From: Callorhinchus milii
Lineage: Eukaryota
NCBI RefSeq assembly: GCF_018977255.1
Contig: NW_024704760.1
Location: 1,860,001-1,924,000 of the forward strand
Reading direction: 5' to 3'
DNA length: 64,000 nt
Shown piece after piece: positions 1-64,000 of this stretch; the first letter of the stretch is position 1; the number at the start of each line of letters is the position of its first letter. The position numbers and the translations under genes were made by a program. Under the pieces are notes generated by a model. That model saw nothing but the letters and a program-made list of their open reading frames with translations. It did not search any database and was not told where the DNA came from.

Positions 1-1
1 C

Positions 2-2030
2 CATGAATGTTGATTGGTACTGAGCAATTGCAGGCTTCCTGTATTAGCTGTAAGACCGACTCTTCAACCATTTCACTGGATTCAGTTCCTTTGCTATTTG
101 AGGCTGTGCAGTAGTATTGGGGACACTGGGCGGTGGAGATGCATTGTATGTCTAGTTTGTTGCTGTGAGAGATCTCTGAAGCTTCAGCCTCTGTCTCTCT
201 GTACCATTTATACCGAATGGGAAGGGATCCACTGATGGACTCACAGGAGATGGAGACATGACCTCCTGAACATGAGTCAGTGAGTGCTGATACAAACCTA
301 ATTACAGGCACAGACACAGACTCTGTGGGGAAAGAAGCAATCAGTCACAGGCCGACAGATTCCAATTTCTGCATCCGATCCCTTTACAGGTCATCGTAGA
401 AGAGAGAAGTCACTTTTCCTCGGAATCGGACTCGACTTATGAGCTGAATATGCGCCGAGTTTACACATTGTGTTAGTGAAGTGCATCAGTCACATTAAAG
501 GGAATGGTTTAACGTACAGTCAGATGTGTGTAGCTTTCTGCAAAGGTTGTATTATCCTGGCTGGACTGACAGCTCACAGTTTTACACATTGAAATAAGAA
601 TCAACAGTCAGGTATCTTACCGTCAGATATGTGTACCTTTACAGCAACCATTGTATCTCTGCCAAACTGATCAATCCCACAGTTATACCATCCTGCATCT
701 CTCATGGTGAGATTCTCCATAGTTACAGTAAATACCCCGTCTCTCTTATCTGTGATTGAGAATCTTCCTCGTTGTCCGTTGACGGCTTTTGTATCAATTA
801 CATCTTCACAACTGGAGCGATAATACCCGCGACACCAATATTTTGTGTGTCCCGAGTACTTCTGTTCATCATATCGACAGTTTATTCTGATCGCTCGTCC
901 CACAACTCCTGTTACTTCAGCTTCTGCCCATAATAGGTCTGAAACCAGAGACAAAACGTCACGAATCAAACGAACCATAACCGCTCAACACAAACACATC
1001 CTTCGGTAAAAGATTCCCACTGTGTACAGACTGGTGCACCACTGCTCTTATCCATACACTGTGATTGGGGTTTAAGCATCGATCACTGAGGCTGGCGCTG
1101 ATGTTATTGCTGTTTGTACTGTATCAGGTCTGGGAAAGAGGAACTGACCACCACACCCGAGGCTGATCTCTGGCGCCCCATCAAATTCTCTTTTCTTTTT
1201 CATCGTTTTCTGTTATTTAGTTTTCCCCCAAAAATATACACATTCAACCGACTTTACAGTGTATCCGGTGGAGCGCTTTGAGGCAGACGTCCCGATGACG
1301 TGATCAGGCGCTATACCGAACGCAAGGATTATTATAATCGTCGTTGGGAAAAATCTGTGAATTTCCCCCAAGGAGTTGAACAAATTCACACCATAAATAC
1401 AGCGACCGTGGGTTACAGGCGTTAATTTGCTCTTTAGACAGTTTTGCAGAAATGAACAACAAATTTTTACATTTCTTCCTGTGTTACACAGGAACAGGAG
1501 GAGACCATTCAGTCCATCCGAGCCTGTTTCGCCCTTCTATTAGATCGTGGCTGATCTGTACCTCATCTCCAAAAAAAGGGTTGATTTTACAATGACGATT
1601 TTTTGTTGTTCTCATTGTATTTGGGACCGATCTCAAACTGGTCAAATCCTGAGAATGTTCAGTGATAGTAACAGCGCTCAGACCAAGGTTTGCAAAGCAA
1701 CGTCTAACTTGTATTTTGTCAAAAAGACTTGAAACGTTCACAAGATGCACACCTCAGGCCGGAGATCAGAGTGTGTCCGTGAGTAACGGGAAGTCATGAA
1801 ACTACCAGTTTTTTTCTTTACCGAAATCTCAATACTGTTCAGCAATTGTTGGAAAATTTTGAGAGAGAAAGAGAGGGAGAGATAGAGAGAGATAGGGAGA
1901 GAAAAGGAAACATTTTTAACAACAGCTTTCAAACTGGCAACCAGTTCAACCATCAGAACATCTGGCTGCTCAGCTCCGGGTGTCACTCACCTGCGAGAGA
2001 AGTGAAGAGAAGAATCAAGCTGATGTCCAT
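2..2030 (-). CDS. Gene A1 (3' end off-window): CD300/MDIR-like receptor, leader + V domain + second Ig domain
   Basis: Leader 2030-1991 (MDISLILLFTSLA, donor GTGAGT); V exon 938-621 (INC..KYWCRGYYRSSC..DAGWYNCG, donor GTAAG); Ig2 exon 322-2 (SVSVPVIRF..SCESISGSLPIRYKW..YYCTASN). All junctions phase 1. Confidence 0.85.
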
Positions 2031-2200
2031 CAGGAGCGAAGAGACCAACGTCTGTTGTGTGGCAGCTCTCATCGCTTCCTACTGAAAAGGCAGCTTGTGT
2101 GTTAAAGGGAAGAGGAAGTCAAGCTCACGAAAGTGCCGTTTCTTTCTATCTTTGGGTTTTAAAAAATGCAGAAAGAAAGAACAAACTTCCTTAAATTAGT

Positions 2201-2526
2201 GGAGTCCTGTAGCTCAGTGGTTAGAGCACTCGCTTTGCAAGTGAGAGACCTGAGTTCAATCCCCGGCAGGTGAGGGCCAAACCTTGGGCAAGTTTCCTTA
2301 CTCCACACAGAGCCTAATAATAATCCCTCCAAAACCAAAAACAATAATAAATTGGTCATTTTCAATCCACGACTGTTTGTGGGACATTGCTGTGCGCAAT
2401 TGGCTGCCGCGTTCGCCCACAAATATACAGTCAATTCAGATTACAGTGTGTTCTGTGAAGCGCTTTGGGAAGACTCCCGACGTGAAAAGCACTATATCAA
2501 ATGCAAGGATTATTAGTATTATTATT
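2201..2526 (+). mobile_element. Full-length young tRNA(Ala)-derived SINE with L2-type tail; representative of the dominant family (dozens of copies, e.g. 4098-4357 +, 9353-9610 +, 25855-26200 +, 40165-40500 +, 41347-41678 -, 42540-42910 -, 49715-50065 +, 61875-62040 +)
   Basis: A box TAGCTCAGTGG, B box GAGTTCAATCC, anticodon-like TTTGCAA; conserved body TGTTTGTGGGACATTGCTGTGCGCAATTGGCTGCCGCG; tail AAGCGCTTTG..ATCAAATGCAAGGA(TTA)n. Confidence 0.9.
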
Positions 2527-3895
2527 AACAATTTGCAATGACCTGATGAAGATCACTCAACGACCAAGGGTCACCCAAAGTTTGATCCCCTCCCCTGCCA
2601 CCAACACACGTGTGCACACACTAAGACAAGCACACATATTAATATACCTACATAAACATATGCATATACTTACTTAAACAAAGTTAATAATAAGAATCCT
2701 TGCATTTATATACAGTCCCACCCATTTCTGTCAAACTCAATTATGTTGAAATCCCACATATATTGACAACACAGGGAAGTTCTGGTTTCTTCTCTGCGTA
2801 TCATTATGAAAAACATAGTGTCTGTCGACATGCAAATAAATTGCGTCACACTTACAGCCACAAACTCTTTGAGTCCCTGACAGTTTTCAAGACTTTTTTT
2901 TTAATCATGTTAACAGGCCCTTTTCCTCATGTGTGACATGTGAGTGAGTGTGACACATGTTAGGCTTCTAAATAAGATGTGTTGCATGTGCTGATCATAG
3001 TCTATAGTCTATTGTCAGGGTCTATACAATACTGAGGTTGGGTTAGGCACAGGAATAACATAGTGATAAGACGCTATACCAAATGCAAAGATTAGTATTA
3101 TTATTATAAGCTCATGGGTAAAATAATAATAATCCTTGCATTTGATACAGAGCCTTATCACATCCTTGAGACGTCTCAAAGCGCTTCACAGGATACACTG
3201 TAAAGTGAATTGACTGTATGTTTTGTGGGCGAAACGCGGCAGCCAATTGCACACGGCAGCGTCCCACAGGCAGTCGTGGATTGAGTGAGCAAATGATTAT
3301 TATTTAGAAGGGATTGTTACCCCTGGAAAAGTGATCCGCCAATCGATTAAAAGGCTGATATTTAACATTTGATGAAGAAACTGACTCAGAGATGGGAATA
3401 GGGTAAGATATGTTACTTTGGGAGCAGCCGGATGGACATGTGCAAGTACACAGCCATTGATTCAGGTGTCGTTGTATCTTTTTATTATATGGAATTCATA
3501 GAAAAGACATTCAAGGTTTTCATGAACGATTCAGTAGAACAAACATTAATTTTTGTTTAAGAATAATATCAACATTGAGGAATATCGAAGCGGCGGCTGT
3601 GTCTGTTTGGCACAGTTAGTAACATCCTGGAGGGAGCTGCGTTTCCAGAAGTGTCGTCGTCCTTCAGATAAGGACATTAAGCCGAGGTCTCATCTACTTG
3701 TTCAGCTGAACGTCAAAGGCTCTGTGATCTTTCCATTAAGAGAAGACAGTTTCTCTCCGTGTCCTGGTCAACGATTCTCCAGCTATTTACCAGCCGATGC
3801 CTGTGTGTGGGACCTTGATGTGCATGTAATGACTGCTGCGTTGCACACCTCAAAGTAAAGTGCTTTGAGACGTTTTGATAATGAGCCATAATGAG

Positions 3896-4324
3896 CTATA
3901 AACATTGCAAATCCACGTGATCCGGATTTCTCACCGACCAGGTCGGATGCCCAGTGAGGATCTTATGGTGTTGCTCGGGTTCAGCTGAAAAAACAAATAA
4001 TTAATCCAGAGATTTTATTGATGTGACTGTGTATCAAAAGGGCATTTTACTTATCAGTTTACGAGTGTGTTTTATTTTACTGATATTTTACTGATAAACC
4101 TTGGGCAAGTTTCCTTACTCCACACGCCTAATAATAATCCCTCCAAAACTAAAAACAATAATTAAATTGGTCATTTTCAATCTACGACTGTTTGTGGGAC
4201 ATTGCTGTGCGCAATTGGCTGCCGCGTTCGCCCACAAATATACAGTCAATTCACTTTACAGTGTGTTCTGTGAAGCGCTTTGGGACGTCCTCCCGACGTG
4301 AAAAGCGCTATATCAAATGCAAGG

Positions 4325-4357
<33 letters not shown>

Positions 4358-7300
4358 TCTGAATTTCTCAGAAAAAGTACCAACCTCCGACTGCAGCTGT
4401 GTAAAACTTTTTATTTTAAGGATTAATAAGAAAGGATTATTGTTAACTAATTAACGACAAAAACACATAATCCTCACCGTGTCTTTTCTTTGAACAGTAA
4501 ATGGCCGAAATCAGAGAAATAAGCAGGACGGCAAACAAGACCCAGCGTAGCCAGCTCCACAGGGTGTAACTGAGCAAAACCACAGAACAAAACAGTCAGT
4601 CTTAAAAGAGACAGTATCCGCGTGTGCCAAACACCATCATTTTCCTCCGTTCTGACTGTAACCTTAATGCAAGAACGATCAGATATTGGGCTTTGGCTGC
4701 GGATTAGACTTTTGCTGTTGACGTTTTAGAGAAAAGTCTAAATGCAAATTAGAGATCCGAAACTCAACATAACCGGGGTTTATGGACCAGCAATCGTCTA
4801 ATCTGGAGGTCCTACTGTTGGGCTCAGGGATGTCTTCTGTAGGATATTGCTTGAAGGCGTGAGTGATAATCAGGAGAGAGACAATCAGAAGAAGACAGGA
4901 TGTATAAAAGGACACTGAGAGTGCGACACACATGTGGGTTGGAGTTTTGTGAGTTGAGAATAACGTGTGAAGCTTTTGAAAAGTGATGTGTTTGAGGAAA
5001 GAGGATTGAGGCGCTCACTTTCTCCTGACGATTTTTAAGAGAATAATGGAGGAACCGTTGGGAAATATCCAGGGTGACATTTGTGTTCTGTGTGTTGGGC
5101 CCCGAGCCAATCGCCCCGACACGGTTCTCAGTCAAGGTTACAACAACAACAAGTTACATTTGTAAAGCGCTTTTCACGTTGGGAGGATGTCCCAAGGCAC
5201 TGGATAGACAGTGATTTTTAACAACACACACACAAGATGGAGGGTCAGAAATTGTGACTGTGATGTGATAATCATCACTCGTCCATTCCTACCTGTGCTG
5301 TTGACCTTTAGTTGCCATGATGGTGGCTTGTGTGACCATGAAGGAGATGCGTGCAGCTGGAACATGTGCAGTTGGCATTGACTTGGTTGTGATCTTGGGA
5401 CTGGAAAATTCAGTTCCTTTCAAGGGAAAGAACACAATTCAGATTTGCTCAACAACTGCTCAGGAGAAAGCTTTGATACCAAACTGCACGTCAGGCTTGA
5501 GTAAGAAACAACACTTTCTCTGTGATAGTCATGGTGCTGGTCAGCAGGGAGTGTCAGTACTGATGCACTCGCCATTGATTCTCTTAATTTATTGCCACAC
5601 CATCTCCGGTCGGGCCTTCAGGCTCTCTGTCCCCACGGTTTGGATTTCCATCTGACAGTCCCTTCGCCTCACTCCCTCCCTTGAGTCTTTCAAGGCACGT
5701 CTCAAGACCCTCCTCTTCGATCACGCCTTTGGTCACCCTCCTACCCTCTTCCCTCCCTGCCCTCCACACTCCCTTATCCCAACCTTCAGCTCAACCTTCC
5801 CTGACTGTTCAGTGCCTTGGGACATCCTCCCTGTCATGGACTGGTTAGTGGTCACCCATTTAGTGCAGCGGACAAAATAGAGTGAGTTTCTTCAGTGCGG
5901 ACAATTGCTCAGTTGATTCGCTATCTTCTGGGTAAAACCAGCAGCTATTTTGTGCACAGCAATGTCCCACAAGCAGCCGTGACATTTAATTGTATTTGGG
6001 GATTGTTGGCCAGGACACCAGGAGAGGTTCCCTGCTTTAAATTCAGTCAGTTCTCATATAGGCAAATAAATATACAGTAGGTGTATTGAGCAATTCCAGT
6101 GTCTTTATAAAGGACTTTCCATGAATGTTGATTGGTACTGAGCAATTGCAGGCTTCCTGTATTAGCTGTAAGACCGACTCTTCAACCATTTCACTGGATT
6201 CAGTTCCTTTGCTATTTGAGGCTGTGCAGTAGTATTGGGGACACTGGGAGGTGGAGGTACATTGTATGTCTAGTTTGTTGCTGTGAGAGATCTCTGAAGC
6301 TTCAGCCTCTGTCTGTCTGTACCATTTATACCGAATGGGAAGGGATCCACTGATGGACTCACAGGAGATGGAGACATGACCTCCTGAACATGAGTCAGTG
6401 AGTGCTGATACAAACCTAATTACAGGCACAGACACAGACTCTGTGGGGAAAGAAGCAATCAGTCACAGGCCGACAGATTCCAATTTCTGCATCCGATCCC
6501 TTTACAGGTCATCGTAGAAGAGAGAAGTCACTTTTCCTCGGAATCGGACTCGACTTATGAGCTGAATATGCGCCGAGTTTACACATTGTGTTAGTGAAGT
6601 GCATCAGTCACATTAAAGGGAATGGTTTAACGTACAGTCAGATGTGTGTAGCTTTCTGCAAAGGTTGTATTATCCTGGCTGGACTCACAGCTCACAGTTT
6701 TACACATTGAAATAAGAATCAACAGTCAGGTATCTTACCGTCAGATATGTGTACCTTTACAGCAACCATTGTATCTCTGCCAAACTGATCAATCCCACAG
6801 TTATACCATCCTGCATCTCTCATGGTGAGATTCTCCATAGTTACAGTAAATACCCCGTCTCTCTTATCTGTGATTGAGAATCTTCCTCGTTGTCCGTTGA
6901 CGGCTTTTGTATCAATTACATCTTCACAACTGGAGAGATAATACCCGCGACACCAATATTTTGTGTGTCCCGAGTACTTCTGTTCATCATATCGACAGTT
7001 TATTCTGATCGCTCGTCCCACAACTCCTGTTACTTCAGCTTCTGCCCATAATAGGTCTGAAACCAGAGACAAAACGTCACGAATCAAACGAACCATAACC
7101 GCTCAACACAAACACATCCTTCGGTAAAAGATTCCCACTGTGTACAGACTGGTGCACCACTGCTCTTATCCATACACTGTGATTGGGGTTTAAGCATCGA
7201 TCACTGAGGCTGGCGCTGATGTTATTGCTGTTTGTACTGTATCAGGTCTGGGAAAGAGGAACTGACCACCACACCCGAGGCTGATCTCTGGCGCCCCATC

Positions 7301-8172
7301 AAATTCTCTTTTCTTTTTCATCGTTTTCTGTTATTTAGTTTTCCCCAAAAAATATACACATTCAACCGACTTTACAGTGTATCCGGTGGAGCGCTTTGAG
7401 GCAGACGTCCCGATGACGTGATCAGGCGCTATACCGAACGCAAGGATTATTATAATCGTCGTTGGGAAAAATCTGTGAATTTCCCCCAAGGAGTTGAACA
7501 AATTCACACCATAAATACAGCGACCGTGGGTTACAGGCGTTAATTTGCTCTTTAGACAGTTTTGCAGAAATGAACAACAAATTTTTACATTTCTTCCTGT
7601 GTTACACAGGAACAGGAGGAGACCATTCAGTCCATCCGAGCCTGTTTCGCCCTTCTATTAGATCGTGGCTGATCTGTACCTCATCTCCAAAAACAAGGTT
7701 GATTTTATGACGATTTTTTGTTGTTCTCCCTTTTCAGTATTGTACATTAATTTTCATTGTATTTGGGACCGATCTCAAACTGGTCAAATCCTGAGAATGT
7801 TCAGTGATAGTAACAGCGCTCAGACCAAGGTTTGCAAAGCAACGTCTAACTTGTATTTTGTCAAAAAGACTTGAAACGTTCACAAGATGCACACCTCAGG
7901 CCGGAGATCAGAGTGTGTCCGTGAGTAACGGGAAGTCATGAAACTACCAGTTTTTTTCTTTACCGAAATCTCAATACTGTTCAGCAATTGTTGGAAAATT
8001 TTGAGAGAGAAAGAGAGGGAGAGATAGAGAGAGATAGGGAGAGAAAAGGAAACATTTTTAACAACAGCTTTCAAACTGGCAACCAGTTCAACCATCAGAA
8101 CATCTGGCTGCTCAGCTCCGGGTGTCACTCACCTGCGAGAGAAGAGAAGAGAAGAATCAAGCTGATGTCCAT
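3896..8172 (-). CDS. Gene A2: activating-type V+Ig2 receptor with Arg in the TM and a short Tyr-free tail; Ig2 donor is non-canonical
   Basis: Exons: leader 8172-8133; V 7056-6739; Ig2 6440-6120 (followed by GAAAGT rather than GTAAGT); Thr-rich stalk 5416-5293 (phase 1-2); TM 4569-4478 (YTLWSWLRWVLFAVLLISLISAIYCSKKRH, phase 2-1); tail 3984-3896 (AEPEQHHKILTG..QCL*, less certain). Phases are consistent throughout. Confidence 0.75.
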
Positions 8173-8486
8173 CAGGAGCGAAGAGACCAACGTCTGTTGT
8201 GTGGCAGCTCTCAGCGCTTCCTACTGAGAAGGCAGCTTGTGGGTTAAAGCGAAGAGGAAGTCAAGCTCACGAAAGCGCTGTTTCTTTCTATCTTTGGGTT
8301 TTAAAAAACTAGAAAGAATAAACTTCCTTAAGAATTTGCAATGATCTGACGTAGATCACACAATGAGCAAGTGTCACCCAAGGATTGAGATAAAGTTTGA
8401 TACCCTCCCCTGCCACCAACATACGTGTGCACATATTAAGACAAGCGCACACATTAATATCCACACATACACTGACATAAACATGT

Positions 8487-11400
8487 CCCCATTCTGACTC
8501 TTCTTCTCTGTTCAGCGTCAGGTAAGAACGGGGAATATTTAAACAGGGCAGCGTTTTAATGTACTGTAAAGTGAACTGACTGTATGTGCACAGCAGTGTC
8601 CCACATTGGATTGAGGGACCACATTTGTATTATTACTATAATTTTTCAGGGGATTATTACCCCTGCAAAAGCGCTCTAACCGCTGCACTACAGGCTGCCA
8701 TTGTAGGGACCAACCACCACAACAACAACAACTTGCATTTGTAGAGCGCCCTTCACGCAGGGCAGTGTCTCGGAGCACTTGGTCCCTCAATGTTCGGTCC
8801 TCGTTTAATCAGAGGTCAAGAGGCAGAATCAGTCGGCTTCGAGCACCGAGGTTTCCAAATGTATTTACACTTCATACTGCATTTAGCAATTACAATCCGA
8901 TACCTGATCCGCTGTCTCTTTAGTTTCAGACACATTACGGGCGACACAGTCAGTAACAGGAGTTGTGGGACGAGCGATCACAATAGACTGTCACTATCAG
9001 AAACAGTGGTACCGGAACAACAAGAAATATTGGTGTTGGGGATATTATCGCGACAGTTGTCAGGTTGTAATTGATACAAAAGCCAACAATGGACGAAGAG
9101 GAAGATTCTCAATCACAGATAACAGAGACGGGGTATTTACTGTAACTATGGAGAATCTCACCACGGGAGATGCAGGATGGTATAACTGTGGGATTGAGAT
9201 TCCTGTCTTTGATCCAATGTTTGGTGTAGAGCTACACGTCTCTGAGGGTAAGCTATCTGAGCTACTGATTCTTATTTTAATGTGTAAAACTCTTATATGT
9301 GAGAGTAATCAGGAAGATCCAACGTCTACAATACAATAAGATATACAATTCCAGGCACAGGGCGAAACCTTGGGCAAGTTTCCTTACTCCACACAGAGCC
9401 TAATAATAATCCCTCCAAAAACAAAACAATAATAAATTGGTCATTTTCAATCTACGACTGTTTCTGGGACATTGCTGTGCGCAATTGGCTGCTGCATTCG
9501 CCCACAAATATACAGTCAATTCACTTTGCAGTGTATTCTGTGAAGCGCTTTGGGACGTCCTCCCTACGTGAAAAGCGCTATATCAAATGCAAGGATTATT
9601 ATTATTATTATACAGTGTCTTTCACAGGGAGAGCACTAGTCAGTGTTGGTTGGGCACTCGAGCTGGGGGTGGGAGCCAAGGGGTGGGGGGAAGGTGACCA
9701 AAGAACGGTCAAAGAGGGTATGTTGTGAGACGTATGGTATGTTTTGCTGTAACGGTTGACAAGATGACAGTACTTTAGTTTCAGATATTTATTCTTATGA
9801 ACATTTTGGGTTTAGATCGTGATGGCTTTAGCTGTATCTGGGAGTTGATTGAGGAATGGACACTGTGGGATTTTAGCAGAAATAAACTCGACTTGTCAGC
9901 GCAGGGAGGAAGTGAAGTTATTTTTATGAGCCTTGAAACTTTCCAACCGCACAGAAATGATTAATGGTCCCATTGCACCCACAGCGGGTGTTGTAGCACC
10001 TTCTGTGTCCCCACTCGCTCAGCTCTCTGAAGCAGAAGTAAAACACAAACTGATGGTGAAGTGCAACAGCCGGACCAGTGAGTGAGAGCTGCGGCTCCTG
10101 ACATCAGCCCACATCCTGCCTAACATTCAGCTCAGTGTGAGGGGCCATGCAAGGTGATAGTCACAAGGCAAGGCCGGTGTGATAGTGTATCAGCTCTGTG
10201 TCCGTCTGGCTCAGTCGGTCGCACTCCTGCCTCTGAGTTATGAACAATGTGGGTTCAAGCCCCACATCAGGACTTGGAGCACAGTCGGGGCTGGTTGTCA
10301 AATGCGGAGCTGGGGGAACACTGCACTATCAGAGCCGCTGTCATTTGGATGAGATGTTAAACTGATGTCCCTTCTCCCTTACAGATGGTGCTATTAGAAA
10401 AGAGAAGGGAATTTCTCTTCTCGCACATGCAAGGATTATTATTCGTGTGTGTGGGGGGGGGGGAAGGAAGGCGGAGGGGAGGGACGAGAGTTTACAGATT
10501 GCATTAAATTAATGTTCTTAATGATTGAAGTATTTAAGGATAAATGTGACCCATCAGAATGAGCAACAGTGACCTTCACTTTCAGATATTCAGCTTTCTC
10601 AAGCCCAGGTGTAATAATAATAATAATCATTGCATTTGATACAGAGCCTCATCACGTCATTGAGACGTCTTAAAGCGCTTCACAGGATATACTGTAAAGC
10701 GAATTGACTGTATATTTTGTGGGCGAAATGCGGCAGCCTATTGCGCACAGCAGTGTCCCACAAACACTCGTGGATTAAATGGTCAAATTATTAATATTAT
10801 TGGTGGAGTCTGCAATTTTGAATCCATCTGTTGCAGATAATAAATATAACGATCTTTCAGAGAGCCAGACTTTGCGTATCATCTAAACAATTGTTTCTTT
10901 CCCCACAGAGCCCGTGTCTGTGCCTGTACTGAGATTTTTATCAGCACCCACTGCCTCGTGTTCAGGAGGTTATGTCTCCATCTCCTGTGAGTCCATCAGT
11001 GGATCCCTTCCCATTCGGTATAAATGGATGAGAAAGTCGAAGGGTAGAACTTCAGAGATCTCTCACAGCAACAAACTAGACATACAATGTACCTCCACCT
11101 CCCAGTGTCCCCAATGCTACTGCGTAGCCTCAAATAGCAAAGGACAACAATCCAGTGAAACGGTTGCAGTCTCAGCCTTACAATCTGCGCAGACAGTCTG
11201 CAGTTACTCGGTACACATCGAAAGTGCTGGTACGGTTTACTCTCACTCGTACAGCATTGCTTTTCATTGCTCAGCGCCTGAACATTCAGACGTTCTGTAC
11301 ACATTCCGCATTGTTCACAGGATTCAAATTCCTTCGACTCGAAATAGATCTGAGACTGAACAATGAAAATTGGGGTTGAAGATTGCCTTATTCCCAAACA

Positions 11401-14333
11401 ATAAACACTATTCCTTGCATTTGATATTACGTCTTATCACATCTTTGAGACGTCTCAAAGCGATTCAGAGAACATACAGAATATAGAGACTGTATATTTT
11501 GTGGGCGAAACACGGCAGCCAATTGCGCACAGCAATGTTATACAAACAGTCGTTTATTGAGTGACCAAATTATTATTGTTAAACAAGAAAACACAACACC
11601 AGCACCGCAGACAGGGACATGGAGCAGACCAGAGTTCACTGGGTCAATATTCAGGAACGGACTGAGTTTAGGAATAACATCAATTTGTCGCCCACCTTAG
11701 CAGCAAAACCACAATGATCTGTTCTCCTCTCAGCTTCAGTGATTTACAGACCTCTTAAACCCTGACCTTATTTTATTTTGCCATTCATTAAAGAAACACA
11801 CAGAAAAGGCTACTGGCACTGTATCCAATACAAACAGTGTACAAACGACATATTTCTTCTCTGCGGCAATGTAACTCGAGGCTTTTTATTCTGTGTTTCA
11901 GGAAATCAGATTATTTGTGACCCACTCACAACGATACAGACCCCAATTACTGTGTACACAACAGCAGAGCCTTCAAGTGCAATGAGATTAACTGACAGAA
12001 CTTCACAAGTCCCCAGTAACAGTCATCCTGAGTGGAGGTTTGGTGGAACATTTCTTGAAGCAAACGTGGGGTAAAAATTGCAACTTGTGATAATTAGCAC
12101 ATCACAGCTGCAATTTTCTGACACTCCATCTTGTGTGTGTGTGTGTGTTGGTGTGTGTGTCAGTGTCTATGTGTTACCTTGACTGAGAGTAGTGTTGTGT
12201 TTCATGGCTCAGGCCAAACACACATAACACAAATTTCTCGCTCTAAAGTTCCGCTGATATTCTCCCCCCCAAAAGAAAGCAAGAGACGCCTTTCTTGTTG
12301 TTGTTCTTCAGGGAAAAGCTGACGTACCTCTACATTGCTGTGGCTGCGCTGGTGCTGCTCATTGTGGGACTCGTTTCATCTTATTGTTTCTACAGAAAGA
12401 TGACGAAAGTCGACGGTACGTTCAAAACTTTAATTTGCACCGATACGTGCGAGTGATCCCAGTGAAGCCCTTTCTCTCATCTTCCTCTCCACAATCCTCA
12501 ACTGTTCTAAACACAAGAAATGTCTGTTGGCCTGGCGCAGGGGGTAGCACTCTCCCTCGCCTCTGAGTCGGAAGGTTGTGGGTTCAAGCCCCGTGTCAGG
12601 ACTTTGAATCACACAGTCTAAAATGATGCTCCAAGGCAGCGCTGGGGCGGGGGGTGTTGCATCGTCAGAGGCGCCATCTTTCAGATGAGACGTTAAACTG
12701 AGGTCCTGTCTGCCTGATCAGGTGGATGTTAAAGTTCCAGCGGCACTATTCTCTCTCCCAGTGTCCTGGCCAACAATCCCCCAGATTGGGGGAGCCAGGG
12801 GGAGGGGAAGGTGACCAAAGGCCTTCAGCCGAGACCTGAACATAGGAAGAGAGGGGAGCGAGGGGAAGGGAGTGAGGAAGGGAGTTCCAGAGCCTCGGGG
12901 CGCAGTGGCTGAAGGTACGGCCATCGAGGATGGAGCGGAGGACTCGGGGGACGAGGAGGAGGCCAGACTCGGAGGAACGAAGGCAACGGGCACTGTTTTG
13001 AGGAGAGAGGAGATCAGAGAGGTCGGGGGGTGCAGAGGATATACGGTATCTGACAGAATATTAAATTCTTCCACCTTTGGTATTTCCAGGTAAAGAGAGG
13101 ACAGACTCACAGGATCAAGAAAACGACATTGAAGCTGTTCAGGTGAGAATGTTAAAGTAAATACTAATTAAAGGTAACCTCAACTTATTTTTTGCACGTC
13201 CCTTCATAAGGCTTTGAGTTGAAGAAGAATAATATAATAATCTTGCATTTGATATAATAATACTGCTTACATTTGATATAGTGCCTTATCAGGTCTTCTA
13301 GACTTTTCAAAGCTATTCTCAGAATATACTGTAAAGTGAATTGACCGTATGTTTTGGTGGGAAACACAACAGCCAATTGCGCACAGCCGTGTCCCACAAA
13401 AATCGTGGATTAAGTGACCAAATTATTATTATTATTTTTTTACTGTATTCAAAATGTCTTCACACTCCCTTACATTAGGTCGAGACAAGTCTCACGCAGG
13501 TTGTATTTAAACCTTCATAAAATTATAGTGTATTTCCCAATGCACTATGAATATTAGTTGACATTAACTATTTTAATATTGAATATTAGAGGATAAAGCC
13601 AACACATTGTGTGCCCTTAATAACCCCGTTTTGTTTTCCAGGTTACTAGAGAAGGAGACAAAGACGTGGTATATGCGAGTATTGTACATCACCACTGGTC
13701 CCAGACCGAGAAGACACAGGGAGAGGCGAGTGTACAAACGAGACTTGGATTTCTGAACGCAGTTAGAGTCTGTTATAAACAATAATAATAATCATCCTTT
13801 CTTTTGATACAGCGCCTTATCACATCTTCGAGACGTCTCAAAGTGCTTCACAGAAACAGACCCACAAACAGTCGGGGATTGAAGTGACCGATTTATCATT
13901 TTTTTTCTTGAGGGATTATTATTAGGCTTGTGGAGAAACGAAACTTGCCCAAGGCTTCACTCTGCCGGGAAGCAAACCCAGATACTCTCGCTTGCAAAGG
14001 CGAGTGCTCTAACCGCTGAGCTAAATGCGACTATTTCTAACACCTGTCGTTTAATAGCTACAGTATATCCTGTAAAGTGCTTTGAGACTTCTCGAAGACG
14101 TGACAAATATAAGCGTTATTAGTATTATTATTTGAACTTAAGAACCCAAATTACTGGTTGGTTGGCGTTCGGATTAAAAGATTGTGAATGTGTGTATAAC
14201 TTTGTTGATCAGTAATGTGTTTTTATTTCAGGACGTTTATTTAAACATTAAAAAGAAGCCGGCGGCCACAGCAGGAAACCACAAAGTCTCACCAGAGAGC
14301 AAGTCCCCTATATACAGCACCATTAAGTTCTAG
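8487..14333 (+). pseudogene. Gene B: full inhibitory V+Ig2 receptor body lacking an in-frame start codon and its own promoter in this orientation
   Basis: Truncated leader 8487-8521 (PILTLLLCSAS; the ATG at 8483 is out of frame, ATG TCC CCA TTC TGA); V 8930-9247; Ig2 10909-11229; stalk 11902-12037; TM 12312-12415 (YLYIAVAALVLLIVGLVSSYCFY); tail 13090-13142, 13642-13725 (VVYASI, GC donor), 14232-14333 (DVYLNI, PIYSTI*). Downstream exons are open and in phase. Confidence 0.75.
12527..12790 (+). mobile_element. SacSINE1/DeuSINE-like SINE 5' and central part (related pieces at 10194-10420, 19975-20230, 22860-23138, 37470-37809, 46255-46600)
   Basis: GGTAGCACTCT..CGCCTCTGAGTCGGAAGGTTGTGGGTTCAAGCCCC..GATGAGACGTTAAACTGAGG..CAGGTGGATGTTAAAG..GTGTCCTGGCCAA resembles the Deu-domain SINEs of sharks as recalled; not database-checked. 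Confidence 0.65.
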
Positions 14334-15007
14334 TCAACAAGAAAGAAGGAAGAAGCTGATCACATTTGCTTTAGCCGTCAATCATCACGGACGTGTCAAA
14401 CGTTCACATTGAGTCTGTACCAGGTTTACACTGTTGCTCACATTCACTCTATTGCCCTGTATCACGTTTATGCTGCATATTTAGCAATCTACCGCTGTGC
14501 AAATTATTCCCTTCCCACATACGTACATGGAAATTTCCCTGTGTCAGGAATGGAACGCGCACTCTCTCCCTCCCTGGAGGGACTCACCTGTGTACCTAAT
14601 TCTGGAGAGTTTCAGGTGCAGGTTGGCAAGAGCCAAGGCTTGGAGAACCCAGAGTGAGCTTTGGGGTACTTGTTAGAGTTTAACCAGCTCAAACGACTAA
14701 AACCGCTTAGATTGCCTTTGAGAGCGCTGCCTGGCAAGCTTCCCGCTACTTGCCCAGCCTGGATCACCCTACAGGTCAAGGGCTTTGGCTTTGCAGGGTT
14801 AACAATACAATATACGCTTATACAGCACCTTTCACATTATGAGGATATCCCAAAGTGTTTGAAGTGCTTGACAGAAGTTGATTGGGAGAAATATCTATTC
14901 CAGGTGACTGGTCTATCTTAAGTTCTGCCAATGAGCCAGACTGGCTAGTCAGTCACAGCAAACCATCGTTTATTATGTACGCTGTTAAATCTTCATTTCG
15001 CTCTCAC

Positions 15008-15013
15008 AATAAA
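15008..15013 (+). promoter_or_regulatory. Probable polyadenylation signal of gene B
   Basis: AATAAA about 675 nt after the stop codon at 14333 and 37 nt before the inner end of the right inverted-repeat arm. Confidence 0.5.
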
Positions 15014-15592
15014 AATGTAGTGTTAGATTTTATGCTGCAATGCGGACTATTTCTGCTTCAGAGAGCTGAGCGAGTGGGGACACAGAAGGTGCTACAACAC
15101 CCGCTGTGGGTGCAATGGGACCATTAATCATTTCTGTGCGGTTGGAAAGTTTCAAGGCTCATAAAAATAACTTCACTTCCTCCCTGCGCTGACAAGTCGA
15201 GTTTATTTCTGTTAAAATCCCACAGTGTCCATTCCTCAATCAACTCCCAGATACAGCTAAAGCCATCACGATCTAAACCCAAAATGTTCATAAGAATAAA
15301 TATCTGAAACTAAAGTACTGTCATCTTGTCAACCGTTACAGCAAAACATACCATACGTCTCACAACATACCCTCTTTGACCGTTCTTTGGTCACCTTCCC
15401 CCCACCCCTTGGCTCCCACCCCCAGCTCGAGTGCCCAACCAACACTGACTAGTGCTCCCCATGTGAAAGACACTGTAAAATTGTTAATCTTATTGTATTG
15501 TAGACGTTGGATCTTCCTGATTACTCTCACATATAAGAGTTTAACACATTAAAATAAGAATCAGATAAGAATCAGTAGCTCAGATAGCTTAC

Positions 15593-16358
15593 CCTCAAGG
15601 ACGTGTAGCTTTATAGCAAACATTGGATCATTGATAGACATCTCAATCCCACAGTTATACCATCCTGCATCTCCCGTGGTGAGATTCTCCATAGTTACAG
15701 TAAATATCCCGTCTCTGTTATCTGTGATTGAGAATCTTCCTCGTCGTCCATTGTTGGCTTTTGTATCAATTACAACCTGACAACTGTCGCGATAATATCC
15801 CCAACACCAATATTTCTTGTTGTTCCGGTACCACTGTTTCTGATAGTGACAGTTTATTGTGATCGCTCGTCCCACAACTCCTGTTACTGGATGTGTCGCC
15901 CGTAATGTGTCTGAAACTAAAGAGACAGCGTATCAGGTATCGGATTGTAATTGCTAAATGCAGTATGAAGTGTAAATACATTTGGAAACCTCGGTGCTCG
16001 AAGCCGACTGATTCTGCCTCTTGACCTCTGAGTAAACGAGGACCGAACATTGAGGGACCAAGTGCTCCGAGACACTACCCTGCGTGAAGGGCGCTCTACA
16101 AATGCAAGTTGTTGTTGTGGTGGTGGTTGGTCCCTACAATGGCGGCCTGTAGTGCAGTGGTTAGAGCGCTTTTGCAGGGGTAATAATCCCCTGAAAAATT
16201 ATAGTAATAATACAAATGTGGTCCCTCAATCCAATGTGGGTCACTGCTGTACACATACAGTCAGTTCACTTTACAGTACTTTAAAACGCTGCCCTGTTTA
16301 AATATTCCCCGTTCTTACCTGACGCTGAACAGAGAAGAAGAGTCAGAATGGGGATCAT
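15593..16358 (-). CDS. Gene C: orphan intact leader + V exon (paralogue of the B 5' end); no own downstream exons found on this strand
   Basis: Leader 16358-16319 (MIPILTLLLCSAS, GTAAG donor); V exon 15910-15593 (AITINCHYQKQWYRNNKKYWCWGYYRDSC..GIEMSINDPMF). Similarity to B stops at 15051, inside intron 2. Confidence 0.8.
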
Positions 16359-19300
16359 TTTCTCGGGTGAAAGCGATGCCTGGTCTGATCTCGCGGTGGC
16401 TGAGCACTCGTTTGAGGGCAGTGGATTTTATTCCTCTCTGTGGGGCAGGAAATTACGTTCAAATGAATGCACGTTAGCACAGAACCCAGTCAACAGGATG
16501 TCACGAGTTGGATTCCCTGTAGCTGTTGTGCTCAGATGCTCACAGAGAGAAATAAAATAAATAAATGAAATAAAATAAAATGAATAATGTAGTGATCAGG
16601 CGCTATATCAAATACAAGGATTATTATTATCATTACTACGAAGCTCATGGGTAAAATAATAATAATCCTTGCATTTGATGCAGCGCCTTATCACATCTTT
16701 GAGACGTCTCAAAGCGCTTCACAGGATACACTGTAAAGTGGAGTGACTGTGTAACTTGTAGGAGCAATCGTTACATGTTGTGTGTTTCCCCCTCTGCGTC
16801 ATCTTTGTCAAAGCCAGTGGCCAATTGTGGAGTACAGAAGTTTTAGGCAGAACCAATTTTCAGATTGCGGACAGAGACAGAATGAGCCTTTTGGATACCT
16901 CAGTTCTGCCTCTTTTGCTACACATGAGCCCTCGTGAGGATGAAGCAAGTTACTACAATTTGGGATAATTAATAATAATAATAATCCTTGCATTTGGTAT
17001 ACACTTTACGGTATATTCTGTGAAGCACTTTGAGACATCTCAACGACGTGATAAGGCTTTATGTCAAATGCAAGGATTATTATTTATTACAGCGCCTTAT
17101 CACGTCGTTGAGATGTCTCAAAGCGCTTCACAGTATATATCGCGCAGTGGAGTGACTGTGTATTTTGTGAGTGAAACGCGGATTCCATTTGTGCACAGCA
17201 GTGTCCCACAAACCGTCGCAGATTGAGTGAAAACCCCCCAAGTTTTTTTGAACAAAAAACACCACACTCCACAAAAATAAAGCACACGCAAAAACGTTTT
17301 GATGGGTTCGCGGTGAGCTTATCATTATCCCACCTCTCCCAAGGCAAGGATTGATCCCAACCTAGTCATGCCGGGATCTATACAGCCGCGTCTGCAAACC
17401 AAAAGTTTCTGGGTTTCCTGCGATCCTGGGGAACAACACAAAAGTAGATCGACAAAGAGTCTCACTCACATCGAGAATTTGGGGAATTTCTGGGATTTCC
17501 ACGTGTCGGTGGGGTTGTGTGGAATTCTCAGCTTGGTTTTGGAGACTCTTAAGCACGGTCATGGGTTTCCGCACGTGTTAGCCGTGTGTCTGACTTGGCT
17601 TCTGGCTTCCAAACAAAGTGAAAAGAGTTCTCTCCCCACTCTGTACACAATGCACAACACAGGAACTCTGACATTGACACCCTCCCTGTCTGGACACACT
17701 GGGTTAATTCTGTTCCCCTTTCGTATAATGCACTCGATCTGGAGGAGGTCTTATTATACCCACCATTTCTGGTTTGCAATAGTTGCTCCTCAGATCGAAA
17801 GTTTATTTGCACGTTCGGTTCTGTTCCAACCGGTTGGACTATTAGCCCCAAAAATAGAAAATAAAGGGACAATTTAAACTCTTATCGAAAACATGACGGG
17901 AGGATAAAGGGACTCAATCGCCATGAGCTGTCCGTGGTGCTGGTCCTGATCAAGCAATTCACTGTGTGGCTGTTCGGGCTGTTGGCAACAAAGACTACAG
18001 ACGAGACAGACTCTCAGACACTACTTTCACTTCTCATAGAACCATGTCACCGCCTCCTGTCCCCCCGCACCAACCAACCAGTATCCCTACAGTGTGAAAC
18101 CATCAGCTTGTTGTGTGAACCGCTGCCAGTGGCGGACTCGTTTGACTCGTTCGAGCATCAACTGTGCTAATGTAAGACTATTATTCCTTACCGCAAGGGG
18201 AGTGGGGCCAACGGTCGGCGCGGAGGTCACTTGCGATAATTGCAAATGTTCTTTTTGAGTCTAGTGTGAGTCACGAAACTACTGGTGGGTCTGGAAGTCA
18301 AGCGAGCAGCCGAAACCGAGTGACGGCTCTTGGAACCTTGAAGTTAGAGCCAGGTGGAAAAGCAGAACCTCGTGATATTGAGAAGGGAATGCTTGCACTC
18401 AGCTTTTTCCAGTGTGTGTTAACGATGACCAAATAAGCAGTGAGTTGTACGGCAATCGAGCCAGACACTCGCTGTTTTAGCGTTGGTGCTAAACAGTGAG
18501 GCTGCCTGACCGCCATCTCACCTCCATCCCCGGGAGGACGTCAAGAAGGGAAGAGACAGGTTCTGATATACGTTTTTTATTTACCATCGATTTGCAAAGA
18601 AGTTAATGCTTAACGGGCAGAATCAATAATAATAATGATAATCCTCGCATTTGATACAGCGCCTCATCACGTCTTCGAGACGTCTCAAAGCGCTTCACAG
18701 GATATACTGTCAAGTGAATTGACTGTATATTTTGTGGGCGAAACGAGGCAGCCAATTGCGCACAGCAGCGTCCCCACAAACGGTCGTGGATTGAAGTGAC
18801 CACCTTACTATTATGATTATTAAAATAATACGATTAATTTAAAAATGCAGCACGCTAAATAAAGGAAGTTCCCGCGGACCAGAGAGAGAAGTGCGGTGAA
18901 TCGGAAAAACATGAACTCCTCATGATAGCACAGCAGCACCACGTGATATCCTTTGTGGTAAAGTAATCAGCACGGTGTTGGGCACAGTTTTATTTGCCTT
19001 TCAGAGTCGTTCGGAAGGAGAAACCTTGGTAGTCACTTTTCTACAAAGAACCGGGTTTGGAAACTTCCAATTAACTTTTAGAATCAGCGAATCTCTCTCC
19101 AGTTTCAGTCCAGGTAAGAAGTGGTTGATTTTTAAAGAAGAAAAAACTTCATGTGAACTAATAGCCATATAGTTTGTGGACACCTATTTGGACAGAGACT
19201 GTTCAGAAAATTTACGGTACAGAAATAATTTGCGTGGGATTGAAACCCGTTTGTTTAAATCCGGTTTGAACGACATTTTGGATTCAGTTTCTCAGCCTCT

Positions 19301-20316
19301 GTGCATTCGTAGCTTAGACGGTGAGACATTGAGGTGAGTCAGTGCTCGCAATCGTGGAGTCTTGAAGTGAGAGTGTTGCTTAGACCACTCGCCTCGCAGG
19401 CGAGAGGACCTGGGTTCGATTATAATAAGCCCTCAAAGAAAAATTGGTCACTTAATCCACGTCTGTTTGAAGGGCACTGCTGTGCGCAAATTGTCTGCTG
19501 CATTTGCCAACAAGACACGCAGAGGCAAGAAGTTTGACAGCAGTTAGGCAGTGCACCATCTTGAAAAAGTGCCGGTAATTTCAATGTCTCAAAACCACAA
19601 AGGAACCTTGCACTCAACATGAACGGAGTAGAATGGGGTAGTGACTGCACAGAGCCAGACACTGCCACTATAGACATGACTCACCACCTACTTTTAAGTC
19701 AGCAATACTTGCGTTTCCCCCTTTTCTCTTTCCGAAGCCTTTAATCCAAAACAGAGAGTCGTTTTCCGAGAAAACACCGCAGCTCGGGATGGTGATGGGG
19801 GAGATTAACAGAAATCAATCTGCGTCTCCTCTGACAGACTATCCAGTAAAGATACACCCGGGTACACAATAGAAGTTTGCACGTTCCTCATTGATTTGTG
19901 CTGAGTTTAAACTGGGTCTGCCTGCATGTTTGTATGAAGGAATCCTCTGGGTAACTATTTTTGTTGTCCGTTGAGATCAAGGTCCCGTCCGCCTGCTCAG
20001 GTGGGCGTTAAAGATCCCATGGCACGATTCGAAAAGAGAAGGGAACCTCTCTCTCTCTCTCCCTGGGCCCTAAACAAACAATCCCCCAAATAAAATTAAT
20101 CACTTACTTCATGGCTGCTTGTGGGACGTTGCTGTGCGCAAATTGGCTGAAAAATACACAGTCACCCCACTTTGCAGCAAATCATACGAAGCATTTTGAT
20201 ATCCTCCTGATGTGAAAGGCGCTGTACCAAGAGCAAGGATTATTTATTACTAGTTAAAAAAAAATCTCTGGTAGAGATAATTAGATGTTTTTGTTCTCTT
20301 CTCTCGCAGAAGTGCC

Positions 20317-22153
20317 ATGATGTTCGCTCTGATATTTTTGATGGCATTCCAGCCGGGTAAGAAAAGACATCTTGGGAGCAATAAATTAATCAGTGGCATT
20401 AGAATTTAGAGGCAGCTGTAGGATTTGTTCTTTGCTCAGCCGGGGTGTCTGACACGTGCGGAAACCCATCACCGTTGCTCCAAACCCAACTCAGAGTTCC
20501 ACGTCTCCTCACCGACACGTGGAAATCCTAGAGATAGATTGGTGGAATGGAATGCGCGCTCTCTCGCTCTCTCCCTGGAGGGACGCATGCGTCCTGCTTA
20601 GCCAATTCCGGCGAGTATTAGTCGCAGGTTGGCAAGTGCGCAGTCACTCCACCTCACAGCAAGATACCGTGACGGGCTTTCGGACGACCTGCCGACGTGA
20701 AAGGCAGCGCGACCAACTTATTATTATTATAATGTTTAGCGCCGGTCACAGTCACCGAGGTTCTGCCTCAGCGACTGATACAAATTTGATCTCAGCACGT
20801 GATATGACATGACATGACATGACGAGTCCTCCCTTAAGTTTCAGGCCAAATGCGGGGAGTGAAGACCGTAACGGGAGTGGTGGGGCGCGGGGTTGTCGTA
20901 GAGTGTCACTACGAGACGGAAAAGTACCGGCAACATGAGAAATACTGGTGCCGAGGGTCCAATCACATCACCTGCACGGTGTTGGCTCGGACAAGACAAC
21001 AGCCCAGACACCAGGGCAGGGTGTCAATCGCAGACAACATCGCAGACGGAGTGTTGTCCGTAGCTATGGAGAAACTACAGGCTGACGACACAGGCCAGTA
21101 CTGGTGTGGCATATACACGGTCGGATTCAACCCGCATTTCCCTGTTACCGTACAAGTAGATGACGGTAATGTTGACCAAGCTCCTTCCTCCTTTAATTGA
21201 TAATGATCAGTAATAATTTGGTCACGACTGCTTGCGGGGACACTGCCGTGCGCAATTGGCTCCCCCGCGTTTCACCCACAAAATACACACGGTCGATTCG
21301 CTTGGCAGTATATTCTTCGAAGCGCTTTGAGACGCCTCCAAGACGCGCTAAGGCGCTAATATCAAATGCACGGATAATTATTATAATTATAATTATTATT
21401 GTTATTATTAAATGCTCCGAGACGCTACCACCCGCCTGACGGGTGCTATGTTGTTGTGGTGTTTCAAAAGTACACATTATAGTTATAAATGTAATGCTAG
21501 TTATTACTAATTAATATTACTAATGATTACATATATAGCATATCTAATCATTGCGCCCACGAAATACCGAGTCAATTCACTTTACAGTACGTGCCCTGAA
21601 GCCCTTTGAGACGTCTCGAAGACGTGATAAGGGGCTGTATCAAACGCAAGGGTTATTACTATAGAGTATAATAATTTTTGCTATTGTTGATGCAACATTA
21701 ATGCGTTAATGCCTTTCCTTAAGGGACACGGTCAGCTTTACCCTGTGTTTCTCTCCTGCAGTGGCTGTCTCTAAGCCGATCCTCCGGTTTCTGAGTCCGT
21801 ACAGGGCCTCTTGTTCCGGGCAAACGGTGTCAATCTCTTGCGAGTCCGTCGATGGCTCCCTTCCCATCGACTACTCCTGGTACCAGAAATCAGTGAACAC
21901 CACAGACCTGCGGGTATCGGACAGTGGGAACCTCACGCTCCGGTGCGGAAATATCGGGCACGGACACGGGTATTACTGCAGCGCCCGGAATGGGCCGGGC
22001 AGCCAATCCAGCGATGCTCTCCAAGTGTCCGTCTTGAAGACGGGGGAAGAGAACTGCGTCTATGTCGTGCAAATCCACTCCGAAGGTACGACTTACTCTG
22101 GTTCACCCGTTCAACTGAAGGCACTGGAAATTATAACAACTAAGTAACTAAGC

Positions 22154-22186
<33 letters not shown>

Positions 22187-24110
22187 CCAATCAATCAATT
22201 AATCAATTTTTTTTAACCAGATGAATAGTGATCCAGCAGCACGAGGATGGATACCCTGTTTGGTTTCTCTGTTGAGGGGAATGCAATGGTTAATGGGTAA
22301 AAACTCTAATTACAGGGAAGGGCTACTCCTGCGAGGACGGCTGTCGACACTGCAGCAGAGAGGAGGCGAAAACAAGCGAGGAGATTCACAAGGGCAAAAG
22401 GTGTGAACGCCTTGGACTACTGCGGCTTAACTGGATGCCGCGTTTCGCCCACGAAACACACAGTCACTCCACTTCACAGCATATCCTGTGAAGCGCTTTG
22501 AGACATCTCAGCGACGTGATAAAGCGCTGTATCGAATGCAAGGATTATTATTACAATCATGCAAACACACTGCAGCTCAAGCGTTGTGTTGTTGAGTCGT
22601 TATCAAAGAAAACAAACACGTCTCTTGCGTCCGGTCAATAATAATAATAATAATAATAACAATAATAACGTTATTTAACCTGTTATTTCTTCATTCCACT
22701 AAAGCAGGGTGATTCACTGCGTGCTCTGTATCCTGGGTTTGCTGGGTGTCGTGTTGGTAATTTCGGGCATTTTCTACAAAAGGAGAAGGAAAATGAGTAA
22801 GTGGCTTGTGTTTCACAGGAGATTCCGTTCCATTCAACTGTTAAACAAACCACAACACTGACCGGGGTCCCGTCTGCCTGTCCAGGTGGACCTTAAAGAT
22901 CCCGTGGGACGACACAAAGACCAGGGAGTGTGTCCTGGCCGACAATCAAATAAAATCTGCCATCCCGCTTCCTGGCTGCTTTGTGGGACACTGCACCATG
23001 CAAAACGGCGGCTGCGTTTACCTAAAAAAAAACACACACGGTCACTACACTGTACAGTCAAATCCTGCGAAGCGCCTTGGGACGTCCTCCTGACGTGAAA
23101 GGCGCTTATAAATGGAATCTTGTTGTTGTTGTTGTTGTATAACCGACCGTATCTGTTCGCAGGTAAAAAGCAAGTGAAGCCTCGCGACACACCGGGAATA
23201 GACAGGACTTTGTCGCTCAGGTACAAACATTCGCTCTTGATCGTGTCGATAATGGCCGACAATCCCCCAAATAAAATCGGTCGCTCACTCCACCACTGTT
23301 TGTGGCACGTTGCTGTGCGCAAGCTGGCTGCCGCGTTTCACCCACAACACACACAGTCACTCCACTTCACAGTATATCCTGTGAAGCGCTTTGAGGCTTG
23401 GGATAAGTTGCTGCATCAAACGCAAGGATTATTATTATTATACGATTATTACTAACATCCTTTGATCTTGAGCAAGTAGGTTTGTCTGAAAGAATCCATT
23501 TATATACTATATTTATATGTAATAATAATAATTTATCTGGCATGTTTATGTATAATAATAACCCTTGCATTTGATATCGCGTCTTTGACACGCCTCAAAG
23601 CGCTTCGCGGGATATACTGTAAAGCGTAGCGACTGTGTATTTTGTGGGCGAAACGTGGCAGACTAGTTGCGCACAATAATAATAATAATACAGTGCCCTT
23701 CACACGGGGAAGCTTCTATTATTAATTATTATTATTATTTTTAATTATTAATAATCTTATAGCTCCCCTCTCCCCATCCCTCTGTGTTCATTGCAAACGA
23801 TTCGCGCTTTCTATTTAAGGTGTCACGCGTAGGGGAAGACTGCGTTGCTGACGACATGGGGCAGAGGGTTCCCGACCCGACAGAAGGGGACGCGCAGGGA
23901 AGCGGGGCTGGGTCCAGCGGTGGAGAGGACATCACGTACGAGACGGTCGGGGCCGAGGGGAGAAGGCCAGCAGTGGGCAGCGGCGAGGAGGATGGCATCA
24001 CGTATGCGGTTGTGCAACTTCAGGGCAGGTCGCGGTCTGGGGACAGAGAGGAAACCACAGACAAACCTCCAGGGGAGGAAGGCATCGTCTATGTAAATGT
24101 GTGGCTTTGA
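20317..24110 (+). CDS. Gene D: inhibitory V+Ig2 (MDIR-like) receptor with three tyrosine motifs
   Basis: Leader 20317-20356 (MMFALIFLMAFQP); V 20845-21165; Ig2 21762-22085; Cys-rich stalk 22316-22400; TM 22708-22796; tail exon 23171(or 23163)-23220; last exon 23820-24110 with ITYETV, ITYAVV, IVYVNV. The frame is kept only with the 23171 acceptor. Confidence 0.8.
20437..20650 (+). repeat. Unclassified interspersed repeat (partial copies 14535-14640 +, 17380-17600 -, 39003-39070 +)
   Basis: Shared CAGCCGGG(G)TGTCTGACAC..GCGGAAACCCATCACCGT and GGAATGGAA.GCGC.CTCTCT..CTCCCTGGAGGGAC. Confidence 0.55.
22155..22207 (+). repeat. (ATCA)n microsatellite
   Basis: Direct reading, about 12 units. Confidence 0.9.
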
Positions 24111-25670
24111 AGCAAGTGGCTCACCAGAGCGACAGCAAGGGAAACCACAGCCTTGTTCAAAGACGAGCACAGTTTCTCCCACAAAACACACAGCCGACTC
24201 GCTTTGCGGTGTGTTCCGCGAGGTGCCTTCAAAGAAGTCTCGAACACGTGATAAGGCGCTATTTTTCAAAGGCGGAGATTAAGGACAGTTTCTTAGAAAT
24301 GTCAGTCCTTTCGTGTCTTTGTTTCACACAAGAAGGTTGTGGCTTCTGTTTGATCTGCTGTAGATTTGAAGCTGTTACTAAAATACACTCATAAAATACA
24401 CATACAATATAAAATTCAACCTCTGCTGCTCTCGGTTCCTGTTACTTTAGCATATTAACACGCAGAGCGCTAGCCTCGCAGGTGAGAGGACCTGGGTTTG
24501 ATTGCCGGGCAGGGGACACATTGGGCAAGTTTCCTTCCTCCACGCACACTCCTGTTCACCCGGCATTAAGTAGGAATGTGGTTGTTAGTCGATTGGCGGA
24601 TCGCTTTTCCAGGGGTAATAAACCCTTCAAAAAAAATAATAATAATAATTCGGTCACTCACTCAATCCAGGGAAGGAGGGAAGTGGGGGAGGGGATAGGG
24701 GGAGGAGGGAGAGGGAGTGGGGTTAAACTCAAGAGATAATGATTGGTAAGCGACTTTGAGTTTATAAGACGGAGAGAGACGGATGGTGAGATTGAGGGTC
24801 ATGTGTCTGAACTTTGTGTCTCCATACAATCAGCACAAAAGACTTGTAAACAAGAGCTCACTGGAGTTCAGCAGAAAGTCAGTTCCAAGTGACTTGGATT
24901 CAAATGCAGGGATCGTTTTAGGTAAAGGCAAACAGACGGTTACTAGTGATGCCCACAAGTTCGAGAATGGCGCAAGAGAAATGGCTTGGAGCCTGCTATC
25001 ACTGCTGTCCCCGTCCATTGCCAACTACAAGGACGCATGCATTGGCAACGATCCCTTGGCAAGGCTATGGAACTGTGATTAAACCCTGCCAGTGCCTTGA
25101 CCTTGCGGTAGGTCTGCAAAGCACACAGAACAGTGAGGGTGTGGGGAGGGAGTTTACCTCGCAATAAGTATGAACCCAATTGTGGATCGCTTTCCGGAGG
25201 TAATAATCCCTCCTCGTTCCCCCCACCCCACCACCCAAAAAAAAATTGGTGACTCAATCCGCCGCTGTGCGCAATTGGCTGCCGCGTTTCGCCCACAGAA
25301 ATGCACCATCAATCCATGTTACGGTGCATCCTGTGAAGCGCTTTGAGACGTCCCAACGATGTGATAAGGTGCTGTATCAAATGCAAGGATTATTATTATT
25401 ATGAAGCAGAAGGCATCCCGTGGGGTTGAGGCTAGATGAAACTGGAGGCCTGCGCTCATGTGCCAAACACGCTCCCAGTTCCTTAAATTTATGGTGTGAG
25501 TTTCACAAGTATTGTCGGACATCAGCACAAGTCACAGGAGTATGCAAAGCTGCCAAACGGAACAAGAGATTTAGGAACAGGCAAATCTTAGTATTGAGTG
25601 CAGGGCACTACAGCAGACAACATCTTTATGAAACTTGGAGAGTCTTTTAAACAACAACGACCAAACAAAT

Positions 25671-28110
25671 ATGGATTTAACATTGTTCGTATTCATTAGT
25701 TGCTTATCATCAGGTAAGAACAATCCAATCGGTGTACGGTCACCCAGTATAAATGTTCGAACTGTCAAGCTGTATTAAAGGGTCACAGAAGCTTTGCTTA
25801 ATGTTCAGTCGGCAACCATGGGACCACCATTATTCACAGAATAACTACGTGCAGACCCGTAGTTTAGTAGTTAGAGCACTCACCTGGCAAGCGAGAGGAT
25901 CTGGGTTCGATTCCTGGGTGGGGCAAACTCTTTGGCAAGTTTCCCTACTCCACACGCCTCAACCAGCAATAAGCAGGAACCCGGTTGTTAGTCGATTGTC
26001 GGATCGCTTTCCATGGGTAACAATCCTTCAAAACAAATTGGTCACTCAACACACGACTGTTTGTGGGACGCTGCTGTGCGCAATTGGCTGCCGTGTTTCG
26101 CCCACAAAATACTCAGTCGATCCACTTTTCCGTGATGCATTCCGTGAGACGTCTCAAAGAACGTGAGAGGGCGCTGTATCAAATGCAAGGATTATTGTTA
26201 TCACCATTAATTAAACACCTTCTAATTAGAGGTTTGAGGGTTTTTTTTACACACTGCGATAGACATTTATCTTTCTTTTTAACAAAAAAAGAGGAACTTT
26301 TGTCTTTTTCATTCCCAGCTGCGAGGGCAATCAGTGGACCCAAGGCAGTGAATGGTTCAGTGGGGTCTCAGGTGCAGATCAGGTGTGAATACGACACAGT
26401 TTATAGCACGTACAGCAAGTACTGGTGTAAAGGCTACTACAGGAGACACTGCAATGTCCTGGCACAGACGTTGGGGCCTCAAAATACAACCGAGGATGGC
26501 AGAATAACAGTGGAAGTGGATAATAACAGGGGCGAGTTTTCAGTGACCATGAGGAAGTTAACATTGAGTGATGCGGGATGGTATTGGTGTGGTATAGAAC
26601 ACCCGCATATTCTCAACATGAAACACTCCGTCTGGCTCAGAGTTTACGAAGGTAAGGAACTGCCTCTCCGCTGTGTCTTGCTAACGACGTGTTACTGTAA
26701 AGGTTTTGTATGGTCGGACGCAACTTCTAAGCAAAATCAGCTCTTTTACCTCTTCAGAGGAGTAAGTTTCCTGATTCTCCCCCGTGCGCCTCTGTTTACC
26801 CAGCGGTAAGTAGGAACCCAGTTGTTAGTCGATTGGCGGATCTCTTTTCCGGGGGTAATAATCTCTTCCAAATTAATAAGTCAATAATAATAATTCGGTA
26901 ACTCAACCCATGACTGTTTGTGGGGACGCTGCTGTGCGCAATTGGCTGCCGCGTCTCGCCCGCAAAATACACAGTCAATTCACTTTACAACATATTCTGT
27001 GAAGTGCTTTTTGGACGTCATCAAATGCAAGGATTATGATTATTAGTTTGTCGAACGTTGCTGGGTTGGAAACTGAGCAGAACCCCTAGAAAGTACAGCA
27101 ACGTATGAGTAACAAGCAATAACAAAACTTTTAATAGGAAGACAGGAACAGGAGGAGGCCTTTCAGCCCCTCGAGCCTGTTCCTCCATTTTGTTAGATCA
27201 AGGCTGATCTGTACCCCAACTCCAATTACCCGCCTTTGCCCTATATCGCTTGAGCCTCTGACCTAAGAAACATCTGTCCACCTCAGTCTTGAAAACGTGA
27301 ATGAATCCAGCCGTAATCCGCAGCCTTTTGGGGGAGGGAGAGAATTTCATTAATTAATTGTTGTTGTTGATGTTAATTCATTAATTAATTTTCATTGCAG
27401 AGCTTCGCATTGTCTAACTTTGCGGCCAATGAGTAGTATTATTATATCAATGAGTATTGATAATTAATGAGTGTCGTTAATTAATGATTAATTATTTGAT
27501 AATTAATGAGCATCATTAGTTATTATTAATAATAAGTATTATTAATAATAATTATGAATTGTGTCTGTCGTATTGGATTGCGTTTAAGCAGGAATCGAGA
27601 CGTGGAATCCAACGGGTGAACAACAAAGGTAAACTTCCACTCGCACCGCTACACGGGACAGCGCCACTGACAAATACAGCGTTCCCCCCACCTTTACCGC
27701 CCCCCCACCCCCTCAACCCCACCCCCCCCCCACCCCAGCCCAATCTTGCATCAGCTCAGACTGTGAGCTCGAAATCCAGACGAGGGAAGCTTGAACCCAC
27801 ATCATTCTGACTCAAAGACCAACTCACCCTTGGTTTCCTGGCTGGTTGTAGAAGAAGTTCCTCTTCGTCCGTGCCTAGTCATTTACCACCACCCCCCCCG
27901 CCACCCGGCTCAGCGTCGCTCTCCGCCACTGTCTGGGGCGCTCCCCCGCACGAGTGAGGGGGTCGCTGTGTGAATGCAAGTTGAATCGTTGTTTGTTTCT
28001 ATTGATCCAGGGAGGGAGCGGCTACACATTACCTCACGTGGAACATTATACGTTGGGTTTTCTTCGCTGTCCTCCTCTGTTGGGGCGTTTGGACCATTTG
28101 GCAAAAATAG
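25671..28110 (+). CDS. Gene E: single-V activating-type receptor, Arg in TM, essentially tailless
   Basis: Leader 25671-25713 (MDLTLFVFISCLSS); V 26319-26651; 37-nt stalk 27592-27628; TM exon from 28011 (YLTWNIIRWVFFAVLLCWGVWTIWQK*), stop at 28108-28110; downstream exon from 28478. Confidence 0.8.
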
Positions 28111-29740
28111 CGGAATAACTGGTGAGTAAAATTACTGTAGCTGTTGGAAAGCAACAAACATCTCCACTCCCCCGGGGAGGGGGGGGGGGGGGGAAATGGG
28201 GGGAAATGGGGGTTTGGGGAGGGTGTCGGTATGGGGGACATTAGCAAAAGTGGCTGCCGCGCTCGCCTCCAAAATATACAGTCACTACACTTGACAGCAA
28301 GTCCTGCGAAGCGCTTTGAGATGTCCTCCCATATCAAGTGCAAGGATTACTATTATTATTAATAATAAACATGGTGAAATGCTGCGGGAATCATGTTTCT
28401 GGGGTATTCCTCCCGACGTGAAAGGCGTTATGCAAATGTAATCTTGTTGTTGTTGTTGTTGTTCTCTCCTCTCCCAGGTCCCAGATGTAGACCTCAACAA
28501 TTAGTCCACTCGTCGTAAACTCCAGTGAATTGTGCGGCGTTTCTGCTGATGGGACCGGACAGTCACACCTCAGCCCTTTACCTGCGAATCACCAACAAAT
28601 TCGTCACTCGATAGCAGTGTTGCAAATCCTTGACATAGTCATTTCACTTGTATTCTCCAGCCCAGCCCAACATGCAGTCTGAGACGCTCAACAGCGTCCT
28701 ATTCCCAAACAAAATTAATCTGACACGCAACGAGCATGTGGGCGACCACAAGAGAACAGACCAGATCAACGCTTGCTCCTGTCTGAAAGCTCCTATGCGG
28801 ACTATGGAGAACTCTACCCTTTGAGGTTTTCCTTTATTGGGTTGGAATCAAGTCGACACGACCAGCTCTGTCTTGAAGCGTTAAAGCCTTTCCATACGTC
28901 TAACCTCTGGGAAAGTAAATGAACAGTGGTCTTTGTAGTTAATTAACAAAGAGCACCTCATTGTCGGAGGTGACGTCTTTTGAATGAAACGTTAGAATGA
29001 TCTCACGTCTCCCTGTTCACGTGGATGTTAAAGATCCTGTGGTATTGTTAGAAAGGAGAAGGGAGTTTTTCTCCTTCAGTGTCTAGGCCAACAAATAAAA
29101 TCAGTCACTCACTTCACAGCTGTTTTTTGGGGGACTTTGCTGTGTGCAAAGCATGTGTGGCATTTGTTGACCAAATACCCAGTCACTACACTACATAGTA
29201 AAAACCTGTGAAGTGCTTTGAGACATTGGTGATCTGACAAGGAGACGAATCGAGGGCAAGGGTTGCTTCTTATTAATGATTATCATGAACACATTTACCT
29301 CCTTTTGATTAATCACGCCGTCGGGGAAGCAAAACAAACAAGAAAAATAAAACACAGCTATCACCCAAAGACACAACCCCCCCCCCCCACCCCCACCCCC
29401 ACCCCCAGAGGACAACACCTGTGACAAAGCATTGCACCCCCAGCATTGTGTTGGAGAGAAAGGCAAAGCAGCTCCAGCTCAAAAGCCCCAGCTCCAACCC
29501 ACATCCTTTTGAACCTTGAGATGCGGTTGAGATAAACTAAAGGGAAACGCTTTGTTGCATAAATGCCACACAGTGCGTGTTCTATTTTACACAGAGAACC
29601 CGACGAGAGGACGGAGTTAGATGACCAGAACGGTGAAGGATAGTGAGGGCGAAGTCCAGGAAAGGGGTTGAACTATTCTGATTTTCCACCTTAATACAAA
29701 CCCATTCATTCGAATCACCGTATTCATTCGAATCGCAAGG

Positions 29741-30154
29741 CAGGTTTTTATGGCAAACACAGGTTTTTATGGCAAACACAGGTTTTTATGGCAAACACAG
29801 GTTTTTATGGCAAACACAGGTTTTTATGGCAAACACAGGTTTTTATGGCAAACACAGGTTTTTATGGCAAACACAGGTTTTTATGGCAAACACAGGTTTT
29901 TATGGCAAACACAGGTTTTTATGGCAAACACAGGTTTTTATGGCAAACACAGGTTTTTATGGCAAACACAGGTTTTTATGGCAAACACAGGTTTTTATGG
30001 CAAACACAGGTTTTTATGGCAAACACAGGTTTTTATGGCAAACACAGGTTTTTATGGCAAACACAGGTTTTGATGGCAAACACAGGTTTTTATGGCAAAC
30101 ACAGGTTTTGACGGCAAACACAGGTTTTTATGGCAAACACAGGTTTTGACGGCA
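29741..30154 (+). repeat. 19-bp minisatellite (CAGGTTTTTATGGCAAACA) x ~21.8
   Basis: Perfect head-to-tail units without spacers; variant units (TTTGATGGC, TTTGACGGC) only at the 3' end. Confidence 0.95.
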
Positions 30155-30613
30155 AAGCGCTGGGCACAAACGCACAGGATCGCACGGACACTGTGCGGAG
30201 AGTGGGGTTTGTGTCCTCGCTGCTGAGGGCGGTTTCAGTCACCAACAATTTGGACAGTCGATGCGATTCTTCGAGCAACAGAACAATCGGGAGCTTGTGC
30301 GGGCAGGAGGCAGAGGGCTGTACCAGGGCTTCTCTGGTACCTATTTATCCCACACTAGACATGCTGTCAGGTCTGAGAGGGCGGTGTTGCGATTTCGCCT
30401 TTCTGCGCCACTCTGCTCTGTGCTGTGCCACTTACTCATCACAAACCCGCAGCTGTTTATAGAAGGAAATGAAACCTGGAGCGGCTCAGTCCAGAAGCAA
30501 AACCTCTCAAGTCAGGACCTGCGCGTGAAAACGAGAGTCTCATTAGTGTTTTGCTCCCCCCTCCCACCCCTCCCACCCCTCCCACCCCTTAAAAGAAGAT
30601 ATATCGTAAGAAT

Positions 30614-33600
30614 ATGGGTTTTACAGTTCTTCTGTCCGTGGTTTTCTTATCAGGTAAGGAATCTGTCGCTTTTAAGCGGGTGTGAAGGAACGAACGAGTC
30701 GCGTTAACATACACAGCCATTTACAGGGACCCGCAGATCGTGGATCGTTTTTATTGTTGGCTTTACTCGGTGGAACTCGTCCTGATCGTAACTAACTCGG
30801 TGCTACAATGAGGTTAGGAGTTTATCCTCCCTTCCCCCCCACCCCCCACCACCTCCAAAAAAAGGGGCTCCCTCTCACCCTCTCACTGGTAGCAATGTAT
30901 TTCTGTCTAAGCCCTTGTCAGGAGACGGTATAAATACAGTAAACTTCTGATAACTCGACCCTGACTTAACCTGTTACTACGCTTAAGTCATCAGGGCTGT
31001 CAACATCACGGCTGCGTTGAGTTAGTAATTGTATATATCGATCTCTATATGCCTAACTGGCCACTCCTGATAACTCGGCACTGCAAGAGGAAAAGGGGCC
31101 TCGCTGATGAGTTATGAGTTGAGTGTTCGCTGCGTTGAGTTGATTAGTTAAGTTTCGGTTAGTGGACAAAACTCAGGAAGTGCTGTTTGTCACCAAAACT
31201 GTGCTCGGAAACGTCAAGTGATTTTGTGAAACAAGAACTGCTGCGGAGTCCCAATTATTTAACGTTTTGGAGAAACATAGTTTTTGACGTTTGGCAACGA
31301 CCTGAAATGAAACACCGTCAGTACACGATGTGTTAGCAGCTATTGGAAACTTCTCGGAACTTCCTTGCAGGCTTCTGACCTGGGGTTTAGGAGGTGAGAA
31401 TTCCCACTAACCTAATAAAAATAATCCTTGCATTGGATAGAGTCTCGACATCAGGTCGTCGGGATGTCTCCAAGTGTCTGTGCCTGTAAAGCTCGCATGT
31501 TAGCGGCAGTTAAGCAAGTAACCTGCCTTCCCTTTTTTTCTTTGGAGTTGAGGTACAGATCGACCCTGATTTAGGAGAATGGTGGAACAGGCTCAAGGGG
31601 CTGAATGGCCTCCTCCTCCCGTTCCTATGCTCATATGTATATCTCGCTTTTGACAAACAGAAATTCTTACCCTCCCAAAGAATCAATTATTGCAAATTCA
31701 CATTGAACAGAGATAAAACTTCCCCCGGCCAGCCAGGTGTAGTCAGATACTTCATCCCTCCACCCCCACCCCCCCACTCTGCTGCGGGTTGGGTACAATG
31801 TACCAGGGAGGGGGTGCTGGGGTTGTGCTAATAATTGGGGCTTTATCTAGGACTATTTAAATAACTGGCTCAAAATAATGGAGTAAGAAGCCGACAGATT
31901 GTTTGCACGTTTCAGAAGCGGAGATTGGCCACAGATGAGCTCACTTTTTAGCACCAAATCCAAATCATAGAATCATAGAATATTACAGCACAGAAAGAGG
32001 CCATTCGGCCCATAGCGCCTGGGCAGGCAGGCTCTTTGGAAGAACTACCAACTAATCCCACTCCCCCAGTTTGGACTCTATGGTTCTCCCCCCCTCCCAC
32101 CTCCAAAACTGCGTCTAAACTCCCCAGGAATTGAGTGCATCCGACTTGCGTCATGAGAGGGGAGGGGTTGGGGGATGGAGGTGATAGGGGAGTGCGCATT
32201 GATTCCAGACCAGTGGAAATAATAATAATAATAATCCTTGCATTGGAGAGAGCCCCTTATCACGTAGTTGGGACGCCTCAAAGCGCTTCACAAGGATACG
32301 CGGTAAAGTGGAGTGACTGTGTGTTTTCTGGGCGAAACCAATGGATTCGCACTGGTTGGCCAAAGCCAAGAAAAACTATAATGCTTATCATGTCTAGATC
32401 AGGAACAAAGCAAAGGGAAGAAAAAGTTGGGAGCTGCCCACACACAAACACACACACACACACACCATACACACACCCACACACACACACACACACACAG
32501 AGGATCTCGGACTGAATTACATGATACAATTGTGAGAAGCTATTGTTCACTTGAAGCCCTATGACGTGTCCCTGTACTGAATAGTAATGTCTCTTGGGCT
32601 CCCATTGTAAATAAATAGGAAGTTCCTTCAACAGGAACGCATCGCACAGATTGATGCATTTCGAGGCAAGGCACGCACATCAGCGTCCACGATGCACATG
32701 TGTCCCTTCACTCAGCGTCGTACCAGCTGGACGCAAAACCGTCTAACCGTGCCTGTGACGCAGCAATCCACCAAAACCAGGCCACGGACCGAAATTTAGT
32801 GACGCTCGACATCAGCCCCTGAGTAACAATTCATCGGCAAGAAAATCCCCCCAAAATTCGCGTGCGGACAAAGAGGACGAAGAAACAGTAATAGCCCCCG
32901 CGCTTGTTGTAGCGGCTCATTTATCGCGTCTTCGTGACGTCCCAAAGTCCTTCGCAGGACGCGCCGTAAAGCGAATTGACTGCGCACAGTTTGTGGGCGA
33001 AACGCAGCACGTGAGGTGAACGCTTCACCGAAAACTAGACGGGTCGTCCTTGGTCTTTTTTCGTCCAGTAATTGCTGTGCGGTCAAAGTAGGCGATCTTC
33101 GTTGAACCCGAAATCAGCCCAAAGTTTTTATATGGACTTGGGCCGAAGAAGCCCTTTGGACTCATTGGATCATCTCGTCCTTCCCTGAATCTCCCTCCTC
33201 CCCAACGCGCCACCCACCCCCCCCCCCCACCCCCCACGCGCCCCCCTCCCATCTCTCTGTCCTCCCATTACAGAGTCCTGGGTCTCCATTCATTGATAAC
33301 CTTCAGGGGTAAACAGGATCCATAGCCCATGTCCTCCCAACGCTATACAAATGTAATTTTGTATTGTATTATTATTATTATCATAAAGCCCTTCACTCCA
33401 GGTAGAGTCTCAAAGCTCTTGAAGTCCATTCAAATCAACCGAGGGCAACTTGCAACTTGAAAAAAACCAAACCGGGGGGGAAAGGGCGAGGGGAGGAGAG
33501 GGTGGGGGGAGGGCGAGGGGGGACGGAGGTGCAGGTGGGGTGGGGAGCGAGGTGGGAGAGGTGGGGGGGAAAGCGGGAGTGGGAGAGGGGGCGGGCAGGG

Positions 33601-36600
33601 GAAAGTGCTGACTCTGGTCCCCAGGAGATCACGAGGAGCAATAAGCAGCTTCACTTCCTGATTGTGTTGCTCGCGGGAGTCACGCTATGTAAAGAGACAG
33701 GATGTGCGAGCCCGGCTGTGGCTCAGAGCGGACAAAAAGAAATCTGTGGTTCATCACAAAATTAATTACACGTCAGCTTGGGGCAACATCTGGCTGATCA
33801 CGTGACCTCCTATTGCGCCAGGCACCACCGGCAGTCATTACTGGGGCAGAGGACAATCTTACACAAACAGGATTGTCCATCTGACGTCTTTACTCCGTGT
33901 CAAAATGAACTCTCTCTCTCTCTCTCCCTCCCCGACTCCCCCCACCCACCCATCTCCCCTCCCCACCACCACCTTAACCATAACCAAGCCTCCCTTCAAC
34001 TTTCAAAACCTTTCTCAAGACTTGGCTCTTTTACGGTTCCTTTGGGCACTATATAAACGGCATTTTGTTGTTGGTTTTGTTGTGGCCCCCCCCGCGCCCC
34101 CGGCCACCGCTCCCACCCTCGCACCTCCACCCACTCGAACCCCCGCCGGTTGTGTGAAACACTGGGAAGATGCCCTTGTGGATGTGAAAGTTGGCTGCAA
34201 TAAATGGGACTTGCATTGTACTGTAACATTGTCCGTTTGTTCCACAGTTACCTATGCTTCGCTCAAAGGACCGAGCGAAAAGAACGCAACTGTGGAATCT
34301 CAAGTGACTATCATGTGTCGATTCGACAACTCGTACAGAGCCTATAACAAGTATTGGTGCCAGGGCTACTACAGGAGGTCCTGCAATATCTTAGGGATAA
34401 CCTCAGAACATGAAAGGATAAGTTACAACGGCAGACTAACAGTGAAAGCCAATAATAAGAAGGGCGAATTCACAGTGATTCTGCGGAAGGTAACACTGAG
34501 AGATGCCGGGTGGTATTGGTGTGGAATAGAAAGACCTCACATTCTGGATATACAACACCCCGTATTTCTCAGAGTTTTCGAAGGTGAGATACCACTGGCA
34601 AGCTGTTGCTGTATTCTTAAACCACGTGTCCGTTAGACGTCAGAACTCGCGTATGTTACCGTTATCCCCGAAACTCCGCAACACTCTTCCACACTCCCTC
34701 CCTCTGCCTTGCCCCCTTCCTTCCCCATCTTCGGGTCGCGCCTGAAGACCTTCCTCTTCAAACGTGCCTATGGTCACCTCCCCTCCCCCCCCCCCGGATT
34801 GGTGACATGCTCCGCCACTGTCAAGCGCTCTGGGACCCTGCCCTGCATTAGGGGGGTGGGGGGCGAGGCTGTGTAAATGCAAGTTGTTGTTGTTATATTC
34901 TACAAAAATAGCACTGGTGTCAGTGTTTGAGTGTTTGCATGTTAATAACTGCTGCTCTTTGCCATTATTTCAACAGCTCACAAGCCAATCAATCCAAAGA
35001 AAGATAAGAAAGGGTAAACTTGTTTTAACCTCTTCTACCCCACTCCCCCCTCCCTCCCCCACGCCTGGCTCGGGTGCCCAGCACGCTGTGTAAAGCATTT
35101 TGAAACTTCCTCCTGACGTGAAAGGCAATACAAATATTGTTCCATTATAGGGTAGTAATATACCCTCCGCTCGCCTGGCTCCGGCCTCCTGTTGGTTCCT
35201 AGTCCCCTCTGCTCCACCATCGGTAGCCGTGCCTTACAGCTACTACGTTCCGAAACTCTGGAACTCTCTCCCTCAATCACTTTGCCTTGCCTCCCCCGTT
35301 CCCTCCCCACTTTCAAATTCCCCTTTTGACCGTGTCTACAGTCACCTCCCTCCCTCCCGGCTCAGTGTCAGACTCCGCCACTGCCTAGCGCTGCCAGGAA
35401 GCTACCTCGCATGAAGGGCACTGTATAAATGCAAGTTGTTGTTGTAGTGCTAAGCTCACAAGGACAAGGACCGAGATTACAATGGAGGCACTTTGCATAA
35501 TAACCCTTTATTATCGGGTTCACTGTCACTGACACTTTTCACACCCATCACTGACACTTCACTATGTATTATATAGCTGCAGACTCTCCTCCCAGCGATC
35601 AGTAACACATATACAATTGTTGGCTTTATTCGCATGATCAGATCATAGATCTGCTGCCAGTTGTGGCCTATTACAGAGTGTGGTCAGTGTCTCCGACTGT
35701 TACACATGATGGGGAGGGAGCGATGGTTTATCGAAGCTTAAACCGAGGGATCCAATCTGAAACGTCTGGAAACCCAGGAGATGTTACCATCTAACCCCCT
35801 TCCCTTTCCACCCCCTTCTCCACACCCATACCCACACCCCCCACCGCCCCCCACACACAACCGGTTCTCACTGTTCACATTCAGTCACCCAACAGCTCTG
35901 GCTTTCATTGGTCACTTAATGCATCGCATTCAGCAATTCATGTCCAACACACCAAAGAAATCTCTTAATTTAAGCCCCATTGCGAAATATATAGGAACAG
36001 GAGGAGGCCATTCAGCCCATCAAGTCTGCTTTTTAAAAAAAAATTAAAACGGTTGAATAAAATTAAAGGTGGGAAGCAGATTAAGATAGGTCAGTCTACA
36101 GTTGCTTCCACACCACATATCCTACCTGAGATGGGCTGTTTCTGTGTTGACGTAGTCTCTCTCTTTCTCTCTCTCTCTGATAATTTATCAAGCCTGCACA
36201 TCGCTCTGGGCATCATTTTTGGAGTGTTGATGCTGTTGTTGATCGGACTCGTGGTCCTTATTGTCAAAAAGATAAGACGTCATCACAGCAACAGTAAGTC
36301 TCTGTGTCTTAACCTGGATCGAGAGCACCTGTACTGAGGCGGGCGGGAGTCTGACTCACGCAGAAACCCAGCGTTGTACATGTACGTGCCTGCGTGGACA
36401 TTTCCCGGTGTCTGGAATAGAATACGCACACTCTCTCTCTCTCTCTTATCACTTCGTTGAGACGTCTCAAAGCGCTTCACAGGATATACTGTAAAGTGGA
36501 TTGACAGTGTCTGAGACATGGATGGACAATTCGGTAAGAGAGGTATTAAGGGGTCTGGTGAAAGGGCAGAGCGCTGGGACTAAAAGACCTCCTAAAATCT

Positions 36601-38022
36601 CATGAACAGACGAGGGGACGAAATTACAGTCCATCGCATGAAGCTCTTTAAGACGTCTTTCCGACAGCGCGAAAGGCGTTGTGTGAGACGTAAGGGTTTT
36701 AAGCTCTTTTCTTCTTCCCTGTGGTAAAGTCGCACGGTTCAATGTTGGTGATGGAGCTTTCTTTAATTCCCGGCGTGCGTGTGTTTTGTGTCAGGGTGTG
36801 TGTGTGCGTGCGTGTGTTTTGGGGGGTGAGGGGGGTGTGGGATTGAAATAGTAACTGTCTTACACTGTCTATTCAATGCACACAATAATGGTGACACCCT
36901 CCCACACCGGAGAGGTTCACAATGTGGCAATGTGTTCCGTGGTTCGTGACAAAGGGACATTGTTCCCGATCGCCGCAATCTATAGCTGTGTCCGGAGAGG
37001 CACGGCCACGGTATCAGTCAGCACAAAAGGTGACTTGATTGCCTCGATTAAAAAGCACCGTTTGTGTCGTGGGTCCTCAAAGGGGCTCTGAATAGACCGG
37101 ATCATGTGAGAGGTTTTATCCAGTCCGGAACTGTAGAGCCAGAGGTCACGGCCTGCGACCGAATTGGGGGTAAATTCAAAACGACACACGACGCATTTTA
37201 TCGCACCCGTAATTTGAAAACCTTCTTGCACTGCCTGACCTTGTGTTTTCCCCCCACTCCCTCCCTCCCAAAAAGGTAAAGACATAACACCGCAAGTGGA
37301 AAACTCCATCCCAACTTCAAACTCTGTGGTAAGAATACAGTCTTCTGAGATGTAACTTGCGACTGGAACTCATCTAGACTGGAACTGAAGGTCCAATGCA
37401 ACGCTGGGGTTGGGGGTGGGGGGGTGGGGGGGGAGTGGGGAGGAGGGCGTTGCATTGTCCGAGGTGCCCTTCCCTTTGGAGACGTTAAAGAGAGGTCCCG
37501 TCTGCCTGTTCAGGTGGACGTCAAAGATCCCGCGGCCCTATTCGAAATGAGAAGGGAGTTTCTCTCTCTCTCTTTCTCTCCCGGTGTCCTGGCTGACAAT
37601 CCTCCAAGTAAAATCGGTCCCTCGCCCCCCGTTGCTGCTTGTGGGACAATTGCCGTGCGCAAACTGGCTGTCGCCTTTCACCGACAAAATACACGGTCAA
37701 TCCACGTTGCAGGGTGTCCTGTGAAGCGCTCTGAGATGCCTCAACGACGTGATAAGGCGCTATATCAAATGCAAGGACTATTATTATTAGTATTATTATT
37801 ACTATTGTTATGCTCTTTCCCACTCAGCTGTTCAAAGAAGTGGAGGAGGGGGTTACCTACAGCACGGTGACGATTCAGCCCCACGATCCGCCCGCACAGG
37901 ACGGAGCGACATCGTACGAGAACGTCAAAACTTCCCAGAGCCAGGAAGCCATCAAGCCACCGGCCAGCGCCCCAGTCGCTTCCGAAACAACAGAGTACTC
38001 CACGATCGTCATCAAACAATGA
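30614..38022 (+). CDS. Gene F: single-V inhibitory receptor (ITIM + ITSM-like), paired with E
   Basis: Leader 30614-30653 (MGFTVLLSVVFLS); V 34248-34583; 37-nt stalk 34977-35013; TM 36193-36293 (IALGIIFGVLMLLLIGLVVLIV); 36986-37029; last exon 37828-38022 with VTYSTV, TSYENV, TEYSTI. V domain resembles E (GYYRRxCN..WYWCGIExPHIL). Confidence 0.8.
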
Positions 38023-40751
38023 CGGCGTCCGTGTGCGCGCGCAAAGGTACCTCAACCCTCCTCGGAAACAATGTCCCCAACGCTGGCCCATTCGTCCATC
38101 AAAACACAGAGTCTCCCCACCCTACAGTGTGTATCCTGTGAAGCGCTTTGAGACGTCTGAACGACGGGCTAAGGCGCTGTATCAAATGCAAGGATTATTG
38201 TTATTATTATTATTATTATTATTATAGTATTATCAGAGCACGGGTGGGATGTTCTCCTATCATCAGACATTGAGGTCGGGTCCCGAAATTCCACCTGCTC
38301 TTAGCCTGCAAGACTGTTTTGCCTGCAACCACCCCCCCACCCCGCCACCCCCACCCCCCACCCCGTTCAATTTGGAAGCTGGTATTTTCCAGAGCATCGC
38401 AGCCCTCTGGTATCTGACCAGTGACCAGGGTTTGGGGAAGTCAAAGCATCACGGATATATTTTTTATTAGAGAATGGATGGTTGAGGGTGGGGGCATTGG
38501 GGGGAGGTGGGGACAGATGGAGACATTTGTTTGTTTATTTATTTATTTGAATCCTTATCTGATTCAGTGGCTGTGCCAATCAAGCACATACTCTGCGGAA
38601 CAGGCATAAATAACGTGGCTTCACCTAAGCAGCTTTCTCACTGTTAACAACATTAACGATAATAACGTTTTATTGATGTTTTAACCGCTCAGTAATTTGG
38701 GAATGTACTAAGAACAATTAACAGCTAATTGTTTGTTCTTGACTGAGAATGATTGACACCAGTTTAACCCTAAGGCTCTCTCCAGCCCCCTGCTTCGTCT
38801 GTTGGTTGACGTTTGGGCAGCATTGGGGAGCGATAAGGAACCGGTTGATGAGAAACCATCATCCTTGATGTCCTGCGACATTTCAGAGCTGAAATCCAAG
38901 TCGCGTTTTTTAACTCATTTATTTCGAATGGGACCAGACAGAAATAAAGTTAGCGACCTGGGTTGCCGTGTGCTTGCGGCGAGATTTTCTAGTTTTTTTT
39001 TGGTCAGCCGGGTGTCTGACACACGCGGAAACCCATCACCGTGCTTAAGAGTATCCAAACCCAACTGAGTGATCTGATGCGTTTGTTTTACGACGGACGA
39101 ACAGACGGTTTTATTTAACCGTCAATCTAAGCAATTAGAATCTCTTCTCGGGGGTGGGTGGGGGGGGGGGAATAAAACTTAAAGTTTTGTTAATGGGGCA
39201 AATATACAGCTTCCAGGTTGAAATTGTTTGCTGTTATTTTTCTCAAGGTGTGAAATGAATTTTGAAATTTCTGTATGTTAGTTGGTGGTTAAGTATAGTT
39301 CTGTTCGGCAACTCTTAGAAATTTCCGCACAATTTTCGGATTTATTTACTGAAAATGTAATGATGCAGTTCACTAATTTACAGTTTCCCGAATGTAACTT
39401 CACTCCTTGTTAACTGTTCACCTTCAGCCCTGTGTAGTCTGTTCAATAGCCGGTAAAATGGTTCCTTTCCAAATAACATTAAAAGTTTACAAAAAAAAAT
39501 GTGTCACACGCTGATGCTCTTGTAAAGTTTTGCAGTCAGTTCACTTTACAGTATGGCCTGTGAAGCGCTTTTAGACGTCTCGAAGACATGATAAGGTGCT
39601 ATATGAAATGCAAGGATTATTATTATTAATATCATGTACCATACTAGTAATCTGACCCACTCGGCTCCCGTTAACCCTACAAGCTAATGCCCTAATGGGT
39701 AGGGTGGTCCTAGCTGGACAAGCAGCGGGGAAGCTTACCACACTCAATGACAAGCTGCATGGTTTTAGCTGATTAAACTCCAGCAGTTATCCCCAACGCA
39801 CACTCTGGGGTCCCTAAACTATTGCTCTTGCCGACCTACGCCTAATACTCTCCAAGATTAAAGGGCACGTTACTCCAGGAAGGGAAGGAGGGACAGAGAG
39901 GGAGAGAGACACAGGGTAGAGTCCCATAGCGCTTGATAATGGTAGAGCGCAATCCCAAGCCGGGGGGCTGGGGTGGAGAATGGAGGACAGCAGTGTCTTA
40001 GAGGGTCAGTGTTATCAGGTAAGTCCCTCCAGAGATGGCGAGTCCCGATGAAGACACAAGAAGAAGAACACAATGACAGCTGATGTTGTGAACTGGTGGC
40101 TACACTTTGTAATGACCACAAAATGTTTAACAAACATAACAGGTGAAAGACTGCAATACCTGTGGAGTCCTGTAGCTCAGTGCATTTGCCTGGTTTCGAT
40201 CCCCGGGGAGGGCAAACCTTTGGGCAAGTTTCCTTACTCCACACTCCTCTGTTTACCTATCGGTAAGTAGGTACCCGGTTGTTAGTCGATTAGCGGATCG
40301 CTTTTCCAGGGGTAATAAAACCTTCAAAAAATATAAAAATAATAATAATTTGGACACTCGGTCCACGACTGTTTGTGGGACTCTGCTGTGCGAAATTGGC
40401 TGCCGCGTTTCACCCACCAACATACGCGGTCAATTCACTTTGCCATATATCCCGTGAAGCGCTTTGAGGTGTCTCAAAGACCTGATAAGGCGCTGCATGA
40501 AAGCAAATTAGAATATCACCCCATGTAGCGAAGCCAACTGTGTTATCTCTGGAACAAGTGGCCAGCAGTGGTCCTTGCACAACTGTCAGCAAATATTTTA
40601 TTATTGATTGAATAACCTCTTGCACCATGGGTTTTATTTACCAGCGCTGGACGGAGGGAGGAGGGAGGGAGGGAGGGGTTGTAAGCAGAATTCCAGTTAA
40701 CACATTCTACAAACTGTCTCCACTCTACACATTCAGCTGCTCTTTCGAACC

Positions 40752-40944
40752 ATGGTATTCACTGAACTCGCTCTCCTCTTCCTCGTCACCATGATACCAG
40801 GTAAGGAAATGGTGCCAGAACCTGCTCGCTCCAGTGTTACTACTCCTAGTTATTAATGGTACGGAATTTCGCAGCACAGGACAGAACGCGGCTGTCCGCT
40901 CCATCTAGACTGTGTCTGCTCCCTGGTAGAGCTCTCCAGTTAGT

Positions 40945-40976
<32 letters not shown>

Positions 40977-43900
40977 CCCCGACCCTTCCGTCCTTCAGAT
41001 ATGATGTTAAACGGACGTCTCCCTGTTCGGGTCGGACGTTAAAGGTCACTTCGAAATGTCTCAAAGAGCTTCGCAGAATATAGTGTAAAGTGAATCGACT
41101 GCGTACTTTGTGGGCAAAACGCAGCCGCCAATCGCGCACAGCAGCGTCCCCACACACAGTCGCGGATTCAGTGACCAAATCATTATTTTTTTTTAAGGTT
41201 TCGCTCTGCCCGGGAATCGAACCTGGGTCCTCTTGCTTGCGAGGCAAATGCTTTAACCGCAGTGCTATGGGACTCCACAATGCAATAATACAGTGATACA
41301 TTTAACAGACCATCGCAGAGTAAGCGAGCTTTCAACCCACGGTTGATAATAATAATAATAATAATAATAATCCTTGCATTTGATATAGCGCTTTTCACGT
41401 CGGGAGGACGTCCCAAAGCGCTTCACATAACACACTGTAAAGTGAATTGACTGTATATTTGTGGGCGAACGCGGCAACCAATTGCGCACAGCAATGTCCC
41501 ACAAACAGTCGTAGATTGAAAATGACCAATTAATTATTGTTTTGGGTGTTTGGAGGGATTATTATTAGGCTCTGTGTGGGGTAAGGAAACTTGCCCGAGG
41601 TTTCACCCTCTGCCGGGGATCGAACTCAGGTCTCTCACTTGCAAAGCGAGTGCTCTAACCACTGAGCTACAGGACTCCATGCCCTGCCAAAGTGAGCACC
41701 AATGACAGGTCGAATGTCTATTCAAACGTACACAAAGATCACACCACTGTATTATTTACTTTCACCTTTGTGGCTTCCAGAGAGTAAAAGATTTATGTCG
41801 ATGCCAATGTACCTCTTTGCTCCCTGAACGTCCCTAATCTGTTTTCCTGATCTTGCTATCTATCTGGTGCTTTCTGAATTGTTTATCTTACTATCGATTT
41901 GGCTTTAAGCAAACTCCCTCTTTGTTTTCGGTCCATTCTGTTTTCCCAGATCCACGTCTCCAGCCGTTCCTATTTCTTCCTGATCCACAACTGGTCTGGA
42001 TCAATACCTGAACCAATATCTACCAGGATCTGCCCCCCACCCCCCACCCCCCCAGCCCCCACTCGCTTCCCCCTCCCTCCGCTCGTCAAAGCCGGAATAA
42101 AGAAATCTCAACTACTGCTCTTACATTTCAAACAGGTTCAACACTGGACAGCAGTCTACAGTCAGCTCGTGTCACTGACACGGGCAATCAGTATAAAGTC
42201 CTTGTACATTGGACACTGTCCCTTACTGTTCGGTTATGGCTATATTCTCAATCGCCAAACTGTCAACATCACCTTCTGCCCAACCACTCGCAGAAATTGT
42301 TACTTTACACTATTTCTACACGTTGTACACAACCGACCAACACCGGTTTGCGTAAAATTTAAGCTCGTCACGTGAAGAACTGACATGTTTGGCCCCTCGT
42401 GCGCACTGGTCAATAGTTTTTCCGGCACTCCCTCTTTTGAATAAAATTGGTCACTCACTTCATGCCTGTTTGGCAGGGCATTAAAGTGCTCATATTGGCT
42501 GCCACATTCGCCCACAAAAAATACAGTTACTACACTTAATAATAATAATAACCTTTGCGTTTGATAGAGCGCCTTACCACGTCATTGAGACTCAAAGTGC
42601 TTCACAGAACATATACTGTAAAGTGGACCGACTGTGTACTTTGTTGGTGAAACGCAGCAGCCAATTGCGCACTGCTGTGCCCCACAAACAGTCGTGGATT
42701 GAGTGACCCCAATTTTTTATTTGACGGATTATTACCCCCGGAAACCAATTCGCCAATCGACTAACAACCGGGTTCCTACTTGCCAGGTAAACAGAGACTT
42801 GTGGAGTAAGGAAACTTGTTGAAACTAGCCTAAAGTTTTGCCCGGCCCAGGAATTGAACCCGGGTCCTCTCGCTTGCGAGGCGAGCACGCTAACCACTAC
42901 GCTTAGGGACTCCAGATTGCACTGACTCGAAGGCCCCTTTTTCATCGCTTCCAATGCGATAACCAATGTTAGCTTTCCGGAACGTGCAATGCTCTTTCTG
43001 CCACAGGTACGCACGGATTAAATGGACCACAGACGGTGTACGGAGTGGCCGGAGGGTCAGTGACTTTGAAGTGCCAGTACAGTAACATCTACGCTAACCA
43101 GAAAAAATACTGGTGCAAGGGCGGACGTTGGTGGATATGCACCGTGATGGACCAACGAGCACTCATCACAGACGATCCGAATTCGGGGGCATTTTCTATA
43201 ACGATGGATGAACTGACTTTGGAGGACACCGGTTCGTACTGGTGCGGGATAACACAGAAAGGCAGAGACCTAATGTTACGCGTCGAGCTCCAGGTCATTG
43301 ACGGTAAGGCAACATTTACCAACTCCCAGTTCGACGTTTGACCTTTTACTCCACCCAAAAAGAAAAGAACCAATCGTTCTGACAAAGAGAGCGGCCCCTC
43401 CGATGGAATGCTCGGAAGGGAAGCGGTCAGGAGTTCCTCAGAGGCACTCAAGCGATGGTTAGATAATGAAGGACCCCAACCACCCGTTTTGACCGAATCA
43501 ACACAACCCAAATGTTCTCCTTTTTTGAACATATAAAGAAAAAAAGTCAAGGGTCCTTGTCTGTACCGTTCTTCCTGGTCTTTTTTTTGATTTCACACTC
43601 CTCTTCAAATCCCTTAATACCCTGGCACTTTCCTACCTCTCCCACCTGCTTGCTCCCCAATCCACTGCACGTTGCCTCCACTCGACTGGTTTCCGGCCTC
43701 CTGCATACCCCTCATGCCCTCCGTTCCATCATCGGCGGCCGCACTTTCAGCCACTAAGCCCCGAGACTCTGGACTACTCTCCCTCTAGGTTTAAAGAACA
43801 CCAGTTGTCCTTTCAGTAAAAAAAAAGTTCATTCACTTCATGGCTGCCTGTGGGATGTCGCTGTGCGCAAACTCGCTATCGTGTTCGCTTACAGATCGAT

Positions 43901-46900
43901 AGACAATCACTACACTTTGCAGTTAAACTTGCGAAAAGCTTTGAGAAGTTTGAGGACGTGACAAGGTGCTGTAATCAAATGCGGGGATTATCATTTATCG
44001 CCCACAGGCCCACATCTACTGTCCGGACCTCAAATGGTGTTGGGGTTGCCAGGAGAGTCGGTGACTGTAGAGTGCCAGTACGACGTGCATTATAGGAGCC
44101 ACGAGAAGTATTGGTGCAAAGGGTTGGAGCAGGAGTCGTGTGTTATATTGGCCAGAATTGACGGCTTACAGGAAGAGCACATCAGCAGAAAACTATTCCT
44201 AACGGACAATCAGACCAGCGGCGTATTTTCAGTAACAATGAACGAACTGTTGATGGAAGATGCCGGCCGTTACTGGTGTGGGATAAAGATAACTAAATTC
44301 AATATCATGGTGCCCGTGGAACTGAACATCACTGACTGTAAGAAACATTTCATTTCTTCAGCCAGTGGACTATCGAGCGCGCCCGATTTATTTCCTGGTC
44401 CCCGGAAGGCGTTTGATAAAAGTTCCATGTGCGAGACTTTTAAAGTTTAGGGCTCGTATAATTATCGGCAAGCGGGCTGGATTGTAAAGTGGGAAGAAGA
44501 GGGTGGTGATAAATAGGGAAAGGTCTGTCCGGAATTCTTGGGAGTGCTGCGAGGGTGTGTTTTGGTTACTGTGATAATCGCAACGTGATTTAGGAATATC
44601 AAGGGATATGGGGCAAAGGCGGGCAATTGGAGTTGAGGTGCAGATCAGCCCTGATCTAATAGAATGGCGGAACAGGCTCGAGGGGCTGAGTGGCCTCCTC
44701 CTGTTCCTACTTTCACTCAGACACATACAGATGCCCACTGCGCTCGACATGTTTCTGGTTTGGGGCTGAGGTTGGCGGGAAAGTGGAGCTATAGCTCCTG
44801 TGGCTCTCTGGCAGCAACTCTCTCACTGTGTTATTGTTTCAGCAGCTTATACGGTGGGATCCCAACCAAATAAACCTCCGGGAAATAGAAGGTAACAATA
44901 CAATGTGTATATTTTAAGTCTATCTGTGTGTGTGTACATGTCATATGTATCAGCCTGGCTCAGTTGGGGCATTCTTCTCTTCAAGTCAGAAATCTGGGGG
45001 TTCAAGCTCCACATCAAGGCAATGGAGCTCATAGTCAGTAAAATCCTGTAAGTTATATCAAATAAACCAATCGATGTACGCGTGTGTATGTATATTGTGT
45101 GTATCTCAAGGGGAAGCTAACCGGAACGTGAGACGTCTCGAAGACGTGATAAGGCGCTATATCAAAAATGCAAGGATTATTATTATTCTAATTAACTGTA
45201 CCTTATTCCTTTACTTCTCTCTTAGCTATGGGGTATCCACCACGTTGCTGGTTCCATTAATTGTCGGTTCAATCGTAGTTGTCCTGGTGATCACCATCTT
45301 CATCATCAGATACGAAAAACAATCCGTAGCCTGTAAGTGACACGTTCAAAGAGAACTGAGCGGGTTATTTTAGTCGCAACCCCACTAGAGGCAAAGCAGA
45401 GACCGGCCCAAAACGTAGAGTTACAATCATTTTACATCCATTTGACCCAGGTAGAATTCAGACTCTTTTGCCAGAGTCAGTTCGATTTAATACATCGAAT
45501 TGATCCATCATCACATTTTCGGCTCTAGTTTGCAGCATTGGAGCGAAACCTTAGGCGAGTTTCCTTAATCCACAACTAGCAGTAAGTAGGAACCCTGTTG
45601 TTAGTGAATTGACAAATTGCTTTTCCAGGGGTAGTAATCCCTTCAAAAAATATATTGCTCAGTCAAACCATGACTGTTTGTGGGGATGCTGCTGTGCGCA
45701 TTTGGCCGTCCGGTTTTGCCCACAAAATACACAGTCAATTCACTTGACAGAATATTCTGCGAAGCGCTTTGAGGCATCTCAACGACCTGATAAGGTGCTG
45801 TAACAAATGTAAGGATTATCCTTAGTATTATTTCTTAATCGGAAATGTATCATTCATTACGACACACATTTAATCTGATTCATTGGTACTGGATCTCGTT
45901 TCTGGACCATTTCTAGGTGGGAAAGGGAAGCCAGATGAGGAAGAGGTTGACCCCGTCTTCAAAGCTTTTGTAAGTGTGCAACTACCTTGTTCTACATGCG
46001 GTAAAGTTTGGTGTTTAAGGCTAAAGCTAACTCACATAAGCAGCACTTTATGAAGCATCATTAACTCTACCCTATGTTAATCAATTGTGAGTCGATGGTT
46101 TAAGGGAATTAATCGAATTAAATATATATATTTTTTAAGAAACAAAAATGAGCTTAATTGTCTCAGCTAAGCGAGTCCTCACTTTTAGCTACAGATAATT
46201 AGTAAGGGACAAAAAAAACCAGAGTCCCACGTTGGGATCTGGAGCTCACGGTCTAGACTGACACTCCACTGCGGGGCTGTTGGAAGTGCCGTCCTTCTTG
46301 AACCAAGATACCATCTGTGCCTGTTCAGGTGGACATTACAGATCCCAAAAGAAAAGAGAAGGATGTTTCTCTCTCCCCAGTGTCCTGGCCAACAACCCAC
46401 CAGATAAAATTAGACATTCATTTATTTCGTGGCTATTTGTGAGGCATCGCATGCATTTGCAAATTTGCCTGTCATGTTCACTTACAAATATACGGCCACT
46501 GCCCTTCACAGTAATATCCTGCAAAGTGCTTTGAGGCGTTTCCATGTTGAGATTAGGTGCTATTTCAAATCAAAGGCAAAAAAGGATTATTACTATTATA
46601 AGGAAACAAAAGGAAATGATTTTTAAATTTGCTTCTTTTTTTATTTATTGGAAATAGATGTATTGATCCGGGTCGAAACTGAACAGAGACGGACAGAGTT
46701 TTATTTCATGCCTCTTTTTGAAGTCTTTCAGAGATGACGGACAAGATAATCTGTACAGCACGGTGGTAACTAAGCCGGGGACGCAGACAGATCAAGACTT
46801 TCTAACTTATACCAAAATGAAAGGTGTCCACGGTCACAATAACGTGATCCAGTTGCACAACTCGGGACCTGTTCCGCCATCAGTTGAATTTTCTACCCTT

Positions 46901-46915
46901 CGATTGGAATCATAA
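40752..46915 (+). CDS. Gene G: two-V-domain inhibitory-type receptor (pIgR-like architecture)
   Basis: Leader 40752-40800; V1 43007-43303; V2 44008-44337; stalk 44843-44891; TM 45226-45332; 45917-45969; last exon 46724-46915 with NLYSTV, LTYTKM, VEFSTL. Phases consistent. Confidence 0.8.
44480..44715 (+). mobile_element. HER1/HE1-like CR1 3' tail of cartilaginous fishes (also 1480-1740 -, 7598-7880 -, 27139-27300 -, 31545-31635 +)
   Basis: GGAGTTGAGGTGCAGATCAGCC..GAATGGCGGAACAGGCTCGAGGGGCTGAGTGGCCTCCTCCTGTTCCT. Confidence 0.65.
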
Positions 46916-47924
46916 TGCTTCGCCAACTCTCAGTACATCTACAGAAACCTAGCATTAAGTACTCACAACCCACCACCAACAAGGACAACACCCTGCATTT
47001 ACGTAGTGCCATTTCACCTCAACTTTAACCAAACCCATGATTACTAAGTCTCCGAAGTTTATGTTAAACCCCCATTGTCTGACCATTCCAAAAGTTTCCT
47101 TACTCCGCACACCTCTGTTTACCTAGCAGTAGGTGGGAACCCGGATGTTAGTCGACTAGTGGATCGCTTTCCGGAGGTAATAATCGCTCCAAAACAAATA
47201 ATAATAATTATTTGGTCACTCAATCCATGACTGTTTGTTGGGACAATGCTGTCCACAATTGGCTGCCACTTTTCGCCCACAAAATCAGTCAGTACGCTTT
47301 ACAGTATGTATAATAATAATCCTTGCATTTGACATAGCGCTTTATCACGTCTTCGAGACGTCTCAAAGCGCTTCACAGGATACACTGCAAAGTGTATTTT
47401 GTGGTAGAAATGTATATCCTGTGAAGCGCTTTGAGACGTCTCAACAATGTGATAAGGCGCTATATCAAACGTAAGGATTACTATTATTAAATGAAGGTCA
47501 ATTGAAAGAGCTTTATTAGGTCCAAGAGCTTTCAATCGGCTCCCTGTTCATCAAACCAATTCCATGTTCACATCCACACAGCTTTTGTGGCGGAAAACGG
47601 CAAGTTTTCCGCCACAAAATGAGGCGTGAGGCCACAAAATGACATGAGGCGTACAGTGGTAACAGGTTATCATTCACACCCATGCTGATAATCCCACCTC
47701 CCACTTTCAAAGCCGCCTTGTTTTGTCTGAGTCCACAAACTGTACGAGAGAAAAATCATGTTCAATTCACACAGAGATTTGTCACTTCGATTCAAGTATT
47801 AAAGGCATGTCCAACAATTACTTAACTCCAGTGTTGTTTGTTTCCCCGTCTCCCTTTCAGGAGAATGTCCTAAAAATAAAACCAGAGCGTTGAATCCCGG
47901 GAAAAATGACGTCTTCCCGTCCCA

Positions 47925-48200
47925 CCATTGGCGGGTCGAGCATTCAGCATTTCTACTCCCACACTTTGGAACTCTATCCCACAATCCCTCCGCCTCACAC
48001 CCTCTCTTGCCTCCTTCAAATCCCGTCTAAAGACCTTCGACCGTGCCTTCGACCACCTTAACCACCCCACCCCACTGCCATTCACCCCTCCTGACCCCAA
48101 CACCCAGTTTGGGTCCAAAAACCCCCTAACTGTCCAGCGCCCTGGGACATCTTTCTGACGTGAAGGGCGCTACACAAGTGCAATTTGTTATTGTTGTTAC
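47925..48200 (+). mobile_element. L2-clade LINE 3' end (similar fragments at 5600-5830 +, 12795-12895 -, 34655-34890 +, 35190-35445 +, 59205-59440 -)
   Basis: Translation GRAFSISTPTLWNSIPQSLRLTPSLASFKSRLKTF is typical of the L2 ORF2 C-terminus, followed by the same tail as the SINEs. Confidence 0.8.
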
Positions 48201-48639
48201 CCGTTGACGTGTGTGTAGAACAACTTAATTTCCCGCGATTCAAGGCGATTCCAACGCATGGTGGCAAATTCTCTCGTCACAGCAAGAGCACTTACCGGCT
48301 ACATTGAATTACGTATGCACAGCGTAGGTCATCGATTAAATCAGACTTTTTACGACTCGGATTCGACGTAAATCATATTAAATGTTATGGACCCGACTGA
48401 TAGATTTATGGGAGTTTTATTGAAGTAATAATAAACTTCTAATTTAAGTGCACTTGCATTTACTTTGGGGCTTTTCACGTGGGGTATCGTGTCTAACACA
48501 GTCATTATTCATAAGCGCCTTCGAACGTCCTCTAGACCTGAAAGGCACTCTATTAATTAAATTAAATTGTAACTGCATTTATTACACAATTGGTCAGTTT
48601 CATGTTTACTAGAAGGCGCAATTGAGGAAATAATGTGAA

Positions 48640-48960
48640 ATAGAGGAAGAAAAACTCAAAACTTTTACAATGAATCCCAAGGGAGGGGAGGGGAAGGGGG
48701 CTGGCCGATGGCATGATCACCAGGTCAAGGGGGTGGCCATGGATGTGGGTGGATTCACACGGATGTGGGTGGATGAGGAGGGAGAGGTTGAGGGAAAAGA
48801 GGAGGGAGAAGTCGGCAGAGATAGAGCCGGAGGGGCTGAAGTGGAGGTTGAAGTAGCCTAAGATAAGGAGGCGTTCAGAGCAGAGGGAGAGGGAAGGTAG
48901 GAGGGTGGAGATGTCCGAGAGGAAGGTGAGAACAGGCTGCAGGTCACAGAAGGAGGCAGA
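48640..48960 (-). mobile_element. L2-like LINE endonuclease fragment
   Basis: LLILGYFNLHF and THIHGHPLDLVI match degenerate APE motifs (GDFN, THxxGxxLD). Confidence 0.7.
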
Positions 48961-49167
48961 TTCCTTAAATAATGGAGATATTTCCAAACAAAAAGCTCAC
49001 CAGAACTGCTCGGTCACCTGAAGTAGCAAAGCATCAAACAGCCTGAATGTCTTTCTTGAGTGCAAGTTGTTGTTGTTGTTGTTGTCGTTGAGGGGGTGGA
49101 AAAAAAACACCATGTTTCACCCTGAAGAGCTCATTGCATTAATTGCATTTGTTGACCAACTGCTCAG

Positions 49168-49222
49168 TTTCCTGTTCAGCAGAAGAGTGTGAAACCAATC
49201 CAATGACGTGAAATACAGGAAG
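49168..49222 (+). promoter_or_regulatory. Candidate core promoter of gene H (ETS, CCAAT and CRE-like motifs)
   Basis: TTTCCTG 49168-49174, CCAAT at 49195 and 49200, TGACGT 49204-49209, CAGGAAG 49216-49222, all within 105 nt of the ATG. Motif match only. Confidence 0.35.
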
Positions 49223-49270
49223 AGACAAATTCAAGGGCTCTACAGTTGATGCTAATTTCCTGGTTAGAAT

Positions 49271-52200
49271 ATGGCACAGAAAATGGGTTTAATCGCTCTG
49301 TTTATTCTAACTTCAGTATCGGGTAAGTCCCATTTAAATGACCCTTTGATTTTCTTAGGCAGGTGTTCACAGTCACACAAACTGAGCTCACACGTGGCCT
49401 GGGGTCACTTTGCTTTGGTCACTTAAAGAACGAGATACACCATCCTGTAAGTCAGTGTGAATATTTCACCATCCACACGCTCACTGGCTGTTTCTTGTTC
49501 TGCTGTTTTATTTTACCCTTTTCTTCCTCGGAATTTCTTCCCACATCAGATACCTCACAGCGTGGGTTTGGGCCATGAAAACAATCATGTCATGGAAACA
49601 AGTTGATTAAAACAAAACTTAGCCACTGTTTCACAGGACGTGGTGAAATGAACAATTGGTTTTAATCACTCTATGGGAAGTAGGAGATGGTCCATTTACA
49701 GAGGAACAGTGGAGGGCTGTAGCTCAGTGGTTAAAGCACTCGCCTCACAAGCGAGAGGACCTGGGTTCGATTCCCGGACGGGGCAAAATGTTTCCTTACT
49801 CCACACACCTCTGTTTACCTTGCAATAAGTAGGAACCCGATTGTTCATCGGGGGCAATAATCTCTTTAAAAAATGTTTTAAATAATAATAATTTGGTCAC
49901 TCAACCCACGATTGTTTGTGGGAAACTGCTGTGCGCAATTGGCTGCCACACTTCCCCCCAAAATACACAGTCAATTCACTTTACAGTATACTCTATGAAG
50001 CACTTTGAGACGTCTCGAAGACATGATAAGGCGCTTATATCAAATGCAAGGATTATTATTATTTAAGCGCTCGGGGATTCTACCCCAAGTGAAGTGCATT
50101 ATATAAATGCAAGTTCTTGTTATTATTATTAGTTTGGTACTAAATAGATTCATAGAATGTTACGGCACAGAAGGAGGCCATTCGGCCCAGCGAGTCTGTG
50201 CGGCTCTTTGACAGAGCAAGTCACTCTCACTAACCCCAATCACCAGCTTTGTCCCCATAACCCTGCAAACCCGTCTGCCCAAGAGACCCGTCCAGTTCTC
50301 TCTTAAAAGCGGTTTATAAAAATACAGACACTGTTTCTGGTACACTTAGTAACTGACTCTCACCGTTGTATCCCTACAGGTTCATGTCAGCTAACAGGAC
50401 CGTCCGAGGTGTCTGGAGTATTGGGAAGTTCAGTCACTGTCACCTGTAACTATAGTCAGGATTACAGGGATAATGAAAAATACTGGTGTAAACCTATTAC
50501 TTTAATTTATTGCTCTACTCTGATTTCTACTGGTGATCCTCCAAGAGGAAGACTGTCAATCAGTGATAACAAGACGCGTGGAATGTTTTCAGTAACTATA
50601 CGTGATCTAACGAGGAGCGATGAAGGAGTGTACCGGTGTGGTGTACACACTCGACTCCTGAAATTCAATTTAAGGTTTGATGTCGAATTACGGATTGCTG
50701 AAGGTAAGATGTCAATTGCCATTTTTATTCTAGTTTGATAATGAGAGTAGATCTCAGGTTATTCCTAACAGTTGGCGAGATGTGGGACAAATGCAACGCT
50801 AAGATTATGAAGTATAAAAACAGAGAAGTCGCTGGGAACATTCAGTATCTATATCTCCATAGATATTCCCAGCGATTTCTGTTTTTAATTCAGATTTCCA
50901 GCATTTGCAATGTTTCACCTGTTGTCTAAGGTTATTAATGTGCAAATCTGTAGCTGTGGAATCTGATTCTCTGAATTTGTAACTTGGTTCAAAATTTCCA
51001 CAGATGATTCCTAACCCCAACCCTTTGCTCAGCCAAGAAATGTAACATCGAACACATACTGAGTGAAATTGATCTTTAAAGCAATGAGACCAATACCTTT
51101 AGCTCACAAAGAGGATTTTTTTTACAATAAGAACATTACACAGCACGTTTTCTTCAGTGTTGACGTTTACGTTTTTTTAAAAAAAAACAGCATTATGAAT
51201 TGAATTTGATATTACTTAGTATCTGCTTCTCAGTCAGCCATGGTTAATTCACAGATCAGTGACTATCCGAGACCTATTCACTTAACATAAAACACAGCAA
51301 GACATTTCTTCTGAAGAACATGGTACAATTTACTCAATCACAGACTCTACCCAATAAGTACTGTAGAACTTACAAGAGTTTGACAAACTGTGGACGCTCT
51401 GAAATGTTACGTTAAGAGAGTAGCAAACCCCTGACTGTCCAACGCCTTGTGACGTCCTCCTGACATGAAAAGCTCTCTATAAATGTCATTTGTTGTTGTA
51501 AATGTAATCTGGAGCCACATGGAATTCTATCCCACTAACATACACAAGATGTTTAACATATAAACTGTTCACTCTGCTGATGTCCTCCATTTTTTCAATG
51601 GTCCCCAGCACCAGGAGCAAAGACAACGTTGGGTCCAACTACCAGGACATCAACACGTCCAGCGACCAAGTTACCAACACGTCCAACCAGCAAGTTACCA
51701 ACGCGTCCAACTAACAGGGAATCCACAAGTACCACTGTTTCCAATACCGCAGCTCCTGGGTAAGACCGTGGTAACATCCTACTATACCTCTGCTGCAATC
51801 TCTCCATTGCTATAATGTCCTTTCTGGAGCAATGCTGACCAGAACTGCACACAGTTCTCCAAATGTGGTCTAACCAAAGTTTTATACGAATTCATCACTA
51901 TGGCTAATGATTCCTTTTGTATTCGATTACTCTGGCCATAAACCAAGTACTATTTTTATTCTTTATAAAAAGCCTTGTTAATTTGCATAGCCTTGTTTAT
52001 TTGGTTTTTTTTCACAGCGACTTCATTTGGAGCCTCGTGAACTGAAACCTTCGATCTCTTTTCCCCGATACTCACCTTAGATTATTGCACCGCAGGGCTT
52101 TTGTGATCTTCCTTATTCCTCTTACCAAAAGGATCATTTCTTCATGTTAAATTTCATCTGCCCATTCTGCAAGCTTGTTTATATCTTCCCGCATTCTTTT

Positions 52201-54092
52201 GCTATCCTCTTTATTATTCCCCATCCCCCAGCCCTCCCACCACTCCCGTTTGATGTTATCTGCAAATTGACAAGTTCTGCAATCATTTTCCAAGGAAAAT
52301 AACACTGATGTCAATGACTCTTTTTAGGCAATTCTATAATGCACAAATTCTAAATGACAAATTCAGGCTGACATTGCACGCAGCATCGTAAACGAATACA
52401 AAAAAAAAAATTAACTGACTGGTCTCAATCGTAGCTCGAATAGAAAGCACTTTGTTAATAGTAATCAAATGAATAAATAATTTGGTCACTCAATCCACGA
52501 CTGTACGTGGGACACCGCTAGTACGCAATTGGCTGCCGTGTTTCGCCCACAAAATATACAGTCAAATGCTGTACTTGTATTTTTCCAGGAATGCTATGAG
52601 TTCCATTGTCCTTCCAGTGCTTGGAGTCATCGTCTCGCTTCTGTTTGTTGCCATTGCTGTCTTTTGCGTGAAGGCGAGGCAGCGCAAACACGTTGGTGAG
52701 TTCAGGCACAACCAAACCAAAGGAAACGGGCCACTCCGCTTTTAAGCTATTAGATAGAAAAGGCACGGTTTAGGCACGTATCTATTGTGTGCCTAAACAT
52801 TATTATTATTATGCCACGTTGCGCCCACAAAATATACAGTCAATTCACCTTACAGTATATTCTGTGAAGCGCTTTGAGACGTCTCAACAACGTGATAAGG
52901 CGCTATATCGAATGCAAGGATTATTATTAATATTATTATCTAAGAGAGTAGCCATGATGAGATGAAGTGCGCTGTACATTTCCTTGATTATAAGCAAACT
53001 GAGCCACCCCCTCTTGGGGATTTGCACGGTTGGAAACTGGAGAATAGAAGCAAGTATCTACTGCAAACCTCAACTAAAATCAAGTTGTCTCCAGTGAATC
53101 CATTACTTCTCTCCCCCCACCCGCAAAGTAAGCCAACAGGACAACGAGAGGCAGTTCATGTGGTGGACTGCTTACAATTAAGATCGCTTTAAATAACAGT
53201 GCAACACACAGCTGTTCCTGTTGCAGAGGACTTCAGTTTGTGCTGTAACATCTTAATTCGTCAATTACATTCCATCAGATTTGGCAAACTATTAAATGTT
53301 CATACGAACTCACAGAAACCCTTAATCCTCCTCTCCCTTTTTCCCCCCATTTCACGCGCAAGGTATGGTATAAAGACAAGTCAGAAGACAGATCAGGGAT
53401 GCCAGAATTTAAGCAAGTTCAAATTCAATAAGTGTCTCTTCTGAAATGTGGTTTTATATATTTTTTTAAAAGGTATAAATGAGAAAGACAGGATTGCTTT
53501 AGAAAATCAAGCGGGGAACAATCAGGTAAGGAGCAAGCGCCACGTCAGGCCCCCACATGCGCTCTTATGTTTTTCTATTATGTAGAATGCTTTAACTGCT
53601 GTAAAACATTTTAAGACATCTTCTCAACATGGAAGAGCTGACGTGCCCGCAAAATATATGATCCATCCACTTCACAGCATATCCTGTGAAGCGCTTTGAG
53701 ACGTCTCAAAGACGTGATAAGGTGCTATATCAAATGCAAGGAATATTATTATTATTATATTATATCATAGTTGATCTGTACCTCAACAATAGAATGTTTC
53801 AAGAGAAAACTCTGCGCTGGAAGCCAGGTTAATAGTTGAGTATGCTGGTATAGGAAGCAGTGATCGCTTCCTGTTGATAACTTCTGATGTTGCTATTGCT
53901 AATATACTCCATTTATCTTAGCGTTCCAACAATGGAGGAGAATTGACGTACTCACTCGTGCAGTTTGTACCCCCGGCTGATGTGAACAACGTGTATGTTA
54001 ATGTTAAGGAGCTCAACACGCAAGAAGGCAGCCAACCAGCCAGCACAAACCAACCGGTTTCAGAATCCGTCATATATTCTACAGTCGTCTGA
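49271..54092 (+). CDS. Gene H: single-V, mucin-stalk inhibitory receptor (CD300a/f-like architecture)
   Basis: Leader 49271-49322; V 50380-50703; mucin stalk 51609-51759; TM 52589-52695; 53473-53525; last exon 53922-54092 with LTYSLV, NVYVNV, VIYSTV. Confidence 0.85.
51765..52270 (-). mobile_element. CR1-clade LINE reverse-transcriptase C-terminal fragment (also 54180-54475 +)
   Basis: SGQHCSRKDIIAMERLQQRYSRMLP resembles CR1 WSPxxxKDIxxLERVQRRxTRM. Confidence 0.7.
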
Positions 54093-56633
54093 AATAAGGC
54101 ATTTTGTTTGCAAGACCTCCAATGTGTGGGATGAACTTCAGCAATGAGAACCAAATGCCACGTAAGGAATTCTCAAGTAGCCGCAATAATGAGATTTTAA
54201 TGACAATGTCAAAAGAAAAAAGTACCAGAGGGGAGGGGAGAAGAATTTTTTTTAAACCCGAGAGTTGTTACGGTCTGGAATGCACTGCCTGAAAGCAGAT
54301 TCGCCCAAAGGTTTCAAAATGGAATTGGATAGGTACTTAGAAAGGAAAAGTGTGCAGGGCTATGGGGTAAGAACGGGCGGGGGAGTGGGACTAGTCGGTA
54401 GCTGTTTCAAAGAACCGGCACAGGAACGATGGGCCAAATGGCCTCCTTCTGTGCTGTAAGATTCTATGATTCTACGACCTCCCACCCAATGGTTCGTGCA
54501 AAGAATAAGCCTAGTAAGCAGCGGGGAATTAAATTAATTGTGCACCTTCAGTGTCCCTTTGCTCGAAAGACTTTTCTGTTTTTGTGCCGGAAATTAGCAC
54601 GATTCATCAACCAATCTGCTACCAAACTTGCCAAAAAAAAATATCACAAACATATTGCAATAGCAAAGTCTTGCTACTTAAAAGAATCCATATAAATGCA
54701 AGTTGTTGCTCTTGATTTCCGAACTTCGCAGCTTCCCGCCCAATAAAAATGAACATTAATCCATTTTCCAAAACCTGGTGTTTTTAAGGGAATGGTGTTT
54801 GTGAAAATTTCAAGCTTTCGCTATCTCATTGTTTTTTTGAGCTCTGCCTTTCTTCCATTTTTTCTCGTAAATTTATGCTTCCCACATGTCCTTCGTCAAA
54901 AATAAAAGATCCTTTGGCTTTTTTATTACTGCAGTGACTCGACTCTAGACTACTTTGGTTGAATTTCTGTTCCCCATAATTAATTCTTCTTGGTTTGCGA
55001 AAGTTGCCTCTCACCCAGCCTACTTATAATAATCCCTGCATTTCGATAATACTTCCCATTCATTCTACTCCATTTTAGAATTGATCACATATGGTAACTA
55101 TCGTGAAACAGAGCAGTGAAGAAGTTGCGCGATTCCCATCACCAACCTTTGAAACTGAAAGCGCATCAAAGGTGTGACTTTCTCTCTATTCTGTAAGGTT
55201 TCTGTAAATTAAGTGGTTGAGGGAGTCCACTCTATCGCTGGTCTTCAACACTCGGTATGGAAGGTATCGAAGGCTGTACAAGCCATTTGGCTGTTGCGTT
55301 GTTTCCTGAAGAAGATTAAAGAGGAACAAAACTGTTGAGGCTTCAAGGTATTGATTTTTTAGGCTTTGGGGAGATGATCATAGCAGATCTGTTTGAAATC
55401 GAACAGGAAAAAAGCTGAAAAAGAAACACACAGTTTTTGTTGCACATAAACAAACCGTATATTAGACAATTGTTAACTGCTGCCAATGAATGCAAACTTG
55501 ATCTAAAGAAATATGAAGCTCAACCATATAAAATGTCATTTCACTAATGGATTTCTTAGGGGTGATAATAATAATAATAATCCTTGTGTTTGCTATAATG
55601 CCTTATCACGTTGTTGAGACGTCTCAAAGCACTTCTCAGGATATACTGTAAAGTGAATTGACTGTATATCTTGTGGGCAAAATACACATGTAATATGTGA
55701 TGAACCATCCTACAATGGTTTAGAAAGACAATTTCTGAACAAACACCAGGAAGGTTTTTTTTTATACACACAAGATTACATTTGTAAAGTGCTTTTCATG
55801 TCGGGAGGACGTCCCAAGGCGCTGGACAGTGTAAAGCATTTCACAAACACACACACACAGAGGATAATGAATGACTGAAACAAGTTACCAGTAAGAGAGA
55901 GAGAGAGGAACTAGGATGCTGGACTCATTTAAGAAACAGCTCGATGTTTTAAGAGGAAGATGGTAATGTGCTTATTCTGGAGGGATGAGATTGCCCAAAT
56001 CGCCCAATAGCCCTTCTGCCCAACTGAAGCTCCATTGTGAATTTGTGAACCTTTCTGCTGCATTTTACAAAAGGGTTACTAGGGATGAGTGGATACAGTT
56101 ATCAGGAAATATTGGGCTGGCTAGAGATCTCTCTCTCTCTCTTCTGGAGATGAGACTTTCAATTATTATTGAAGAAAATTTAGAAGGCGATGGACAAGCG
56201 CTCCTGACAAAGTCAGTATCACTTTGTGTGACATCTACTCTAACCCTTTAGGCACAAACCTAAAGTGTAAAGAAATGTTTACACTTGTGGATGTTGGAAC
56301 AAGGAGATTTCCAGCGAGATTACTCAATTAGTGGAATCGGACATGGAGATGTCATCCAGTAATGGTGACCGTGCGGGGCACAGAGCAGGGGGCAAGGTGG
56401 GGAGAGGGAGGTGATGGGGGCAGGGAGGGAGGGGGAGAGGGAGAGGGCATTTACAGTGGGAGTTCTAGAGGGTGGGGACAGGGACAGTGTCTGAAAGTTC
56501 GGTTGCCTGGGGTGGGGTGAGGACTGTGGAGCTGGTCCAGGTGTGTGGAGCGAAGGGGGAAGAGCAGGAGGACAGGCTGCAGGTCACAGAGGGAGGCAGA
56601 TTCCTTAAATAATGGAGATATTTTGGTTCGAAA

Positions 56634-56685
56634 ATGGCACAGAAAATGGGTCGAATCGCTCTGTTTATTCTAACTTCAGTATCGG
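56634..56685 (+). pseudogene. Dead copy of the gene H leader exon upstream of gene I (second copy at 62829-62880 upstream of J)
   Basis: MAQKMGRIALFILTSVS vs H MAQKMGLIALFILTSVS; donor GTAAG changed to GGAAG; flanking homology to 48930-49410 with a ~280 bp deletion. Confidence 0.75.
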
Positions 56686-56986
56686 GGAAGCCCCATTTAA
56701 ATGACCCTTTGATTTTATTAGGCAAGCGTTTACAGTCACGCAAACTGCCCTCACATGTAGCCTGGGGTCACTTTGTTCTCTTTCCACAACTGTACACGTA
56801 GACTTCCTCCATTGAACTTCCCTTTAGTTATTGGTTTGAAAACTGAGCTTTTTGGCTTGTGAAGCAACAATTCCTCACTTTGTGTTGCACATTTCCTGAA
56901 ACTTCTGATCAGAAAGCACTTCGACAGTGTATATACATACTGTCGTTTCTCGCGAAGACTGAATGTGGATCTCATCACTGGAAACT

Positions 56987-59900
56987 ATGAAGTTACTGGC
57001 TTTGCTGCTCCTCACTTTTATATCAGGTAAGAACATCCAAACCAAAATGTGCAATAGCTCCACCTTGCTCTCTATACTTGTGCGTTGTGTCCCTTCCAAA
57101 TTAACATCAAGCGGCACCTCAGTGGCTCAGGGCGGAAATATTTTGTCTGCTCTGGCATTAAATTGTGAGACCCGAAGTCACAGGTTTCTGTCCAGGTCTT
57201 TGCTGAGCTGATCTCACTGGAGATGCTCCTGATCATTGCTCACAGGCTCCTTCTAGAAAATGTTCATGTTGGAATTGGGCTGAACTCGGCCTTCCGCCAG
57301 TTAAATGACTGCCAACACTCTCACATGAACACTGAGCTATCAGCTATCCCACAGGTGCTGGCACAGGTGGATGGTTCACTGTAACTGTTCCACAGACTGA
57401 CTGATCAAGGCTTTGTTTATTTGTGTTTATCCAAACTTTTTCATGTTACATTTAATCAACAGGTTCATCAGGACGAATCGAATCAAAAGTGCTAATGGCT
57501 AAGCTGGGAGAAAACATCATTATAAAGTGTCAATACCCGAAAGTAACCAGGAAATCAAGGAATTGTTTGTGTAAACAAACCAAAGATAATTACTGCAATT
57601 ATCTTGTATGTACTGATGGAGATTTCAACACAGTATATGATGAGAGAGCTTCAATGACTGGGAGCAATGATGGTCCAATTTCTGCTGCCGTGAAGACACT
57701 TGAAGAGAAAGACACTGGGATATACTGGTGTGGAAAAGATAATGGTAAAACTATAGAAATTTCAGAGGTTGTGCTGCTGAAAGTGTTCAAAGGTAAGAAT
57801 GCCTTTACATTGACTGATACATTGCAAACCAAATTGTGCTGGAAAGTGCAAACTATACTGTGCTGAGTAGACAGGGTCCAACTTAAACACATCAGCGTTT
57901 ACATCGCACTTTACCCAAAGGACTGTCCGAGTATAAACCTATTTACACTTCAATAGAGCCTGACACAAGATGGTCAGATACTTGTCAACAAACATCGCAT
58001 CAGATTGGACAATGAGTAGAAGCAAAATGTTCTCTCTTTTTAATGTCCTATTTTGTTCACCAACAGGTACAGAGAAACCAATGAAAAGACTGGTCGCTGC
58101 TGAACTGGGAGAGCGAATCTCTGTGACGTGCCAATACAGCAAGAAACTGAGCGATTATAGCAAGTTCTTTTGTAAAGTAATCTCCAATAACGAGTGTACT
58201 CGTATAGCAGATTCTAATGGGGCTGTGAATGAACCGTATAAAAGAAGAGTTTCCATTACTCATAAAGGGAAAAGTCAGGTCATTTCCATTATCTCAGCAA
58301 AGGAGGAAGATGCTGGGGAGTACTGGTGTGGAGCAGCAAGTGGGAATGAAGTAGAGTTCACACAGGTTAAGATACTACAGATCTCTCATGGTAAGAATCA
58401 AGAACATGTAGTACAAGATTATAATAAAAATGTGTTGAAAGTGAGTATTGTTTCCCTGAGGAATGAATATCAGGTGAGAGCTCTAAGAGCTCCAGGACTC
58501 TACCCCATGTGAAGGGCGCTATATAAATGCAAGTTGTTGTTATTGTTGCTACCAAGTGAACCCAGCTTATAACTATCCTGTCCCACTGAAGATTCGGGCA
58601 GTTAATTTTTCCCCCATTTATTTCACATTCTCTTGGGGATGACGAGGGGCTGGTGATTATGAATTATCATCTGTGCTGCTGTATTTACTTTGATGTATCT
58701 CGCAGGATCAACCGCCTCATCGTTCATTGACACAACGTTCACCACAGCTATCACCAGACCTATCAACAGTTTTGCAGGAAGGTAAGATTTAATTATCAGT
58801 GCATCAATCGATCTACATAACTCTGTCTGAAGGCACACCTAAGACAGGTTACTATTAATGAGACACTAATGAGACTATTTAGGCAAACTATTCCCACATA
58901 TAGTTCTGTGAACCAATCACAATTGGGGAGGAATCCAACCTGGTTAAATATTTACTCTATTGTGCAGCATTTTGGAGCAAACATTTGGCAAACGGTTGAA
59001 TTAAGCATCAACTTTGAAGAGGGTTTTTAGTTGAAGTTGGTTAAATTTATGGAAAACTGGATTCAAAATTAAGGCTGCATTTGTGAATTGGCCAAATGCT
59101 GGACTTTCTGAGGTGCTAAGAGTGTAAATCTAGATCCAGGTGGAATCACCATAGCCATTTCTGTGGTGCCAGGAGAGGAACAGGTTAGCAATATGTTTGC
59201 CACAACCACAAATTACATTTGTAAAGCACCTTTCATGTCAGGATGTCCCAAGGCACTGGACAGTCAGTGATTTGATTCCGAGCAGGGGTTGGAATCAGGA
59301 GGGGTGGAGGAAAGTGAGGGTAGGAGTAGGAAGGTGGCCAAAGATGCGATTGAAGAGGAGGGTCTTGTGACAGGCCTTGAAGGAGGCAATGGAAGGGGCG
59401 AAGCAGAGGGACTATGGGATGGAATTCCAGAAGAAGGTGTGTGGGGGAGAGGAGGGATGGTTGTGTGGAACTGATATAGTGATACTTAAATACTTTGAAA
59501 GTGATACTTAATTATCTTTAGCCTCAATGATTAGGTGGATTTTGCTTCAGTTTGGAAGGGATTGCTGGGTAGGTCAAATTGGCCAACTGAAAGGCTGCCC
59601 CTCTCAGCCTCAGCAGAACGGTTGAGCTCAAGTATCTCTCCGTCCATTGCTCTTCCTGACCAGGGGTCTGAGTGCAGTTGAAAACAGGACCTCTAGATTC
59701 AGTCTAATATCTTCAATTAAGAAGGGTCATGTAGTTCATACAAATCCCTGGTCGGGATCCGTAACTGTGAAGCGCTCTGAGATGCCGTCCGGCGGGGAGC
59801 GTTATATAAATCCAAGCTGTTGTTGTTGTTGTTCAACCCTGCCAAGTGCTTCGCTGTACAGAAAGGTCATCGGCCAAAACACAGAACAGTTCATGTTCAT

Positions 59901-60869
59901 AAGAGACATTCCACTTAGGCACTTACATAAGCAAAACTCACTTTACCTACAAATCGTATCTGAAAGCCATAGTTGTACTTTGCTCATTAACACCTTTGTT
60001 CAACTGCAGAGAATGGAATACGTGGGACATCCTCCGCTGGATCTTCTTTGGGGTTCTGGCTCTTTGCCCAGTTTCAGTCCTAATCAGCACACATTTCTCA
60101 AAGAGCCATGGTAAGTTTCCTCTCACAGTAGTTGTAAAATATTATGACGTCAATCCCATCCGAAAAACTTTTCGCCATGTCTGCTTCTGTATTGTTGTGG
60201 GGGGGAAATGGGTTTGAGAACTGAACAATCATTCATTGATCTGTGCTGTCACCTCAGAACAAGCAATCAAATCACTGTGAATTCTGACCAAGCAAATCAT
60301 GGCAATATTTGCTTGGGAAAGATGTCACTGTGTCAGTCAATGCCAAGTTCTCCACGTCAACCACCTTACTCCACGTCTCTGTTTACCTAGCAGTAAGTAG
60401 GAACATGGTTGTTAGTCGCTCGGCGGATCGATCGCTTTTATGGGGATAATAGTGGGTCACTGCTGTGCGCAAATGGCTGCCACGTTTTGTCCATAAAATA
60501 CTGGGCAAAAATACAGTGTATTCTGTGAAGTGCTTTGAGACATCTCAATGACATAAGGCGCTATATCAAATGCAAGGAATATTATTAGCATATAATTATT
60601 AACATTTGTTTAATTCCATCCTCGAGGTAATGATGGCGATGAGGCGCCCATTGGAAATAGCCCTGGTAAAAGGTAATGATTGGGAAATACTTAACATTTT
60701 AATTCTCATATATTTTCTGCATCATGTTTACGGTTCTATTGCCATGATCACAGGCAGACTTCACACTATTGATGGTGATCCGAACTTGGACAATGGACTA
60801 CAGGAACATCCAATGTCACAAGTCAATACATCCCAACAAAGACCTGAATTAAATAACCAGCCATATTGA
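56987..60869 (+). CDS. Gene I: two-V-domain activating-type receptor with Arg in TM
   Basis: Leader 56987-57026 (MKLLALLLLTFIS); V1 57463-57792; V2 58067-58390; S/T stalk 58706-58781; TM 60010-60110 (EWNTWDILRWIFFGVLALCPVSVLIS); probable tail exon 60754-60869 (less certain). Confidence 0.8.
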
Positions 60870-63181
60870 GAAGTGAGACAATTGTCAGCCTCACCTGTAG
60901 CTTCACTTACAACCCAGACACTGACTGACAGTAACATGGTAACAGTGGAATGCTTCTGTGTGGGAACAATCCAAGACTTCATCTTCACTGTAGGTGGCTA
61001 CAGTGCTCACATCCTAAATTGTACTTGAAAACCCAATCCCATTTCCTCCATGTCCCTTGCTGCACTAATGCCCAGCTCCACTGACCATTCAATGTACACT
61101 GTTACCAAGTGCAACAAAACCTCTCTGATAATCTTACAACAGTTTATATACGGGGGCCATTGTAAAAGGTAATATGAAAGGTGCATCATTTGCTACGAGT
61201 CTCTGAGCACATCTCAGCATGAATTTTGTGTGGTGGCGCATTGCTGTGCAATTGCTTTACCTTCTATGGACAGGAATTTGAGTTGGTCATTATCACAGAA
61301 CTGCCAAGGAGATGAGCTCTCTGGAGCGTTTTTCAGCGTGTTTACGTGTGGATCATTCTTATATTGAGATTTCCGTTCAGTTTCCCAGACGAGGTGATTT
61401 CTGGCAGGGAAACGGACGAGGCTGCACAGATCAGAAGCATCACTGACTGAAGGCTACAGGTAAGGGTCAGCAACTGATGCATCAATGGCCCAGGATACCA
61501 CTCGCTTCCTCGCAGAAGATCATTTCCATTCTTGCTCGCTATGCAATCGCTCGACTCATTATGTTTTATTACAAGCCTCAATGCTCTGCAAGACCAGAAA
61601 ATACAAAGCTAATTTTGAGAAAAGGTTTTACATTTTACCCATCACCATGAACTTTAATATTGAAAATGTCACCATCAAGTACCTTTAACTCGAAACATGT
61701 ATTAATGTCAATGCAATAAATTACTTATTGTTCACATCGTTACAGTTTTTTCCAGTAAGAATAAGTCATGTCTCATTCGGTAGTGAATTCCAGTCTATTA
61801 AATTCTATTCTACGTCTATGTTGCATTGTGTCATCTCATAACACTGAGTCCTCACAGTAAGTCCTCACAGTAACAACAATAATAAATTGGTCATTTTCAA
61901 TCTACGACTGTTTGTGGGACATTGCTGTGCGCAATTGGCTGCCGCGTTCGTCCACAAATATACAGTCAATTCACTTTACAGTGTGTTCTGTGAAGCGCTT
62001 TGGGACGTCCTCCCGACGTGAAAAGCGCTATATCAAATGCGAGGAAAAAGAAAAGGAGATGTCTGGATCAAGGATGTCCTTTGGCCGATTGATCAAAAGA
62101 CGGACAGAAAATCCAAACAACCAGCTCCCCATTTCAGCATCAAGTGGTTTCTTAAATGAGTTCAAGTGTCCTACCGTCTGTCAGGGAACCCATCCCAGCT
62201 GTCAGTTACCGCTATATACTCCCTGACGACTGTCCAATATTCCCCTTCACATCCCTGAGCCCTGTCAGGCTGCTGCCTTCGTAAAACAATCGGAAGCACT
62301 GTTGTGGATTGAAACTTTCTAGTCCACCAAACACTTTAATGACCTTTATTTGGTCGTGGAAACAAAGCAACCACTAAAAGCTCAACGGATTCCATGTGCA
62401 GCTACACAAACGCGCTCCTTAAAACCACAAAAGCATCACTTCTCTTTTTTTGGAGTCAACAGTTTGCAAACGTTTGTACTTAAGGAAGTTGTAATATTGC
62501 TATTTCGAGTGAGATTGCTCAATTAGTGGAATCGGACGTGGAGACGTGTTCTGGTAATGGCGACCGTGCGGGTCACAGAGCAGGGGGCAAGGTGGGGAGA
62601 GGGAGGTGATGGGGGCAGGGAGGGAGGGGGAGAGGGAGAGGGCATTTACAGTGGGAGTTCTAGAGGGTGGGGACAGGGACAGTGTCTGAAAGTTCGGTTG
62701 CCTGGGGTGGGGTGAGGACTGTGGAGCTGGTCCAGGTGTGTGGAGCGAAGGGGGAAGAGCAGGAGGACAGGCTGCAGGTCACAGAGGGAGGCAGATTCCT
62801 TAAATAATGGAGATATTTTGGTTCGAAAATGGCACAGAAAATGGGTCGAATCGCTCTGTTTATTCTAACTTCAATATCGGGGAAGCCCCATTTAAATGAC
62901 CCTTTGATTTTATTAGGTAAGCGTTTACAGTCACGCAAACTGCCCTCACATGTAGCCTGGGGTCACTTTGTTCTCTTTCCACAACTGTACACGTAGACTT
63001 CCTCCATTGAACTTCCCTTTAGTTATTGGTTTGAAAACTGAGCTTTTTGGCTTGTGAAGCAACGATTCCTCACTTTGTGTTGCACATTTCCTGAAACTTC
63101 TGATCAGAAAGCACTTCGACAGTGTATATACATACTGTCGTTTCTCGCGAAGACTGAATGTGGATCTCATCACTGGAAACT

Positions 63182-63987
63182 ATGAAGTTACTGGCTTTGC
63201 TGCTCCTCACTTTTATATCAGGTAAGAACATCCAAACCAAAATGTGCAATAGCTCCACCTTGCTCTCTATACTTGTGCGTTGTGTCCCTTCCAAATTAAC
63301 ATCAAGCGGCACCTCAGTGGCTCAGGGTGGAAATATTTTGTCTGCTCTGGCATTAAATTGTGAGACCCGAAGTCACAGGTTTCTGTCCAGGTCTTTGCTG
63401 AGCTGATCTCACTGGAGATGCTCCTGATCATTGCTCACAGGCTCCTTCTAGAAAATGTTCATGTTGGAATTGGGCTGAACTCGGCCTTCCGCCAGTTAAA
63501 TGACTGCCAACACTCTCACATGAACACTGAGCTATCAGCTATCCCACAGGTGCTGGCACAGGTGGATGGTTCACTGGAACTGTTCCACAGACTGACTGAT
63601 CAAGGCTTTGTTTATTTGTGTTTATCCAAACTTTTTCATGTTACGTTTAATCAACAGGTTCATCAGGACGAATCGAATCAAAAGTGCTAATGGCTAAGCT
63701 GGGAGAAAACATCATTATAAAGTGTCAATACCCGAAACTAACCAGGAAATCAAGGAATTGTTTGTGTAAACAAACCAAAGATAATTACTGCAATTATCTT
63801 GTATGTACTGATGGAGATTTCAACACAGTATATGATGAGAGAGCTTCAATGACTGGGAGCAATGATGGTCCAATTTCTGCTGCCGTGAAGACACTTGAAG
63901 AGAAAGACACTGGGATATACTGGTGTGGAAAAGATAATGGTAAAACTATAGAAATTTCAGAGGTTGTGCTGCTGAAAGTGTTCAAAG
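63182..63987 (+). CDS. Gene J (3' end off-window): recent duplicate of gene I
   Basis: Leader 63182-63221 and V1 63658-63987, offset 6195 from I; one amino-acid difference seen in V1 (KVT vs KLT). Confidence 0.85.
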
Positions 63988-64000
63988 GTAAGAATGCCTT

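Follow-up and report, generated by a model that had tools for sequence, protein, structure and literature searches.

Recurrent inversions by homologous recombination between inverted repeats are known, examples being the intron 1 and intron 22 inversions of human F8 and inverted segmental duplications. Staggered-break inversions carry inversion-linked duplications of up to about 1.9 kb, frequently at a single breakpoint (Ranz et al. 2007, PMC1885836). The locus described here lies in a gap-free 64-kb window of Callorhinchus milii (elephant shark)—the window being the whole stretch of 64,000 nucleotides that was analyzed, and the frame in which all positions are given. It shares several features with the staggered-break inversions: unique genic DNA occurs as inverted copies at the two ends of an inverted segment; a single breakpoint region is duplicated; the duplicated piece of 1.3 kb is inside the size range reported; the junctions are without long homology; and one breakpoint was apparently reused. 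However, at about 6.5 kb the elephant-shark segment is tiny and is contained within one gene, so that the event would split the gene from its own start codon; in addition, the animal is a cartilaginous fish and not a Drosophila, with an ancestral state that is a reconstruction. As in F8-type recurrent inversions, a segment whose orientation decides whether a gene is intact lies between inverted repeats of high identity, but the elephant-shark arms are short, 1.8 to 2.5% diverged, and unhomogenized, and one orientation alone is seen, in two assemblies at most. The likeness to bacterial invertible switches or shufflons and to inversional V(D)J joining is in geometry alone—a body would acquire its 5′ part through inversion—whereas the locus is without a site-specific recombinase, short recombination sites, RSS, or evidence of two states. 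Literature searches on elephant-shark CD300/MDIR loci and on the provenance of assembly IMCB_Cmil_1.0 returned nothing relevant.

The window is part of a multigene cluster of MDIR/CD300/pIgR-like immune receptors, of which one member is ITIM-tailed and another has a charged transmembrane (TM) segment. The N-terminal V-set domain of the split gene is of CD300/pIgR type; it contains four cysteines (..IDCHY..KYWCWG..DSCQ..YNCG), matches the Pfam V-set with an E-value of 1.2e-13, and has as best solved PDB matches pIgR (E 1.5e-38), CD300f (1.2e-19), and CD300a (6.4e-17). The closest proteins outside Callorhinchus are about 50% identical—MDIR5 of the skate Rostroraja eglanteria at 50% identity with an E-value of 1.5e-106—and full-length relatives show 35 to 41% identity across 95 to 99% of the query. 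Many of the shark and ray relatives are named “polymeric immunoglobulin receptor-like” or “CMRF35-like.” The TM segment of the receptor body (LTYLYIAVAALVLLIVGLVSSYCFY) is uncharged and is combined with a cytoplasmic ITIM, as in the inhibitory form: VVYASI matches the consensus (S/I/V/L)xYxx(I/V/L), and two more YxxI motifs are noncanonical. Like the MDIRs of skate and zebrafish and the mammalian CD300, pIgR, and TREM receptors, the protein has a V-set with an extra C–C′ cysteine pair; unlike in those receptors, the elephant-shark copy is split and, as now arranged, is unable to encode the receptor. The features of the locus are as follows.

8484..8487: novel junction J1 (between 8485 and 8486), at which the A0/A1/A2 array ends and abuts arm B at its outer end, shared bases at most 1 to 2 bp
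8486..10040, plus strand: arm B, with leader remnant, intron 1, V exon, and first part of intron 2, running into the gene body
8486..8521, plus strand: leader exon remnant minus its first 4 bases (ATGA)
8930..9247, plus strand: V exon V(B), CD300/pIgR-type V-set with four cysteines
9354..9611, plus strand: SINE of 258 bp in arm B only (about 9350–9607 in the alignment of the arms), 93 to 96% identical to other copies in the window
10041..15047, plus strand: unique spacer of 5,007 bp, with the remaining intron 2, six exons, and the 3′ UTR of the inhibitory receptor
10909..11229, plus strand: Ig2 exon (Ig_3 / Ig_C17orf99-like), 88% DNA identity to the A1/A2 Ig2 exons
11902..12037, plus strand: stalk exon
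12312..12415, plus strand: transmembrane exon, uncharged TM segment
13090..14333, plus strand: three cytoplasmic exons (13090–13142, 13642–13731, and 14232–14333) with VVYASI (canonical ITIM), DVYLNI, and PIYSTI
15008..15013, plus strand: AATAAA, the first past the stop codon
15045..15050: novel junction J3 (between 15047 and 15048), at which the body's 3′ flank meets arm C at its inner end, 2 to 3 bp (TA) of possible microhomology
15048..16354, minus strand: arm C, the inverted copy, with leader from base 5, intron 1, V exon, and part of intron 2
15593..15910, minus strand: V exon V(C), intact
16319..16358, minus strand: complete leader exon with ATG at 16358–16356, 40 nt, phase 1
16359..16580, minus strand: unique DNA upstream of the C ATG, presumably 5′ UTR and promoter, with a block of SINEs beyond it; the old model P0092 starts here

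The arms appear in the repeat search as three blocks, namely 8486–9275 with 15565–16354 (790 nt, 97%), 9265–9350 with 15479–15564 (86 nt, 97%), and 9607–10040 with 15048–15481 (434 nt, 99%). Global alignment joins them into a single continuous pair that is broken only by the arm B SINE and by an 11-bp tandem duplication found in arm C only, just after the V exon. The arms are 97.5% identical, with 32 substitutions in 1,295 aligned bases—a similarity far beyond chance. They consist of nontransposon genic DNA, and their other matches in the window are limited to paralogous V exons (83%) and SINE pieces. The SINE was inserted once the arms had formed, and the private SINE together with the 11-bp indel indicates that the arms evolve separately. 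Their introns are 1.8% diverged, near the 2.2 to 2.3% of the A1/A2 direct repeats; because intron divergence is like that of these neighboring tandem repeats, the arms are not being homogenized. Two tracts of intron 2, of 245 bp (9631–9875) and 161 bp (9877–10037), are identical between the arms.

Much of this anatomy had been outlined in a preliminary description of the locus, which placed the arms, each with leader, V, and part of intron 2, at 8487–10037 and 15051–16353; the alignment confirms them at 8486–10040 and 15048–16354. The rest of an inhibitory receptor (Ig2, stalk, TM, and ITIM exons) does lie between the arms as claimed, although over 5,007 and not 5,013 bp, and the AATAAA assigned to 15008 is the first after the stop. 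The body-joined arm B was rightly said to be without an in-frame ATG—its leader frame is preceded by the TGA at 8473—and arm C to keep an ATG and upstream DNA while pointing in the opposite direction without a body, with leader and V(C) intact. The placement of A1 and A2 on the minus strand holds as well.

Arm B is continuous with the body in the alignment, with no novel junction between them. The B exons carry AG/GT splice sites throughout and form a single open frame of 386 codons, with the stop codon of the receptor body at 14331–14333. At the other end, the leader frame reads TGA-H-K-H-V-P-I-L, with the in-frame TGA 12 nt upstream, and an ATG at 8483 is out of frame and runs into a stop after four codons. 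By its sequence, B is a full reading frame with all splice sites that is without a start codon, a signal-peptide start, and a promoter of its own; the ATG leader is on the opposite strand, 6.3 kb off. Judged from the sequence, the present haplotype cannot give rise to the inhibitory receptor in membrane-bound form.

Arm C is likewise continuous with its own upstream DNA in the alignment, with no novel junction there. Its leader (MIPILTLLLCSAS(G)) has the same length and phase as the A2 leader (8172–8133), with 24 of 40 bases identical in register, and hence the C ATG is at the homologous start of the family. The upstream DNA of C and that of A2 align locally with a score no better than shuffles; the C promoter is therefore presumed from the position of the ATG and from an old gene model. 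Past V(C), the frame runs into a stop after 10 codons of intron 2, and the minus strand has an AATAAA (at 15202) a further 390 nt on. On this reading of the exons, C is a presumed promoter, ATG, leader, and V exon, but with no exons to splice to.

The V exons of the two arms differ at 15 nt, 14 of them nonsynonymous, and 10 of these fall in the F–G loop and G strand. With 4.7% divergence against 1.8% in the introns, the difference is significant (Fisher p = 0.007). Derived nonsynonymous changes are present in the V exons of both arms; V(C) has five polarized derived changes, and all five are nonsynonymous. The divergent patch of 42 bp has no exact gene-conversion donor among A0, A1, A2, and LOC103182453. 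In the old assembly, the arm C V exon begins with QS like that of arm B, where the window has HP, and two or three amino-acid positions of V(C) differ between the two. Had both halves been dead ever since the rearrangement, the excess divergence of the V exons and the derived changes on both arms would not be expected, and the clustering of the differences in the F–G loop is unexplained under the reading favored here.

That reading is that an inversion of approximately 6.5 kb with a duplicated breakpoint probably separated the inhibitory receptor gene from its promoter and start codon. The broader statement—a real rearrangement and a null allele—is very probable, and whether a single staggered-break event rather than two steps was at work is evenly balanced. 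The ancestral, uninverted arrangement is one that we infer rather than see: the gene would have been on the minus strand in tandem with A0, A1, and A2, in the order promoter, ATG-leader, V, Ig2, stalk, TM, and ITIM tail. One break would have occurred just past the poly(A) site of the gene, adjoining the A2 upstream region; the second would have been staggered, spanning the 1.3 kb between leader-exon base 5 and a point in intron 2. The stretch between the two breaks would have been rejoined in reverse, and fill-in of the stagger, presumably as described by Ranz et al. (2007, PMC1885836), would have left the leader–V–intron 2 piece inverted at both ends. A single staggered-break inversion makes arms and flip in one step, and hence no prior inverted duplication is required; the arms would be a by-product of the inversion and no device. 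The novel junctions are two only, with 1 to 3 bp shared and without long homology. Reversing the flip yields four co-oriented tandem paralogues—A0, A1, A2, and the split gene—in support of the preliminary description, which had noted that flipping the middle rebuilds a complete minus-strand gene co-oriented with A1/A2; of the options it listed, the inversion null allele or fixed pseudogene fits the data best. The rearrangement is of an ordinary gene-killing kind, and a programmed switch is not indicated. Two observations sit less easily with a simple single event. The inversion breakpoint is within 1 to 2 bp of the end of the A tandem array, which ends at the outer edge of arm B, and this coincidence is not predicted by it and is unexplained; a continuation of the A-array unit (window 2650–3060) was sought in 8400–21000, and only SINE fragments matched. 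In addition, the plus orientation of B would also fit a gene that was natively on the plus strand. A larger inversion spanning the whole A array was considered and rejected: with it, the orphan promoter would lie beyond the array rather than beside the body. The locus would provide a clean, base-resolved vertebrate case in which an inversion has doubled its own breakpoint and thereby divided a gene in two, a body lacking a start and an orphan promoter–leader–V unit, and would show one route by which paired activating/inhibitory receptor clusters lose and reshuffle members.

The same end structure would result from two steps, in which an inverted leader–V–intron 2 copy was inserted downstream of an intact minus-strand gene and later recombination between the arms flipped the 5-kb middle, possibly as a polymorphism. 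The identical intron 2 tracts are consistent with this, as is the QS start of the old-assembly arm C V exon, which could stem from inter-arm gene conversion but may also be an artifact of collapsed arms in the old draft assembly. Tract lengths of 245 and 161 bp are near those permitting homologous exchange in mammals. However, two events are needed where one suffices, an inverted partial copy is required exactly at the 3′ end of the gene, the arms are unhomogenized, and both assemblies have the same state, which makes a two-step origin unlikely. Under such an origin, the germline would have two interconvertible alleles, of which the null one is present here and the intact one in other haplotypes.

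Compatible with the favored staggered-break inversion, the orphan half could itself be functional, the C promoter driving either a secreted single-V mRNA or a read-through RNA with a 1.3-kb hairpin formed by the arms. The ATG and the leader are intact, as are the splice sites of intron 1 and the frame of V(C); the intron 2 stop and the minus-strand AATAAA follow, and the old-assembly model XP_007897803.1 comprises the C upstream DNA, the leader, and V(C) and terminates at that stop. The exclusively nonsynonymous derived changes of V(C) and its residue differences from the old assembly point the same way, but the counts are too small to prove selection. Moreover, XP_007897803.1 was built with a wrong frame and a cryptic acceptor, and no protein-coding gene is called over window 8200–18172 in the current gene calls. 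Function of the orphan is considered quite improbable. The predicted secreted product consists of the signal peptide, V(C), and GKLSELLILI before the stop.

Returning to the inverted arms, a rare germline flip-back by homologous recombination between them is conceivable and could in principle restore the gene. Frequent exchange would keep the arms near identical; instead, the introns are 1.8% diverged, and SINE and indel are private, and so exchange is rare at most. A re-invertible germline polymorphism, toggling between null and intact by such rare exchange, appears very unlikely. The crossover point would then decide between V(B), V(C), and a chimera—a logic already laid out in the preliminary description and sound as such—and selection on both V exons would explain the nonsynonymous F–G loop excess on both arms. 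In a weaker variant of this reading, the C half may now be a gene for a secreted V-only decoy. The locus would gain importance only with both orientations segregating among elephant sharks, in which case the arms would amount to a natural pair of on/off alleles of an inhibitory receptor.

The plus orientation of B can also be read as native, the 5′ part and promoter having been copied in inverted orientation to the 3′ side as C, and a later rearrangement at the array edge having removed the promoter and ATG of B, with the body never inverted. B does share its direction with most family members on both sides in the cluster, and the arm boundary is the A-array boundary, as though the array edge had cut B. 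This course needs at least two events, and since tandem duplication makes no new outer-edge junction, the boundary coincidence would still be unexplained; a native plus-strand gene is hardly probable. It would yield the same null gene.

An assembly artifact—the middle misoriented between near-identical repeats, or a false inverted copy made by a fold-back chimeric read—is highly improbable. Inverted repeats of 1.3 kb are able to mislead assemblers; however, the 32 substitutions, the 11-bp indel, and the SINE separate the arms, so that arm B is no fold-back copy of arm C, and the window is gapless. The linkage of V(B) to the body and the truncated C unit are reproduced by the old-assembly gene models, of which XP_007897802.1 joins V(B), an exon crossing the 10040/10041 boundary, Ig2, and TM. 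Both assemblies agree on the present orientation, these being two assemblies at most that may come from the same animal. Misassembly, which had been kept open as an option, is therefore unlikely given the divergence of the arms and the B–body and C–upstream joins shown independently by the older models.

Least probable is a programmed or somatic shufflon-like switch that would activate the receptor in a subset of leukocytes and select V(B), V(C), or a chimera: geometry alone suggests it, in that a flip restores the gene and the crossover site selects the V exon, and V(B) and V(C) differ chiefly in the ligand-facing F–G loop, but its sites would be diverged 1.3-kb repeats instead of short specific ones, one arm holds a 258-bp SINE, a scan found no RSS-like heptamer/nonamer pair, the 64-kb window has no recombinase or transposase ORF of at least 130 aa (none of the 10 non-Ig ORFs scanned, out of the 20 ORFs of that length, matched any Pfam family), and records hold no full-length expressed product. 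For the latter, about 15 billion database sequences were queried by homology and for exact copies of the two hypothetical 387-aa proteins, and no protein with the C leader linked to the body was retrieved. The suggestion of such a switch is thus not upheld, and to our knowledge no vertebrate switch system of this kind is known.

With regard to annotation, the split receptor carries a warning, as three different wrong gene models were built at this locus. The “MTS” first exon of XP_007897802.1 is absent from the window, and in the Ensembl models V(B) shares the strand of LOC103182453, a plus-strand gene, and V(C) that of the A-type V exons.

The window belongs to Callorhinchus milii scaffold MU249850.1 (GCA_018977255.1; record coordinate = window + 1,860,000), has 0 gaps over its whole 64,000 nt, and holds a V-set receptor gene cluster. 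By homology search, the closest named relatives are skate MDIR5 and shark and ray proteins named "polymeric immunoglobulin receptor-like" or "CMRF35-like"; the closest solved structures are pIgR and CD300f/CD300a. The Pfam domains are a V-set and then a second domain of Ig_3 / Ig_C17orf99 type. Next to the tandem minus-strand paralogues A0, A1, and A2 lies a pair of inverted arms, of which arm B is joined to a gene body and arm C is not; at least seven plus-strand V-bearing units lie beyond this locus, from 20.8 kb onward.

Features of the array and the inverted arms
939-622, minus strand: V exon of A1
7057-6740, minus strand: V exon of A2
8486-10040, plus strand: arm B
15048-16354, minus strand: arm C

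Repeat search and alignment bear out the inverted repeat of the preliminary description: either arm features the leader, intron 1, a 318-nt V exon, and the beginning of intron 2. The arms differ by 32 substitutions in 1,295 aligned bases, and a 258-bp SINE is private to arm B, an 11-bp tandem duplication to arm C. The 5,007-bp spacer holds the rest of an inhibitory receptor, as had been proposed: six exons, namely Ig2 (the second Ig-domain exon), stalk, TM, and three cytoplasmic exons. Together with arm B, these feature canonical splice sites throughout and a 386-codon open frame ending at 14333, the first AATAAA past this stop being at 15008. In its tail, this B gene has a single canonical ITIM, VVYASI, along with two YxxI motifs; its TM is uncharged. 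Arm B begins at leader-exon base 5 and reads TGA-H-K-H-V-P-I-L in frame, so the start codon is indeed absent, and arm C, pointing the other way, extends outward to an intact ATGA and then unique DNA, again as described. With its 40 nt and phase 1, the C leader (MIPILTLLLCSAS) is just like that of A2 (MDISLILLFSSLA, ATG at 8172). Because the two match in length and phase, with 24/40 bases identical in register, the ATG of C is the homologous start codon of the family.

The rearrangement features two novel junctions only, 8485/8486 and 15047/15048, with 1-3 shared bases apiece; continuity is unbroken from arm B into the body and from arm C into its upstream DNA. Once the flip is undone, a normal ~6.3 kb minus-strand gene results, in tandem with A2, A1, and A0. 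A single inversion with one plain break past the poly(A) site and one staggered break, 1.3 kb wide and reaching from leader base 5 into intron 2, would yield exactly the observed structure. The staggered-break model was put forward for many Drosophila inversions bordered by inverted duplications of unique DNA, the duplications measuring up to ~1.9 kb and often affecting one breakpoint region only (Ranz et al., PMC1885836). A two-step route—an inverted partial duplication first, then homologous recombination between the arms—would reach the same final structure but requires one more event, strangely placed.

With a period of 6.1-6.4 kb and units that are 96-99% identical, the A0/A1/A2 array stops on its right side within 1-2 bp of the outer arm B boundary. 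When window 8328-8486 is compared with 2525-2660 and with DNA left of the window (L001), the A1/A2 upstream homology extends to 8484-8486, the exact start of arm B, whereas the junctions of A0 with A1 and of A1 with A2 run on into the following unit; hence, the array ends just where the inversion has its breakpoint. The simplest reading of this coincidence is that a fragile site or breakpoint was reused, the alternative being one complex replication-based event; "breakpoint recycling" was reported by Ranz et al. (PMC1885836). Array units and arms are similarly diverged, which would fit events of like age.

Among the readings offered in the preliminary description, the inversion null allele is the supported one: the body is startless, and the ATG sits on the opposite-strand arm. 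A recombinational switch is not supported. As the preliminary description reasoned, inversion by way of the arms would make the gene whole again, and a crossover within the longest identical inter-arm tracts (245 and 161 bp, both within intron 2) would give a restored gene with V(C), the V exon of arm C; as homologous recombination substrate, these tracts are marginal. Against a switch, the window scan found no RSS-like sites (V(D)J-type recombination signals), ten non-Ig ORFs scanned from the 20 of 130 aa or more in the window gave no Pfam match and no recombinase or transposase, and homology searches and an exact look-up found no full-length or C-leader-to-Ig2 protein. Frequently exchanging arms, such as those of sex-chromosome palindromes and inverted segmental duplications, stay near-identical. 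Unlike these, the arms here are not near-identical, with introns diverged by 1.8% (17/941), about equal to the 2.2-2.3% of the A1/A2 direct repeats. Rebuilding of the gene by an inter-arm flip is a possibility, above which nothing found raises it. The kind of event is already known, the present instance appears undescribed in the literature searched, and its significance is modest unless population data reveal both orientations.

Mis-assembly is unlikely: the divergence of the arms and the insertions private to each show that arm B is no fold-back copy of arm C, and older-assembly models share the orientation. XP_007897802.1 comprises V(B), the V exon of arm B, at 100% identity, Ig2, TM, and a cryptic exon (9954-10076) that spans the arm/body junction and carries the allele of arm B. 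XP_007897803.1 comprises C upstream DNA and leader (16440-16321, wrong frame) and the 3' part of V(C), and continues into intron 2 to a stop made by the 11-bp duplication. In Ensembl model A0A4W3K2A1, V(B) lies on the same strand as LOC103182453, a plus-strand gene at window -20293 to -15295 and thus ~24 kb upstream of V(B); the Ensembl model A0A4W3JJ10 runs on the minus strand from 16993 through V(C) and an A-type V to 4799. Since these NCBI and Ensembl models map onto both halves accordingly, the older assembly agrees with the window in its parts and in their relative orientation. The amino-acid differences from the window are small (N/Y, R/Q, T/R, HP/QS) and suggest another haplotype or mistakes in the old draft. 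In arm C, over window 15593-15910 and 16321-16440, the older models read QS where the window has HP, Y in place of N in WYNCG, and Q in place of R upstream, but V(B) shows no difference; these changes could be allelic variation, inter-arm conversion, or draft-assembly collapse of both arms. Current gene calls place no protein-coding gene over window 8200-18172.

Of the 15 positions at which V(B) and V(C) differ, 14 are non-synonymous changes, and divergence is higher in the V exons, at 4.7%, than in the introns, at 1.8% (Fisher p = 0.007). Ten differences fall within 42 bp (9201-9242; arm C 15598-15639) coding for the F-G loop and G strand, and outside this patch the V exon is diverged by 1.8%. 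Polarised with A0/A1/A2 as outgroups, six are derived in B and five in C, with four ambiguous; none of the local paralogues could have donated the patch exactly. Possible causes are selection that has acted on the two V exons since the split, clustered mutation, or conversion from an unseen donor. The C reading frame consists of a signal peptide, V(C), 10 residues, and a stop, with a minus-strand AATAAA 390 nt beyond. A secreted V-only product is a possible prediction, as is a hairpin RNA upon read-through from C into arm B.

A2 (3896-8172, minus strand; NCBI model P0085) has an Arg within its TM, its short tail lacks Tyr motifs, and it looks like an activating receptor. At the DNA level it matches the ITIM-bearing B gene at 83% identity in the V exon and 88% in the Ig2 exon, so that A2 and B resemble an activating receptor paired with an inhibitory one. 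NCBI model P0001 (669 aa; window 1-2200 plus L001) joins A1 to the adjacent A0 unit into a V-Ig2-V-Ig2 protein; this is either a modular protein that the animal really makes or an annotation that reads through. LOC103182453 (P0032; L002) is an A-type ITIM receptor convergent with the minus-strand A array, with a G-alpha gene further left; plus-strand family members surround the minus-strand block. Two plus-strand V exons 1 kb apart (43018-43296 and 44019-44336) possibly form one two-V (pIgR-like) gene. The direct repeat 56307-57805 / 62502-64000 (98.8% identity; V-like exons 57504-57734 and 63699-63929) is another recent tandem duplication of the cluster, clipped by the window end. Dozens of copies of a tRNA-derived SINE bearing an (ATT)n tail lie in the window (e.g. 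9354-9611, 2273-2525, 4096-4350, and 41355-41614), the young ones 93-96% alike; one copy entered arm B later than arm formation. A tandem array of 19-bp period, self-matching at offsets that are multiples of 19, occupies 29741-30156.
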